A DNA stretch of 32,542 nucleotides from Candidatus Omnitrophota bacterium. Lineage in GTDB: Bacteria > Omnitrophota > Gorgyraeia > Duberdicusellales > 4484-171. Shown in pieces: positions 1 through 32,542 of the stretch. The translations under genes and the position numbers were made by a program. Below the pieces are notes generated by a model. It made no database searches, was not told where the DNA came from, and was given only the letters and a program-made list of their open reading frames with translations. Each line of letters opens with the position of its first letter. Positions within the stretch are counted from its first letter, which is position 1. The DNA is taken from NCBI GenBank assembly GCA_041652615.1, contig JBAZGZ010000001.1, positions 1-32,542 of the forward strand, read 5' to 3'.

Positions 1-2024
1 AAAATTCCGAACAGGGCCTGGCTCGCGCTTTGTCCGTAAAATTCTGGCTAGGATTTATCCTTGCTTTGCCGGTTATTGCCTTAAATGTGGGCGAAATGAT
101 TACTTTTGTAAAAATACCCGCAATAATCTCCCATCAATTTTCTTCATGGATCCAGCTGCTATTTACCACGCCCGTTGTTTTTTGGTCGGGAGGCTTTTTT
201 TATATAAAAGCCTGGAAGTCAATAATTAACAAGTCTCTTAACATGTTTACTTTGATTGCCATGGGTGTATTGGCAGCATATGGATATAGTTTTTTTGCGG
301 TTGTTTCTCCGAAAATTTTTCCCGATGCGTTCAAAAAAATGGGGCATATCAATCTTTATTTTGAAGCTGCAGCGGTAATTACAATTCTTGTTTTGCTTGG
401 GCAATTACTTGAGGCAAAAGCGCGAAATAAAACCGGACAGGCGATCAAGGCTCTTCTTGGTTTTGCCGCAAAAACCGCTCACATTATAAGAAATAATCAG
501 GAAGAAGAAATACGCATCGAGAATGTTAAGCATGGCGACATATTGCGCGTTAAGCCGGGTGAAAAAATCCCCGTTGACGGAGTGGTTATTGAAGGAAAAA
601 CTACAATAGATGAAGCGATGATTTCGGGGGAATCTATCCCTGTTGATAAAACAGCCGGTGATAAAGTTATCGGCGCGACAATTAATCAGACCGGCGCGTT
701 TATCATGAAGGCAGAGCGGGTTGGAGATGAAACTTTGCTTTCGCAAATTATCCAGATGGTAGAGTCTGCGCAAAGAAGCCGCGCCCCTATACAACACCTG
801 GTTGATAAAGTTTCCGGTTATTTTGTTCCGGTTGTTGTTATTGCGGCAGGTATTACTTTTCTTGTCTGGTTTTTATTCGGGCCGGAACCTAGATTGGCTT
901 ACGCTTTGGTTAATGCGATAGCCGTTCTGATTATTGCTTGTCCTTGTGCGCTTGGCCTGGCAACGCCGATGTCAATTATGGTTGGAGTGGGCCGGGCTGC
1001 TTTGTCCGGCATTTTAGTCAAGAATGCAGAGGCTATCGAAAAGGCAGAGAGAATAACGCATGTGCTGGTGGATAAGACAGGGACTTTAACCTTGGGTAAA
1101 CCGCGCGTAACTGATTTAATCGTCGGTAAAAACATTAACGAACGGTTTTTTGCCGAAGTCGCGGCATCTATCGAACAATTAAGTGAGCATCCACTGGCAA
1201 GAGCAGTTGTTGATTATGCGAAAGAACAAAAATATGAAATTGTAAAGGCGGAAAATTTTAAATCTATCACCGGTTCAGGCATTGAAGGAACAGTCAAAGG
1301 AAAAAGCATTTTTTTAGGCAAGGAAACTTTTTTAAAGGAATCAAGTATTTCTATTCCAGCAGAGCTAAAGAATAAAGCAGCAGAGTTACAAATAAAAGCT
1401 AAAACAATAGTGTGGTTAGCAATCGAAAACGAAACTGCGGGGTTTTTAGCGATTTCAGATCCGATCAAGGAAACCACCCCTGGCGCCGTAAAAAAATTAC
1501 ACAGCATGGGGTTGGCAGTAGTTATAGTTAGCGGCGATAATAAATTAACTGTTGCTGCTGTTGCCAGAGAGTTAGAGATCACCCAGGTGCACGCGGAGCT
1601 TAAACCGGAAGATAAACTGCAGATTGTTAAAGATTTAAAAGAAAAAGGAGCAGTCGTGCTTATGGCCGGTGACGGTATAAATGATGCTCCGGCTTTAGCC
1701 CAGGCCCAAATTGGCGTTGCAATGGGAACAGGAACGGATATTGCGATAAAAAGTGCCGATATAACTTTAGTTAAAGGAGATTTGAACGGGATTGTTAAAA
1801 CGTTGATTTTTAGCCGCGCGATTATGAAAAATATCCGTCAAAATCTTTTTTTCGCTTTTGTTTACAATAGCATAGGTGTGCCTTTAGCAGCAGGAATATT
1901 GTATCCATTTTTTGGTATTTTACTGAGCCCGGTTGCCGCAGCTGCCGCGATGAGTTTCAGTTCTTTATCGGTTGTGGGTAATTCTTTACGTTTGCGCCGG
2001 ATGAAGTTTGACAAAGTTTCCTAA
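1..2024 (+). CDS. copA: Heavy-metal translocating P1B-type ATPase (Cu+/Ag+ type), 5' end cut by window edge
   Basis: The frame is open from nt 3, so the gene continues upstream of the listed TTG at 30. It has the CPC metal-binding TM motif (ACPCALGLATP), the DKTGTLT phosphorylation site and the GDGINDAP hinge. Confidence 0.9.
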   Translation, partial: NSEQGLARALSVKFWLGFILALPVIALNVGEMITFVKIPAIISHQFSSWIQLLFTTPVVFWSGGFFYIKAWKSIINKSLNMFTLIAMGVLAAYGYSFFAVVSPKIFPDAFKKMGHINLYFEAAAVITILVLLGQLLEAKARNKTGQAIKALLGFAAKTAHIIRNNQEEEIRIENVKHGDILRVKPGEKIPVDGVVIEGKTTIDEAMISGESIPVDKTAGDKVIGATINQTGAFIMKAERVGDETLLSQIIQMVESAQRSRAPIQHLVDKVSGYFVPVVVIAAGITFLVWFLFGPEPRLAYALVNAIAVLIIACPCALGLATPMSIMVGVGRAALSGILVKNAEAIEKAERITHVLVDKTGTLTLGKPRVTDLIVGKNINERFFAEVAASIEQLSEHPLARAVVDYAKEQKYEIVKAENFKSITGSGIEGTVKGKSIFLGKETFLKESSISIPAELKNKAAELQIKAKTIVWLAIENETAGFLAISDPIKETTPGAVKKLHSMGLAVVIVSGDNKLTVAAVARELEITQVHAELKPEDKLQIVKDLKEKGAVVLMAGDGINDAPALAQAQIGVAMGTGTDIAIKSADITLVKGDLNGIVKTLIFSRAIMKNIRQNLFFAFVYNSIGVPLAAGILYPFFGILLSPVAAAAAMSFSSLSVVGNSLRLRRMKFDKVS

Positions 2025-2057
2025 GAAATACCCCCGGATGTTCTTATCTAAAATGAA

Positions 2058-2086
2058 TTGACTAGGGAGTGACATTGGAATATAAT
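2058..2086 (+). promoter_or_regulatory. Sigma70-type promoter upstream of glmU
   Basis: TTGACT (2058-2063), 17-nt spacer, TATAAT (2081-2086). It lies ~57 nt upstream of the glmU ATG. Confidence 0.6.
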
Positions 2087-2143
2087 CTGAATGTTCCAAA
2101 GCAGCATTTCCCTTAAAACAACGCTAAATTATAAGATAACACT

Positions 2144-3484
2144 ATGCCAAACGATATTAGTTTTGCTAAAAAATCCGGAAATAATTCAAACTTTACGGCA
2201 ATAGTTCTTGCCGCGGGAAAAGGCGTAAGAATGAAATCGGAGCTGCCGAAAGTTCTTCATACGCTTTCCGGCAAACCGCTTATCGGCTATTGTTTAGAAC
2301 AGCTAAAATCCATCAAAAATATAAAACAAATAATTGTCGTAACGGGCTATGGCGCGCAGTCCGTAGAAACATATGTGAAAAATAACTTTAAAGGTGTTGA
2401 ATTTGCAAGGCAGAAAAAATTGCTTGGCACGGCAGACGCGGTTAAGTGCGCAAGAGCAGAAGTAAAATACGAAAATGTTTTAATCCTTTGTGCTGACGCG
2501 CCGCTGATTACGGCTGAAACGTTATCTTCCTTTATGGCTTCTTACGAAAGCGAAAAACTGACAGCTTCAATTATTACCGCGTATATTGATAAAAAAAATG
2601 ACCTGGGGAGGATTATCAGGGATACTTACGGCGCGATTAAATCTATATGCGAAGTCAGTGATTTGCGTAAACATATTAATCTAAAAATCAGCCTAAAAGA
2701 AGTTAACAGCGGTATCTATGCGTTTAATCGCAGAACGCTTTTTGAAAATCTTAAATATATAAAGAGAAACGAGATTAAAGGTGAATATTATTTTACCGAT
2801 ACGATAGAGATTCTTTATAATAACGGTATCAAAATAGGCTCTTATGTGCTTTCTGACAGTGATGAAATCTTAGGTATAAACAGTCCGAGAGAGCTTTCTT
2901 TGGCGGAGAGAATAATCAATAAAAGGGTGGTAGAGTATTTTATGGCAAGCGGGGTGAGAATAATGGATCCCCAAAGCACCTTTATCGCCGAGAACGTAAA
3001 GATTGGTAAAAATACCTTAATTTATCCCTTTACCTTTATAGAAAGGAATGTTATAATTGGCGTCCGTTGCGAAATCGGCCCTTTCGCGCATTTAAGGCAA
3101 GGGGTTTGCATATCCGACGATACAGCAATAGGTAATTTTACGGAAATCAGCCGTTCCAAAGTTGGAAAAAACACTAGAATTAAACAGTTTAGCTATATTG
3201 GCGATGCTACTATCGGCGATAACGTAAATATAGGCGCGGGTACAGTTGTAGCTAATTATAACGGTAAAACCAAAAATAAAACTATTATAGAAAAAGGAGC
3301 ATCCATTGGTTCGGATTCTGTTTTGGTTGCTCCGGTTAAAATCGGAAAATCTGCCATAACGGGCGCAGGCAGCGTTGTTCTTAAGAATGTTAAAGGCGGG
3401 GAAACAGTTGTAGGTGTGCCCGCTCAGGTATTAAAGAAAAATCGGAAGCTCGAAGGAAGAAAGACGAGAGACGAAGGACGATAG
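2144..3484 (+). CDS. glmU: Bifunctional GlcNAc-1-P uridyltransferase / GlcN-1-P acetyltransferase
   Basis: N-terminal LAAGKGVRMKS nucleotidyltransferase motif and a C-terminal left-handed beta-helix of hexapeptide repeats. The last ~10 codons (EGRKTRDEGR) are encoded by a heptamer repeat array. Confidence 0.9.
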   Translation: MPNDISFAKKSGNNSNFTAIVLAAGKGVRMKSELPKVLHTLSGKPLIGYCLEQLKSIKNIKQIIVVTGYGAQSVETYVKNNFKGVEFARQKKLLGTADAVKCARAEVKYENVLILCADAPLITAETLSSFMASYESEKLTASIITAYIDKKNDLGRIIRDTYGAIKSICEVSDLRKHINLKISLKEVNSGIYAFNRRTLFENLKYIKRNEIKGEYYFTDTIEILYNNGIKIGSYVLSDSDEILGINSPRELSLAERIINKRVVEYFMASGVRIMDPQSTFIAENVKIGKNTLIYPFTFIERNVIIGVRCEIGPFAHLRQGVCISDDTAIGNFTEISRSKVGKNTRIKQFSYIGDATIGDNVNIGAGTVVANYNGKTKNKTIIEKGASIGSDSVLVAPVKIGKSAITGAGSVVLKNVKGGETVVGVPAQVLKKNRKLEGRKTRDEGR

Positions 3485-3540
3485 AAAATAGAAGGAAGAA
3501 AATAAAGAATAGAAAATATTAAACTTCTATCTTCGTCCTT
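3452..3540. repeat. 7-nt tandem repeat array folding into an imperfect palindrome
   Basis: Consecutive heptamers from 3463: GACGAGA GACGAAG GACGATA GAAAATA GAAGGAA GAAAATA AAGAATA GAAAATA. The opposing arm is TTCTATCTTCGTCCTT (3525-3540). The array spans the glmU stop codon. Confidence 0.7.
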
Positions 3541-3569
3541 ATATTACCAAATATAAATTAGGAGAAAAA

Positions 3570-4517
3570 ATGGATAAAATGGTAGTTTTGAGCGGCAACT
3601 CGAATAAAGAGTTAGCTGTAAAGATAAGTAAGGAATTGAAAGTTAAGCTTGCAGAAGTAATGACAGTTCGCTTTAGTGACGGAGAAATAAGGGTAAAGGT
3701 TGAAGATAATGTAAGAGGTAAAGATGTTTTTGTTGTCCAATCTAATTGCCCGCCGGTCAATGAAAACATAATGGAGCTTTTGATAATCATCGACGCGTTA
3801 AAACGGGCCTCGGCCAATCGCATAACCGCGGTGATACCTTATTTCGGTTATGCGCGCCAGGATAGGAAAGATCAGCCGCGCGTGCCTATAACCGCGAAAC
3901 TTGTGGCAAATCTTTTAACGGTGGCGGGAGCGAATCGTGTTTTAGCTCTTGATTTGCATGCCGGCCAGATTCAAGGTTTTTTTGATATACCGGTGGATCA
4001 CTTGTTTGCGATTAATGTTTTTGTCGATTATTTTAAGAAAATTAAAATAAAAAATCTTGTTATCGTGTCGCCGGATGTTGGCGGTATAAAGATGGCGAGG
4101 GCTTATGCAAAGAAATTTCATGCCGGTTTGGCAATTGTTGATAAAAGAAGAAATACCCCCGACGCTACTGAAGTAATGCATATTCTTGGCGAAGTCGAAG
4201 GTAAAAATGTTATTCTGGTTGATGATATAGTTGCAACTGGCAGTTCACTGGTTGAGGCAGCAAAAGCGCTCAAAGAGGCGGGAGCGAAGAAAATTTTTGC
4301 CGCTATTTCTCACGGAATACTTTCTGCCAATGCAGTAGAGAAGCTGGAAAATTCAAATATAGATTATCTTGTAATTACCGATTCTATTCCTCTGGGCGAG
4401 GAAAAGAAGAGTAAAAAAATAAAAGTTGTTTCGGTGAATAAATTATTCGCGGAAGCAATCAGAAGGATACATTTTGAGCAATCAATAAGCGTGCTTTTTG
4501 ATTCAATAAGGAGATGA
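3570..4517 (+). CDS. prs: Ribose-phosphate pyrophosphokinase
   Basis: AGGAGA Shine-Dalgarno upstream of the ATG. Prs-typical motifs are present: YFGYARQDRK and the VSPDVGG / DDIVATGSS PRPP-binding loop. Confidence 0.92.
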   Translation: MDKMVVLSGNSNKELAVKISKELKVKLAEVMTVRFSDGEIRVKVEDNVRGKDVFVVQSNCPPVNENIMELLIIIDALKRASANRITAVIPYFGYARQDRKDQPRVPITAKLVANLLTVAGANRVLALDLHAGQIQGFFDIPVDHLFAINVFVDYFKKIKIKNLVIVSPDVGGIKMARAYAKKFHAGLAIVDKRRNTPDATEVMHILGEVEGKNVILVDDIVATGSSLVEAAKALKEAGAKKIFAAISHGILSANAVEKLENSNIDYLVITDSIPLGEEKKSKKIKVVSVNKLFAEAIRRIHFEQSISVLFDSIRR

Positions 4518-4690
4518 AATGAGGCAGCAACTTTTCAAGCCTCTAGTGGCGTAGAAAAGCTGCGTAGCCGAATTTCACCCAGCACTAATTTTTATATAAG
4601 CAATTTAGTGCGAGGAAAATTAGTGCTGGGTTTAATTCGCACTATCATTTTTTCTTCGCCACTAGGGCTTGAAAAAATGATGTGCTCATT
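4518..4690. repeat. Composite structured repeat, locus A: left module (-), central hairpin, right module (+)
   Basis: Left module 4518-4577. Central perfect 15-bp stem is CCCAGCACTAATTTT (4578-4592) with AAAATTAGTGCTGGG (4616-4630). Right module 4631-4690 ends at the rplY Shine-Dalgarno. Confidence 0.85.
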
Positions 4691-4702
4691 AAAGGAGATA
4701 AC

Positions 4703-5458
4703 ATGGAAAGGGTAAAGATTGAAGCGACCTTAAGGGAAAAATTAGGTAAAGAAACAGCAAAGAAAGTAAGGTTTAAGGGTAATGCTCCCGCGATAGTTTA
4801 CGGTAAGGGCGTAAACCTTGCGGTTGAGATACAGGTGGCAGGGTTAAAAGCTTTAAGAGCAATACATTTTTCACAAGGTGCGGTAATCGATATAGATTTA
4901 ACCGGCCAGGATAAGAAAGAAAATTGTTCTGTTCTGATTAAGGATGTACAGTATCATCCATTAACAGAGGCGATTACGCATATAGACTTTATAAGGGTTT
5001 CTCTTGAGGAGAAAATAAAAGCGCACGTTCCTGTCGTCCTTAAGGGCGAGCCAAAAGGCGTGAAAGAAGAAGGAATCCTTTCCCAGATACTTTGGCAGCT
5101 TACCATTGAAGCTCTTCCTCTGGATATTCCGGAAAAAATTGAAGTAGATGTTACTCATCTAGGGATAGGTAATTCTGTGCATGTTGATGAAGTTAAAGTG
5201 CCGGAAAATGTAAAAATAGTTAATTCTCCCGATGAAACTGTTGCAACGGTTGTAGAGAAAGAAGAAGAAGTCGCGGCTACTGTCGCAGATGAAACAACCC
5301 CTACGGGCCCTGAGGTAATAAAAGAGAAGAAGGAAGTTGAAGAAGGTGAGGCCGAGGGCGAAGAGGGCAAGGCGAAAGGAAAAGAAGAGCCCAAAGGTAA
5401 AGAAGAGGCTAAGCCGAAAGAAGAAGCTAAAAAGGCTCCGGAAAAAGGGAAGAAATAA
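4703..5458 (+). CDS. rplY: Ribosomal protein L25 / general stress protein Ctc, with a long K/E-rich C-terminal tail
   Basis: ATG at 4703 is preceded by AAAGGAGA (4691-4698). The listed GTG at 4682 lies inside the repeat module. The prs-ctc-pth gene order is a common bacterial arrangement. Confidence 0.85.
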   Translation: MERVKIEATLREKLGKETAKKVRFKGNAPAIVYGKGVNLAVEIQVAGLKALRAIHFSQGAVIDIDLTGQDKKENCSVLIKDVQYHPLTEAITHIDFIRVSLEEKIKAHVPVVLKGEPKGVKEEGILSQILWQLTIEALPLDIPEKIEVDVTHLGIGNSVHVDEVKVPENVKIVNSPDETVATVVEKEEEVAATVADETTPTGPEVIKEKKEVEEGEAEGEEGKAKGKEEPKGKEEAKPKEEAKKAPEKGKK

Positions 5459-5573
5459 TGAACACATCATTTTTCCAAGCCGAAGGCGTCAGGAAAAATG
5501 ATAGTGTGAATTACCCCGCCGAACGTGGCAAAATTATCGAAGAGAATTTTGCCACATTTTTAGTGAGGCGGGG
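5457..5573 (-). repeat. Structured repeat, locus B: module (- orientation) plus CCCCGCC...GGCGGGG-clamped hairpin
   Basis: Module 5457-5513 overlaps the rplY stop codon (TAATGAACAC). Clamp is CCCCGCC 5514-5520 with GGCGGGG 5567-5573. Inner perfect 11-bp stem is GTGGCAAAATT / AATTTTGCCAC with loop ATCGAAGAG. Confidence 0.85.
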
Positions 5574-5644
5574 TGATGAGATAAGCGTTACGTACGTGGC
5601 TATCGAAATAATTACAGTTAATTGAAATTCAGAACATCAAATAA

Positions 5645-6208
5645 GTGAAAGTTATAGTTGGATTAGGCAATCCGGGTTTAAAATATAAAAATAATCGCCA
5701 TAATGCCGGATTTATGGTGCTTGATGAGATAGCCAAGCACGAAAAAGTTCTTTTTAAAAAAAGTTTCCTTTGGAACTGTTACTTTGTTAAGATAACGGCC
5801 GGGCAAGAGGTAATGCTTTTAATCAAGCCTCTGACATACATGAATAATTCGGGTCGTTGCGTTAAGAAGATTTTTTCAAAGTATGTGTTGGAAGCTAAAG
5901 ATTTATTGATAGTCTATGATGACGCTGATTTGCCTCTTGGCGCGCTTAGGTTAAAAACTTGCGGTTCAAGCGGCGGCCATCAGGGGTTAGCTTCGATAAT
6001 TACCCAGTTGAATTCGCAAGATTTTCCAAGATTAAAGCTTGGGATAGATAAAAATACCGGCGCAGATTTAGCTGATTATGTTCTTTCTGATTTTTCGGCG
6101 CAAGAAAAAGAAACAATTAGTGAATCAATTGCTAAGGCTGCTAGCGCGTGCGTAGATTGGGTTAAACGCGGAAACGAATACGTAATGCAAAATTATAATA
6201 ATTGTTAA
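5645..6208 (+). CDS. pth: Peptidyl-tRNA hydrolase
   Basis: GTG start gives VKVIVGLGNPG, the canonical Pth N-terminus. The NRHNAGF motif is present. Confidence 0.9.
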   Translation: MKVIVGLGNPGLKYKNNRHNAGFMVLDEIAKHEKVLFKKSFLWNCYFVKITAGQEVMLLIKPLTYMNNSGRCVKKIFSKYVLEAKDLLIVYDDADLPLGALRLKTCGSSGGHQGLASIITQLNSQDFPRLKLGIDKNTGADLADYVLSDFSAQEKETISESIAKAASACVDWVKRGNEYVMQNYNNC

Positions 6209-6315
6209 CGCGAATAAACGCGAATTTAGACCTGAATGGTTTTATTAAAGTATAAACGCGAATGCGCGCGAATAAAAAGGTTTATAGTTTTATTTTATTC
6301 GCGCGCATTCGCGTT
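6209..6315. repeat. CGCGAAT motif array plus perfect 23-bp palindrome directly after the pth stop
   Basis: CGCGAAT occurs at 6209, 6219, 6257 and 6267 (10-nt phasing within each pair). ATTCGCG occurs at 6297 and 6307. The stem is AACGCGAATGCGCGCGAATAAAA / TTTTATTCGCGCGCATTCGCGTT. Confidence 0.8.
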
Positions 6316-6354
6316 AGATTTGCGATAATTAGCGTTATAAAAGGAGGATAAAAC

Positions 6355-6693
6355 GTGAATACGAATTTTGAAAGCATGATTATTGTGTTGCCTGATATCG
6401 GAGACCAGGCACAGGAAGAGGTTTTTCAGAAGGTAACAAAAAAAATAGAAAGTCTTGAAGGCAAAGTTACGAGCGCCAAGATTTGGGCTAAAGAAAGAAG
6501 TCTTTCCTACCCGCTGAAGGCTTCCGGTTCACAGAAGAAAAAATACTTAAAAGGATGTTATTGGCTCATTGTTTTTTCTATTGATACCGAAAAATTAGCT
6601 GATTTAAGAGAAACAATAAGGCTTGAAGAAAAAATATTGCGCAGCATTATTTTAAACAGGGAGAATTTAAAAGTCGAAAATATAGTAAGCTAA
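6355..6693 (+). CDS. rpsF: Ribosomal protein S6
   Basis: AAGGAGG Shine-Dalgarno then GTG. The rpsF-ssb-rpsR order is conserved, and the YESMIIVLPD-like N-terminus fits S6. Confidence 0.85.
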   Translation: MNTNFESMIIVLPDIGDQAQEEVFQKVTKKIESLEGKVTSAKIWAKERSLSYPLKASGSQKKKYLKGCYWLIVFSIDTEKLADLRETIRLEEKILRSIILNRENLKVENIVS

Positions 6694-6705
6694 GGCGGTG
6701 CGATT

Positions 6706-7128
6706 ATGGCGAGTTTAAATAAGGTTTTTTTGATGGGAAATTTGACGCGTGATCCGGAATTGCGATATACCCCGCAAGGCGCGGCAGTTGTAAATCTTGG
6801 TCTTGCGGTAAACAGGTATTATAAAGATAAAAGCGGCCAGAACCAGCAGGATACGTGTTTTTTAAATGTAATAGTTTGGGGTCAAATGGCTGAAGTCTGC
6901 AATCAGTATCTTCAAAAGGGAAGGCAGATTATCGTAGAGGGCAGGCTCCAATCAAGAAGTTGGAAGGATAATGATGGTAAAAACCGCACGACTATAGAAG
7001 TAAAGGCGGATAACGTCCAGTTTATGTCTAATCGTGCAAAGGAAGAAACTAAAGAAGTTGATTTAGGCGAGGCACCGGCAGAGTCGACCGGCGCGGAGCA
7101 TAATGAAGAACAAGGAGAGGTGAATTAA
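6706..7128 (+). CDS. ssb: Single-stranded DNA-binding protein
   Basis: OB-fold N-terminus (LNKVFLMGNLTRDPELRYTPQG). It sits between rpsF and rpsR. Confidence 0.9.
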   Translation: MASLNKVFLMGNLTRDPELRYTPQGAAVVNLGLAVNRYYKDKSGQNQQDTCFLNVIVWGQMAEVCNQYLQKGRQIIVEGRLQSRSWKDNDGKNRTTIEVKADNVQFMSNRAKEETKEVDLGEAPAESTGAEHNEEQGEVN

Positions 7129-7129
7129 G

Positions 7130-7393
7130 ATGTTTAAACCAAAATCAAAACCAAAACTAAAACTAAAAACAAAAACACCAAAGATGATCGGATTTAAAAA
7201 AAGCTGTTCGTTTTGCAAAAAAGAATTTAATATTGATTATAAAAATATCGAATTGCTTTCGCACTACATATCGTCAAGAGGCAAGATAGTATCCAGGCGT
7301 GTAAGTGGAAATTGCGCCAAGCATCAGCGAAAAGTTACAAAAGAGATGAAAATTGCACGGTTTTTGAGTATATTCCCGTATTTGGCTAGATAA
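7130..7393 (+). CDS. rpsR: Ribosomal protein S18 with a K/P-rich N-terminal extension
   Basis: GGAGAGG Shine-Dalgarno lies 9 nt before the ATG at 7130. The S18 core is present (CSFCKKEFNIDYKN...GKIVSRRVSGNCAKHQRKV...ARFLSIFPY). Confidence 0.85.
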   Translation: MFKPKSKPKLKLKTKTPKMIGFKKSCSFCKKEFNIDYKNIELLSHYISSRGKIVSRRVSGNCAKHQRKVTKEMKIARFLSIFPYLAR

Positions 7394-7400
7394 GATTTAT

Positions 7401-7522
7401 TACCCCGTCTCATGAAAGAGGTTGTGAAATTCTCTTCGATAATTTCACAATATTCGGCGGGGTTAATTCACACTATTATTTTTTCTGCGCCACTAGCGGC
7501 TGGAAAAAATGATGTGTTCAAT
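7401..7522 (+). repeat. Structured repeat, locus C: clamped hairpin plus module (+ orientation)
   Basis: This is the reverse-complement arrangement of locus B. Clamp is CCCCGTC 7403-7409 with GGCGGGG 7456-7462. Inner stem is TTGTGAAATT / AATTTCACAA with loop CTCTTCGAT, the reverse complement of the locus B loop. Module 7463-7522 ends at the rplI Shine-Dalgarno. Confidence 0.85.
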
Positions 7523-7538
7523 AAGGAGGTTTACTGCA

Positions 7539-7982
7539 GTGAAAGTTATTCTTTTAAAAGATATCGATAAATTAGGTAATGAAGGCAGTGTGTTGGAAGT
7601 TAAAGAAGGCTATGCGCGTAATTTCTTATTGCCGCAAAAGCTTGCCATGAAAGCAACCAAAGATAGCTTTCGTGAAATTGAAGAGATGAAAAAGAGAAAA
7701 GATAAAGTAGAGGAAAAAACAAAAAAAGAAGCTTTGGAGTTTAAGGTAAAGATAGAAGCCTTGTCGGTAACCATAACCCAGGAGGCAAAAGATACCGAAG
7801 AGATATACGGCTCAGTAGGAGAACAGCAAATTCTAAAAGCCTTGAAAGATGAAAGCGTGATCCTTGAGAAAGGTAAAATAGAAATAACTGAACCTATAAA
7901 AAAATTGGGCGTTTATAATTTAAAAGTCAGGCTTCATCCTGCTGTAGAGGCTAATCTACGCGTGTGGGTAATGAAGAAATGA
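7539..7982 (+). CDS. rplI: Ribosomal protein L9
   Basis: GTG at 7539 follows AAGGAGG (7523-7529) and gives VKVILLKDIDKLG, the canonical L9 N-terminus. The listed start at 7509 lies inside the repeat module. Confidence 0.88.
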   Translation: MKVILLKDIDKLGNEGSVLEVKEGYARNFLLPQKLAMKATKDSFREIEEMKKRKDKVEEKTKKEALEFKVKIEALSVTITQEAKDTEEIYGSVGEQQILKALKDESVILEKGKIEITEPIKKLGVYNLKVRLHPAVEANLRVWVMKK

Positions 7983-9337
7983 TTGCTACAAATACTCCTC
8001 AAATAGCAGATAAACTTCCGCCGCAAAACATTGAAGCAGAAATGGCAACGCTTGGCGCCATGCTTCTCAATGAAGCGGCCATTTCGGAAGTTATGGAAAT
8101 TGTAAATGAGGACTATTTCTATAAAGAAGAACATAGAATTATTTATTCAAGCATCATCTCGTTGTTTGACTCACGGAAAAAAATTGATATCCTTACCATC
8201 TCCGAAGATTTAAATAAAAAAAAGCTCCTCGAAAAATCCGGAGGTTCATCTTACCTGGCAACCCTTGCCGATTTCGTTCCTACCTCAGCAAACGTTTTAC
8301 ACTACGCGCGTATAGTTAAAGAGAAAGGCGTTTTGCGCCTGCTTATTAACAGCGCGACCCAAATTGTTTCTTTGGCATACAGAGGTGATGAAGAAGTCAG
8401 CACTATTCTGGATAAGGCGGAGAGGCTTATATTCGAAATAAGTGATAAAAGAATAGAGGGCGGGTATATCCATATTAAGGAAATAATAAAAGATGGCATA
8501 GAATTAATTGAATCTCTTTACCATAAGAAATCGCACATAACCGGTATCCCTACCGGTTTTACGGACTTTGATATCAAAACCGCCGGGCTTCAAAAAGGAG
8601 ATCTGATTATTGTGGCCGGTAGGCCGTCGATGGGCAAAAGCGCGTTAGCCACATCAATGGCTGAATACGCGGCAGTTGAAGAAAAAGTACCGGTTGCTTT
8701 TTTTAGCCTTGAAATGTCGAAAGAGCAGTTAATGCAGCGTTTTTTATGTTCACAAGCAAAAGTCGATATGCACAAATTAAGAACCGGTTTTTTAGCGCCT
8801 TCGGAATGGCCGATTTTGACTAGCGCGGCCGGCAGGCTTTCCGAAGCTCCGATCTTTATTGATGATACGCCGGCAATAAATATTTTTGAATTAAGAGCAA
8901 AAGCAAGGCGCCTTAAAGCGCATCATGATATACAACTTATCCTGGTTGACTACCTTCAAATGGTGCGATGTATGCGCCGGGGAGATAGCCGCCAGCAGGA
9001 GATATCTGAGATTTCCCAGGCGCTCAAAGCTTTAGCTAAAGAGCTTAGTCTCCCGGTTCTTGCGGTGAGCCAGCTATCACGTGCGGTTGAATCAAGGACT
9101 GACCATCGGCCTCAGCTTTCAGATTTAAGGGAATCGGGAGCCATAGAGCAGGATGCTGATGTGGTTGTCCTTTTGCTTAGAGAAGAATATTACAATCCAA
9201 CTCCTGAGAATAGGGGCACAGCAGAAGCGATTATCGCAAAGCAGCGCAATGGCCCTGTAGGCAGCGTAAATTTGGGGTTTATCCGTGAATATATGAAGTT
9301 TGTTAATCTCTCTAAGACTCAAGGCGAGGAGTTCTAA
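7979..9337 (+). CDS. dnaB: Replicative DNA helicase
   Basis: ATGA overlap with the rplI stop codon. N-terminal PPQNIEAEMATLGAML, Walker A GRPSMGKSA, and a RecA-like C-terminal domain. Confidence 0.92.
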   Translation: MIATNTPQIADKLPPQNIEAEMATLGAMLLNEAAISEVMEIVNEDYFYKEEHRIIYSSIISLFDSRKKIDILTISEDLNKKKLLEKSGGSSYLATLADFVPTSANVLHYARIVKEKGVLRLLINSATQIVSLAYRGDEEVSTILDKAERLIFEISDKRIEGGYIHIKEIIKDGIELIESLYHKKSHITGIPTGFTDFDIKTAGLQKGDLIIVAGRPSMGKSALATSMAEYAAVEEKVPVAFFSLEMSKEQLMQRFLCSQAKVDMHKLRTGFLAPSEWPILTSAAGRLSEAPIFIDDTPAINIFELRAKARRLKAHHDIQLILVDYLQMVRCMRRGDSRQQEISEISQALKALAKELSLPVLAVSQLSRAVESRTDHRPQLSDLRESGAIEQDADVVVLLLREEYYNPTPENRGTAEAIIAKQRNGPVGSVNLGFIREYMKFVNLSKTQGEEF

Positions 9338-9344
9338 AAATACA

Positions 9345-9383
9345 ACGCGAATGTTTACGAATTGCACACAAATATTCACAAAT
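9345..9383 (+). repeat. Phased heptamer array after the dnaB stop
   Basis: ACGCGAAT, TACGAAT, CACAAAT and CACAAAT end at 9352, 9362, 9373 and 9383, giving 10/11/10-nt phasing. No mirrored arm is present. Confidence 0.6.
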
Positions 9384-9429
9384 AAAAAGTTTGCGTAGTG
9401 GAAAGCGGGAAAATCTAAAAAAATCTTTT

Positions 9430-9612
9430 TACCCCGCCTCATAGAAGATGCTGGCTCATTGCCCCGCCTCGCAGGGGATGTCAAAAAAATCTGTTTCCCT
9501 GTAATAGGAAATTCCAGGGACTATGCCATATTTTTTTTGACGCTTGGCGGGGTTAATTCGCACTAGTATTTTTTCTTCGCCACTATTGGCTTGAAAAAAT
9601 ACTGTGCTCATT
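9430..9612 (+). repeat. Structured repeat, locus D: collapsed partial copy plus long clamped hairpin plus module (+)
   Basis: TACCCCGCCTCATAGAAGATGCTGGCTCATT (9430-9460) resembles an internally deleted unit. Clamp is CCCCGCC 9462-9468 with GGCGGGG 9546-9552. Nested stems are GTCAAAAAAAT/ATTTTTTTTGAC and TCCCTG/CAGGGA. Module 9553-9612. Confidence 0.8.
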
Positions 9613-9627
9613 AAATCTCTTATTGAG

Positions 9628-9656
9628 TTGACTTTAAATAAAAAAACCCTTATAAT
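9628..9656 (+). promoter_or_regulatory. Consensus sigma70-type promoter positioned for a leaderless bamA mRNA
   Basis: TTGACT (9628-9633), 17-nt spacer, TATAAT (9651-9656). The bamA ATG begins at 9663, 7 nt after the -10 hexamer, and there is no Shine-Dalgarno. Confidence 0.6.
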
Positions 9657-9662
9657 ATTTTA

Positions 9663-11936
9663 ATGCGAACACTAATTTCCGCTCTAACCATTTTCTTTGT
9701 ATCATTTTCCGCTCTAGCCTCAAGCGAAGATACTGTCGCGCGTATTGAAATCAAGGGCCATAAGTTTGTAAGCGACGCGACCATTGTTTCAAAAATAAAA
9801 CTTCGTTCCGGACAGACCTACAACGAGAACGTCATTAATGAAGACATAAAAAACCTTTACGCTACTGGTTTTTTTGAGACCGTTGAGGCAGCAAAAGAAA
9901 CCACGCCTGAGGGGGTAGTTGTTACTTTTAAAGTTAAAGAAAAACCCGTTCTTAAGAAGCTCGACATAGAAGGCGCTCATTTTATCCGCAAGAAAAAAAT
10001 TAGTGAAGCAATCGATATTAAAGAAGGAGCTTTTGTTGATGAGTACAAGCTGAAAGAAGTTGCCCGTAAAATAAAAGATCTTTATGCAACAAAAGGATTT
10101 AACCAGGCTAAAGTAACATACCAATTTGATATCAGCAAAGATAAGGATGAAGCTCGGGTTAAATATATTATTGAAGAAAAGGGCGTCCTTAAGGTGAGGC
10201 AGGTAAAAATTACGGGGAATAAAAGTATTTCTTCCGGCCGCATAATAAAGCTGTTAAAAACGAAAAAAGCCTGGCTTTTTAATCCAGGGCTTTTTAAGGA
10301 AGATGCTTTCAATGATGATGTTAAGAGGGTAACTGATTTTTACAGGCAAGAAGGTTTTAGTGATGTAAAAGTTGAGCCGGATTTAGTTTTTGGCGAAAAA
10401 GGGATTAATGTCAAAATAAATATTCAGGAAGGAAAGCGTTACTATATCGGTACGGTTAAAATTGAAGGCAACAAGGATGTTTCGCTTGCTGATATAACAA
10501 AGGTAATGATGCTTAAAACTAAAAGCGTGTATAGCGATCAGGCTGTTTACGAAGAGTCTTCACGAATAAGATCTGTTTACGTTGACAAGGGGTATATATT
10601 TGTACAGATTGAACCTCTGACTGTGCTTAATCCGGAAACCCAAAGTATCGACGTTACTTACAAGATAGTTGAAAATCAAGTTGCGTATATTGAACGCATA
10701 GATATTAAGGGAAATGTTAAAACAAAAGATAAAGTTATAAGAAGAGAGTTGCGTGTTTATCCGCAGGAAAAATTTGACGGAGCAAAGGTAAGAAAAAGTA
10801 AAGAGAAGCTTGAGAACCTGGGATATTTTGAAGAAGTAAGATTCGATACAGAGCCTGGCACAAAACCTGACCAGGTTGATCTTACTGTCGATGTTAAGGA
10901 AGCTAAGACCGGACATTTAAGCTTTGGCGGAGGATATAGTTCTATAGATCAATTTGTGGGATTTGTAGAGATAAGCCAGAAAAATTTCGATTATAGAAAT
11001 TTTTCAACTTTTTCGGGTGCCGGACAGGATTTAAGCCTATACGCAAGTCTTGGGACATTAACGAGTTATTACGAATTAAGTTTTACGAATCCATGGATAT
11101 TTGATAAACCATATTCTTTTGGCTTTGACGGCTACAAGAAAGGCCATAAGCAGGATGAAGATGTGGGTTACGGTTATAGCGAAGATATTGTTGGTGGGGA
11201 CTTGCGCTTGGGGCATGAGTTTAACGATGTTCTTAAGGGGCAGATCGCGTATCGTCTTGATAACGTAAAGATTACGGATGTTGTTGATAATGCTACGGCC
11301 GATCTTAAAGATGAAGTAGGTACTAATACCTTAAGCAGCGGAGAGGCTGCTCTTTTTTATGATACGCGTGATAATGTATTCTCGCCATTAAAAGGTGTGT
11401 ACTTTACTAATAATTTTCAACTTACCGGCGGCCCATTTGGCGGGACTAAAAATTTTGTAAAATATTCTACGCGATTCAGCTATTATTACCCGCTTATTAA
11501 TAAATCAGTTATAGAGCTTCGCTTAAGAGGTGGCTGGGCGGATCCGTTTTCTGATACCAATAAAGTGCCTATTTATGAAAGGTTCTTTGCCGGTGGCGCC
11601 AATTCCATAAGGGGTTACGAAGAAAGAAAAGTCGGCCCCGAAGATCCAGCTACTAATGATCCTCTTGGCGGTGAATCTATGTTTATTGCTAATATTGAAT
11701 ATACGTATCCATTGATGGATTTTTTAAAAGTAGCGACGTTTTTTGATAGTGGCGAGGTTTGGGAAAAGAATGGTGATTTTTTCAGTACTGACTTAAAAAA
11801 GAGTATCGGTCTGGGCATCAGGGTAAAAACACCGATAGGCCCTGTAAGTGTTGACTATGGCTGGCCGCTTGATTTGCTGCCCGGACAAGACAGCAAAGAA
11901 GGTCGTTTTCATTTTAACGTAAGCCGCGGATTTTAA
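9663..11936 (+). CDS. bamA: Outer membrane protein assembly factor BamA (Omp85 family)
   Basis: Signal peptide, repeated POTRA-like segments (IEIKGHKFVS, LDIEGAHFIRKKKI, VKITGNKSIS, VKIEGNKDVS, IDIKGNVKTKDKVIRREL) and a C-terminal beta-barrel ending in RGF. Confidence 0.92.
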   Translation: MRTLISALTIFFVSFSALASSEDTVARIEIKGHKFVSDATIVSKIKLRSGQTYNENVINEDIKNLYATGFFETVEAAKETTPEGVVVTFKVKEKPVLKKLDIEGAHFIRKKKISEAIDIKEGAFVDEYKLKEVARKIKDLYATKGFNQAKVTYQFDISKDKDEARVKYIIEEKGVLKVRQVKITGNKSISSGRIIKLLKTKKAWLFNPGLFKEDAFNDDVKRVTDFYRQEGFSDVKVEPDLVFGEKGINVKINIQEGKRYYIGTVKIEGNKDVSLADITKVMMLKTKSVYSDQAVYEESSRIRSVYVDKGYIFVQIEPLTVLNPETQSIDVTYKIVENQVAYIERIDIKGNVKTKDKVIRRELRVYPQEKFDGAKVRKSKEKLENLGYFEEVRFDTEPGTKPDQVDLTVDVKEAKTGHLSFGGGYSSIDQFVGFVEISQKNFDYRNFSTFSGAGQDLSLYASLGTLTSYYELSFTNPWIFDKPYSFGFDGYKKGHKQDEDVGYGYSEDIVGGDLRLGHEFNDVLKGQIAYRLDNVKITDVVDNATADLKDEVGTNTLSSGEAALFYDTRDNVFSPLKGVYFTNNFQLTGGPFGGTKNFVKYSTRFSYYYPLINKSVIELRLRGGWADPFSDTNKVPIYERFFAGGANSIRGYEERKVGPEDPATNDPLGGESMFIANIEYTYPLMDFLKVATFFDSGEVWEKNGDFFSTDLKKSIGLGIRVKTPIGPVSVDYGWPLDLLPGQDSKEGRFHFNVSRGF

Positions 11937-12019
11937 TGAGCGTATTATTTTTTCAAGCCTCAAGTGGCGTAGGAAAAATAATAGCGCGAATTATCCCCGA
12001 GAGTAGCGATGGGGGGGGG
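11935..12019 (-). repeat. Structured repeat, locus E: module (- orientation) plus short CCCC...G9 hairpin
   Basis: Module 11935-11994 overlaps the bamA stop codon (TAATGAGCG). Its stem sequence differs from other copies but pairing is kept (TATTATTTTT / AAAAATAATA). CCCC is at 11995-11998 and a G9 run at 12011-12019. Confidence 0.8.
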
Positions 12020-12133
12020 TAATGAATATCCAGCCAACCCTAAAGACAATCGTAAATCTGCTCATATGCATGGGTATCTTGAGCGTAAAAAGTTAAATAC
12101 GAACTACTAACGTTTATTAAAAAGGAGGAAACA

Positions 12134-12640
12134 ATGAAAAAGACAATAGTTTCGCTGGTTGCATTTTTGGTTATTTGTTCTTTTTGCTCGGTTTCTTACG
12201 CAAAAGAACTAAAGATCGGGTATCTTAATTTTTTAGAGGTTTTTAATGAATATAAAAAGACGAAAGATTATGATGAAGCTTTAAACAAAAAGACTGAAGA
12301 GAAAGAGAAGCAGCTTAAGGATAAAGGCGCAGAGCTTGAAAAAATGCAGAGCAAATTAAGTGTTTTAAAAGATAAAGAAAAAGACAAAGAACAGAAGAAA
12401 ATGGATCAAGCCGAAAAAGAGTTTCAGCAATTACGCCGGCAATCGTTGCTTGATCTTAAGAAAGAAAGAGACGAAAAGATGAAAGAAATAGTTGAAGATA
12501 TCGAAAAAACGATAAAGGATTACGCTGAAAAAAATAACTTTGATCTTATTCTTCACGGAAGCGCTGTGCTTTATGGTGCTAAGAGTATCGATATCACCGC
12601 TGACGTTCTTAAGATTGTAAACGTACATGGGAAGAAATAA
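12134..12640 (+). CDS. skp: Periplasmic chaperone Skp/OmpH
   Basis: AAAGGAGG Shine-Dalgarno, signal peptide and a K/E-rich coiled-coil body. It occupies the conserved bamA-skp-lpxD position. Confidence 0.85.
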   Translation: MKKTIVSLVAFLVICSFCSVSYAKELKIGYLNFLEVFNEYKKTKDYDEALNKKTEEKEKQLKDKGAELEKMQSKLSVLKDKEKDKEQKKMDQAEKEFQQLRRQSLLDLKKERDEKMKEIVEDIEKTIKDYAEKNNFDLILHGSAVLYGAKSIDITADVLKIVNVHGKK

Positions 12641-12894
12641 TTCCCAGGTTTATTCCTTGAAGCTATTGGTTTCGAGGGTTAGAATTTAAAGTTGTCTTAA
12701 ACGGGCGCTTTAATAATTATATTTGATGAATTATTATAGCGTTGAGAGTGTATAAATACTGCATAATAAATAGCTTGTTATTTGGTTTCGGGCTATTTAG
12801 CCTAATGTTTTACCGAAAGCATGGTCTGTGAATCCTAGCCTAAAATCGGTGGTTTTCGGGTTAATCTTTAGTCGATATTATTTAAGGTGTAGAT

Positions 12895-13941
12895 ATGTTG
12901 AAGCTGAAACTTTCGGAAATTGCAAAGCTTGTAGGGGGAGAGTTAAGCGGAGATCCTGAAATCGTCATAACCGGCATTTCAGGAATAAAAGAAGCAAAAG
13001 AAGGCGAAATAACTTTTTTAGCTAATCCGAAATACGATTCTTTGCTGCAGGCTACTCATGCTTCGGCAGTTATTACCTCAAAAGAAACAGAAAACTCGAT
13101 TAGACCCACCATTAAGACCGATAATCCTTCAGTCGCCTTTGCAAAAATCGTAAACGTATTTGCGCCAAACGCTATTTGTCATCCAAAAGGAATCCATCCA
13201 AGCGCAGTAATATCTTCAAAAGTAAAACTGGGGAAAGGTGTTGCTGTGGGTGCGCATGTTATTATCGAAGACAACAGCGAAATTGGTGATGGCACGATAA
13301 TTTATGGTAATTGCTACATAGGCAACGATACGAAGATAGGGGAAAAAGCAATTATTTACCCAAATGTTTCGATAAGAGAAAGAATCAGCATTGGCAACAA
13401 TGTAATTATCCATTGTGGAGCTGTTATAGGCAGTGACGGTTTTGGCTTTGCTAAAGTTAAAGGCGTACAGGAGAAAATTCCTCAAATCGGAACAGTGATA
13501 ATCGAGGATGATGTTGAAATCGGCGCAAATGTTACTATTGACAGGGCGCGGTTTGATAAAACATTCATCGGTAAAGGTACTAAAATTGATAATCTTGTGC
13601 AGATTGCGCATAATGTTATGATAGGTGAAAATTGTCTTATAATTGCGCAGGCTGGCATTTCAGGGAGTACGGTTTTGGGAAGAGAGGTTATTATTGCTGG
13701 CCAGGCCGGGCTTGTGGGGCATATAACTGTTGGCGATAATGCCATTGCCGCGGCACAAGCGGGTGTTACTAAGTCAATACCACCAAAGACTATGGTTTCA
13801 GGATATCCTGCCAGGCCGCACGATGTCGCTAAGCGTGTAAATGCCTGTGTCCAGGGGTTACCTAAATTGTACAGCAAGATAAAGGAATTAGAGCAAAAAA
13901 TTGAAGAGCTTGAAGCAAAATTTGAGAATAAAAATGGATAA
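12895..13941 (+). CDS. lpxD: UDP-3-O-acylglucosamine N-acyltransferase
   Basis: The N-terminal [12 protein letters not shown]...ITFLANPKY motif is LpxD-typical. A long hexapeptide-repeat beta-helix follows. Confidence 0.9.
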
Positions 13942-15241
13942 ACAAAAAACAATAAAAGCAAAAGTGTTATTTGAGGGCGTTGGGTTACATAGCGGCCAGA
14001 GAACAAAGATTGAAATCCTCCCGGCCCAGGCAAATACCGGGATAATTTTTATACGCCAGGATGCCGGAGGTCAGTTGATAAAAGGTGATTTTTGTTCTTT
14101 GGTTGCTCCGGAAAAATTTCCCCGCCGCACCTCGATAGGCGTAAAGGATATTTATATTCACACCGTAGAACATCTAATGGCGGCTTTCCATTTGCTAAAA
14201 ATTGATAATGCTCAGATTAATGTTTGGGGAGAGGAAATCCCTGGCATGGATGGAAGCGCAAAAGAGTTTGTTGATAAAATTAAAAATGCTGGAATTGCAG
14301 AGCTTGACGCGATTGTAAATTGTATTGTTATAAAGGAGCCGCTTTGGGTTGAAGAGGGGTCTTCGACTATAGTTGCGTTACCATATCCGTCTTTAAGAAT
14401 TTCTTACGCGCTAAAATATGATAACCCTCTTATCGGCTCAGGTTATGTTGATTTAATCATAGACGGTAATGCGACAGAAAATGTTTTTCAGGCGCGCACG
14501 TTTTGTCTTGATGATGAAGTAAAACATCTTCAAGATAGCGGGTTGGGTAAAGGTGCGAATTACGACAATACTCTGGTGGTTTCTAAGGACGGTGTATTGA
14601 AAAATAAATTACGGTTTCCTGATGAATTTACCCGGCACAAAATTTTAGACTTAATCGGTGATTTGTATCTGGCCGGTCCGATTAGAGGCTATATTATTGC
14701 GATTAAAAGCGGGCATTCTCTTAATATGAAACTTCTTGAGAAGCTGCGCAGGTACAAAGAAAAAAATATCGGTGCGGGAGTTGGATCTCAGACTTCATTT
14801 GTTCCCAGAGGTAATCATTTAAGTAGTGAAGATATAATGAAACTCCTTCCTCATCGTTATCCGTTTTTGCTTGTTGACAGAATTGTTGAGATGGAAAAAT
14901 TTAAACGTGCGGTAGGTATAAAGAATGTTACGATGAATGAGCATTTTTTTCAGGGACATTTCCCACAACGACCGGTTATGCCCGGAGTTTTGATAATTGA
15001 GGCGATGGCGCAAGTCGGTGGGGTTCTTATGCTTGCAAGTGAAGAAAACAAAGGAAAACTTGCATATTTTATGGCGGCTAATCACGCAAAATTTCGCAAA
15101 CCAGTTGTTCCCGGGGATCAACTGGTTATGGAAGTGGTTGCCGGGAAAATACGTACTAAAACAGGTACAGTCTATGCAAAAGCTTTTGTTGATGATAAGC
15201 TTGTGGCTGAGGCTGAACTTATGTTTGCGCTTGTGGACTAG
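13934..15241 (+). CDS. lpxC-fabZ: Fused UDP-3-O-acyl-GlcNAc deacetylase / 3-hydroxyacyl-ACP dehydratase
   Basis: ATG at 13934 overlaps the lpxD stop by 8 nt. The LpxC part has GVGLHSG and HTVEHL motifs. The FabZ hot-dog part has [13 protein letters not shown] and FFQGHFP...PVMPGVL. Confidence 0.9.
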
Positions 15242-15246
15242 TAATC

Positions 15247-16023
15247 ATGAAAAATAAAATTGATTCAAGAGCGATTGTAAGCAAAAAAGCAGAGATCGAT
15301 AAAAATGTAACCATTGGCCCCTATGCCGTAATAGGGCCTTCTGTTAAATTGGGCTCTGGGAGCGTGATTGACGCGTTTGCGCAGGTAATCGGTAATACTA
15401 CGATAGGTAAAAATTGCCATATTTTTTCTTACGCGGTGCTAGGGAATGCTCCACAGGATTTAAAATATAAAGGAGAGCAAAGTTTTCTTGTCGTTGGCAA
15501 TAATAATATTATCCGTGAATTTGTAACTATGAATGTTGGAACAGAAGAAGGCTCTAGAACTATAGTTGGGAATAATAATCTTATTATGGCTTACTCACAT
15601 ATAGCCCATGATTGTGCTGTGGGCAGCGATAATGTTTTGGCAAATTGCGCGACATTAGCCGGTCACGTTACCATAGAAGACAGGGTAACCGTGGGTGGAA
15701 TAGTCGCGATACATCAGTTTTGTCGTTTGGGAACTCTTTCTATGATCGGGGGCTGTTCAAAAGTTGTTCAGGATGTACCTCCTTATTCTGTAAGCGATGG
15801 GCATCCGACTGTTGTCAGGGGTTTGAACCTTATAGGATTAAGACGGGCAAAGTTTCCTCAAACTACAATAAGCTTGCTAAAGAAAGTGTTCAAAATTATT
15901 TTTTTTGATAACCATCCTTTGGCAAAAGCAAAAGAGCTGATAGTTAAAGATTTTCCCGGAATACAAGAAGTCGATTATCTGCTTAAGTTTATTTCATCGT
16001 CAGAGCGCGGCATCTGTAGATAA
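15247..16023 (+). CDS. lpxA: Acyl-ACP:UDP-GlcNAc O-acyltransferase
   Basis: Hexapeptide-repeat beta-helix plus the C-terminal helical domain typical of LpxA (GLNLIGLRRAKF). Position in the lpx cluster supports the call. Confidence 0.9.
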   Translation: MKNKIDSRAIVSKKAEIDKNVTIGPYAVIGPSVKLGSGSVIDAFAQVIGNTTIGKNCHIFSYAVLGNAPQDLKYKGEQSFLVVGNNNIIREFVTMNVGTEEGSRTIVGNNNLIMAYSHIAHDCAVGSDNVLANCATLAGHVTIEDRVTVGGIVAIHQFCRLGTLSMIGGCSKVVQDVPPYSVSDGHPTVVRGLNLIGLRRAKFPQTTISLLKKVFKIIFFDNHPLAKAKELIVKDFPGIQEVDYLLKFISSSERGICR

Positions 16024-16028
16024 CGTTT

Positions 16029-16124
16029 GTATAGAAGCGGATATCCGCGGATCAAAACGCGGATAAATGCAAGCGAGTTGCTGTGCGTAAATCCGCGTAA
16101 GTATCCGCGGTAATCCGCTTCTAC
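16029..16124. repeat. Mirrored GCGGAT motif array after the lpxA stop
   Basis: GCGGAT occurs at 16037, 16047 and 16059. ATCCGC occurs at 16091, 16103 and 16113. Spacing is symmetric (10/12 and 12/10). The motifs are complementary but the spacers between them are not. Confidence 0.8.
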
Positions 16125-16153
16125 AAAATAGAGATTTACAAATATTAGCGTAT

Positions 16154-16966
16154 ATGAAAATAGGAATTATAGCCGGAAATCGATCCCTTCCTGTAATACT
16201 TTCCAAAGCCATAAAAGAAAAATATCAAAAGTCAGAAGTGGTGGCTATCTGCTTTCGTAACGAAACTTCCCCTCACATAAAACGTTACGCCGATACTACC
16301 TACTGGCTACGTATCGGAGATTTGGCTGGAATGAAACATATAATCCGGAAAGAAAAATTAAAAGAATGTATTATGTCCGGACAGATTAGTCCGGTTCGTA
16401 TTTTTGACAGGCGAAATTGGGATAAAGAATTGATAGATCTTGTAGCAAGAACCAAAGACATGCGCCCGCATAGTATATTTTCCGCTATCATCGCTTATCT
16501 TGAAAGTTTTGGTTTGCATTTTCTTGACTCAACTTTTTATCTAAAAGAAAGTTTATCTTGCACAGGAGTTATGAATGGTCTTTCTCTTTCAGAGATAGTT
16601 GAGGAGGATGTTGAATTTGGGACAAAAATGGCTTCTCGTTTCGTGGATCTGGATATCGGCCAAACAATACTTGTTAAGAATAAGAGCGTTGTTGCGCTTG
16701 AGGCCCTAGAGGGAACGGATAACACTATTAAGCGCGGCTACGGACTTGCCGGTAAAGGCTGTGTTGTTCTAAAATTTAGCAAATTAAATCAGGATTTAAG
16801 GTTCGATGTTCCTGTGGTGGGGATTTCGACTTTAAAGTTGCTCAGGAAAATACGCGCTTGTGCATTAGTTTTAGAAACAGGCAAAACGCTTATTTTGGAA
16901 AAGGAAGAATTTTTAAAAATGGCCAATAGATATTCCATACTTGTTATTGGCGTAAATAAATTATAG
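16154..16966 (+). CDS. lpxI: UDP-2,3-diacylglucosamine pyrophosphatase LpxI (DUF1009 family)
   Basis: N-terminus MKIGIIAGNRSLP and overall size match DUF1009/LpxI. It lies directly downstream of lpxA. Confidence 0.75.
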   Translation: MKIGIIAGNRSLPVILSKAIKEKYQKSEVVAICFRNETSPHIKRYADTTYWLRIGDLAGMKHIIRKEKLKECIMSGQISPVRIFDRRNWDKELIDLVARTKDMRPHSIFSAIIAYLESFGLHFLDSTFYLKESLSCTGVMNGLSLSEIVEEDVEFGTKMASRFVDLDIGQTILVKNKSVVALEALEGTDNTIKRGYGLAGKGCVVLKFSKLNQDLRFDVPVVGISTLKLLRKIRACALVLETGKTLILEKEEFLKMANRYSILVIGVNKL

Positions 16967-16969
16967 TAA

Positions 16970-18847
16970 ATGATTTTTTTTGTATTTATTTTTGCCTTTT
17001 TCTTCGCCCTGTCCCCTGATGCTATCTGCGAAACCGCCAATCGAAATCAGGAAATTTTAGATTCAGCTTCTATCTACAAAGAAGCCATGGATTACGATAA
17101 GGCGATACGCATACTCGAATCCAACCCTCAAAGCTTAACCGATACTGATTCCGCTAACCTAGCAGCCCGGCTTTACTACCTGACTGCGCAAAACACTAAA
17201 GCGATAGACGTATTAAACGGCATAAAGGACAAAAATTACCTAACTTACCTTTATCTTGGGCTTGTTTTTGAAGATTTAGGCAATAACCAGCTGGCAGTGA
17301 GGAAGTATCTTGAATCGATAAAGCTGAAGGAGAACACCACTGCCTTGTACCGGCTGGGAAAAATTTATTACAAGCGTAAACTTTATAGAAAAGCGTCTCA
17401 TTTCTTTTCGCGGGTAATTGAGTTAGATTCGAGTATCCGGCTTGCAAATTTCTATCTTGCCCAGTGCCTGCTTAATACCGGAGATTATAAAGATGCTTAT
17501 ACTTATTCAGCCAGAAGTATTAATTTTTACCCGGAAAATTTAGACACAAAAAAGCAACTTATGGAGATTAAAGATAAAATCGGTAAAGCTTTTTTTGTGG
17601 AAACAAAAAAAGCAATAGAAAAAACCCGTGATTTAGTGAAACTGATGTTTTATAAACGCGAGAAGAATATTCCTTTTATAAGGGTCGGGCTTGCCACGGG
17701 TTTAACCGAATTTACATACCGTTGTGGAGGCAATTTTATTATAAGCGATTCAAAACAGGTTTTTAAAGGAGAAAAAGGTAAATTTTACAGTGTCATTTTA
17801 AAAGATAAGCGATTGTATCTTAAGGATTCCAAAAGCGGCGTGATCTATAAAAAGTATAATAGCCCGGTTACGATAAAGAGCGACGGACACCCTTTTTATG
17901 TTCTTGATATTACATATGGTAAGGGTAATTTTTGGCATAAAAAAATCGACAGGATCTATCGGGGTGACCTAAAAGCGATTATAGATCAAGGTATAATATT
18001 AATAAATATTTTAGGTGTTGAAGAGTATCTTTATGGGGTATTACCCGCAGAAATTTCTCCAAAGGCCGACAGGGAGGCGCTTAAGGCTCAAGCTGTTGCC
18101 GCGCGTTCTATAGCAATCAAAAGTATATTAATCCCGCGTCACAAGGCGAAGAATTTCGATGTTTGTGCTGATGTGCATTGTCAGGTTTATCAGGGTGCTT
18201 CAGTTGAAAGAGATTCAACTAATAGGGCGGTTAATGATACAAAAGGCAAAATTATTACTTACGCCAAAACGCCTATCGAGGCGAGTTATCACTCAAACTG
18301 TGGAGGGTGCCTCAGGCCCGATGTTTTTGGAAAAAGAGATTATTACGCCCACGGGTTTGATTCGGAGAAAAGTTTTACCGGGCTGTCGCGTTATGACGAA
18401 GAGCTTTGGTGTGTTACATTTGCTGACAATTTTTGTTCACATTCTTCGAAAAGCAGCTACCGCTGGCAAAGGGTTTACGATGCAGAAGATTTTGCTTTTG
18501 TTTTCGGATATGATTTAAAGGATTTAAAAAAAATAATCTCTAAAGAAAAAAGTTCGTGCATTTCTTACAAGGCGTTAGAAGTAGTAACTTCCAAGGAAAA
18601 AATCAATATAACGGGCGATCTAAATATACGCAATTATTTTGATAAGCTTCGCAGCAGTGCGTTTAAGGTAGATATCAAATTTTCTGCTGACAAAACTCCA
18701 AAGATGTTGTTTTTTTGGGGTGCTGGTTTTGGCCATGGGGTGGGGATGTGCCAGGAGGGAGCGGAGTATATGGCTGATAAGGGCTATACTTATCAGGAGA
18801 TTTTAAGGCACTATTATCCTCATACTGAGGTAGTTAATCGTTATTAG
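16970..18847 (+). CDS. TPR-repeat protein with C-terminal SpoIID/LytB domain
   Basis: N-terminal hydrophobic segment, then TPR-like repeats (residues ~30-200). SpoIID hallmarks follow: VEEYLYGVLPAEI, KAQAVAARS, YHSNCGG, GHGVGMCQEGA. Confidence 0.8.
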   Translation: MIFFVFIFAFFFALSPDAICETANRNQEILDSASIYKEAMDYDKAIRILESNPQSLTDTDSANLAARLYYLTAQNTKAIDVLNGIKDKNYLTYLYLGLVFEDLGNNQLAVRKYLESIKLKENTTALYRLGKIYYKRKLYRKASHFFSRVIELDSSIRLANFYLAQCLLNTGDYKDAYTYSARSINFYPENLDTKKQLMEIKDKIGKAFFVETKKAIEKTRDLVKLMFYKREKNIPFIRVGLATGLTEFTYRCGGNFIISDSKQVFKGEKGKFYSVILKDKRLYLKDSKSGVIYKKYNSPVTIKSDGHPFYVLDITYGKGNFWHKKIDRIYRGDLKAIIDQGIILINILGVEEYLYGVLPAEISPKADREALKAQAVAARSIAIKSILIPRHKAKNFDVCADVHCQVYQGASVERDSTNRAVNDTKGKIITYAKTPIEASYHSNCGGCLRPDVFGKRDYYAHGFDSEKSFTGLSRYDEELWCVTFADNFCSHSSKSSYRWQRVYDAEDFAFVFGYDLKDLKKIISKEKSSCISYKALEVVTSKEKINITGDLNIRNYFDKLRSSAFKVDIKFSADKTPKMLFFWGAGFGHGVGMCQEGAEYMADKGYTYQEILRHYYPHTEVVNRY

Positions 18848-20222
18848 CGGTAATACCTAAAAGTGAAGTTTCTACGTCCATGGTTGATTTTTTATCTAAA
18901 ATTGACCAAATATCTTTATTCTCCATACAAAAATATAGTGGAGTTTTTGAATCATGTTCGCGTATACTTTTAACCATATAGGAATATATTTCTTTTCTCA
19001 AATATTCAGGATAGCGCAGCTTTTTATCCTCACCTAATAGTAATTCACCGTAAAAAATATTGCTTTGAGGGAAACGAAGTTCATTTATGTTTTTGAGGCT
19101 TCGGTGTGAGCGCAGCGTCCCCAGGCTTATCCAGGCAAAAGGGGCTTTTGTTTTTTTGTAAAGTTCATCAATCACATCCTTGTATAATTCTTTCCACGCC
19201 TCGCTGTAAATTATTGGATCAAAGTGAAATGCCACGCTATAGCCTTTTTCTTGAACTGCTCGTGCAGCATCCAATCGCGCGTTAAGATTTGCAGTTAATA
19301 GTTCTTCGTTTTCGACGATAGATGGGGGATTAAGTGACCAGGAAATTATAATATTTTTCGATGATTTAATTTTAAGGAGATTGGCAATATTATTGCTTTT
19401 TGTTTTTAGTTCGAATGAAATATTTTTATCTCTAAGATAGGGGATAAGTCGGGTTGAATATTCGGTTATGTCGTCAAGAGCGAGCGAATCGCAAAATTCT
19501 CCCGTGCCTATCCTGATGGGTTTTTTAAGGTTTTTATACATGCTGTCAAATTGTGTGAAAAAATCAGTAATATTAGCAGGCAGGACTATCCCGGGGAAAT
19601 TCGCGTAGCATTGCAAAAAACAATAGGAGCAATCAAACGGACAACCAAAACCTAAATTTAATATCCAATAGCCGCAGGAAATGTGTTGTTTTGTACAAGG
19701 GCAGGCTTTTAGAAAATCCCATTTTTCTTTTATGATAAATACTATGGGTTTTTTTAAATCGGAGATATTAAATTTATTAGTTTTTAAATATTCATTGTAA
19801 AGGTCGACTTCCCGGATAGGAACATCCGGAAAAGATCTCCGGAAATTTTCAACAATATAACTTGAATTTACTTCTTTCTCAACGAAAATTTCAAGAGGTT
19901 TGAATTTTCTATTCCCTTTAAAGCTATCTTTTAACGGTTCTTTTAACCGGTTTAAGAATATGTTTTTTGTATCTATTTCTTGTTTAGCGCATGTCAACGG
20001 AAAACGACGGTGTATCAAAGCATTTTTTAATGCGAAAAATTTATTCCTTCCCCCGTGTTTTTGAAGATTTGAGCTTGTCTTGATATCTTCGATGATGGTG
20101 CCTGCGGTGATGTTTTCCCTGCGTATTATTTCAAAAAAAAGCCTTTCTATATCATGCCATTGATTTTTATTTAGACGAAAGTTGAATATGGTTTCCAGCT
20201 TATTCTTTAAATTATCAAGCAT
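18834..20222 (-). CDS. Spore-photoproduct-lyase-family radical SAM protein with ~190-aa N-terminal extension
   Basis: AAGGAG Shine-Dalgarno before the ATG. Motifs: ACPCT...SCGYWILNLGFGCPFDCSYCFLQ (CX3CX2C). The 3' end overlaps the convergent SpoIID-like gene by 14 nt. Confidence 0.75.
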   Translation of the reverse strand: MLDNLKNKLETIFNFRLNKNQWHDIERLFFEIIRRENITAGTIIEDIKTSSNLQKHGGRNKFFALKNALIHRRFPLTCAKQEIDTKNIFLNRLKEPLKDSFKGNRKFKPLEIFVEKEVNSSYIVENFRRSFPDVPIREVDLYNEYLKTNKFNISDLKKPIVFIIKEKWDFLKACPCTKQHISCGYWILNLGFGCPFDCSYCFLQCYANFPGIVLPANITDFFTQFDSMYKNLKKPIRIGTGEFCDSLALDDITEYSTRLIPYLRDKNISFELKTKSNNIANLLKIKSSKNIIISWSLNPPSIVENEELLTANLNARLDAARAVQEKGYSVAFHFDPIIYSEAWKELYKDVIDELYKKTKAPFAWISLGTLRSHRSLKNINELRFPQSNIFYGELLLGEDKKLRYPEYLRKEIYSYMVKSIREHDSKTPLYFCMENKDIWSILDKKSTMDVETSLLGITANND

Positions 20223-20305
20223 GATTGTTCTCCTTCGCCGTCAGCATTAATCTCAGGTGCGGTTTCAAAGGAATGAACCTTGCTAATTTTTTTAAAGAAA
20301 CCATG

Positions 20306-21169
20306 CTATTGACGGTGAGGTTCATTGTCCAGCTCCTGGATTAATTTTTTGCATAAATTAACTTCTTCGAGTCTACCTCTTTTTTGAGCGCCTTTAATAT
20401 AAATTTCGCTTTTTTTCTTAAGTTCAGATAAGGCCATATCATATTCTTTCTTGCTTAAAATGCCGCTTTTAATTACTTTTTTTAATGCATAAATACGGAA
20501 TGTATCCATTGCCGGATACTTTCTTGATAGCTGATCACTGCGGCCGCCTTCTTTTATCGTAAGGTATTCGGGTATTAGATATACCGGAAATTTTGGGGTA
20601 GCTCTTAGCCAGAAATCATAGTCTTCACAAGCTGGAAAATCTTTATCAAAGAGGCCGATTTTCTTAAAAATCGTCTTATTGATTGCTGTTGTTGATAGGC
20701 CTATCGAGCACAGTTTCACGGAATTTTCAAAAACCCACCCGAATGGTTTCTTGTGGTGTTCTTTTTGTGGAAGATACTCGCCGTTTCTATACCATATTTC
20801 TTCCGTATGGAATATTTTGTAATCAGGGTATTTTTTTGTGTATTGATGGGTTATTTTCAGCTTATCCTGGCGAAAGCGGTCGTCGGAATCTAAAAAACAA
20901 ATAAATTCACCGTCGGCCGCGGTTATACCGGTATTACGCGCTTGGCTTACGCCTTGATGTGTTTGATGGAGGTATTTAATTTTATTTTCTGCGTCCTTTG
21001 TATTTCGTTCATCGTCCATTATTTCTTTAGTACCGTCATCTGAGCCATCATCGACAATAATTAATTCATAATTATGGAAAGTTTGCGACAATACAGAATC
21101 TATTGCTATCCTTAGAAAATCTTTGCGATTGTAGGTCGGAATGATTACGCTAAAAAACGGTTTTTTCAT
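20306..21169 (-). CDS. Family 2 glycosyltransferase
   Basis: The start is reassigned to the ATG at 21169 (MKKPFFSVIIPTYNRKD...LIIVDDGSDDGT). It overlaps the upstream radical SAM gene by 20 nt. Confidence 0.85.
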   Translation of the reverse strand: MKKPFFSVIIPTYNRKDFLRIAIDSVLSQTFHNYELIIVDDGSDDGTKEIMDDERNTKDAENKIKYLHQTHQGVSQARNTGITAADGEFICFLDSDDRFRQDKLKITHQYTKKYPDYKIFHTEEIWYRNGEYLPQKEHHKKPFGWVFENSVKLCSIGLSTTAINKTIFKKIGLFDKDFPACEDYDFWLRATPKFPVYLIPEYLTIKEGGRSDQLSRKYPAMDTFRIYALKKVIKSGILSKKEYDMALSELKKKSEIYIKGAQKRGRLEEVNLCKKLIQELDNEPHRQ

Positions 21170-22010
21170 TGTAGTCCATACCTTTGTTGTAGAATTCATT
21201 AAAATCTGGCAGAATACAAAAAAACTTTGCCGGATTGTTTTTTTCGATTTCAGCAATTTCATTAGTTAGTTTTTTAGTAAAGTCTGCATAGGTTTCTTTA
21301 TTTCTGTAAACTTCGCAGAACATATCTTTTGTTTCTTTACCGAATTTTTCTTCTACCAGCGCGCTAATCTTTTTAAAATTACCCATTTTTTTATGATATA
21401 GCTCAATGTCAATTTCCCTGGTGCCGCTCGGTATGAGTTTTATGATTTTTTTAAGTATCGAAACATAGGGCATAAACGGTCCGATATGAATGCGTAGCTG
21501 AATCTTGTTTTTTAAAATTTCCTCAATTGTTTCCAGCCTCATCTTTAAAAGTGAAGAGTTATTTTCAAAGAGTTTTATTATATCGTCTGAGGCGAAGTTA
21601 AGCGTGAAGTAGATTTTATTTTCGCGATTTTTGGCGATAATCGAAAGGTCTTTTTTTATTAGATGAGATTTTGTGAGTATCGTATAGGGGATGTTTTCCG
21701 CGTTAAGGATCTCTAACATTTGTCTGGTGAGCCCATATTTTGCTTCCTGATATTGAAAACACTCTGTGGTTGAGCCAAGGAGGACTCTTTTTGGCCGGGT
21801 GTATTGTAGTTGCTGGCGCAAAACATCCGCAATGTTTATTTTTACGCATAGGGAGTTAAAAAAATCCATATTCTTTATATTTTTATTTTCCTGGGAATAA
21901 CAATAGAGGCATCCAAATTCACAACCGCGATATGGATTTATTACGTAATCCGCAAGCTGTATTTGTGTAGGCGATAACGCTTTTTGGGTCTGTATTATTT
22001 TAATTTCCAT
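21150..22010 (-). CDS. Radical SAM protein, COG1533 / SplB-like (DNA photolyase-like) family
   Basis: The start is reassigned to the ATG at 22010 (MEIKIIQ...). The INPYRGCEFGCLYCYS CX3CX2C motif lies ~27 aa from this start. The listed 38-codon extension is the translation of a GC-rich hairpin. Confidence 0.75.
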   Translation of the reverse strand: MEIKIIQTQKALSPTQIQLADYVINPYRGCEFGCLYCYSQENKNIKNMDFFNSLCVKINIADVLRQQLQYTRPKRVLLGSTTECFQYQEAKYGLTRQMLEILNAENIPYTILTKSHLIKKDLSIIAKNRENKIYFTLNFASDDIIKLFENNSSLLKMRLETIEEILKNKIQLRIHIGPFMPYVSILKKIIKLIPSGTREIDIELYHKKMGNFKKISALVEEKFGKETKDMFCEVYRNKETYADFTKKLTNEIAEIEKNNPAKFFCILPDFNEFYNKGMDYNEKTVF

Positions 22011-22053
22011 ATTATCATTGGCGAAAAATATCCATGAACGATTTACACAGAAT

Positions 22054-22117
22054 ATGTAGGGGATGGGCTTGCCCCATCCCGTATTATTACGGGCGGGGAC
22101 AAGCCCCGCCCCTACAT
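22054..22117 (-). repeat. GC-rich four-segment double hairpin inside the radical SAM operon
   Basis: The sequence is ATGTAGGGGATGGGCTTGCCCCATCCCGTATTATTACGGGCGGGGACAAGCCCCGCCCCTACAT. It forms two adjacent hairpins closed by the outer stem ATGTAGGGG / CCCCTACAT. Confidence 0.8.
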
Positions 22118-22125
22118 AATACATT

Positions 22126-22154
22126 TATCCGTGCACAATTTGTGTACATCCGTG
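22126..22154 (-). repeat. Phased heptamer array after the B12-radical-SAM stop (minus strand)
   Basis: The minus strand reads CACGGATGTACACAAATTGTGCACGGAT. The CACGGAT / CACAAAT / CACGGAT units are phased at ~10-11 nt. Confidence 0.55.
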
Positions 22155-22155
22155 T

Positions 22156-23409
22156 TCAATAAACGAGATTATTGATGAAACTTTTCGTGTATTTTATTTT
22201 TTCATTTTCTATAACTTTTAAGAATGCCGCGATTCTTTCTTTCGCTATTTTAGAAGGGAATATACTTTGCGGAAAATTATCTAGATAGTCCACAAAAGGA
22301 TTTGCTTGGGCAATTTTAGGGATGATTCTCTTATTTTTTATAATAAAGTCAAGGGTTTCTCTAAAATCGGCCTCGGTTTCTCCCGGGTAACCAAAAATCA
22401 GGCTTATTTCAAATTGTAAGTCAGCGCTTTTGAGAGTAGAAAGAAAATCAGCAGCAGCCTGCGCGCTAAAACCTTTATTCATGTTTTTTAAGGTCTTATC
22501 TGATGCGCTTTCGAGGCCAATAAAAAGATTATAGCAGCCGCTTTTTTGCATAATGCGGCTTAAGTTGGTATCAAAATTTTTGTCTACTCTTATTTGTGCT
22601 TCCCATTTTATATTCATATTTTTCTTTATTAGCGATGAACAGAAATCATTAAGCCAGGCGTTGTCGTAATTTATCAATGAATCAGAGAAGATAAAGCTAT
22701 TCGTATTGTGTTCTTTTTTTAGTTTGTTGATCAGTTCTATCATGTAGCCTGCGGAGTGGTGGCGCAATCCCTTGAATAGTTCTTTTTCCGCGCAGAAGTT
22801 GCAATTAAATTTACACCCTCGTGAAGAGAGAATAGGAATTGAGTTTGAATAATTTAGCATATCAAGGCAGCTAAAATCTAAAAAATCCAAGTCATCCAGA
22901 TTAGTTATCTCTTCGTGATGGTATGTTTTATTTTGTTCTCCGGAAAGAATTTTTAACAGGGGCATTTCACCCTCGCCGATTACCCAGAAATCAGTGTCGT
23001 TGAGGCATTTTTTCCATTTCATAAATAAAACCTGCGGCCCGCCGAAAATTATTTTTTTTGACGGAAATTTTTTCCTGATTTCATTTGCCAGAGAAAAAGA
23101 GAAGTCAGTATTTCGTTTAAGCAGCGAAAATCCTATATATTCATAATCTACAATGTCTTTGTAGAATGAATCAAGAAATGGCAATAAAGTTATCTTAGTC
23201 TGAGGAAAAAGGTTTTTTTCAAAATTGTCGTCTAAGGCTAACCATGTTTTTGAATTCGCCGCGTATGTTTTAAAAAGCTCATTGTTTAGATCCCTGGTTT
23301 TAACTTTTATGCTTTTACTTTTAAGGTAATTTTCAAGATAAACAAGAGAGAGCGGAGCGGTTTTGGTCCAGGATGGTGGACATTGAATGATATAGACACT
23401 TTTCTTCAT
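22156..23409 (-). CDS. B12-binding-domain radical SAM protein (class B-like)
   Basis: N-terminal Rossmann-like B12-binding-type domain, then the SSRGCKFNCNFC CX3CX2C motif. ATG at 23409 (MKKSVYIIQ) is preferred over GTG at 23430. A TATAAT on the minus strand lies at 23424-23419. Confidence 0.75.
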   Translation of the reverse strand: MKKSVYIIQCPPSWTKTAPLSLVYLENYLKSKSIKVKTRDLNNELFKTYAANSKTWLALDDNFEKNLFPQTKITLLPFLDSFYKDIVDYEYIGFSLLKRNTDFSFSLANEIRKKFPSKKIIFGGPQVLFMKWKKCLNDTDFWVIGEGEMPLLKILSGEQNKTYHHEEITNLDDLDFLDFSCLDMLNYSNSIPILSSRGCKFNCNFCAEKELFKGLRHHSAGYMIELINKLKKEHNTNSFIFSDSLINYDNAWLNDFCSSLIKKNMNIKWEAQIRVDKNFDTNLSRIMQKSGCYNLFIGLESASDKTLKNMNKGFSAQAAADFLSTLKSADLQFEISLIFGYPGETEADFRETLDFIIKNKRIIPKIAQANPFVDYLDNFPQSIFPSKIAKERIAAFLKVIENEKIKYTKSFINNLVY

Positions 23410-23435
23410 TGTAATATAATTATAACACACACGGA

Positions 23436-23567
23436 GGAAAAGTAGAGAGTAGAGGGTAGAAAGTAGAGAGATAGAAATAGCCAGAGATTTTAAAAATTTA
23501 AAATCTTTAGCTAGAATGATAATGTTAATTCTTCCTCTCTACCCTCTACTTTCTACTCTCTACTTCT
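23436..23567. repeat. 7-nt tandem repeat palindrome in the divergent promoter region
   Basis: Left arm: AGTAGAG AGTAGAG GGTAGAA AGTAGAG AGATAGA. Right arm: CTCTCTACCCTCTACTTTCTACTCTCTACTTCT. The centre holds the palindrome AGATTTTAAAAATTTAAAATCT. Confidence 0.8.
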
Positions 23568-23577
23568 AAATTATCAT

Positions 23578-24699
23578 ATGAATTCGCTATATATCCACAT
23601 CCCATTTTGCGCTAAAAAATGCCTTTATTGCGATTTTTATAGTATCGGCCATGACGAGAAACTTGCTTCAAAATTCATTGATATTTTATCTGCTCAAGCC
23701 ATGACTCTAAAAATACAGTTTGATACCATTTATATTGGCGGCGGTACACCTTCCGTTCTTGAGTCGCGATTGCTTGAGAAGTTGCTAAAAAGCCTAAAAG
23801 CCGCCGCTTGCAATGTTAAGGAGTTTACCATTGAGGCGAACCCGGAAAGCATTACCGCTAAAAAATTGAAATTATTTTTAAACTACGGAATTAACCGTAT
23901 CAGCATAGGCGTCCAGTCGTTTGATGATAAAAAATTAGCTAAATTAGGCAGGATTCATTCCGGGCAAAAAGCTATTGAAGCTGTAAACTTGGCTAAGCAT
24001 AGCGGGTTTAAAAATATCAGTATCGATTTGATCTTTGGAGTTTGGCAGGAAACCTTAGGTGCGTGGAAAGAGGAGCTCAAAGCAGCGATGGAATTGCCCT
24101 TAAAACATATTTCCTGCTATTCGCTTAGCTATGAAAAACATGCCAAGCTTTCTGCTCTGCTTAAGGAAAAAAGTATAATTCCTCAAAGCGATGAGGTAAC
24201 GGTTAAAATGTATGAGCACGCTATTGATTATCTTGGAAAAAATAAATTCTTTCACTATGAAATTTCAAATTTTTCAAAAGCCGGTTTCCAGTGTAAGCAT
24301 AATCTGAATTATTGGCAAAATAATTCTTATGTGGGATTGGGTCCTTCGGCTGTGTCGTACAGGGAAGGTAAAAGAGCGAAAAATATCTCGGACGGTAAAA
24401 AATATATTGAACTGGCGGGTAAGGGTAAGTCTACTGTAGTTTTTAATGAAAAACTTTCGCTCGAAATGCAGGCAAAAGAAACCGCTGCTATAAAAATTCG
24501 TACTACGGAAGGCATTGATTTTGACTGGTTTAAAAAAAGAACCGGATTTGATTTTTTGAAATTAGAGAGCGATGACATTGACTTTCTGATCAAACAAAGG
24601 CTTTTGAAATATAAAAAATCAAGATCAAAGGAATCGGGGATCGCGCTGACAAGAAAAGGTTTTTTATTCTGCGATTCTGTTTCCGCGCAATTGTTGTAA
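23578..24699 (+). CDS. hemW: Radical SAM heme chaperone / oxygen-independent coproporphyrinogen oxidase-like protein
   Basis: LYIHIPFCAKKCLYCDF CX3CX2C motif close to the N-terminus. GGGTPS motif and HemN family length. Confidence 0.85.
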   Translation: MNSLYIHIPFCAKKCLYCDFYSIGHDEKLASKFIDILSAQAMTLKIQFDTIYIGGGTPSVLESRLLEKLLKSLKAAACNVKEFTIEANPESITAKKLKLFLNYGINRISIGVQSFDDKKLAKLGRIHSGQKAIEAVNLAKHSGFKNISIDLIFGVWQETLGAWKEELKAAMELPLKHISCYSLSYEKHAKLSALLKEKSIIPQSDEVTVKMYEHAIDYLGKNKFFHYEISNFSKAGFQCKHNLNYWQNNSYVGLGPSAVSYREGKRAKNISDGKKYIELAGKGKSTVVFNEKLSLEMQAKETAAIKIRTTEGIDFDWFKKRTGFDFLKLESDDIDFLIKQRLLKYKKSRSKESGIALTRKGFLFCDSVSAQLL

Positions 24700-24721
24700 A
24701 TCGTTTTTATTAGTGTATAAT
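24694..24721 (+). promoter_or_regulatory. Candidate promoter firing into repeat locus F
   Basis: TTGTAA (24694-24699, includes the hemW stop), 16-nt spacer, TATAAT (24716-24721). The predicted start is ~24728, at the left edge of the repeat. Confidence 0.4.
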
Positions 24722-24723
24722 TA

Positions 24724-24892
24724 AATGAAGCAGCAACTTTTCAAGTCGAAGACGTAGAAAAGTTGCGTAGCTGAATTTAACCCCCACACCAATTGCAAAA
24801 CCAAATGCGTTGGCCCAACAATTGGTGTGGGGGTTAATTCGCACTATCATTTTTCCTGACGCCTAGAGGCTTGGAAAAATGATGTGCTCATT
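24724..24892. repeat. Composite structured repeat, locus F: left module (-), central hairpin, right module (+)
   Basis: Same architecture as locus A. Left module 24724-24780. Central perfect 15-bp stem is CCCCCACACCAATTG (24781-24795) with CAATTGGTGTGGGGG (24819-24833). Right module 24834-24892 ends 3 nt before the AAGGAGG. Confidence 0.85.
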
Positions 24893-24907
24893 AAAAAGGA
24901 GGCAAGT

Positions 24908-25411
24908 ATGGACATTATCCGTTTAAGGAATTTAGTTGCAGAATATAAAGATATTCAGAAAAAATTGGGCGATGTCAGGGCCAAATACGAAAAAATAAAA
25001 ATTACCTATGAAATAAGGGTAGATCTTGAAAGGGAATTAGCCGATGAGATTGCGATGGCAAAATATGCCAAGAATGAAGCGCTTATGAAATACTGGCAGG
25101 AAATAACAACCGAATATTTTAGTAACGATAAAGAGCTGGCAAATAAAGTTGACCTTGAAAAGGTGGAAAAAGAGATTATCTTAAAAAACGAAAAACTCAT
25201 TTCTTATTATGAAAAAAAATTAAAAACAATAAAAAAACAGCTTGGCGCAAGGGTTTCCCAGCTTATTGATAATTACGAGGAAAGAAACGTTTTAATGGGT
25301 GAGGAGTCATCGACTAAAAAATCTTCCACGATTATTTCCGAAGAAGATGAAACTGAGTTGGATAGACGGGAAAAAGAACGTAAGAATAGTGCTACTTTTG
25401 ATAAAATGTGA
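24908..25411 (+). CDS. Hypothetical coiled-coil protein, K/E-rich
   Basis: ATG at 24908 lies 5 nt after AAGGAGG (24896-24902). I recognise no motif. The listed GTG at 24884 is inside the repeat module. Confidence 0.6.
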   Translation: MDIIRLRNLVAEYKDIQKKLGDVRAKYEKIKITYEIRVDLERELADEIAMAKYAKNEALMKYWQEITTEYFSNDKELANKVDLEKVEKEIILKNEKLISYYEKKLKTIKKQLGARVSQLIDNYEERNVLMGEESSTKKSSTIISEEDETELDRREKERKNSATFDKM

Positions 25412-25477
25412 TTTTATCGTCTATATAAAATTTTTTTGTAGACCTGCCGCTATATCTCTTATTAATTCAAAATCAAT

Positions 25478-26398
25478 ATGTTTTCAATCTCAACTACCTG
25501 GAATTATACTGGAAAGTGTGACTTAAGGCGTATGCTGACAGAGATTAAAGCGTGCGGTTTGAGCTCTATTGAAATTGGATATAATTTTACAACAGCGCGG
25601 CTTAACGAATTGATTCCGCTGCTTGAGGAATTTAATATACGTGTTACCAGTGTACATAATTTCTGCCCGTTGCCAGAAGAAAATGCTTTTGGCAGGTTCT
25701 TTACCAATTACTATTTTCTTTCCGCTTTAGATGATGATGAACGCGGTAAAGCTGTTTTTTATACCAGACAAACAATTGATACGGCAAAAATGGTGGGGGC
25801 TAGAACTGTAGTGATTCATGCCGGAGCTGTTGAATTTGATGGTGATTATACAAAAGAGCTCATGGTGTTGTTTAATAGCGGTGCGATAGAATCAGAAAAA
25901 GCAGCTAATATTAGAGAAATTTTGCATCGAGAGCGTACGTTTAAAAAAGTCCCCTATATTGAGGCAACCATGAAAAGCTTAGATGAGATAACCGAATATG
26001 CAGCTGCCATGGATATGGAAATTGGGCTTGAAAACCGCTACTACGCCAATGAAATACCCAATAATGATGAGGCGCTTACTTTTCTGAAGGAATTTTCGGA
26101 TAGAGGGCTTGGGTATTGGCATGATGTGGGGCATTCATGCGCCCAGGAACATCTTATGATGATAGAGAAAGATAGTCTTCTTAATAAATTGGGCGGCTAC
26201 CTTATCGGCCTTCATCTGCATGATATTCGTGGCCTTAAAGATCACTTGTCGCCCTTGGCCGGAGAATTTGATTTTTCACGTATATCATCCTATCTTGAGG
26301 ACAAAAAAATGCTTAAAATAATCGAAGCGCATCAGCCGTCTAAACCAGCAGAAATACAAGCTGCGATTAAGTATTTTAATGCTAAGAATTGGCTTTAA
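25478..26398 (+). CDS. Sugar phosphate isomerase/epimerase (xylose-isomerase-like TIM barrel)
   Basis: Pattern typical of the AP-endonuclease-2/TIM-barrel family: VVIHAG, GLENRYY, WHDVGH, GLHLHD. Confidence 0.7.
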   Translation: MFSISTTWNYTGKCDLRRMLTEIKACGLSSIEIGYNFTTARLNELIPLLEEFNIRVTSVHNFCPLPEENAFGRFFTNYYFLSALDDDERGKAVFYTRQTIDTAKMVGARTVVIHAGAVEFDGDYTKELMVLFNSGAIESEKAANIREILHRERTFKKVPYIEATMKSLDEITEYAAAMDMEIGLENRYYANEIPNNDEALTFLKEFSDRGLGYWHDVGHSCAQEHLMMIEKDSLLNKLGGYLIGLHLHDIRGLKDHLSPLAGEFDFSRISSYLEDKKMLKIIEAHQPSKPAEIQAAIKYFNAKNWL

Positions 26399-26497
26399 AA
26401 AAGTAGATTTTTTCTGTTTGCGTGATATAATTGACCCTTCTGAAAGTATTTTTACATCGGTTGTTGACCTTGAGATGGACTAGGAGGGTAAACTGTT

Positions 26498-27481
26498 ATG
26501 CATCTAAATAAGAATAGATTGCGCAGCATAATTTCACGTTTTAAAAACAAAAACATTCTGGTTGTCGGAGATCTGGTTCTTGACCATTATATTTTCGGAA
26601 AAGTAAATAGAATTTCCCCTGAAGCGCCGGTGCCGATTGTCTGGGCAAACCGGGAAAATTTTGTTTGCGGCGGAGCGGCAAACGTTGGGCTTAATCTTGT
26701 CGCGCTTGGCGCGAAAGTGAGCCTTTGCGGAGTCCTTGGTAAGGATCACTTTGGAAAGCTTTTGTTCTCTCTTATCGAAAAAGATGCGATATCAAGCAGT
26801 CTTATTGTACGGGATAAAAACAGGCCAACAACATTAAAAACACGTATTATTGCCCAACATCAACAGATTGTGCGCTTGGACTGGGAGTCGGTTGAATTTC
26901 TTTCGCAAAAAACTAGTCGCATGGTTGTAGATAAAATTTCAAAAAATATCGATAAATTTGATGCTGTTATTATCGAAGATTACGGTAAGGGTGTGATAAA
27001 TCCCAATCTTGTAGGTGATGTTGTTGATTTGTGTACACGCAAAGGAAAAATAATAACTGTTGATCCGAAGGAAGAGCACCTCGATTATTACACGAATGTA
27101 ACTTCCCTTACTCCAAATTTAAAAGAAGCGCAGGCAGCTGCGAATATGAAAATCCACGGTAAAGATGAAATACCGCTTCTTGGCAAGGCGATAATGTCTA
27201 GGTTAAACCTTAAGTCGCTCCTTTTAACTCTTGGCGAGGACGGAATGATGCTTTTTGCCGATGGAAAATACTATCATATACCCACGATGGCATTGGAAGT
27301 ATTTGATGTTACTGGCGCGGGAGACACTGTTATATCAGCATTCACTCTTGCTCTTAGCGCAAAAGCATGTTTTTATGATGCCGCGCTGATTTCTAATTTT
27401 GCGGCAGGAATTGTTGTGGAAAAATTAGGCGCTGCGACTACTACGCAAAAAGAACTTTTACGGAGAATTAATGTCCAATAA
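26498..27481 (+). CDS. hldA: D-glycero-beta-D-manno-heptose-7-phosphate kinase (RfaE domain I only)
   Basis: Ribokinase-fold motifs ILVVGDLVLDHY, GGAANVGLNL and DVTGAGDTVISAF. There is no adenylyltransferase domain. Confidence 0.8.
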   Translation: MHLNKNRLRSIISRFKNKNILVVGDLVLDHYIFGKVNRISPEAPVPIVWANRENFVCGGAANVGLNLVALGAKVSLCGVLGKDHFGKLLFSLIEKDAISSSLIVRDKNRPTTLKTRIIAQHQQIVRLDWESVEFLSQKTSRMVVDKISKNIDKFDAVIIEDYGKGVINPNLVGDVVDLCTRKGKIITVDPKEEHLDYYTNVTSLTPNLKEAQAAANMKIHGKDEIPLLGKAIMSRLNLKSLLLTLGEDGMMLFADGKYYHIPTMALEVFDVTGAGDTVISAFTLALSAKACFYDAALISNFAAGIVVEKLGAATTTQKELLRRINVQ

Positions 27482-28220
27482 TATAGAAGTAATAGGTGTT
27501 ATACCGGCGCGCTATCAATCAACAAGATTACCTTTTAAGCTTACGAAGGAAATATTGGGTAAGCCTTTGATTCAATGGGTATGGGAAGCCGCAAACGGCG
27601 CGCGTTTGCTTGACAGATTACTTATTGCCTGTGACGATACAAAAATTAAAGAAATTGCGGAGCGTTTTGGCGCGCAGGTCGTGATGACCGCGCCACAGCA
27701 CCAATCGGGAACGGATCGGATAGGGGAAGCGGTAAGGGATATAGACGCAAAAATAGTTATAAATATTCAGGCTGACGAGCCCCTCATACATCCTTCGACG
27801 ATAGACGGGCTTGCTCAGGCATTGCTCTCTGATCCGAAAGTACAAATCGCTACGGTTAGAAAAAAAATCGAAAATAATGAAGAAATAAATAATCCTAATG
27901 TAGTAAAAGTCGTTTGCGATAAAGATGATTTTGCGATTTATTTTTCACGCCACCCCATACCGTATTATCGGGACAATGTTCCCGGCGTATATTACAAGCA
28001 TCTTGGTATTTATGCTTACACTAAAGATTTTCTTTATACTTTTAAAAACCTTCCGCATTCTTACCTTGAGCACGCGGAAAAACTTGAACAATTGAGGCCG
28101 CTTGAAGCCGGATATAGAATAAAGGTGATTGAGACGAAATTTGAATCTGTCGGAGTCGACACAGAAGAAGATTTTATAAGAGTAGAAGGTATTCTGAAAG
28201 AAAAAGCGTTTAAAAAATAA
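27471..28220 (+). CDS. kdsB: 3-deoxy-manno-octulosonate cytidylyltransferase (CMP-Kdo synthetase)
   Basis: VIPARYQSTRLPFK, HQSGTDRIGEA and IQADEPLI motifs. It overlaps the hldA stop by 11 nt. Confidence 0.9.
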   Translation: MSNNIEVIGVIPARYQSTRLPFKLTKEILGKPLIQWVWEAANGARLLDRLLIACDDTKIKEIAERFGAQVVMTAPQHQSGTDRIGEAVRDIDAKIVINIQADEPLIHPSTIDGLAQALLSDPKVQIATVRKKIENNEEINNPNVVKVVCDKDDFAIYFSRHPIPYYRDNVPGVYYKHLGIYAYTKDFLYTFKNLPHSYLEHAEKLEQLRPLEAGYRIKVIETKFESVGVDTEEDFIRVEGILKEKAFKK

Positions 28221-28233
28221 GTGAGATAATATT

Positions 28234-29748
28234 ATGAAAAAAATCGGATTTGATAATGATAAGTATTTAAAAGAACAGACCGCTGAAATTTTACAGCGCG
28301 TTAAACGATTCGACAATAAGCTATATCTTGAATTTGGCGGAAAGCTTCTTTTTGATTATCATGCCGCAAGGGTTTTGCCCGGCTATGATCCGAATGTTAA
28401 GCTTAGATTACTTCAGCAGCTTAAAGACAAGGCAGAAATAATTCTTTGTATCTACGCGGGCGACATAGAGAGAAGAAAAATAAGGGCGGATTTTGGTATT
28501 ACCTATGATGTGGACGCTCTTAAGCTTATTGATGATTTACGTGTCTGGAAGATAGATGTACTTGCAGTTGTAATTACCCGTTTCGAGGGCCAGCCTGCCG
28601 CAAAAATATTCAAAAATAAACTGGAACGTCGTAATATAAAAGTTTATACCCATCGTTTCACGAAAGGTTACCCGACAGACGTGGATACGATTGTCAGCGA
28701 TAATGGTTATGGGACCAATGATTATATAGAGACGACAAAACCTCTTGTTGTAGTAACCGGGCCAGGTCCTGGCAGTGGAAAGTTGGCAACTTGTCTATCA
28801 CAGTTATACCATGATCATAAAAAAGGTAAAAAATCAGGATATGCCAAATTTGAAACCTTTCCGATATGGAATATACCCCTTAAGCATCCTGTGAATGTTG
28901 CCTATGAAGCGGCAACTGCCGACATAAAAGATTTTAATCTTATTGACCCGTTTCATTTTGAGGCGTACAAGGAAGCAACGATTAATTATAACAGGGATGT
29001 TGAAGTGTTCCCGGTGGTCAAACGAATTTTAAGTAAAATAACCGGTGAAGAATCAATATATAAATCTCCTACTGATATGGGGGTGAATAAAGCCGGATTT
29101 GGTATTGTTGATGACTTAATTGTTAAGGCCGCGGCAACGCAGGAAATTATACGCAGGTATTTTCGATATAAATGTGAATATATTATGGGTTTTGCCGATA
29201 AAGATTCGGTTAGCAAGATGGAGCTTCTTATGGAGGAGTTTAGCCTGGTGCCTGAAAATAGATCCGTGGTTTTACCGGCAAGAAAAGCCGCAGAGGAGGC
29301 ACAACAAAAAAATAAAGGTAACGAGAGTATCTATTGCGGAGCCGCCATAGAGCTTCCCGATGGCACAATAGTTACCGGAAAAAATTCAAGCCTAATGCAT
29401 TCGGCTTCAAGTGCTGTATTAAACGCGGTAAAAAAATTAGCTGAGATACCGGACAAAATACATTTATTAACTCCTAACATACTTGAATCGATTCAAAGTT
29501 TAAAAAAGAATATTTTAAGCGAGAAAACAGTGAACCTTGACCTGGAAGAAACATTGATCGCGTTGTCGATAGGCGCCGGGGCAAATCCCGCGGCGCAGCT
29601 TGCTATGGAGAAATTAAAAGAACTTAAAAATTGCGAGATTCATCTTACGCATATTCCAACACCGGGAGATGAGGCGGGGCTACGCCGGCTGGGGTTAAAC
29701 GTTACCGCTGATCCTAATTTTTCAACAAAAGATTTATTTATCGTTTAA
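28234..29748 (+). CDS. DUF1846 / UPF0371 family protein
   Basis: Strong resemblance to my recollection of UPF0371 proteins: [70 protein letters not shown]. Size is ~500 aa. Confidence 0.8.
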
Positions 29749-29749
29749 T

Positions 29750-30541
29750 ATGAATAACTATAAAAACAAATTTATTTTTATTGCCGGGCCATGTGTGATT
29801 GAGGATAAAACTAAAACTTACGAAATAGCATCGCGCCTTAAAGATTTACTTTCCCCTTATCCTGTTAACTTTATATTCAAAGCTAGTTTTGATAAGGCAA
29901 ACAGGACTTCGCTCAAGTCTTTTCGCGGACCCGGATTAAACAAGGGTATAAAAATACTTGAAGAGATCAAGAAAAAGTTAAATTTACCTATTTTAAGCGA
30001 CGTGCATTGCAGGTATCAGATAAAATATGTTAAGGATGTTTTAGATGTTATTCAAATACCTGCTTTTCTCTGCAGGCAGACGGATTTAATCCTTGAGGTT
30101 GCAAAAACAAAAAAGACAGTAAATATAAAAAAGGGACAATTTCTCTCGCCTTATGATATGAAATATATTGTTAAAAAGATAGAATCATGCGGGAACAAAA
30201 ATATAATTATCAGCGAAAGAGGAAGCTGTTTCGGTTACAATAATCTTGTGGTTGATTTTCGTTCTTTTCCGATCTTAAGGAAGCTTAATTACCCCGTTGT
30301 TTTTGATGTAACGCATTCATTGCAGCGTCCTTCTGCGGCAAGCGGGATATCCGGTGGTGACGCTGAGTTTGTCGATTCATTGAGTCTTGCGGCTGTTGCA
30401 GGCGGAGTCGATGGTTTATTTATGGAGGTGCATCCGGAACCTAAAAAAGCTCTTTCTGACAAGCATACGTCTTATGATTTGCGTAAATTGGAGAATCTTA
30501 TTTCGAGGATAATGAAAGTAAGGGGGGCTATTCGTGGATAG
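29750..30541 (+). CDS. kdsA: 3-deoxy-8-phosphooctulonate (Kdo-8-P) synthase
   Basis: IAGPCVIE, FKASFDKANRTS, QIPAFLCRQTDL and FDVTHSLQ motifs. It begins 1 nt after the DUF1846 stop. Confidence 0.92.
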   Translation: MNNYKNKFIFIAGPCVIEDKTKTYEIASRLKDLLSPYPVNFIFKASFDKANRTSLKSFRGPGLNKGIKILEEIKKKLNLPILSDVHCRYQIKYVKDVLDVIQIPAFLCRQTDLILEVAKTKKTVNIKKGQFLSPYDMKYIVKKIESCGNKNIIISERGSCFGYNNLVVDFRSFPILRKLNYPVVFDVTHSLQRPSAASGISGGDAEFVDSLSLAAVAGGVDGLFMEVHPEPKKALSDKHTSYDLRKLENLISRIMKVRGAIRG

Positions 30542-31514
30542 ATTTAAACCTAAGGAAATAATTGCCTGGGCGAGTGAAGTCTTGTCTATTGAAGCCAGGG
30601 GCATTTTGAGCCTTGAAAAAAGCCTGAATGATGAGTTTTTAAATGTAGTAAAAATACTTTCAGTCTGCGAAGGAAAAATCGTAGTTACAGGTATGGGGAA
30701 GGCCGGGATAATCGGGCAAAAATTTTCCGCGACACTTTCTTCAACAGGAACTTCAAGTTTTTGGCTGCATGCCGCGGAAGCCGTGCATGGTGATTTAGGT
30801 AGAATTGAGGAAAAAGATGTGGTTGTGGTGCTTTCTTATAGCGGCGAAACCGAAGAAATAAAAAATTTAATACCTTTTATCCGCCAGATTGGCGCGAAAA
30901 TAATAGCGATTACAGGTAATCTGCGGTCCTCATTAAATCGTTATGCTGATGGATTTGCCAGCGTAAAAATAGACAAGGAAGCTTGTCCGCTTGGCCTTGC
31001 TCCGACAACTTCAACTACGGCAATGCTTGCTGTCTGCGATGCGATTTCGGTTGTGCTTCAGAAAATCAAAGGTTTCAAGGAGAAGGATTTTGCTTTTTTT
31101 CATCCCAGGGGGTCATTGGGGAGGAAACTTCTTCTTAGAGTGAAGGATATTATGCGTAAAAAAAGATTTAATCCGGTTGTAACAGAAGATATGCTAGTCA
31201 AAGATGTACTGGTAAAAATAACCTCTTCTCACGCCGGCGCGGCGTCTGTAACAAATAGAGAAAAAAAACTTGTAGGGATATTTACCGACGGTGATTTGCG
31301 TAGGAACTTAGAACGCTACCCCAATCTTTTGCGTAAAAAAGTTAAGGATGTTATGACGAAGAATCCGGTTGTAGTTAAAGACGATGATTTGGCATCCAGT
31401 GCGCTAAAAGTTCTTGAAAATAGAAAGATAGACGAGGTTCCGGTTGTTGATAAGAATTACAAACCGGCCGGAATGCTGGATGTTCAGGATTTAATTGCCG
31501 CCGGAATTTTGTAA
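30534..31514 (+). CDS. kdsD: Arabinose-5-phosphate isomerase (SIS plus tandem CBS domains)
   Basis: GTG start after a G-rich Shine-Dalgarno, overlapping kdsA by 8 nt. Motifs: VTGMGKAGIIGQKFSATLSSTGT and HGDLG, with two C-terminal CBS repeats. Confidence 0.9.
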   Translation: MDRFKPKEIIAWASEVLSIEARGILSLEKSLNDEFLNVVKILSVCEGKIVVTGMGKAGIIGQKFSATLSSTGTSSFWLHAAEAVHGDLGRIEEKDVVVVLSYSGETEEIKNLIPFIRQIGAKIIAITGNLRSSLNRYADGFASVKIDKEACPLGLAPTTSTTAMLAVCDAISVVLQKIKGFKEKDFAFFHPRGSLGRKLLLRVKDIMRKKRFNPVVTEDMLVKDVLVKITSSHAGAASVTNREKKLVGIFTDGDLRRNLERYPNLLRKKVKDVMTKNPVVVKDDDLASSALKVLENRKIDEVPVVDKNYKPAGMLDVQDLIAAGIL

Positions 31515-31522
31515 TTTTTTTT

Positions 31523-31592
31523 ACACGGATGCAAACGGATGTCGCGGATAAAGACATGCGTTTGAATCCGAAATAATCCGTGACATCCGCGT
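31523..31592. repeat. Mirrored CGGAT motif array after the kdsD stop
   Basis: CGGAT ends at 31530, 31540 and 31549. ATCCG starts at 31566, 31576 and 31585. Spacing is symmetric (10/9). The array is preceded by a T8 run immediately after the stop. Confidence 0.75.
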
Positions 31593-31601
31593 TTTAACGG
31601 G

Positions 31602-31629
31602 TTGACTTTGATGTGTAATCTGGTATAGT
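31602..31629 (+). promoter_or_regulatory. Sigma70-type promoter for lptC-lptB
   Basis: TTGACT (31602-31607), 16-nt spacer, TATAGT (31624-31629). It lies ~65 nt upstream of the lptC ATG. Confidence 0.55.
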
Positions 31630-31693
31630 GTGTGTTTTCAAGTTTCCATCAGTTCATAATCCTAAAATATTCTACAATGGTGATTGAAAAATA

Positions 31694-32347
31694 ATGAGAT
31701 TATTTATAATTATTACAGCGCTTATTTTTTCATTTTTGCCTCAAATGGGATTCACGCAAACAGACGAACAACCCGCAACAGAGGCTCCTTCTGAGCAGAA
31801 GATTAAGGATTTTTATCTTTCAAACTTAAAAGAAGATGGTTCTAAAGATTGGGAAGTTAAGGGCACAGAAGCAGTCATTAAAGATAAATTTGTTGATATC
31901 AATAATATGAATGCAAAATATTATGCTGAAAATAATCCTGTATACATTAAGTCCGATAAAGCAAAAATAAACAAAGAAAATATGAATGCGGACTTGAAAG
32001 ATAACGTTGAATTAAAAATCCCGAACAAGGATGGTACTTATATAACTATAACCTGCACCGGACCGCTTGAGATGAGATATAATGACGGCATCGCTATTTT
32101 TAATGAAAATGTTAACGCCGATACTCAGGATGGCAAACTTTTTGCTGATAAAGCTACCATCTATTTTGATGCAAAAGATAACACTAAAATGAAAATAGTA
32201 GCCGAGGGGCATGTAAAAATAGTAAAAGATGAAAATGTTGCGTTTGCCGACAAAGCAACCTATACGGGGAATACCAAAAAAGTCCTTCTTGAAGGAAGCC
32301 CCCGGTTAATTTATTTTTCCAAGAAAAATGAAACTTTTGGAAATTAA
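31694..32347 (+). CDS. lptC: LptC/LptA-family (OstA-like) periplasmic LPS transport protein
   Basis: N-terminal hydrophobic anchor and a beta-rich body. It lies immediately upstream of, and overlaps, lptB. The family call rests mainly on context. Confidence 0.6.
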   Translation: MRLFIIITALIFSFLPQMGFTQTDEQPATEAPSEQKIKDFYLSNLKEDGSKDWEVKGTEAVIKDKFVDINNMNAKYYAENNPVYIKSDKAKINKENMNADLKDNVELKIPNKDGTYITITCTGPLEMRYNDGIAIFNENVNADTQDGKLFADKATIYFDAKDNTKMKIVAEGHVKIVKDENVAFADKATYTGNTKKVLLEGSPRLIYFSKKNETFGN

Positions 32348-32542
32348 CAATCTATCAAAGTCGTATGGCACAAAAGCCGTGGTGCGCGGGGTTTCTCTTT
32401 CTGTCAAGCGCGGCGAGATCGTTGGTTTGCTTGGGCCCAATGGCGCCGGGAAAACTACAACTTTTTATATGGTTGTAGGGATAATCGCTCCGGATGATGG
32501 AAAGATCTCTTTTGATAACCAAAATATAACAAATTTGCCTAT
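32328..32542 (+). CDS. lptB: LPS export ABC transporter ATP-binding protein, 3' end cut by window edge
   Basis: Not in the ORF track. ATG at 32328 gives MKLLEINNLSKSYGTKAVVRGVSLSVKRGEIVGLLGPNGAGKTTTFYM (Walker A). It overlaps the lptC end by 20 nt. Confidence 0.85.
   Translation, partial: MKLLEINNLSKSYGTKAVVRGVSLSVKRGEIVGLLGPNGAGKTTTFYMVVGIIAPDDGKISFDNQNITNLP

Follow-up and report, generated by a model that had tools for sequence, protein, structure and literature searches.

RAYT genes, of the HUH/Y1 type, are typically flanked in the genome by REP repeats. REPs often lie directly after stop codons, where, following Liang, Rudd and Deutscher 2015, they reportedly interfere with terminating ribosomes. 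BIMEs, as Gilson et al. 1991 are said to have described them, are mosaics of palindromic unit types and short motifs, located within or at the end of operons. In the case of the Correia elements, the known features are 26-bp terminal inverted repeats, a TA duplication, an IHF site and outward sigma-70 promoters. The IS608 work of Ton-Hoang, Dyda and Chandler reportedly describes imperfect subterminal hairpins with an extrahelical base, which are recognised as single-stranded DNA, and an insertion beside a short specific sequence without duplication.

REPINs consist of inverted doublets around a sequence-variable spacer that always forms a hairpin, and the whole folds back (PMC3337134). BOX elements of Streptococcus pneumoniae show a modular boxA-boxB(n)-boxC arrangement with stable structures, are found in intergenic regions near gene starts and insert into or beside repeats (PMC10969869). 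Correia elements (CREE/NEMIS, Neisseria) and other bacterial MITEs are foldbacks upstream of genes that are co-transcribed and are RNase III substrates (PMC10969869).

Here we describe a family of palindromic modules from the window, by which we mean the whole stretch of 32,542 nucleotides of a Candidatus Omnitrophota bacterium (GCA_041652615.1, JBAZGZ010000001.1:1-32542) that was analysed. An earlier note, made from the sequence alone, had likened this family to REP/BIME, BOX and Correia elements. This was the right comparison. With the REPIN/BIME class the family shares its short non-coding palindromic units, the inverted doublets, the mosaic combination, the transcribed spacers and gain and loss among relatives. 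The module family is genuine and previously undescribed, and it belongs to the bacterial interspersed palindromic repeats, a class already known. Its notable traits are a long bulged A/U-rich unit, nested and mosaic hairpins, polar doublets and conservation across a candidate phylum. Probably, we are dealing with modular palindromic repeats that are non-autonomous, specific to one lineage, a clade of Candidatus Omnitrophota, and of the REPIN/BIME/MITE kind.

Comparison with described systems

Like the REPIN/RAYT systems, the family consists of high-copy extragenic palindromes with singlets beside doublets; it encodes no transposase, shows no regular duplication of the target and is co-transcribed with neighbouring genes. 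Also alike, 15 module doublets surround a variable hairpin, and the full element at the first window locus, element A, folds as one hairpin. The units themselves are different, as a REP is a GC-rich, imperfect palindrome of 20-40 nt that carries a conserved GT[AG]G head at its 5' end, whereas the module is an A/U-rich bulged hairpin of ~60 nt. No GTAG head was found in the alignment of 98 module copies, and the modules start with TTAATTC. Furthermore, in contrast to REPINs, the Omnitrophota doublet unites two subtypes, one half being type 2 and the other type 1, and shows polarity relative to genes in 14 of 15 cases.

In the case of BIMEs, the likeness lies in the combination of modules with at least five families of GC-clamped hairpins and in the swapping of the neighbouring hairpin at orthologous sites. 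However, the sequence is unrelated (as judged on E. coli genomes), the units are much longer, hairpins are nested in loops and the host belongs to another phylum. BOX elements share the modularity, the stable secondary structure and the intergenic position near gene starts, but have direct, ordered A-B-C units instead of inverted modules around a hairpin; they are set apart here by architecture. With Correia elements the family shares a foldback of 100-250 nt with inverted ends immediately upstream of genes. Unlike these, the modules carry no consistent duplication or promoter-like site, and their TTAAT...ATTAA ends covary as inverted, not direct, repeats.

The ends of IS200/IS605 elements and of their MITE-like derivatives (PATEs) resemble the module in its conserved bulged T, its fixed flanking motifs and its TAA junctions; differently from these systems, no TnpA, TnpB or IscB was seen near modules and no match to the omega-RNA or HEARO families of Rfam was obtained. 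As in DDE-type MITEs, terminal inverted repeats are present in the full elements; unlike in these, a target-site duplication of fixed length was not found. Integron attC sites were rejected as a candidate: the ends read TTAATTC and CTCATTAA, not R''/R' boxes (RYYYAAC...GTTRRRY), the neighbours are housekeeping genes and no integrase is encoded in the window.

Eight modules at six loci of the window

All eight modules of ~60 nt claimed by the earlier note are present, with coordinates that agree within 1-3 nt. A covariance model built from these eight copies (R1; 62 positions, 23 pairs) scored them between 63.8 and 86.7 bits, while the next best site in the whole window, reverse strands of the copies aside, reached 12.5 bits. 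A degenerate 22-nt pattern from the 5' half of the modules gave 6 window matches against 0.08 expected, and a mechanical repeat search also yielded the modules, which there make up direct family D1 and the inverted pairs I1 to I18. With 8 copies per 32.5 kb, every one of them intergenic, the window elements are located between housekeeping genes that all lie on one strand. These loci are referred to as A (prs/ctc, the latter coding for L25), B (ctc/pth), C (rpsR/rplI), D (dnaB/bamA), E (bamA/skp) and F (hemW/unknown ORF).

Locus A carries a full element. Its type-2 module (GAAATTCGGCTACGCAGCTTTTC...) occupies 4516-4576 on the minus strand and adjoins the prs stop codon TGA at 4515-4517 (R1 score 70.5 bits; hairpin of -23.9 kcal/mol, z -4.3). 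A central clamped hairpin, CCCAGCACTAA...TTAGTGCTGGG, visible in the sequence at 4578-4630, forms the innermost stem of a 175-nt foldback. The type-1 module follows at 4632-4692 on the plus strand (85.7 bits, with the corresponding fold); directly after its last base comes the Shine-Dalgarno (SD) motif AGGAGAT, and ctc starts at 4703. The same AGGAGAT is found on the plus strand at 4509-4515, so that the element is bracketed by a direct repeat of 7 bp (right copy 4693-4699), which may stem from target duplication or may be chance. At locus F a similar arrangement is found downstream of hemW, with a type-2 module at 24721-24779 on the minus strand (63.8 bits, with fold), a central clamped hairpin CCCCCACACCAATTG...CAATTGGTGTGGGGG in the sequence at 24781-24833, of a hairpin family also seen in loci L065, L029 and L007 of other genomes, and a type-1 module at 24834-24894 on the plus strand (74.2 bits), after which come AAAGGAGG and, at 24908, an ATG.

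The other four loci hold half elements. In locus B the type-1 module (5455-5514, minus strand, 71 bits) provides through its terminal TTA the ctc stop codon TAA (5456-5458), and it adjoins a GC-clamped hairpin of 60 nt (CCCCGCC...GGCGGGG; 5514-5573, minus strand) that was assigned to a hairpin family termed X. Locus C, in the rpsR/rplI spacer, shows a family-X hairpin at 7403-7462 on the plus strand, an inverted copy of 5513-5577 (pair I3), and then a type-1 module at 7463-7524 (plus strand, 79.6 bits), directly followed by AAGGAGG and the rplI start (GTG at 7539). At locus D, a partial clamp fragment ACCCCGCCTCATAGAAGATGCTGGCTCATTG (9431-9461, plus strand), which on sequence alone resembles the 5' half of a family-X hairpin, precedes a family-X hairpin of 91 nt whose loop contains a further, nested hairpin (9462-9552, plus strand; the same long form occurs in L066 at 4061-4150). 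The type-1 module of this locus (9553-9614, plus strand, 86.7 bits) lies upstream of a promoter-like site of bamA, TTGACT-17-TATAAT at 9628-9656, with 11 of 12 consensus matches. In the case of locus E, the type-1 module (11933-11994, minus strand, 80.1 bits) again provides a stop codon by its terminal TTA, here the TAA of bamA (11934-11936), and a short clamp hairpin CCCCGAGAGTAGCGATGGGGGGGGG can be read from the sequence at 11996-12019.

Fold, covariation and sequence conservation

Folding of both strands recovered the hairpin described by the earlier note in all eight copies. From base to tip, it consists of helix P1 (TTAAT/ATTAA), a 2x2 TC/TC internal loop, a 4-bp helix and one bulged T, beyond which an A/U-rich helix of 11 bp leads to a small internal loop and, at the apex, to a GCC/GGC helix of 3 bp. 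Folding energies of the eight copies on either strand range from -14 to -25 kcal/mol, with z-scores of -3.6 to -8.5. The compensatory changes that had been pointed out, from ATCAT/ATGAT to AGTAT/ATACT at 9553 and to ATTAT/ATAAT at 11935, are indeed in the sequence, as are the apical change from GCC/GGC to GTC/GAC at 24724 and the distinct stem GCAACTTTTC/GAAAAGTTGC in the left modules of loci A and F. Two stem subtypes were distinguished, a variant type 2 with GCAACTTTTC and the common type 1 with ATCATTTTTTC.

In the 98 model-aligned copies, 95.7% of the stem cells hold standard pairs, where the shuffles gave 85.0% and sliding of the partner columns 38-49%; this alignment was fitted to the model, which favours pairing, and the margin is nonetheless large. 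Changes on both sides were found for 18 of the 23 pairs (219 cells, 98 copies), and none of 500 shuffles reached any of five covariation measures. The variation is concentrated at pairs 8/110, 9/109, 10/108, 14/105, 15/104 and 22/96 and in the apical helix, and the freely varying parts of the module amount to only about six stem positions plus this apical helix. Across species, a constancy of 92-99% is seen at the bulged T, in the bases of the TC/TC internal loop, at the two ends (AATTC and CTCATTAA) and in the pairs of the T-run. As coding DNA of these species shows an identity of only 67-81%, sequence and structure are both maintained. The compensatory changes are true, but selection on structure rather than on sequence, as the earlier note worded it, was not supported, as most positions, unpaired ones included, are conserved in sequence. 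The module consensus of each MAG was identical throughout, with an identity of 82% within MAGs and 80% between them, the between-species value being inflated by the recruitment of loci with a 22-nt pattern from the module 5' half.

We also examined mismatches as an indication of the strand that is read. G-U mismatches (G-T and T-G, 31) and A-C mismatches (A-C and C-A, 38) were equally frequent in the 98 copies. Split by transcript strand, the ratio of G-U to A-C was 15:9 for forward and 13:14 for inverted modules, which is not significant (Fisher p=0.40). The covariation is therefore not assignable to one RNA strand, and it agrees equally well with a DNA palindrome or with a single-stranded DNA hairpin read by a protein.

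Clamped hairpins and composite elements

Hairpins clamped by CCCC..GGGG, which the earlier note had seen beside the modules, are present at the window loci, and the modular layout of three-part and half elements in both orientations holds for the window as well as for further loci. A G-run precedes the TTAATTC end in 88 of 110 modules, and an adjacent hairpin is found there in 101 of 110. The adjoining GC-clamped hairpins belong to at least five families. Family X, which includes the hairpins of window loci B and C, normally measures exactly 60 nt, is 100% paired in 17 copies and shows six covarying pairs; long forms with a second hairpin in the loop occur at window 9462-9552 and in L066. GC-rich hairpins can also be nested in the apical loop of the module itself, as in L018, L070, L049 and L010. 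The module length is 57-63 nt, and more where the loop carries such inserts.

Three arrangements were distinguished: an inverted module, a hairpin and a module in this order; a GC hairpin followed by a type-1 module, together ~120 nt; and the solo module, which is rare. The full elements (n=15) measure 149-250 nt and combine two modules of different subtype, an inverted type 2 and a type 1. In 14 of these 15 the type-1 end faces the gene start (hand count and arithmetic; two-sided binomial p ~0.001). The lowest-energy fold of elements A and F is a single foldback of ~175 nt in which the modules pair together, as opposed to three separate hairpins. For element A this foldback reaches -85 kcal/mol (z -11.7), and its inverted arms, 4532-4592 and 4616-4676 (pair I4), are 74% complementary. 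Terminal inverted repeats are found in full elements only; half and solo forms are without them.

Distribution and novelty

An assembly artefact of a single contig, named earlier as an outcome that would speak against the family, is excluded by ~100 further copies in at least 13 species-level Omnitrophota MAGs. Scanning of species-representative genomes with the 22-nt pattern gave at least 79 loci. Among the matches listed, 73 of 79 loci fall in 13 MAGs, mostly labelled Candidatus Omnitrophota; one of the 13 is labelled only 'bacterium', and one is a 1.7-kb contig binned as Babeliaceae with two modules. With the covariance model, ~100 distinct modules were found in 564 kb around the pattern matches. 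Two of the loci start within a module. The pattern loci in two Nostoc genomes, Lutibacter, Pseudomonadales and Saccharibacteria were rejected as chance, with no covariance-model match, and so was L034 from an 'uncultured bacterium' bin, likewise without such a match. Of particular use for comparison is L020, which is syntenic with window 6556-15096 at a nucleotide identity of 77-81%; this synteny likewise suggests an Omnitrophota genome as the origin of the window.

No named family had been recognised before, and this held in all searches made. Rfam 15 gave 0 matches at the gathering threshold over the whole window, and at E<=10 only sub-threshold miRNA-type chance matches over the long foldback. 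Element A had no match in 5,426 complete E. coli genomes (blastn, word size 11), which covers the REP/BIME, ERIC/IRU, RSA and boxC families of that species, no copies were found in PLSDB plasmids or in viral contigs, and a tRNA/tmRNA scan of the window found none. In the literature, no paper was found that links Omnitrophota to MITE, REP or intergenic repeats.

Gene context and a possible role of the RNA

Co-directional gene pairs surround 80 of the 87 modules with genes called on both sides (92%), and the flanking genes are functionally unrelated. Elements inside transcription units must appear in the mRNA as very stable intercistronic hairpins. By analogy with REP/BIME elements, such mRNA hairpins would probably block 3' exonucleases, impede ribosomes that terminate at a stop codon inside the stem and offer RNase III substrates; processing of the elements by RNase III or RNase E, as for REP, Correia and ERIC, is plausible on the same grounds.

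The placement of the modules is tight. The outer end lies 0-4 nt from an SD and start codon in 43 of 110 modules, and in 21 of 110 it is followed by an inverted stop codon, which falls within the terminal TTAA in 16 of these 21; many of the remaining outer ends adjoin an inverted intrinsic terminator. Where the outer end is fused to TAA, this triplet is the stop codon of the gene upstream or else belongs to an extended Shine-Dalgarno, TAAGGAGG. As unoccupied orthologous spacers measure only ~18-50 nt, much of this abutment is a consequence of short spacers that leave no other harmless landing place. Relative to genes, 41 type-1 modules are oriented forward and 23 inverted; with the full elements set aside, the half elements give, by approximate subtraction, ~27 forward versus ~22 inverted. 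Consensus scans found no promoter-like or terminator-like signal in the modules. An intrinsic terminator was rejected as a candidate, since no module or clamp hairpin was flagged bar a trivial 5-bp stem at 9547-9561, and since the clamp hairpins are followed by TTAATTC.

This placement could also be read as that of a selected cis-acting RNA, which insulates or processes cistrons in polycistronic mRNA and whose spread is secondary. We regard this as unlikely. One could imagine it as an attenuator or an RNase III site, as protection of 3' ends, or as a stabilising 5' hairpin directly upstream of the SD. In its favour, the outer ends next to start codons (43/110) are joined by the 92% of modules that lie between co-directional genes and are hence transcribed, by the type-1 module beside the gene start in 14 of 15 full elements, by position and orientation kept at five orthologous sites despite turnover of the neighbouring hairpin, and by stems that covary while unpaired bases are invariant. 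Even the wobble mismatches lean in the expected direction, with 15 G-U to 9 A-C in forward and 13:14 in inverted modules. However, this lean is not significant (p=0.40) and the overall numbers, 31 G-U and 38 A-C, are close to each other. Moreover, the half elements are nearly balanced by orientation (approximately 27:22), the neighbouring genes have no function in common, the orthologous spacers of sister species work without an element, and abutment to SD or stop would be expected anyway with original spacers of 18-30 nt; the lack of terminator-like or promoter-like signals in the modules also speaks against an RNA function. Type-1 polarity, the five kept sites and the conserved consensus would also be expected from a selected RNA or DNA function.

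A bolder version would make the family more than a tolerated parasite, namely a domesticated, phylum-specific intercistronic punctuation. Here, a dedicated protein would read the invariant bulge and the internal loops and would place or keep the polar composite between a stop codon and the next Shine-Dalgarno, setting mRNA processing, stability or translational coupling of many housekeeping operons. We regard this version, too, as unlikely. The bacteria concerned are small-celled and host-dependent.

Gain, loss and target sites

Orthologous spacers allowed us to compare occupied and empty sites. At window loci C and E the elements have no counterpart in L020, whose dnaB/bamA spacer contains an insertion that differs from the one in the window. 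Similarly, L068 is filled where L004 is empty, L019 holds a solo module of 61 nt at a site that is empty in L029, and L070 is filled at two sites that are both empty in L024. Copies are thus gained and lost between species. At five sites common to two species, the place and orientation of the module are kept while the adjoining hairpin is unrelated, and the modules there differ by paired substitutions, e.g. AACAT/ATGTT versus ATCAT/ATGAT. These shared sites mean that insertion at hot spots has happened repeatedly or that copies have replaced one another by recombination. The junctions of the empty sites fall at TAA, which is either a stop codon or the TAA preceding GGAGG; about six junctions hint at a TAA target preference.

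One source of mobile copies would be a classical MITE, in which a DDE transposase acts on an internally deleted IS; the inverted modules would serve as its terminal inverted repeats, and the target-site duplication would measure 7-9 bp. The inverted module ends of the full elements, whose arms are 74% complementary, fit this description. So do three flanking repeats: AGGAGAT on both sides of element A, the removal of which restores an in-frame prs stop (AGA-TAA); ACCTCCA on both sides of the L036 element; and an imperfect repeat of ~9 bp at locus D, which lies between AATCTTTTTA and AATCTCTTA where L020 has a single AATCTTTTA. However, the remaining 13 of the 15 full elements show no flanking direct repeat of at least 3 nt within 3 nt of their ends. 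Both 7-bp repeats contain an SD motif, which recurs in the flanks anyway, and mismatched flank pairs used as controls gave repeats of up to 6 nt. The clean filled/empty pairs L019/L029, L068/L004 and L070/L024 also show no duplication. A regular target-site duplication was therefore rejected as a general feature of the 15 full elements. As, in addition, half and solo forms lack terminal inverted repeats and a parent IS was found neither in the window nor at module loci, a classical MITE is very unlikely as an account of the family, although a DDE-type origin of some copies, those with 7-bp repeats at window locus A and in L036 and the repeat at locus D, is possible.

Regarding partner genes, the window encodes no transposase, as had been stated before, and also no integrase and no Y1 enzyme. 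Genes for TnpA, TnpB and IscB were not seen in the window or at module loci. A tblastn search of 0.56 Mb near modules, with three approximate Y1 probes (IS608 TnpA, E. coli RAYT and IS200), gave no match better than E=0.4, and clustering of 671 ORFs from the loci in search of a recurrent neighbour gene gave only generic families.

Proposed recognition of the hairpin

Altogether, a REPIN/BIME-like family co-transcribed with its neighbours is the best reading and, in our judgement, the probable one. We propose that a trans-acting protein, with its gene at another place in the genome, would recognise the module as a folded single-stranded hairpin, and that the family depends on this for its spread. 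Stems that covary around a fixed bulge, fixed internal loops and fixed ends would be explained in this way. The protein would most likely be an HUH/Y1 enzyme, RAYT- or IS200/IS605-like, because RAYT and the TnpA of IS200/IS605 are the known enzymes that recognise folded single strands. The occurrence of one consensus in all species would agree with a conserved recognising protein. Counting against this best reading, the unit has 60 nt, is A/U-rich and is without the GT[AG]G head of classical REPs.

The protein that reads the modules could instead be a host protein binding at the DNA level, like a nucleoid-associated protein, gyrase or a regulator, with a role in chromosome organisation as proposed for some BIMEs. 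Palindromy would then mean dimeric binding or cruciform formation. The symmetric wobble statistics, the invariant short motifs AATTC and CTCATTAA at fixed positions and the single consensus of all species are in line with such sites. But hairpins of 60 nt with covarying stems of 20 bp far exceed operator half-sites, and the presence or absence of copies at orthologous sites implies that no single copy is needed, so we consider such binding sites highly improbable. Finally, small coupled ORFs similar to mycobacterial MIRUs, suggested by the TAATG at the beginning of the inverted module (mini-peptide MST[STLAV]FFQA..., which would be translated after the upstream gene, with an ATG at that place in 101 of 111 modules and overlap with the upstream stop as TAATG at loci B and E), were rejected as next to impossible, as the frames run from 3 to 75 codons with neither stop nor C-terminus conserved, module lengths are distributed evenly over the three remainders modulo 3 (45/35/31) and the variable codon 4 is a covarying stem position.

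Implications for the Omnitrophota

What is known of the uncultivated Omnitrophota comes almost exclusively from MAGs, and we found no earlier description of intergenic repeats in them. The family inflates spacers that otherwise measure 20-50 nt, and its high-copy repeats of 60-250 nt explain part of the fragmentation of Omnitrophota assemblies. It also sets very stable hairpins against stop codons and ribosome-binding sites of essential genes, like those of ribosomal proteins, DnaB and BamA. The covariance model can be used as a lineage marker, e.g. for the Babeliaceae-binned contig with its two modules. The family is a natural case in which to test how REP-like elements are recognised, given stems that covary and unpaired bases that are invariant, and likewise whether REPIN-type elements originated independently outside Proteobacteria.

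Turnover and rearrangement of the hairpins

At orthologous sites, each compared between two species, the place and the orientation of the module, the A/U-rich bulged hairpin repeat, were kept; the adjoining GC hairpin was wholly different. This applies to the locus pairs L028/L056, L052/L005, L016/L072, L018/L041 and L024/L055, at which the adjoining GC hairpins showed 53-59% identity, meaning that they are unrelated.

GC-rich hairpins were found nested in the apical loop at window 9462-9552 and, among the loci fetched from other genomes, in L018 (5094-5191), L070 (1600-1705), L049 (7243-7331), L010 (6493-6578) and L066 (4061-4150), with modules and the GC-clamped hairpins of family X alike serving as hosts. 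The short loop GCCA-CTAGGC resembles the long form GCCA[TGCCTGCCCTTCGGGCAGT]CTAGGC minus its inner hairpin; the change may have been an insertion or a deletion. In both L064 (1873-1949) and L013 (70-129), the module carries its apical part in inverted orientation with respect to the stem, and because of this both strands score similarly with the covariance model (50.2 and 40.4 bits in L064, 52.0 and 40.5 bits in L013). These inversions suggest intra-hairpin recombination.

In the bamA-skp spacer, a further ~75 nt 3' of element E (a module with a short clamp hairpin), at 12020-12095, are missing in L020. This stretch begins with TAATGAAT and finishes with GAGCGTAAAA, in an echo of TTAATGAGCGTA, the end of the module. 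It may represent the decayed remains of a second element.

Contig assignment and edges

L017 (CAYRPI010000155.1, 1675 bp) is binned as 'Candidatus Babeliaceae'. Two good modules, scoring 67.7 and 44 bits, lie on it together with a CCCCACACCCAGC-type clamp, and it is probably a mis-binned Omnitrophota contig. Two loci start within a module, which is 5'-truncated in L041 (1-53) and 3'-truncated in L061 (1-34). The locus is the whole contig in L061, and its edge is consistent with repeats breaking short-read assemblies; the edge in L041 may simply be the cut point of the fetched stretch.

Other features of the window

In the pth-rpsF spacer (6207-6315), AACGCGAAT(N) occurs five times inside 110 nt. 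The array contains a perfect 23-nt inverted repeat (6255-6277/6293-6315) flanked on both sides by A- and T-tracts; a further copy of the unit, an exact one, lies in the dnaB-bamA spacer (9344-9353). The pth-rpsF array, for which Rfam gave only sub-threshold matches (rliD, miRNAs), resembles either a bidirectional terminator or an array of operators. The lpxA-lpxI spacer (16012-16143) holds an inverted repeat with 60-nt arms, 72% complementary and dense in ATCCGCG(G) motifs. Because this half-site is similar to the ATTCGCG motif of the pth-rpsF array, a regulator of the same kind may have a second array of binding sites here.

A radical-SAM gene (-) and hemW (+) diverge from a spacer that contains a 40-nt-arm inverted repeat (23440-23565) of purine-rich AGTAGAGAG/TAGAGGG-type units. 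At the junction of two radical-SAM ORFs, both minus-strand, two GC-rich hairpins lie back to back (22053-22118; GGGGATGGGCTTGCCCCATCCC and GGGCGGGGACAAGCCCCGCCC). Since they overlap the listed 5' end of ORF 21150-22124, its true start may be further downstream than listed.

Finally, LpxC and FabZ are fused in a single 446-aa ORF (13901-15241; NCBIfam PRK13188, 430 bits). This fusion has no relation to the repeats and is useful as a lineage character.

Follow-up and report, generated by a model that had tools for sequence, protein, structure and literature searches.

A probable MITE/BOX-like family of modular stem-loop repeats at gene boundaries in a clade of Candidatus Omnitrophota

Two intergenic loci of a Candidatus Omnitrophota bacterium, one after rplY (locus B) and one before rplI (locus C), are confirmed to be genuine opposite-orientation copies of a non-coding, two-hairpin unit of ~125 nt. 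They belong to a large, previously undescribed repeat family. Close relatives differ in which of their orthologous intergenic sites hold a copy, and ~8-bp target-site duplications flank some recent insertions. The family probably represents modular, non-autonomous stem-loop repeats of the MITE/BOX-like kind, present in a clade of Candidatus Omnitrophota. This kind of element is familiar; the exception is the end hairpin, which is flush with start signals or stop codons. The Omnitrophota are an uncultured and poorly understood phylum, and the literature searched holds no description of an interspersed repeat family in them and no paper that links them with such repeats.

Inverted copies at rplY and rplI

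The window, which is the whole stretch of 32,542 nucleotides that was analysed, was originally predicted to carry a segment, 5457-5573, whose reverse complement matches 7401-7522 along its whole length. The two were compared by local alignment and by MAFFT. The local alignment runs nearly end to end, with identities at 96 of 114 ungapped columns (84%), and its score of 69 is far above chance, as dinucleotide shuffles give a mean of 9.9 (sd 1.7, maximum 18, n=1000). On the non-complemented strand the score is only 18. The shared parts that had been listed are all present, i.e. the edge ACCCCG(C/T)CTCA in both copies, the identical loop CTCTTCGAT, the stretch TTCGGCGGGGT(T)AATTCACACTAT and the terminal module; the inner stems differ, as had been said, and remain fully paired in both (Table 1). 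The predicted coordinates were nearly right and needed slight trimming, to 5455-5574 (minus strand) for B and 7402-7524 (plus strand) for C.

The gene context also holds, with B starting at the rplY stop codon, module first, and C ending at the rplI Shine-Dalgarno sequence, module last. B had further been placed at the end of one transcription unit and C in the leader of another. B does lie at a gene 3' end and C just upstream of a gene. No promoter or terminator, however, is predicted at either locus, and both are therefore probably intercistronic.

Does the unit stand by itself? The combination of GC-clamped hairpin H, whose inner stem varies, and terminal hairpin M recurs at least 26 times elsewhere (26-28 units) with the same boundaries and a length of 125-131 nt, in agreement with the proposal of a discrete element that can sit in either orientation. 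The name 'half element' fits less well. The full elements at loci A and F do have M too, but they carry a distinct L-type module and other central hairpins; H+M is thus a recurrent unit in its own right rather than a broken half.

Table 1. Positions of the repeat loci in the window and of their parts
Feature	Positions	Strand	Basis
Locus B, terminal hairpin M (R-type)	5455-5512	-	covariance-model match 5455-5521 (-), 71 bits; nhmmer; fold
Locus B, rplY stop TAA, overlapped by outer end of M, TAATGAACAC	5456-5458		
Locus B, GC-clamped hairpin H, ACCCCGCC...GGCGGGGT; inner stem TGTGGCAAAATT/AATTTTGCCACA, loop ATCGAAGAG	5513-5574	-	sequence; fold; H+M alignment pair counts
Unique 65-70 nt spacer, B to pth start	5575-5644	+	blastn-short
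Locus C, hairpin H, ACCCCGTC...GGCGGGGT; inner stem GTTGTGAAATT/AATTTCACAA, loop CTCTTCGAT	7402-7463	+	sequence; fold; alignment; pair counts
Locus C, terminal hairpin M (R-type)	7464-7524	+	covariance-model match 7456-7524 (+), 75.7 bits; nhmmer; fold
Locus C, rplI Shine-Dalgarno AAGGAGG, flush with outer end of M, GTGTTCAATAA; start GTG at 7539	7523-7529		
Locus A, full element	4516-4691	+	nhmmer; covariance-model matches
Locus A, L-type M	4516-4583	-	
Locus A, central hairpin			
Locus A, R-type M	4625-4692	+	
Locus A, flanking 8-bp direct repeat AAGGAGAT	4508-4515 and 4692-4699		
Locus D, composite H (nested second H-type hairpin) and R-type M	9430-9613	+	covariance model
Locus D, flanks AATCTTTT and AATCTCTT	9422-9429 and 9614-9621		
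Locus E, R-type M and small CCCC...GGGG hairpin	11933-12020	-	covariance model
Locus E, bamA stop codon TAA, flush with M	11934-11936		
Locus F, full element: L-type M (-), central hairpin CCCCCACACCAATTG.../...CAATTGGTGTGGGGG, R-type M flush with AAAGGAGG of next ORF	24722-24894	+	covariance model
		

Two further constructs at locus B were set aside. The 65-nt tail (5578-5644) was considered as an additional module and rejected, as blastn-short places it only in the window and in the sister metagenome-assembled genome (MAG), L001; the spacer 5575-5644 is conserved in that MAG alone and is absent in the next relative, L109. A 55-codon open reading frame that runs through B, starting at an ATG that overlaps the rplY stop, is judged fortuitous because the corresponding frame is not conserved in other copies.

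A dispersed and polymorphic family of paired hairpins

Across 6 intergenic loci the window contains 8 M hairpins in all. A strict-pattern search matches 95 further metagenome stretches, and 692 kb of related sequence hold 144 M matches, 108 of them R-type and 22 L-type. Whole units measure 66-185 nt and single modules 57-68 nt; M itself is ~66 nt and polar. The arrangements seen are solo M, H+M, and L-type M followed by a central hairpin and R-type M. Small size (<~500 bp), lack of coding function, many dispersed copies and presence/absence polymorphism at orthologous sites are all as in MITEs. At locus F, the L end is immediately preceded by a TATAAT box.

Compensatory changes maintain the hairpins of the family. 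Of the cells in the H+M alignment 98.3% are paired, and double-sided changes occur in 26 of 43 pairs, values reached by none of 500 shuffles; slid controls give ~44% pairing. An alignment of 82 M copies has 94.4% of cells paired, with double changes in 16 of 22 pairs. G.U pairs make up ~1% of cells in the H+M alignment, and their rarity fits maintenance of a palindrome at the DNA level at least as well as selection on RNA. Minimum free energy folds are 4.5-9.4 sd below shuffles and leave the rplI Shine-Dalgarno sequence unpaired.

The syntenic block prs-rplY-pth-rpsF-ssb-rpsR-rplI-dnaB-bamA-ompH was compared among relatives. The window and L001 carry B and C, which L109, L003, L110 and L112 lack; L109 has an rplY stop that overlaps the start of pth, and an rpsR|rplI spacer of 47 nt. 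A, D and E are confined to the window among the syntenic relatives. The site of A is empty in L001, L002, L004, L110 and L112, that of D reads AAAAAAATCTTTTATTCAATTGAC in L002 (similar in L001 and L109), and the spacer of E is empty in L001, L002 and L111. Relatives have copies of their own, e.g. a different M subtype at rpsR|rplI in L111, and an opposite-orientation M at dnaB|bamA with an extra copy at pth|rpsF in L002. In total 7 M copies are found in 221 kb of relatives vs. the 8 in the 32.5-kb window. Module number varies as well: one orthologous site has a solo M in L034 and a full element in L089, and at another L096 has one module more than L040. The comparison of orthologous intergenic regions that had been proposed therefore reveals insertion polymorphism and, together with the 8-bp duplications at A and D, supports a mobile or mobile-derived repeat.

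Mobility and known repeat systems

Target-site duplications, which had also been proposed as a check on B and C, are seen at sister loci: AAGGAGAT at A (8/8) and AATCTTTT/AATCTCTT at D (7/8), both of 8 bp, and TGGAGGTC/TGGAGGTT in L028 (7/8). None is clean at B or C themselves, and a scan of 28 H+M units at all boundary offsets gives background identity and no consistent duplication. In the full elements, at loci A and F, the L end shows 74% complementarity to the R end over 61 nt. No terminal inverted repeat is present in the H+M unit of loci B, C and D (TACCCCGCC vs. TAATGAGCAC).

How might such units move? As non-autonomous elements, they would be mobilised in trans by a putative enzyme that makes staggered cuts. 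No autonomous element or transposase with matching ends was found in the ~760 kb of Omnitrophota sequence examined, inverted M-like termini 0.5-3.5 kb apart comprise only the B-C pair and chance pairs, and clustering of all open reading frames of these loci returns only orthologous housekeeping sets, with no multi-copy transposase-like protein. An origin from IS1, suggested by a resemblance of TAATGA to IS1 ends, was rejected since scores against IS1A of E. coli K-12 equal those of shuffles. A TTAA/TA target duplication in the style of piggyBac or IS630 would fit the consensus TTAA at both M ends, but it does not fit locus A, the ends of B and C read ...TTCA+TTAT and ...TTCA+ATAA, and it is therefore unsupported. 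Searches by blastn of C against plasmids and of A against phages, and of the M pattern against viral contigs, gave no match, and exact-protein look-ups for L9 and S18 returned no record.

A parallel is offered by the BOX element of Streptococcus pneumoniae, boxA-boxB(n)-boxC, described with RUP and SPRITE (Croucher et al. 2011, PMC3049150). Pneumococcal repeats are enriched between convergent genes (PMC3049150), whereas the Omnitrophota elements are not (2 of 73 clusters, equal to baseline). Both families are small (typically <200 bp), non-coding, multi-copy and modular, with end modules, a variable or optional middle and lone modules. BOX elements form stem-loops on transcription and are co-transcribed with neighbour genes, and the Omnitrophota elements, whose folds are stable, would do likewise; both are limited to narrow clades and vary in module number at orthologous sites. 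BOX elements have inverted-repeat ends and target-site duplications, and here such ends are seen in the full elements A and F and duplications at A, D and L028. The likeness is of architecture only, without homology to BOX: there is no sequence similarity and the host phylum differs. Each Omnitrophota module is its own long hairpin, whereas in BOX, A pairs with C, and the Omnitrophota terminal hairpin differs in being flush with a Shine-Dalgarno sequence or stop codon.

Correia/NEMIS elements of Neisseria and ERIC/IRU of Enterobacteria are palindromic MITEs that are co-transcribed with genes, and their RNA hairpins undergo processing or affect how stable the mRNA is. They resemble the present family as imperfect palindromes of 100-170 bp that lie in transcribed intergenic regions in both orientations and show presence/absence polymorphism. 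Correia elements duplicate TA, however, vs. ~8 bp here. Correia and ERIC elements form a single long hairpin from two ends, whereas the Omnitrophota elements are chains of separate hairpins and H+M is without inverted ends. The two groups show no similarity in sequence, and for the present family no parent insertion sequence is known.

Could the hairpins instead be spread, like REP/BIME or REPIN sequences, by an HUH tyrosine transposase (RAYT or IS200/IS605 type) that recognises them as single-stranded DNA and needs no classical inverted ends? Like REPs, the units are palindromic, occur as singlets and doublets and in alternating-orientation mosaics that recall BIMEs, show compensatory stem changes, and are found at gene 3' ends and between cistrons. 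On both strands nearly all pairs are Watson-Crick and G.U pairs are very few, H+M is devoid of terminal inverted repeats, and in ~40-60% of units (C)TCATTA stands both immediately to the left of H and where M ends on the right, much like the cleavage motifs that IS200/IS605 elements have in the flanking target and at their right end. Yet REPs are 20-40 nt, far shorter than modules of 57-68 nt, and carry a conserved 5' tetranucleotide; there is no conserved GTAG-type 5' motif here. HUH single-strand transposition leaves no target-site duplication, as opposed to the ~8 bp at A, D and L028, and no RAYT or other Y1 transposase gene was found in the loci examined, a limited sample. Spread by such an enzyme is therefore unlikely.

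An immobile cis-acting RNA, i.e. a ribosomal-protein leader, attenuator, terminator or processing signal selected at these genes, would explain the strong covariation, the conserved unpaired loop nucleotides and the precise register of M beside the Shine-Dalgarno sequence. Promoters lie directly upstream of some units, which makes these 5' UTRs, and in start contexts G.T mismatches on the sense strand outnumber A.C (43 vs. 18). The bias does not flip in stop contexts (16:9, Fisher p=0.61). An intrinsic terminator at B or C was rejected since neither hairpin runs into a U-tract; the sequence that comes next is AATTACCCC, GATGAGAT, TTAATTC or TTCAATAAGG. Rfam covariance models give no match over the whole window at gathering score, and at E<=1 over 4400-12200 nothing at B or C, with generic hairpin/miRNA-like noise elsewhere in the window. 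A gene-specific leader is contradicted by the occurrence of the unit in both orientations relative to transcription (~55:45), next to many unrelated genes, and by its absence at these sites in close relatives, although the genes are retained there. These observations make a conserved cis-acting RNA quite improbable. Even less can be said for a local event, whereby B and C would owe their similarity to duplication/inversion or gene conversion across pth-rpsF-ssb-rpsR and not to a dispersed family. No inverted M pair other than B and C is spaced ~2 kb apart, the terminal 16-mers of these two match at 15 of 16 positions, their H hairpins differ by only 2 nt in L001, and in each genome the two have a common genome-specific loop variant. 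But they are not mutual nearest relatives, as metagenomic copies from unrelated loci are closer (82-87%); more than 100 other copies lie in other contexts, the 8 M copies of the window contradict B and C as sole copies, and the gene order from B to C is unchanged in relatives without both. Gene conversion may homogenise copies, but it leaves their origin unexplained. A local event is thus highly improbable as the source of the similarity, and a dispersed MITE/BOX-like family is the preferred reading.

Register with start and stop signals

The outer end of M directly adjoins either the Shine-Dalgarno sequence of the gene that follows or the stop codon of the one before. A start codon follows 6-15 nt past the M end in 45-54 copies, under a classifier that allows up to ~42 nt, and 21 of 28 open reading frames that converge on the element stop exactly at the TAA of TTAATGAG, the element's own TAA. 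Is this register a matter of target choice or of selection? Random insertion does not account for so exact a fit. Selection does so in part, as the duplicated 8 bp at A and L028 include the Shine-Dalgarno sequence; elements might persist where the neighbour's stop codon and ribosome-binding site stay intact.

Element clusters lie between co-directional genes in 67 of 73 cases, and the copies would therefore be co-transcribed; between the cistrons their RNA may fold into very stable hairpins. By analogy with BOX, ERIC, Correia and REP sequences, such hairpins probably alter mRNA stability, processing or translation. A more specific idea, tentative and rather doubtful, is a gene-boundary-homing element that places M in register with the Shine-Dalgarno sequence or stop codon, the hairpin chain being a portable intercistronic RNA cassette. 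In such a cassette, the hairpin that follows the stop codon would act as a 3' stabiliser, the central one would serve in processing, and a 5' hairpin would precede the ribosome-binding site.

The operons concerned are essential ones (ribosomal proteins, dnaB, bamA), and the fate of their mRNAs is likely affected by very stable hairpins at cistron boundaries. Copies also mark lineage-specific insertion events and can be used for strain typing. With six loci in 32.5 kb the family is dense in this genome, and it disrupts or misleads both assembly and gene calling: spurious upstream starts of rplY and rplI fall inside the element, and pth is 10 residues longer in one relative.

Loci B and C and their repeat family

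Aligned against 7401-7522, the reverse complement of 5457-5573 matches along nearly all of its length (96 identities in 114 ungapped columns, local score 69; the pair was also viewed as a MAFFT alignment). Dinucleotide-preserving shuffles (n = 1000) gave a mean of 9.9, a standard deviation of 1.7 and a maximum of 18, the score also of the non-complemented strand. By this measure loci B and C, two of six intergenic repeat loci in the window, represent the same unit in opposite orientations, as the original prediction held, and all the features it named are found in 5200-7800. In B, placed after rplY, the conserved module comes first and begins at the rplY stop codon; in C, placed before rplI, it comes last and ends at the rplI Shine-Dalgarno sequence. 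The neighbouring genes are backed by Pfam: L25/Ctc (true start ATG 4703, end 5458), Pth (5645-6208), S18 (7130-7393) and L9 (true start GTG 7539).

Two parts of the earlier interpretation need amending; the remainder is supported. Positions at a gene end and a gene start are as described, but predictions place neither a promoter nor a terminator at either locus, so the two are probably intercistronic, and roles at transcription unit boundaries are at most putative. The label 'half element' is only partly apt, as the two-hairpin unit itself recurs.

Intergenic repeat loci of the window (M, polar terminal hairpin of ~66 nt, R-type or L-type; H, GC-clamped hairpin; full, L-type M, central hairpin and R-type M)
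Locus	Position	Setting	Architecture	Strand
A	4516-4691	prs/rplY	full	
B	5455-5574	rplY/pth	M + H	minus
C	7402-7524	rpsR/rplI	H + M	plus
D	9430-9613	dnaB/bamA	composite H + M	
E	11933-~12020	bamA/ompH	M + small hairpin	minus
F	24722-24894	upstream of 175-aa ORF	full	

The window (38.7% GC), assigned to Candidatus Omnitrophota by the relatives of its BamA, carries exactly eight M hairpins, all at these loci. A strict M pattern, with two stem positions per arm left free, matched 95 stretches across several JGI metagenomes and had no match among viral contigs; a profile search over 692 kb of related loci found 144 M copies (134 unique; 108 R-type, 22 L-type). Three architectures recur: solo M, H+M (26-28 copies of 125-131 nt with a common left boundary) and full elements, whose module composition is the same in every case (n = 24). 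Longer chains and nested forms are also present, locus D being one. In four full elements a TATAAT box precedes the L end by 0-3 nt (window 24713-24726 and the related loci L064, L065 and L098), and in L098 a TTGACA box lies at 15 nt from it; the whole three-hairpin element would there serve as the downstream gene's 5' UTR.

Gene callers can be misled by M repeats: the ORFs called mechanically for rplY (GTG 4682) and rplI (ATG 7509) begin within an M hairpin (4682-4702 and 7509-7538), and the real starts come after the Shine-Dalgarno sequence. A 55-codon ORF at 5457-5624 (MNTSFFQAEGVRKND...ITVN*), from an ATG overlapping the rplY stop (TAATG), spans the whole of locus B; equivalent frames are short or absent in other copies, so it is probably fortuitous. 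L25/Ctc itself has a Glu/Lys-rich low-complexity C-terminal tail of ~65 residues past the TL5 domains (5260-5455).

Hairpin structure and conserved pairing

B and C each fold as two adjacent hairpins, as RNA or single-stranded DNA (z = -4.3 to -9.4 relative to shuffles). H consists of a GC clamp (ACCCCGCC/GGCGGGGT), an asymmetric internal loop whose 5' side is CTCACAGAAGAGG and whose 3' side is CGTTC, an inner stem that is AT-rich and variable, and the conserved loop ATTCTCT(A/T)CGATAAT. From its base, the M stem runs through the closing TTAAT/ATTAA, GCAC/GTGC, a T bulge and A-NN-ATTTTTTC/GAAAAAAT-NN-T, in which the two NN stay complementary despite being hypervariable, to a small variable stem at the apex. 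The hairpin is polar, as a covariance model gives 61-90 bits to true copies and only 22-26 bits to reverse strands.

In an alignment of 26 H+M sequences, standard pairs occupy 98.3% of cells and double-sided changes occur at 26 of 43 pairs, values not reached in any of 500 shuffles; slid partners pair in only ~44%. For M (82 copies) the figures are 94.4% and 16 of 22 pairs. Is the pairing maintained at the RNA or the DNA level? Selection on RNA was assessed by asking, for each transcription context, whether G.T exceeds A.C on the transcribed strand. The ratio is 43:18 in start contexts and 16:9 in stop contexts, with no reversal (Fisher p = 0.61), and G.U pairs are scarce (~1% of cells). Because the bias is not reversed and G.U is rare, RNA-level selection and DNA-level palindrome maintenance are not separated. 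Template switching, in which one arm is copied from the other, would also exchange one Watson-Crick pair for another with no G.U intermediate.

Insertion polymorphism, age and register with genes

Thirteen related loci from MAGs or metagenomes (designated by L numbers) keep the gene order prs-rplY-pth-rpsF-ssb-rpsR-rplI-dnaB-bamA-ompH. The window and the MAG locus L001 are sisters by nucleotide identity (dnaB 86.7%), with L109 (83%) and L002 (81%) outside. Comparison of relatives revealed the predicted presence/absence differences at B and C. Site B is occupied in the window and L001 and by a different M variant in L002; L004, L110, L112 and L109 have an empty site, and in L109 the stop of rplY and the start of pth overlap (GAAGTAGTGAAGG). 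Site C is likewise filled in the window and L001, and in L111 an M of another subtype likewise abuts the Shine-Dalgarno sequence; L109, L002, L003, L110 and L112 have an empty spacer of 44-47 nt. Sites A and E are occupied in the window only; at A the relatives read ...AATAAGGAGATAACATGG, with the prs stop directly before the rplY start. Site D carries H+M in plus orientation in the window and M in minus orientation, flush with the dnaB stop, in L002, and is empty in other relatives. The pth/rpsF site is occupied in L002 only, by an M flush with the rpsF Shine-Dalgarno. Overall, there are seven M copies in 221 kb of relatives versus eight in the 32.5-kb window. Modules vary as well: one orthologous site has a solo M in L034 and a full element in L089, and L096 has an extra 77-nt module between M end and Shine-Dalgarno relative to L040. 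In L002 (6790-6925), pth lacks its normal stop and continues for 10 extra codons into a small hairpin + M element, where the TAG at the inner end of the element terminates it; insertion of repeats can thus remodel protein C-termini here.

Target-site duplications, also sought on the original prediction, are found at some loci, with none clean at B or C. Comparison of empty and filled sites shows AAGGAGAT on both flanks of A (8/8). Locus D is flanked by AATCTTTT/AATCTCTT (7/8), which indicates that the H+M type inserts as a unit, and the full element of L028 by TGGAGGTC/TGGAGGTT. A scan of 28 H+M units detected no general duplication. The lack of a clean one at B and C is consistent with their age, as both predate the split of the window and L001, whose orthologous copies are only 76% identical for C and 63-88% for parts of B. 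The L001 copies of B and C (1196-1262 and 2975-3035) have H hairpins that differ by 2 nt, with the common loop TTCTTTGA; B and C of the window both carry a CTCTTCGA loop and have otherwise diverged. A genome-specific loop variant common to two inverted copies 1.9 kb apart suggests gene conversion or genome-specific master copies.

Of 73 classifiable element clusters, 67 sit between co-directional genes, which equals the local baseline. The start codon lies 6-15 nt past the M end in 45-54 copies (mode 10; the classifier accepted distances up to ~42 nt), and the junction reads CTCATTAA/GGAGG. In 28 copies an ORF converges on the element, and 21 of these ORFs stop precisely at the TAA within the terminus TTAATGAG; several other copies adjoin the T-run of the converging gene's terminator. 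Did this register arise by selection or by choice of target? Selection in very compact operons can explain it in part. The duplicated 8 bp at A and L028 include the Shine-Dalgarno, and the left copy would keep the last codons of the upstream gene and the right copy the ribosome-binding site. Selection falls short, however, for two independent insertions in the ~45-nt rpsR/rplI spacer, each of which abuts the Shine-Dalgarno; the alternative there is a target preference.

Relation to known repeats, and other signals

What are these sequences? No Rfam family matches the repeat units, and annotated plasmids and phages have no similarity to them. Intrinsic terminators were ruled out, as no U-tract follows the hairpins; a gene-specific leader, by the occurrence of both orientations, the unrelated neighbouring genes and the absence in close relatives. 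Resemblance to IS1 ends is no greater than chance, so derivation from these was also rejected. A mobile or mobile-derived modular repeat family is the reading we favour with fair confidence. A staggered-cut transposase as mobilising enzyme is a much more tentative proposal, drawn only from the 8-bp duplications, and the Omnitrophota loci examined contain no autonomous element or multi-copy protein. Any host function is likewise less certain than mobility.

The closest analogue in architecture and behaviour is pneumococcal BOX, which is built of A-B(n)-C modules that also occur singly, has inverted ends and target-site duplications, forms stem-loops as RNA, is co-transcribed, is confined to a narrow clade and can have different numbers of modules at orthologous sites (PMC3049150). 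Other traits are in common with the palindromic MITEs Correia and ERIC and with REP/BIME/REPIN. The repeats here differ in several respects: every module is its own long hairpin, H+M lacks inverted ends and yet is duplication-flanked at D, there is no enrichment between convergent genes, and M abuts Shine-Dalgarno sequences or stop codons directly. A literature search located no paper describing interspersed repeats in Omnitrophota, and the main survey of the phylum does not mention palindromic repeats or hairpins. We file the repeats as a new family of small non-autonomous interspersed stem-loop elements, a kind already known: well supported, from an uncultured phylum, and odd in its register with Shine-Dalgarno and stop codons, but not a new kind of system.

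Other signals were noted. The bamA promoter is near consensus (9628-9665, TTGACT-17-TATAAT, 11/12); the ATG at 9663 follows the end of the -10 box by 6 nt, with no Shine-Dalgarno, so the mRNA is probably leaderless, and the arrangement is kept in L001, L002, L003 and L109-L112. The window pth/rpsF spacer (6209-6354, 146 nt; 23-39 nt in relatives) has direct repeats of ACGCGAAT, present again at ~9345, and a palindrome with ~23-nt arms (AACGCGAATGCGCGCGAATAAAA/TTTTATTCGCGCGCATTCGCGTT), and seems to be a further lineage-specific insertion, by a repeat of another kind. A long imperfect palindrome at 16012-16143 (60-nt arms, 72% complementary, ATCCGCGGAT/GCGGATA motifs), in the spacer before an ORF at 16154, is a candidate for another intergenic hairpin family. 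A purine-rich AGTAGAGAG-type repeat with 40-nt inverted arms (83% complementary) occupies 23440-23565, between divergent genes at 22156-23430 (minus) and 23578-24699 (plus). Finally, a different palindrome of ~60 nt, TCCGCCAAAATC...GGCGGA, lies within the M end, between GTGCT and CATT, in L056 (4668-4729) and L098 (~1225-1290); missing from the orthologous M copies in L016 and L019, and with no duplication, it is a second tiny element that targets M.

Follow-up and report, generated by a model that had tools for sequence, protein, structure and literature searches.

Phased motif arrays behind stop codons in an Omnitrophota genome are probably gene-less or decayed copies of selfish hairpin minigene cassettes

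Introduction

Several genes in a stretch of Omnitrophota DNA are followed, at or shortly past their stop codons, by regularly spaced copies of a short motif, which raises the question of what such arrays are and why their architecture is constant when their motif is not. The stretch analyzed here (the window, 32,542 nt) is from contig C1 of an assembly designated G000 (1.69 Mb in 245 contigs, 38.9% G+C, 80% complete). The original prediction described arrays after pth, dnaB, lpxA, kdsD and a B12 radical SAM gene, called all five genes operon final, and implied that the arrays signal operon ends or transcript 3' ends. The answer reached here is a different one. The five sites are probably gene-less copies (pth, lpxA, and kdsD) or decayed single arms (dnaB and radical SAM) of small selfish elements that we term hairpin minigene cassettes. 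As read from the sequences compared, a full cassette consists of 2 to 13 direct copies of a 6- to 8-nt motif, one small gene, and the same motifs inverted. The cassette gene encodes a 125- to 135-aa GxxExxY protein of the PD-(D/E)XK nuclease fold or a four-helix-bundle "23S rRNA intervening-sequence protein."

Results

Arrays in the window

Arrays were present at all five sites, which were delimited as listed below together with one palindrome outside these five that was returned by an array scan of the window.

6206..6337, + strand: pth site, a composite palindromic element of family C, 132 nt
6206-6228 / 6315-6337: outer arms of the pth element, CGCGAAT x2 mirrored as ATTTGCG / ATTAGCG, a weaker inverted repeat
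6255-6277 / 6293-6315: inner perfect 23-bp hairpin of the pth element, CGCGAAT x2 / ATTCGCG x2, nested in the outer arms
9346..9384, + strand: dnaB site, an unpaired single arm of CGCGAAT, ACGAAT, CACAAAT, and CACAAAT at a spacing of ~10 nt
16032..16123, + strand: lpxA site, a family A element, TAGAAGCGGAT..ATCCGCTTCTA, 92 nt
22126..22154, - strand: radical SAM site, an unpaired three-unit arm of CACGGAT, CACAAAT, and CACGGAT
23441..23564, no strand assigned: GTAGAGR palindrome
31521..31596, + strand: kdsD site, a degenerate family B copy of 3+3 units forming overlapping inverted repeats

As had been described, three of the sites are mirrored (the inverted repeats at pth, lpxA, and kdsD were all recovered), and the perfect 23-bp hairpin at pth is real. 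The pth element additionally has a small side hairpin within its left arm, and its last base lies 17 nt ahead of the rpsF GTG (6355), with the AAGGAGG ribosome-binding site coming next. At the lpxA site, where the inverted repeat was detected as a palindrome with 60-nt arms, three GCGGAT units (spacing of 10 and 12 nt) are mirrored by three ATCCGC units (12 and 10 nt), and the element runs from 8 nt past the lpxA stop to 30 nt ahead of the next ATG (16154). The kdsD site is followed by a promoter-like TTGACT-16-TATAGT sequence at 31602-31629, which is conserved. The dnaB array begins 9 nt past the dnaB stop and has no mirrored arm downstream; CCCCGCC-type repeat modules follow at 9400-9560, and a promoter-like site with 11/12 matches lies at 9628-9656. 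The radical SAM array starts 1 nt past the stop and adjoins a CCCCGCC-type double hairpin (22053-22118).

The predicted RNA folds at pth, lpxA, and kdsD had energies of -55.6, -55.2, and -28.9 kcal/mol, with z scores of -7.6, -9.6, and -4.4 against dinucleotide shuffles, and at these sites folding was as strong on one strand as on the other. No fold relative to shuffles was seen for the arrays at dnaB and radical SAM (z of -0.28 and about 0), so that the proposed comparison with shuffled controls came out in favor of three sites and against two. In a search of Rfam, no family reached the gathering score anywhere in the window.

Genome-wide abundance of arrays

Motif-class arrays were defined as at least three units of [ACG]C[AG][AG]AT at a spacing of 8 to 13 nt and were counted in the genome and in five block-shuffled genomes. 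The genome contains 269 such arrays compared with 2 to 5 per shuffled genome, an excess of ~70-fold over chance, and a piece of DNA the size of the window is expected to hold only ~0.07 by chance. Because of this genome-wide excess, the array observation holds, the unpaired dnaB and radical SAM arrays included; the array at the radical SAM gene was itself picked up by this count. Neither of these two has another copy in the genome, and their putative membership in the class is drawn from the motif class and the genome-wide statistics only. Counting arrays inside genes had been suggested as a check, and only 26/269 were found in coding sequence, though ~85% of the genome is coding; 90% are thus outside genes. 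The distance from stop codon to first motif has a median of 9.5 nt, in keeping with the claim that the arrays begin at or near stop codons. When arrays of any hexamer were counted, 335 were found (287 of them intergenic) versus 21 in shuffles. ATCCGC/GCGGAT is among the hexamers most enriched in intergenic DNA, being over-represented there about ninefold.

More than 10 array families with unrelated motifs coexist in this one genome. Their unit lengths peak at 7, 9, 10, 12, and 14 nt, so that a phasing of about one helical turn, as originally proposed, describes some families but not the arrays as a whole.

Dispersed families and their distribution among relatives

No single element type accounts for the five sites: pth, lpxA, and kdsD each belong to a different dispersed family, and dnaB and radical SAM are lone arms without a partner. 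Family A, to which the lpxA site belongs, is represented in the genome by 63 full and ~30 partial copies of a 92-nt palindrome with the consensus TAGAAGCGGAT-nt-CCGCGGAT-ctaa-ACGCGGAT-AAACGC..loop..GCGTAA-ATCCGCGT-anat-ATCCGCGG-ta-ATCCGCTTCTA. Family B (the kdsD site) has ~35 copies, and its consensus has ACGGAT four times and then ATCCGT four times, preceded by a T-run and followed by an A-run; the spacing is 10, 10, and 9 nt from left to right in both arms and is therefore not mirrored. Family C (the pth site) has a second full copy in G000 at C109:777-898 and is present in 20 or more copies in G001, a sister genome. Copies of the dispersed families are 70 to 99% identical to each other. The two unpaired arms resemble such families: the mixtures of CGCGAAT/ACGAAT/CACAAAT units at dnaB and of CACGGAT/CACAAAT units at the radical SAM gene correspond to what the ACGAAT and ACGGAT families have in their arms, and the radical SAM arm starts and finishes in the same way as the left arm of family B (CACGGATG...CGGATAAA).

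In the stems of family A, read in the orientation of host transcription, there were 35 G.U and 49 A.C mismatches, a nonsignificant difference with no excess of G.U that thus speaks neither for nor against selection at the RNA level. The family has TA at both ends (TAGAAG..CTTCTA), which can be read as a duplication or as part of the element. In the flanks of copies whose TAG serves as a stop codon, no consistent base followed the terminal TA, and a target-site duplication was not demonstrable, the relatives with empty sites being only ~75 to 82% identical.

The cassettes are dispersed, and the relatives show them to have been gained or lost between congeners. Family A was found in a patchy distribution in 7 of 41 related genomes, with more than 30 copies in G001 and some in G005, G024, and G016; it was not found in G002, G003, or G006. 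The pth-rpsF spacer has a 132-nt insert in the window. It is empty, measuring ~15 nt, in L016, which is the closest relative (94% DnaB identity), as well as in L020, L021, and L024, and there the stop codon is directly followed by the ribosome-binding site. The lpxA-lpxI spacer is likewise empty in four congeners (G006, G002, G005, and G001), and in G003 it holds a different element of the same architecture (ACGAAT x3 / ATTCGT x3). G004 and G006 both have the kdsD element at the corresponding site, and kdsC is missing between kdsD and the conserved promoter in these two genomes as well as in the window. In the dnaB-bamA spacer, the congeners L020 and L021 have ACGAAT-type palindromes. An exact-protein look-up of LpxA and Pth for strain-level empty sites returned nothing on record.

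Small genes inside the palindromes

In the longer forms of family A, the loop holds inserts that are either a GxxExxY gene or noncoding. The coding insert, of ~400 nt, encodes a 132- to 135-aa protein that matches PF13366 PDDEXK_3 (1.3e-32) and TIGR04256 GxxExxY (3.9e-32); it occurs in two copies in G001, where family A arms bracket the gene at C1:54205-54682 and 60898-61375, and in a deleted form in G000 C17. That deleted copy, without the catalytic core, is the only family A gene copy in the 80%-complete G000, and no intact cognate protein was seen there. The family B gene-bearing form was found at G006 C23:140336-140674 with the same linkers (ggtt, gtc ... gac). Gene-bearing and gene-less forms were thereby shown to have common arms, linker sequences included.

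All the other GxxExxY genes inspected in G000 and G006 were bracketed by arrays of another motif: CACAAAT/ACGAAT, GCAGAT, CACAGAT, or ACGGAT with family B linkers. One of them, at C29:2544-2885, is bracketed by the ACGAAT family, with ACGAAT/CACAAAT units as in the dnaB arm. PF13366 was detected in 17 of 151 Omnitrophota genomes sampled, and at ~18 of 21 Omnitrophota GxxExxY loci direct arrays closely precede the start and inverted ones closely follow the stop. The motifs at these loci include ATCCTGTC, CACTGAA, GATTAC-type, GCGAAA, CACGGAT (x13), and GCGGAT; CGCGAAT/CGCGAAA-type arrays bracket the GxxExxY genes of L074 and L075. In Patescibacteria, too, GxxExxY homologues lie between GCGGAT arrays, and a Liptonbacteria copy retains the TAGAAGCGGAT..ATCCGCTTCTA ends.

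Bracketing was scored as at least 2+2 inverted 5-mers in 130-nt flanks. This score was reached by 22 of 26 GxxExxY loci (Omnitrophota and Patescibacteria together) compared with 109 of 1,267 control genes (8.6%). Among the top-scoring controls were five small genes for PF05635 "23S rRNA-intervening sequence protein," the second cargo. G000 has eight PF05635 loci, which were counted as cassette cargo, and the arrays at the five inspected were of GACGAAG, GTAGAGR, GTGTAA, GTGTCA, or GGTAW. In the palindrome at 23441-23564, GTAGAGR heptads at 23441-23468 face CTCTAC heptads at 23537-23564; judged by its sequence, it represents the gene-less form of the 23S_rRNA_IVP cassette found in G000 at C29:4608-4973 and C35:7010-7375.

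The identity of the bracketed genes bears on a second possible origin, in which the arrays would be REP/REPIN-type elements mobilized by a RAYT (a Y1 tyrosine transposase of IS200/IS605 type). There are genes for seven Y1_Tnp (PF01797) proteins in the genome, the palindromes resemble REPINs in being extragenic and present in many copies, and a single-strand, replication-linked mechanism could account for the orientation bias described below. Yet when the flanks of all seven Y1_Tnp genes were read, GCGGAT, ACGGAT, and CGCGAAT arrays were absent from every one, and several of the genes were bordered by hairpins of their own, unrelated to the arrays. The array families number more than 10 against seven Y1 genes, and what the arrays do bracket are GxxExxY and IVP genes. 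Mobilization by a RAYT is on these grounds very improbable. No transposase, recombinase, or reverse transcriptase was found linked to the arrays.

The cargo protein and its motif

The structure model of the GxxExxY protein had a pLDDT of 90.5. A sequence search of solved structures returned no relative of this protein; its best fold matches in the PDB were all PD-(D/E)XK nucleases (among them LHK-Exo, the Cas4-type SSO0001, and the Hjc resolvase), with TM-scores of only 0.4 to 0.5. Residues E30, D69, E79, and K81 are invariant in 44 homologues, and the E...PD...ExK active site of the cargo protein appears intact from the sequence.

The motif class was shown to track the tree of cargo proteins over hosts and phyla. 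When motif class was mapped on a tree of 26 GxxExxY proteins, 13 changes were required compared with a mean of 18.0 for shuffled labels, and none of 200 shuffles gave a count as low. The proteins with GATTAC-type arrays form one monophyletic group spanning four host families, and those with GCGGAT-type arrays cluster across host families and phyla. It is because each cargo-gene lineage (GxxExxY or 23S-IVS protein) has its own motif that the architecture is kept while the motif changes from site to site, as had been noticed in the window.

Since kin share labels, the fit between motif and protein tree indicates that the two are inherited together as a unit and does not by itself indicate recognition; the link could reflect simple coinheritance instead of recognition. 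In distant cassettes, the hexamer is kept and the linkers diverge freely, a pattern that base-pairing constraint alone does not predict. Conserved motifs with divergent linkers thus indirectly favor binding of the phased motifs by a protein, as far as sequences can suggest it.

A protein bound to the motifs need not be the cargo protein, and the arrays might be platforms for a host DNA-binding protein, nucleoid organizing or regulatory, with the association with small genes being incidental. The spacing of 9 to 12 nt in NCRRAT families would place the sites on one face of B-DNA, and the motifs are conserved next to variable linkers. More than 10 unrelated motifs with units of 7 to 14 nt would, however, call for as many host proteins, the families are gained and lost between congeners, and the motif follows the cargo-protein tree across phyla. 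Of the explanations weighed, we regard this one as the least probable.

Position and orientation within host operons

Cassettes between co-oriented genes were shown to sit typically 0 to 10 nt past the stop codon and 15 to 20 nt ahead of the next start. For family A in this setting, the median distance from the upstream stop to the element is ~4 nt, the element's own TAG provides the stop codon in 8 of 42 copies, and the distance from its end to the next start has a mode of 15 to 20 nt, which places the element immediately ahead of the ribosome-binding site. Of the co-oriented family A copies, 62% are found in residual spacers no longer than 41 nt. Such spacers make up only 2.7% of free tandem noncoding bases, so that placement is not random per base.

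With polarity defined by the unpaired linkers and the loop, 42 to 44 family A copies (depending on scoring) are oriented with the flanking genes and 7 against (42 versus 7, p = 3.6e-7). The favored orientation, which is that of the host genes in 86% of the gene-less copies, is also that of the GxxExxY gene in gene-bearing copies, and the gene-bearing cassettes of G000 are co-oriented with their neighbors in 12 of 12 cases. Since 94% of gene junctions in the genome are co-directional, orientation relative to transcription is inseparable from orientation relative to replication, and no avoidance of divergent spacers can be claimed.

These positions are of consequence for the description of the five genes as operon final. 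At dnaB and kdsD, it stands, strong promoter-like sites (9628-9656 and 31602-31629) following in both cases. At pth and lpxA it does not, the elements there occupying what are 15- to 30-nt operon spacers in relatives. An operon-end or transcript-3'-end signal, as implied by the original prediction, is not what is found genome wide, where copies are dispersed, vary in presence among congeners, and lie mostly inside operons.

The same positions allow a third explanation to be weighed, namely, that the arrays are locally evolved transcription-stop or mRNA 3'-end stabilizer hairpins marking operon ends (U-tract-less terminators or exonuclease barriers), the phased motifs being a by-product or a factor-binding platform. 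The hairpins are strong and directly follow stop codons, the kdsD and dnaB sites are at operon ends with a strong promoter-like site after each, and REP hairpins of Escherichia coli stabilize upstream mRNA. However, most family A copies end 15 to 20 nt before the next start, with no room for a promoter, and efficient termination at these copies would silence the downstream genes of the operon. The sites had been described as unlike textbook terminators, and rightly so: a U-tract is absent from all of them, the kdsD copy having only GUUUUAA, and none is terminator-like on the sense strand. Family B has no orientation preference (~16 versus 17), two of the five sites do not fold, the families are dispersed at high identity and variable between congeners, and the same arms carry genes elsewhere. 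A role as stop or stabilizer hairpins is therefore improbable as an account of the arrays.

Discussion

Of known systems, the closest published object to the cassettes is the ORF-bearing intervening sequence (IVS) of 23S rRNA. In Coxiella burnetii, the helix-45 IVS of 23S rRNA carries an S23p ORF and is excised by RNase III (PMC4990558), and 23S_rRNA_IVP ORFs occur in rRNA insertions of CPR bacteria (PMC11270868). Such IVSs resemble the cassettes in being selfish, in having complementary ends that pair into a long stem with a small ORF looped between them, in carrying the PF05635 cargo, and in occurring also as ORF-less versions; they are part of a host RNA, as cassettes would be if read through. 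They differ in residing in an rRNA helix (25 or 45), whereas all cassette copies here are between protein-coding genes, and the cassettes differ from them in having arms built of short-repeat arrays and a second cargo, the GxxExxY nuclease. A search of five assemblies for 23S rRNA genes in which true IVS copies might be seen returned no such gene.

Excision of the IVS type is also unlikely here, given that RNase III was found neither in G000 nor in same-family genomes. In G000, there was no match by Pfam, by tblastn with E. coli Rnc as the query, or by a scan of the six-frame translation for the signature ExLE[FWLYIV][LIVM]GD, and Pfam detected no RNase III domain in seven same-family genomes that are 87 to 95% complete. 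Across the phylum, 93 of 151 genomes yielded an RNase III, and many families of this class lack the enzyme. The idea that RNase III loss allowed the hairpins to expand was not supported, genomes of the class without the enzyme (ten) having 3.8 and those with it (eight) 2.6 arrays per 40 kb with overlapping ranges.

Other classes of repeats are more distant. Like the elements described here, REP/REPIN sequences are small palindromes outside genes that reach tens to hundreds of copies, frequently follow stop codons closely, and form several families in one genome. In contrast to those of E. coli and Pseudomonas, the arms of the present elements are internally repetitive, no RAYT is flanked by these arrays, and the gene, for a PD-(D/E)XK or four-helix-bundle protein, is inside the palindrome. 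Bacterial MITEs (Correia/NEMIS, ERIC, RUP, and BOX) are similar in that nonautonomous gene-less forms outnumber the gene-bearing form, in their presence or absence among relatives, and in being cotranscribed with neighboring genes, as we infer for the cassettes. Unlike MITEs, the cassettes have no parent IS with a DDE transposase that could be found and no demonstrable target duplication, and their hairpin extends over the entire element, where a MITE has terminal repeats that enclose unrelated DNA. Rho-independent terminators share the G+C-rich hairpin shortly past the stop codon, but the present elements lack the U-tract, have stems of 30 to 45 bp with regular internal loops, and are mostly inside operons.

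Taken as a cassette, the element suggests the following course of events. Transcription of the cassette would come by read-through from the host operon. The hairpin would loop the insert out and so hold the stop codon near the next ribosome-binding site, and the insertion may be tolerated through this looping out. Deletion of the cargo gene would leave a palindrome of 60 to 130 nt multiplying on its own. The repeated motif may be recognized sequence specifically, with the cargo protein as the most likely partner, and spread, including that of gene-less copies, would then depend on the cargo protein acting in trans. It is conceivable, though we hold it with some doubt, that the GxxExxY nucleases bind their flanking arrays sequence specifically, that the four-helix-bundle IVS proteins do likewise, and that both drive a transposase-free movement of hairpin or cruciform DNA into the short space of a few bases between stop codon and next ribosome-binding site.

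PDDEXK_3 is listed with the function "Unknown" (PMC3424549), and the 23S rRNA IVS protein has been called "functionally uncharacterized" (PMC11270868). In the literature searched, we found no description of hairpin arrays paired with a cargo gene and no mention of GxxExxY in connection with repeats. The cassettes tie these two widespread orphan families (GxxExxY/PDDEXK_3 and the 23S rRNA IVS protein) to one testable genetic object that offers defined ends, motifs covarying with the protein, and a niche inside operons between stop codon and ribosome-binding site. There are practical consequences as well, in that cassette repeats inflate ORF calls and break metagenome assemblies, several of the 245 contigs of this genome ending in an element. 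Gene-less derivatives are abundant and constitute a sizeable share of the intergenic DNA in this Omnitrophota genome. The cassettes are also a candidate origin for rRNA intervening sequences. If movement is indeed driven by the binding of the cargo proteins, the cassettes would represent a new class of mobile element, and the intervening sequences of 23S rRNA would be one special case of it.

Elements occupying the lpxA and kdsD sites

At locus L046 of the related genome G003, the lpxA-lpxI spacer was found to carry the element ACGAAT x3 ... ATTCGT x3, unlike the window, where this position holds a family A element (the GCGGAT/ATCCGC palindrome). Since the same narrow lpxA-lpxI gap contains different elements in the two genomes, it was therefore filled independently in each.

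In G001, G002, G003, and G005, kdsC (about 500 nt) lies between kdsD and the following gene. It is absent from this position in the window (31515-31693) and in G004 and G006, and its place in each of these is occupied by an element of family B, the ACGGAT/ATCCGT palindrome. A promoter-like sequence, TTGACT-16-TATAGT, located 3' of the kdsC or family B position, was kept in all these genomes.

Elements with and without genes

In G000, the genome assembly to which the window belongs, seven family A copies were observed to have a non-coding loop insert of 110-170 nt in common.

Family A copies with a loop insert (G000 contigs)
C2:139-305
C2:20841-21009
C5:16907-17102
C39:2898-3104
C14:3320-3531
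C31:8216-8423
C209:1355-1532

The inserts are of two sequence types among the seven copies, and this sharing identifies a sub-family of family A that is intermediate in length between the 92-nt and the gene-bearing forms.

A further palindrome was located in the window.

23441-23564: GTAGAGR/CTCTAC heptad palindrome, in the spacer that separates the radical-SAM operon (minus strand) from the divergently oriented plus-strand gene that comes next

This palindrome corresponds to a cassette without its gene, the gene-bearing counterparts being C29:4608-4973 and C35:7010-7375, both of which have a 23S_rRNA_IVP gene as cargo.

Elsewhere in the window, GAAAAT occurs three times with 14-nt spacing at 3484-3517, beginning on the final stop-codon base of the gene at 2144-3484. 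The gene-strand bias of G000 as a whole is very strong, with 1311 of 1398 junctions (94%) being co-directional.

Y1_Tnp genes

G000 contains seven Y1_Tnp/RAYT-like genes, one of which is flanked as follows.

C90:2543-3199: Y1_Tnp gene, with the hairpin TTAACCACACCAACCTACGCGGTTGATGTGGTTAA on either side

Several of the other Y1_Tnp loci have flanking hairpins of their own. The Y1_Tnp genes and their flanking hairpins may represent separate REP-RAYT pairs that have no relation to the phased arrays.

Apparent absence of RNase III

Neither PF14622 and PF00636 nor tblastn nor a signature-motif search revealed RNase III in G000, and seven other members of its family, with genomes 87-95% complete, showed no RNase III domain. 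Of 151 genomes from the phylum, 93 have the enzyme. Within the class, it is missing from many families, with 0/7, 0/7, and 0/9 genomes positive in three of them. RNase III is near-universal, and what is seen here looks like its loss across a whole clade.

Follow-up and report, generated by a model that had tools for sequence, protein, structure and literature searches.

The end of a hairpin-forming repeat lies directly against the Shine-Dalgarno sequences (SDs) of unrelated genes in Candidatus Omnitrophota. As follows from the counts of a survey, from a null model and from the behaviour of the opposite ends of the repeat (0 of 46 at an SD), this docking geometry is real, general and strictly oriented. 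The repeat was analyzed in a stretch of 32,542 nt from a Candidatus Omnitrophota bacterium, here referred to as the window, and in related loci. The module found at these sites is very probably a copy of a mobile repeat family. Judged by the empty sites in relatives and by the duplication at copy A, it is a MITE-like mobile element and neither an ancestral leader nor a riboswitch. For the geometry itself we favour, with moderate confidence, a combination of insertion bias and purifying selection without a dedicated function of the repeat.

Structure of the repeat and its copies in the window

The repeat is built from up to three hairpin modules. The constant part, named H3, is an imperfect palindrome of approximately 62 nt (TTAATTC-GCACTATCATTTTTTC..variable loop/tip..GAAAAAATGATGTGC-TCATTA(A)). 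It was found alone, preceded by H2 (short form) or preceded by H1 and H2 (long form). H2 is a GC-clamped hairpin with the conserved sequence CCCCGCCTCACAGAAGAGGCTGAAAAATTCTCT..GATAATTTTTCAGCGTTCGGCGGGG in many copies. H1 (61 nt) resembles the reverse complement of H3, with 74% complementarity, and the long form therefore carries terminal inverted repeats (AATGAG../..CTCATT). These are clear in the long form; the short form (TTACCCCGCC...GCTCATTA) has no clear ones, and a solo H3 is itself a palindrome. Each copy is 62-250 nt in size, non-coding and one of many, which is in the size range of MITEs.

In the consensus fold of 44 H3 copies, compensatory double changes support 13 of the 22 pairs, and the outer helix TTAA/TTAA is invariant. 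The predicted fold of copy B consists of two hairpins (-48.7 kcal/mol, z=-4.3), and its centroid structure leaves the SD unpaired. A putative leader peptide in H1 (ATGAGGCAGCAA..) was considered and rejected, since its length is not conserved and a stop is present at codon 4 in locus L006. Likewise, a sense-frame stop at CAT-TAA/TAG/TGA was rejected because an in-frame TGA just upstream means that no ORF ends there.

In total, six copies of H3 were present in the window, four on the plus strand (A to D) and two on the minus strand (E and F), together with two copies of H1 (Table 1). The first-pass annotation had described plus-orientation modules that end at the SDs of three genes. This was correct for copies A, B and C, but it had not listed a fourth plus copy, D, which is not located at an SD. 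A scan with promoter consensus sequences found none inside the modules, and the only strong promoter nearby was that of bamA.

Table 1. Repeat copies, their junctions and adjacent features in the window (slashes within sequences mark boundaries)
Feature	Position	Strand	Description
Copy A	4516..4691	+	Long form: H1 4519-4583, H2 ~4584-4631, H3 4632-4691; follows the prs stop (TGA 4515-4517) and precedes the rplY SD
Duplication, left copy AAGGAGAT	4508..4515	+	8 bp; now final codons and stop of prs
Duplication, right copy AAGGAGAT	4692..4699	+	Working SD of rplY (ATG 4703)
Junction copy A/rplY	4691/4703	+	..GTGCTCATTA(4691)/AAGGAGATAAC/ATG(4703); gap to AGGAG(G) 0-4 nt, as at the two junctions below, then start codon; ATG 11 nt past the H3 end
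Copy E	5456..5576	-	Short form; H3 end (TAATGAAC on the + strand) gives the rplY stop TAA 5456-5458
Copy B	7399..7523	+	Short form: H2 ~7403-7462, H3 7463-7523; fills the spacer between rpsR (stop 7391-7393) and rplI
Junction copy B/rplI	7523/7539	+	..GTGTTCAATA(7523)/AGGAGGTTTACTGCA/GTG(7539)
Native rplI translation start	7524..7541	+	SD AGGAGG 7524-7529, GTG 7539-7541; L9 alignment from residue 1
Copy D, left flank AATCTTTT	9422..9429
Copy D	9430..9613	+	Short-type composite (truncated H2, then full H2-H3), coordinates approximate; not at an SD; precedes the bamA promoter, with ATG 9663 at a distance of 49 nt
Copy D, right flank AATCTCTT	9614..9621
bamA promoter	9628..9656		TTGACT-17-TATAAT
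Copy F	11934..12022	-	H3 end gives the bamA stop TAA (11934-11936); H2 aberrant (C/G run)
Extended -10-like box TGTATAAT	24714..24721		Precedes copy C; same upstream box in locus L014
Copy C	24722..24893	+	Long form; ends 4 nt before GGAGG (24898-24902)
Junction copy C/coiled-coil gene	24893/24908	+	..GTGCTCATTA(24893)/AAAAGGAGGCAAGT/ATG(24908); ATG 14 nt past the H3 end; product 167 aa, without Pfam match

Position of H3 ends relative to Shine-Dalgarno sequences

The junctions of the modules with rplY, rplI and the coiled-coil gene were read exactly as the first-pass annotation had given them. Its statement that the hairpin stops 0-3 nt before the ribosome-binding site applies if the conserved outer helix TTAAT/ATTAA is counted, but the core stem (GCAC../..GTGC) stops 6-9 nt short. 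The N-termini of the MLIK type in the ORF track were confirmed to be an artefact, because the mechanical ORFs start inside H3 (at 4682, 7509 and 24884). Homologue alignments begin at residue 1 for the true starts at 4703 and 7539. In relatives lacking the module, ..ATAAGGAG..ATG/GTG is retained at rplI.

The survey comprised 61 non-redundant H3 ends from the window and from the loci among the matches listed, which were fetched with a pattern from the 5' arm of H3. Since the search pattern sits in the 5' arm, the 3' flank was sampled without bias. An end was counted as SD-abutting if AGGA or GGAG followed within 0-5 nt and a start codon opened an ORF 3-11 nt further on. This applied to 30-32 of the 61 ends, and in about three quarters of them the gap to the SD was 0-2 nt. 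Eight further ends were flush with the stop of a gene on the opposite strand, where TTA of the element is read as TAA, always at offset 0. Six were followed by an A-run and a GC hairpin that looks like the terminator of a convergent gene, and 17 fell into none of these classes. About half of the copies lie away from SDs, and a third are antisense to the local genes. Whether or not an SD followed, the flanks were A-rich at +1 to +3.

The null model scored every intergenic position that was tolerated on either strand of these loci; tolerated were those which leave the ORF unbroken and do not part the SD from its start, with the 8-bp duplication allowed for. Here, 1.0% of positions were SD-abutting, or 1.8% if AA was demanded at +1/+2, and the observed count exceeds this with binomial p<1e-38; the gene calls of the null model are crude, but even a tenfold error would leave a large excess. 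All long forms detected with an H1 profile carried an SD at the H3 end (12 of 12). Of the 46 defined opposite ends, on the H2 or H1 side, not one was flush with an SD and an ORF on the other strand, although TAA precedes 21% of control SDs and TTA 15%; the orientation ratio is 32:0.

The first-pass annotation had held that module ends placed at random would speak against a function in the leader. The distances from module end to SD were found to be very non-random and strictly oriented relative to SDs. Furthermore, its remark that the downstream genes are unrelated was found to hold in the wider family as well, where they encode L25, L9, L32, RecA, glutamine synthetase (GlnA), TyrRS, AdoHcyase, phosphoglucomutase, PNP, IMPase and YicC, among others.

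Could the geometry be a mere consequence of compact genomes, in which spacers are so short that any tolerated insertion touches both stop and SD, without targeting and without function? In approximately 60% of the SD-abutting copies the left end is also only 0-12 nt from the upstream gene, and such tight operon junctions offer no other viable placement. In the ancestral prs/rplY arrangement the SD even lay within prs, with 1 nt from stop to start. However, the tolerance null predicts 1-2% against the 50% observed, and copy C as well as those in L054, L014, L062, L025 and L063 are SD-flush despite 25-440 nt of free upstream spacer. Copies E and F are likewise flush with stops though the ancestral spacers were 50-120 nt long, and the ratio of 32:0 speaks against this reading too, which we consider very improbable. 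Compaction is therefore insufficient, and either an oriented choice of target, positive selection, or the removal of other placements by selection on RNA or translation has to be added. As ordinary cut-and-paste insertion orients randomly, a bias of 32:0 calls for a target that is asymmetric or for RNA-level selection. Candidates for an oriented target are a purine-rich 8-mer or the TTA adjoining the SD.

Empty sites in relatives and signatures of insertion

When species-representative genomes were scanned with the 5'-arm pattern, the family was found in at least 13 metagenome-assembled genomes, at least 11 of which are labelled Candidatus Omnitrophota. At least 14 loci among the matches listed came from one metagenome-assembled genome. 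An nhmmer profile of H3 gave at least 75 matches in the window and the loci among the matches listed. In viral_contigs, the same kind of scan gave 10 chance matches with no H3 among them. No description of Omnitrophota repeats turned up in literature searches.

A metagenome scan with DnaB provided relatives with the syntenic order glmU-prs-rplY-pth-rpsF-ssb-rpsR-rplI-dnaB-bamA-skp-lpxD; L033, for example, is syntenic with the window at approximately 80% nucleotide identity. The prs/rplY site is filled in the window only (copy A) and empty in L091, whose DnaB is 94% identical, and in ten other relatives. At rpsR/rplI, copy B is present in the window and L091, and about 17 others are empty (including L033, L092-96, L101, L109, L098 and L131). 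Copy E between rplY and pth is likewise common to the window and L091; it is absent from L092-95, and in L092, L093 and L095 the empty junction was read. Copy F at bamA/skp is restricted to the window, with empty sites in L091, L033, L092, L094, L107 and L108. Between dnaB and bamA the window carries copy D in plus orientation, L033 carries a minus-strand copy flush with the dnaB stop and L091 carries none; the copies of the window and L033 thus differ in both orientation and position. No copy was found in approximately 100 kb of L092-L096. Further pairs of filled and empty sites among the genome loci were L032 versus L058 and L056 versus L025. One copy, at yceD/rpmF, was common to two genomes with only 69% identical flanks. 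Exact look-ups of window proteins for strain-level empty sites returned nothing on record. Since orthologous sites are empty in relatives, this comparison identifies the copies as recent insertions.

These data bear directly on the proposal of a conserved cis-regulatory RNA (riboswitch, ribosomal-protein leader, attenuator or thermometer) that runs a regulon. The stable structure with its compensatory changes would fit such an RNA, as would the ribosomal nature of some downstream genes (L25, L9, L32). On the other hand, the downstream genes as a whole are unrelated in function, the SD is predicted not to be sequestered and the hairpins are not followed by a terminator U-tract. The whole window gave no Rfam match at the gathering threshold, and at E<=1 the sole overlap with a module consisted of sub-threshold, hairpin-like miRNA matches in copy A. 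Because the orthologous leaders are empty in relatives, this explanation, to which we give next to no credence, is refuted for practical purposes. An integron attC site does not agree with the surroundings either: the neighbours are core housekeeping genes whose synteny is conserved, and no integrase was found in the window.

The mode of insertion could be read at the prs/rplY site. The empty junction of L091 is GATTCAATAAGGAGATAATATGG, with the rplY SD inside the end of prs, and the filled junction in the window is GATTCAAT[AAGGAGAT]GAA-ATGAGG...CTCATTA-[AAGGAGAT]AACATGG. The duplicated sequence AAGGAGAT agrees in 8 of 8 positions, was verified on the empty site and is the rplY SD itself; the prs stop, formerly TAA, is now TGA. 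An alternative delimitation, in which the element ends in ..GCTCA and TTA is flank, was rejected for copy A, as the empty site is without TTA. In locus L069, ATGGAGGT is duplicated (8/8) at offsets identical to those of copy A, and the upstream ORF now stops at the TGA within AATGAGG. The chance of an 8/8 match at fixed offsets is 0.004 per element, and two such matches at identical offsets would not be expected by chance. In copy A and L069 alike, it is the right-hand duplicate of the target that forms the flush SD. The flanks of copy D agree in 7 of 8 positions; at this place L033 and L091 each carry only one ..AATCTTTTATT.., ahead of the conserved bamA promoter. For copy C a target duplication was sought and none was visible. 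At the level of these junctions, an 8-bp target duplication upon insertion was thereby demonstrated for at least two or three copies.

The short forms differ in their signature. A generic search for duplications at fixed offsets in 30 short forms found none. They start with (A)TTA/CCCC and end with TCATTA, and the left flank ends in (A)TTA in about 22 of 28. At least 10 of them have CTCATTA/CCCC at the left, a sign of head-to-tail joining. The antisense copies supply a working TAA to the local gene, and their far end keeps the stop triplet, so that C-termini are unchanged; these far-end stops read GGGG/TAA in copy F, GAGGAG/TAA in L033 and GGGG/TGA or TAG in copy E. The two signatures, one with an 8-bp duplication and one duplication-free and flanked by TTA, may reflect two modes of mobilisation or older copies without their left parts. 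Together they point to an uncharacterised mobilisation mechanism.

The palindromes of REP/BIME-RAYT and IS200/IS605 systems insert mostly without duplication and in fixed orientation to a short motif, form mosaic arrays and have lineage-specific sequences; REPs are found mostly downstream of genes and not at SDs. The present repeats share with them the imperfect palindromes, the lack of duplications in most copies and the head-to-tail arrays, but differ in three copies with 8-bp duplications. A single-strand HUH/Y1 element of the IS200/IS605 or REP/RAYT kind would insert the short form and the solo H3 free of duplications, in one orientation and 3' of TTA, and would recreate its own target because its end is ..TCATTA. 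The flanks, ends and head-to-tail joints of the short forms described above are as this predicts. So are the subterminal hairpins at both ends, the exact position of antisense copies between the last sense codon and the stop triplet with proteins unchanged, and the empty counterpart of the solo H3 site of L032, which reads TAA/ATA/AAGGAGG. We nevertheless judge such an element to be quite improbable. Its chemistry makes no duplications, and those of copy A, L069 and probably D are clean. It would also predict antisense copies with the H2 end flush to TAAGGAGG, of which there were 0 among 46, and the left TTA may belong to the H2 stem, paired with the TAA of GGGGTTAATTC. Finally, in an unsystematic look at 8-kb slices around the matches no Y1 transposase or RAYT gene was seen. 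In locus L043, the interval between outward-facing H3 ends opens with a housekeeping gene resembling chorismate synthase by its N-terminal sequence.

Origin of the docking, possible leader role and comparison with known repeats

According to the explanation by insertion bias and purifying selection, a non-autonomous, modular, hairpin-forming MITE-like repeat would have spread through Omnitrophota-type genomes. Its insertion would be oriented and biased to A- or purine-rich 8-mers, with SDs as the foremost intergenic case, and also to TAA/TTA at the ends of genes. In compact genomes, selection would then purge copies that part an SD from its start, break ORFs or are misoriented, so that the survivors would be SD-flush in sense or stop-supplying in antisense orientation. 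For copy A, the left duplicate preserves the end of prs, and the right duplicate, flush with H3, keeps rplY translatable. Once inserted, the element would be co-transcribed as self-contained hairpins which leave the SD single-stranded; a tolerated element would become part of the leader or intercistronic RNA, and a dedicated host function would be unnecessary.

Several observations were counted against this favoured explanation. The short forms, with TTA at both ends, head-to-tail and duplication-free, fit another transposition chemistry better, and no transposase with the same ends was seen when the 8-kb slices around the matches were looked through unsystematically. Furthermore, the conservation of H3 in copy B is above neutral, the yceD/rpmF copy has been retained, and ends are stop-flush despite spacers of 50-120 nt.

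A rival explanation is exaptation. Here, the origin would be mobile as well, but the SD-abutting copies would have been kept since a hairpin followed by an SD helps the host. The hairpin might protect the 5' terminus or the intercistronic RNA from RNases, uncouple cistrons as an RNase III/E processing site, or act as an insulator, so that the SD stays unpaired regardless of the upstream sequence. In addition to the orientation bias at SDs (32:0), the predicted accessibility of the SD speaks weakly for such a role (0.53 with the element versus 0.42 in control genes, p=0.008; p=0.0008 for the region from SD to start). Between the window and L091, identity is approximately 95% in the H3 arms of the orthologous B copies but 58-72% at third codon positions, and compensatory changes are seen in H2. 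The yceD/rpmF copy persists despite the divergence of its flanks, and in several long forms a -10 box directly precedes the element, which would then make up the entire 5'UTR with a 5'-proximal hairpin. In contrast, most orthologous sites are empty, and rplI, rplY, a tolQ-like gene and tyrS work without the module. The half of the copies that is not at SDs and the antisense third do not fit either, and the effect on accessibility is modest and was obtained in silico. A strand-specific G-U signature is lacking as well. The first-pass annotation had taken a G-U pair in copy C as a weak hint that the sense transcript is the folded species; across the family neither G.T nor A.C mismatches prevail, folding of the antisense strand is no worse than that of the sense strand, and the hint is not supported. 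The G.T:A.C mismatches in the H3 stem numbered 12:7 in SD-abutting and 8:11 in other copies, which is not significant. Altogether, we regard exaptation as rather unlikely.

The first-pass annotation had left the choice between a function in the leader and an insertion preference. With regard to origin, the empty sites, the duplication at copy A, the unrelated genes and the absence of an Rfam match favour insertion. A putative role in the mRNA leader after insertion, as stabiliser, processing site or insulator, is plausible. Only tentatively can the family be regarded as one that homes onto SDs in one orientation and has been co-opted phylum-wide as a portable plug-in leader of mRNAs. The self-folding hairpin cassette would then insulate and expose the ribosome-binding site, or mark a processing or stabilising boundary between cistrons.

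Stable hairpins of the ompA 5'UTR, the STAB-SD of Bacillus cryIIIA and synthetic insulators of the RiboJ type are single-locus, non-mobile elements whose function has been shown. The repeats are similar in that a stable hairpin lies directly 5' of an exposed SD and, in some cases, at the 5' end of the predicted transcript. They differ in that the hairpin is a mobile repeat and is known from sequence alone. If the docking is due to true targeting or selection, the repeats would have reshaped the 5' leaders and intercistronic stretches of dozens of housekeeping genes in each genome (those for ribosomal proteins, recA, glnA and tyrS, among others), in a phylum that is mostly uncultured and little studied. 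The effects of SD-proximal hairpins on translation and mRNA decay could then be followed in a natural experiment, and a compact natural insulator part might be gained.

Bacterial MITEs are described as A+T-rich stem-loop elements of less than 200 bp with a TA terminus and target duplication, which are recognized by empty and filled sites and are co-transcribed (Delihas review PMC2229807; Croucher et al. PMC3049150). The present family resembles Correia/NEMIS of Neisseria, ERIC/IRU of enterobacteria and Yersinia, and RUP of pneumococcus in its size below 200-250 bp and in its many non-coding, A+T-rich copies between genes. Long stem-loops, a TA terminus, inverted repeats in the long form, some duplications and empty and filled sites are additional likenesses to Correia, ERIC and RUP, and co-transcription would be expected. 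In contrast to these, the duplication comprises 8 bp and not TA, and the insertion signatures are mixed. Furthermore, docking to SDs by one end and in one orientation, as seen here in about half of the copies, was not found to be described in PMC2229807 and PMC3049150. Orientation-dependent effects on mRNA involve RNase III in the case of Correia and RNase E in the case of ERIC (PMC2229807, PMC3049150). In pneumococcus, it is the space between convergent genes, not the region upstream of genes, that is enriched in repeats (PMC3049150).

The BOX repeats of Streptococcus pneumoniae (boxA-boxB-boxC) consist of modular hairpin boxes at the 5' and 3' ends of operons, and mis-called ORFs start or end inside them (PMC3049150). 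Few hairpin modules in varying combinations and ORFs mis-called in the repeat are found here too, but the sequence is unrelated, BOX is not reported to be SD-flush, and in the present family H3 is constant and H1 and H2 vary. As gene callers extend ORFs into the module, giving MLIK.. and MMCS.. N-termini, the start codons called beside the repeats are systematically wrong, and metagenomic assemblies are probably broken by the repeats as well.

Repeat copies at orthologous and related junctions

Copy E, a short-form copy (H2-H3) of the mobile repeat family lying between rplY and pth, was compared with its counterpart in the close syntenic relative L091 (L091 1076–1332 against window 5459–5644). 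The two H3 hairpins differed by many paired changes, while the H2 arm together with the upstream spacer of pth showed approximately 88–90% identity. The comparison suggests that modules were swapped or that gene conversion took place among repeat copies. Additionally, the interval between H3 and H2 was about 70 nt longer in L091, including a small CCCCGTAAGGGGG hairpin.

Two further relatives concerned the leaders of rplI and rpsR. In L090, whose DnaB is 95% identical, a different short repeat, AAATTCGTG, was present three times (positions 1–70) upstream of the Shine-Dalgarno sequence of rplI in place of H3; the contig end falls at this repeat. The more distant relative L109 carried a diverged H3-like module (approximately 959–1018) next to a Shine-Dalgarno-like GAGAGG upstream of rpsR. 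This junction, ssb|rpsR, differs from every filled junction of the window.

Several long forms (H1-H2-H3), among them copy C, were directly preceded by a common -10-like box TTATTAGTgTATAATtAA, followed by ATGA. From this arrangement, either the mobile unit would reach further to the left and include a promoter, or the start of the element would correspond to the exact 5' end of the transcript.

Other inverted repeats

The motifs and the inverted repeat of the pth-rpsF spacer had no relation to the H1/H2/H3 family. This region could be a bidirectional terminator or belong to another repeat family. Many ATCCGCG/CGCGGAT motifs were found within the palindromic region between lpxA and lpxI, and the heptamer occurred again upstream of the lptC-like gene. 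These sites may represent a second repeat family or protein-binding sites.

Positions of repeats and related features in the window
Feature	Position	Location
Segment with the -10-like box	24700–24721	before long form copy C; also in L014, L074, L075 and L015
Repeated AACGCGAAT motifs	6205–6330	pth-rpsF spacer
Perfect 23-bp inverted repeat	6255–6277 / 6293–6315	pth-rpsF spacer
Palindromic region, 60-nt arms, 72% complementary	16012–16143	lpxA-lpxI spacer
ATCCGCG/CGCGGAT heptamer	31530–31600	5' of lptC-like gene
Large inverted repeat, pair of GC-rich hairpins	22053–22118	between two radical SAM genes
Large inverted repeat, 40-nt purine-rich arms (AGTAGAGAGTAGAGGGTAGAAAG..)	23440–23565	divergent spacer 5' of gene at 23578
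bamA promoter and start	9628–9665	
LpxC-FabZ fusion ORF	13901–15241	

The bamA start and the LpxC-FabZ fusion

The transcript of bamA appears to be leaderless. Its near-consensus promoter (TTGACT-17-TATAAT) ends 6 nt upstream of the ATG, and a Shine-Dalgarno sequence was absent before this ATG in the window and in L033, L091, L092, L094, L095, L107 and L108, all seven of which kept the arrangement.

A single ORF encodes an LpxC-FabZ fusion (Pfam LpxC and FabA-like), and LpxI is encoded downstream of it.
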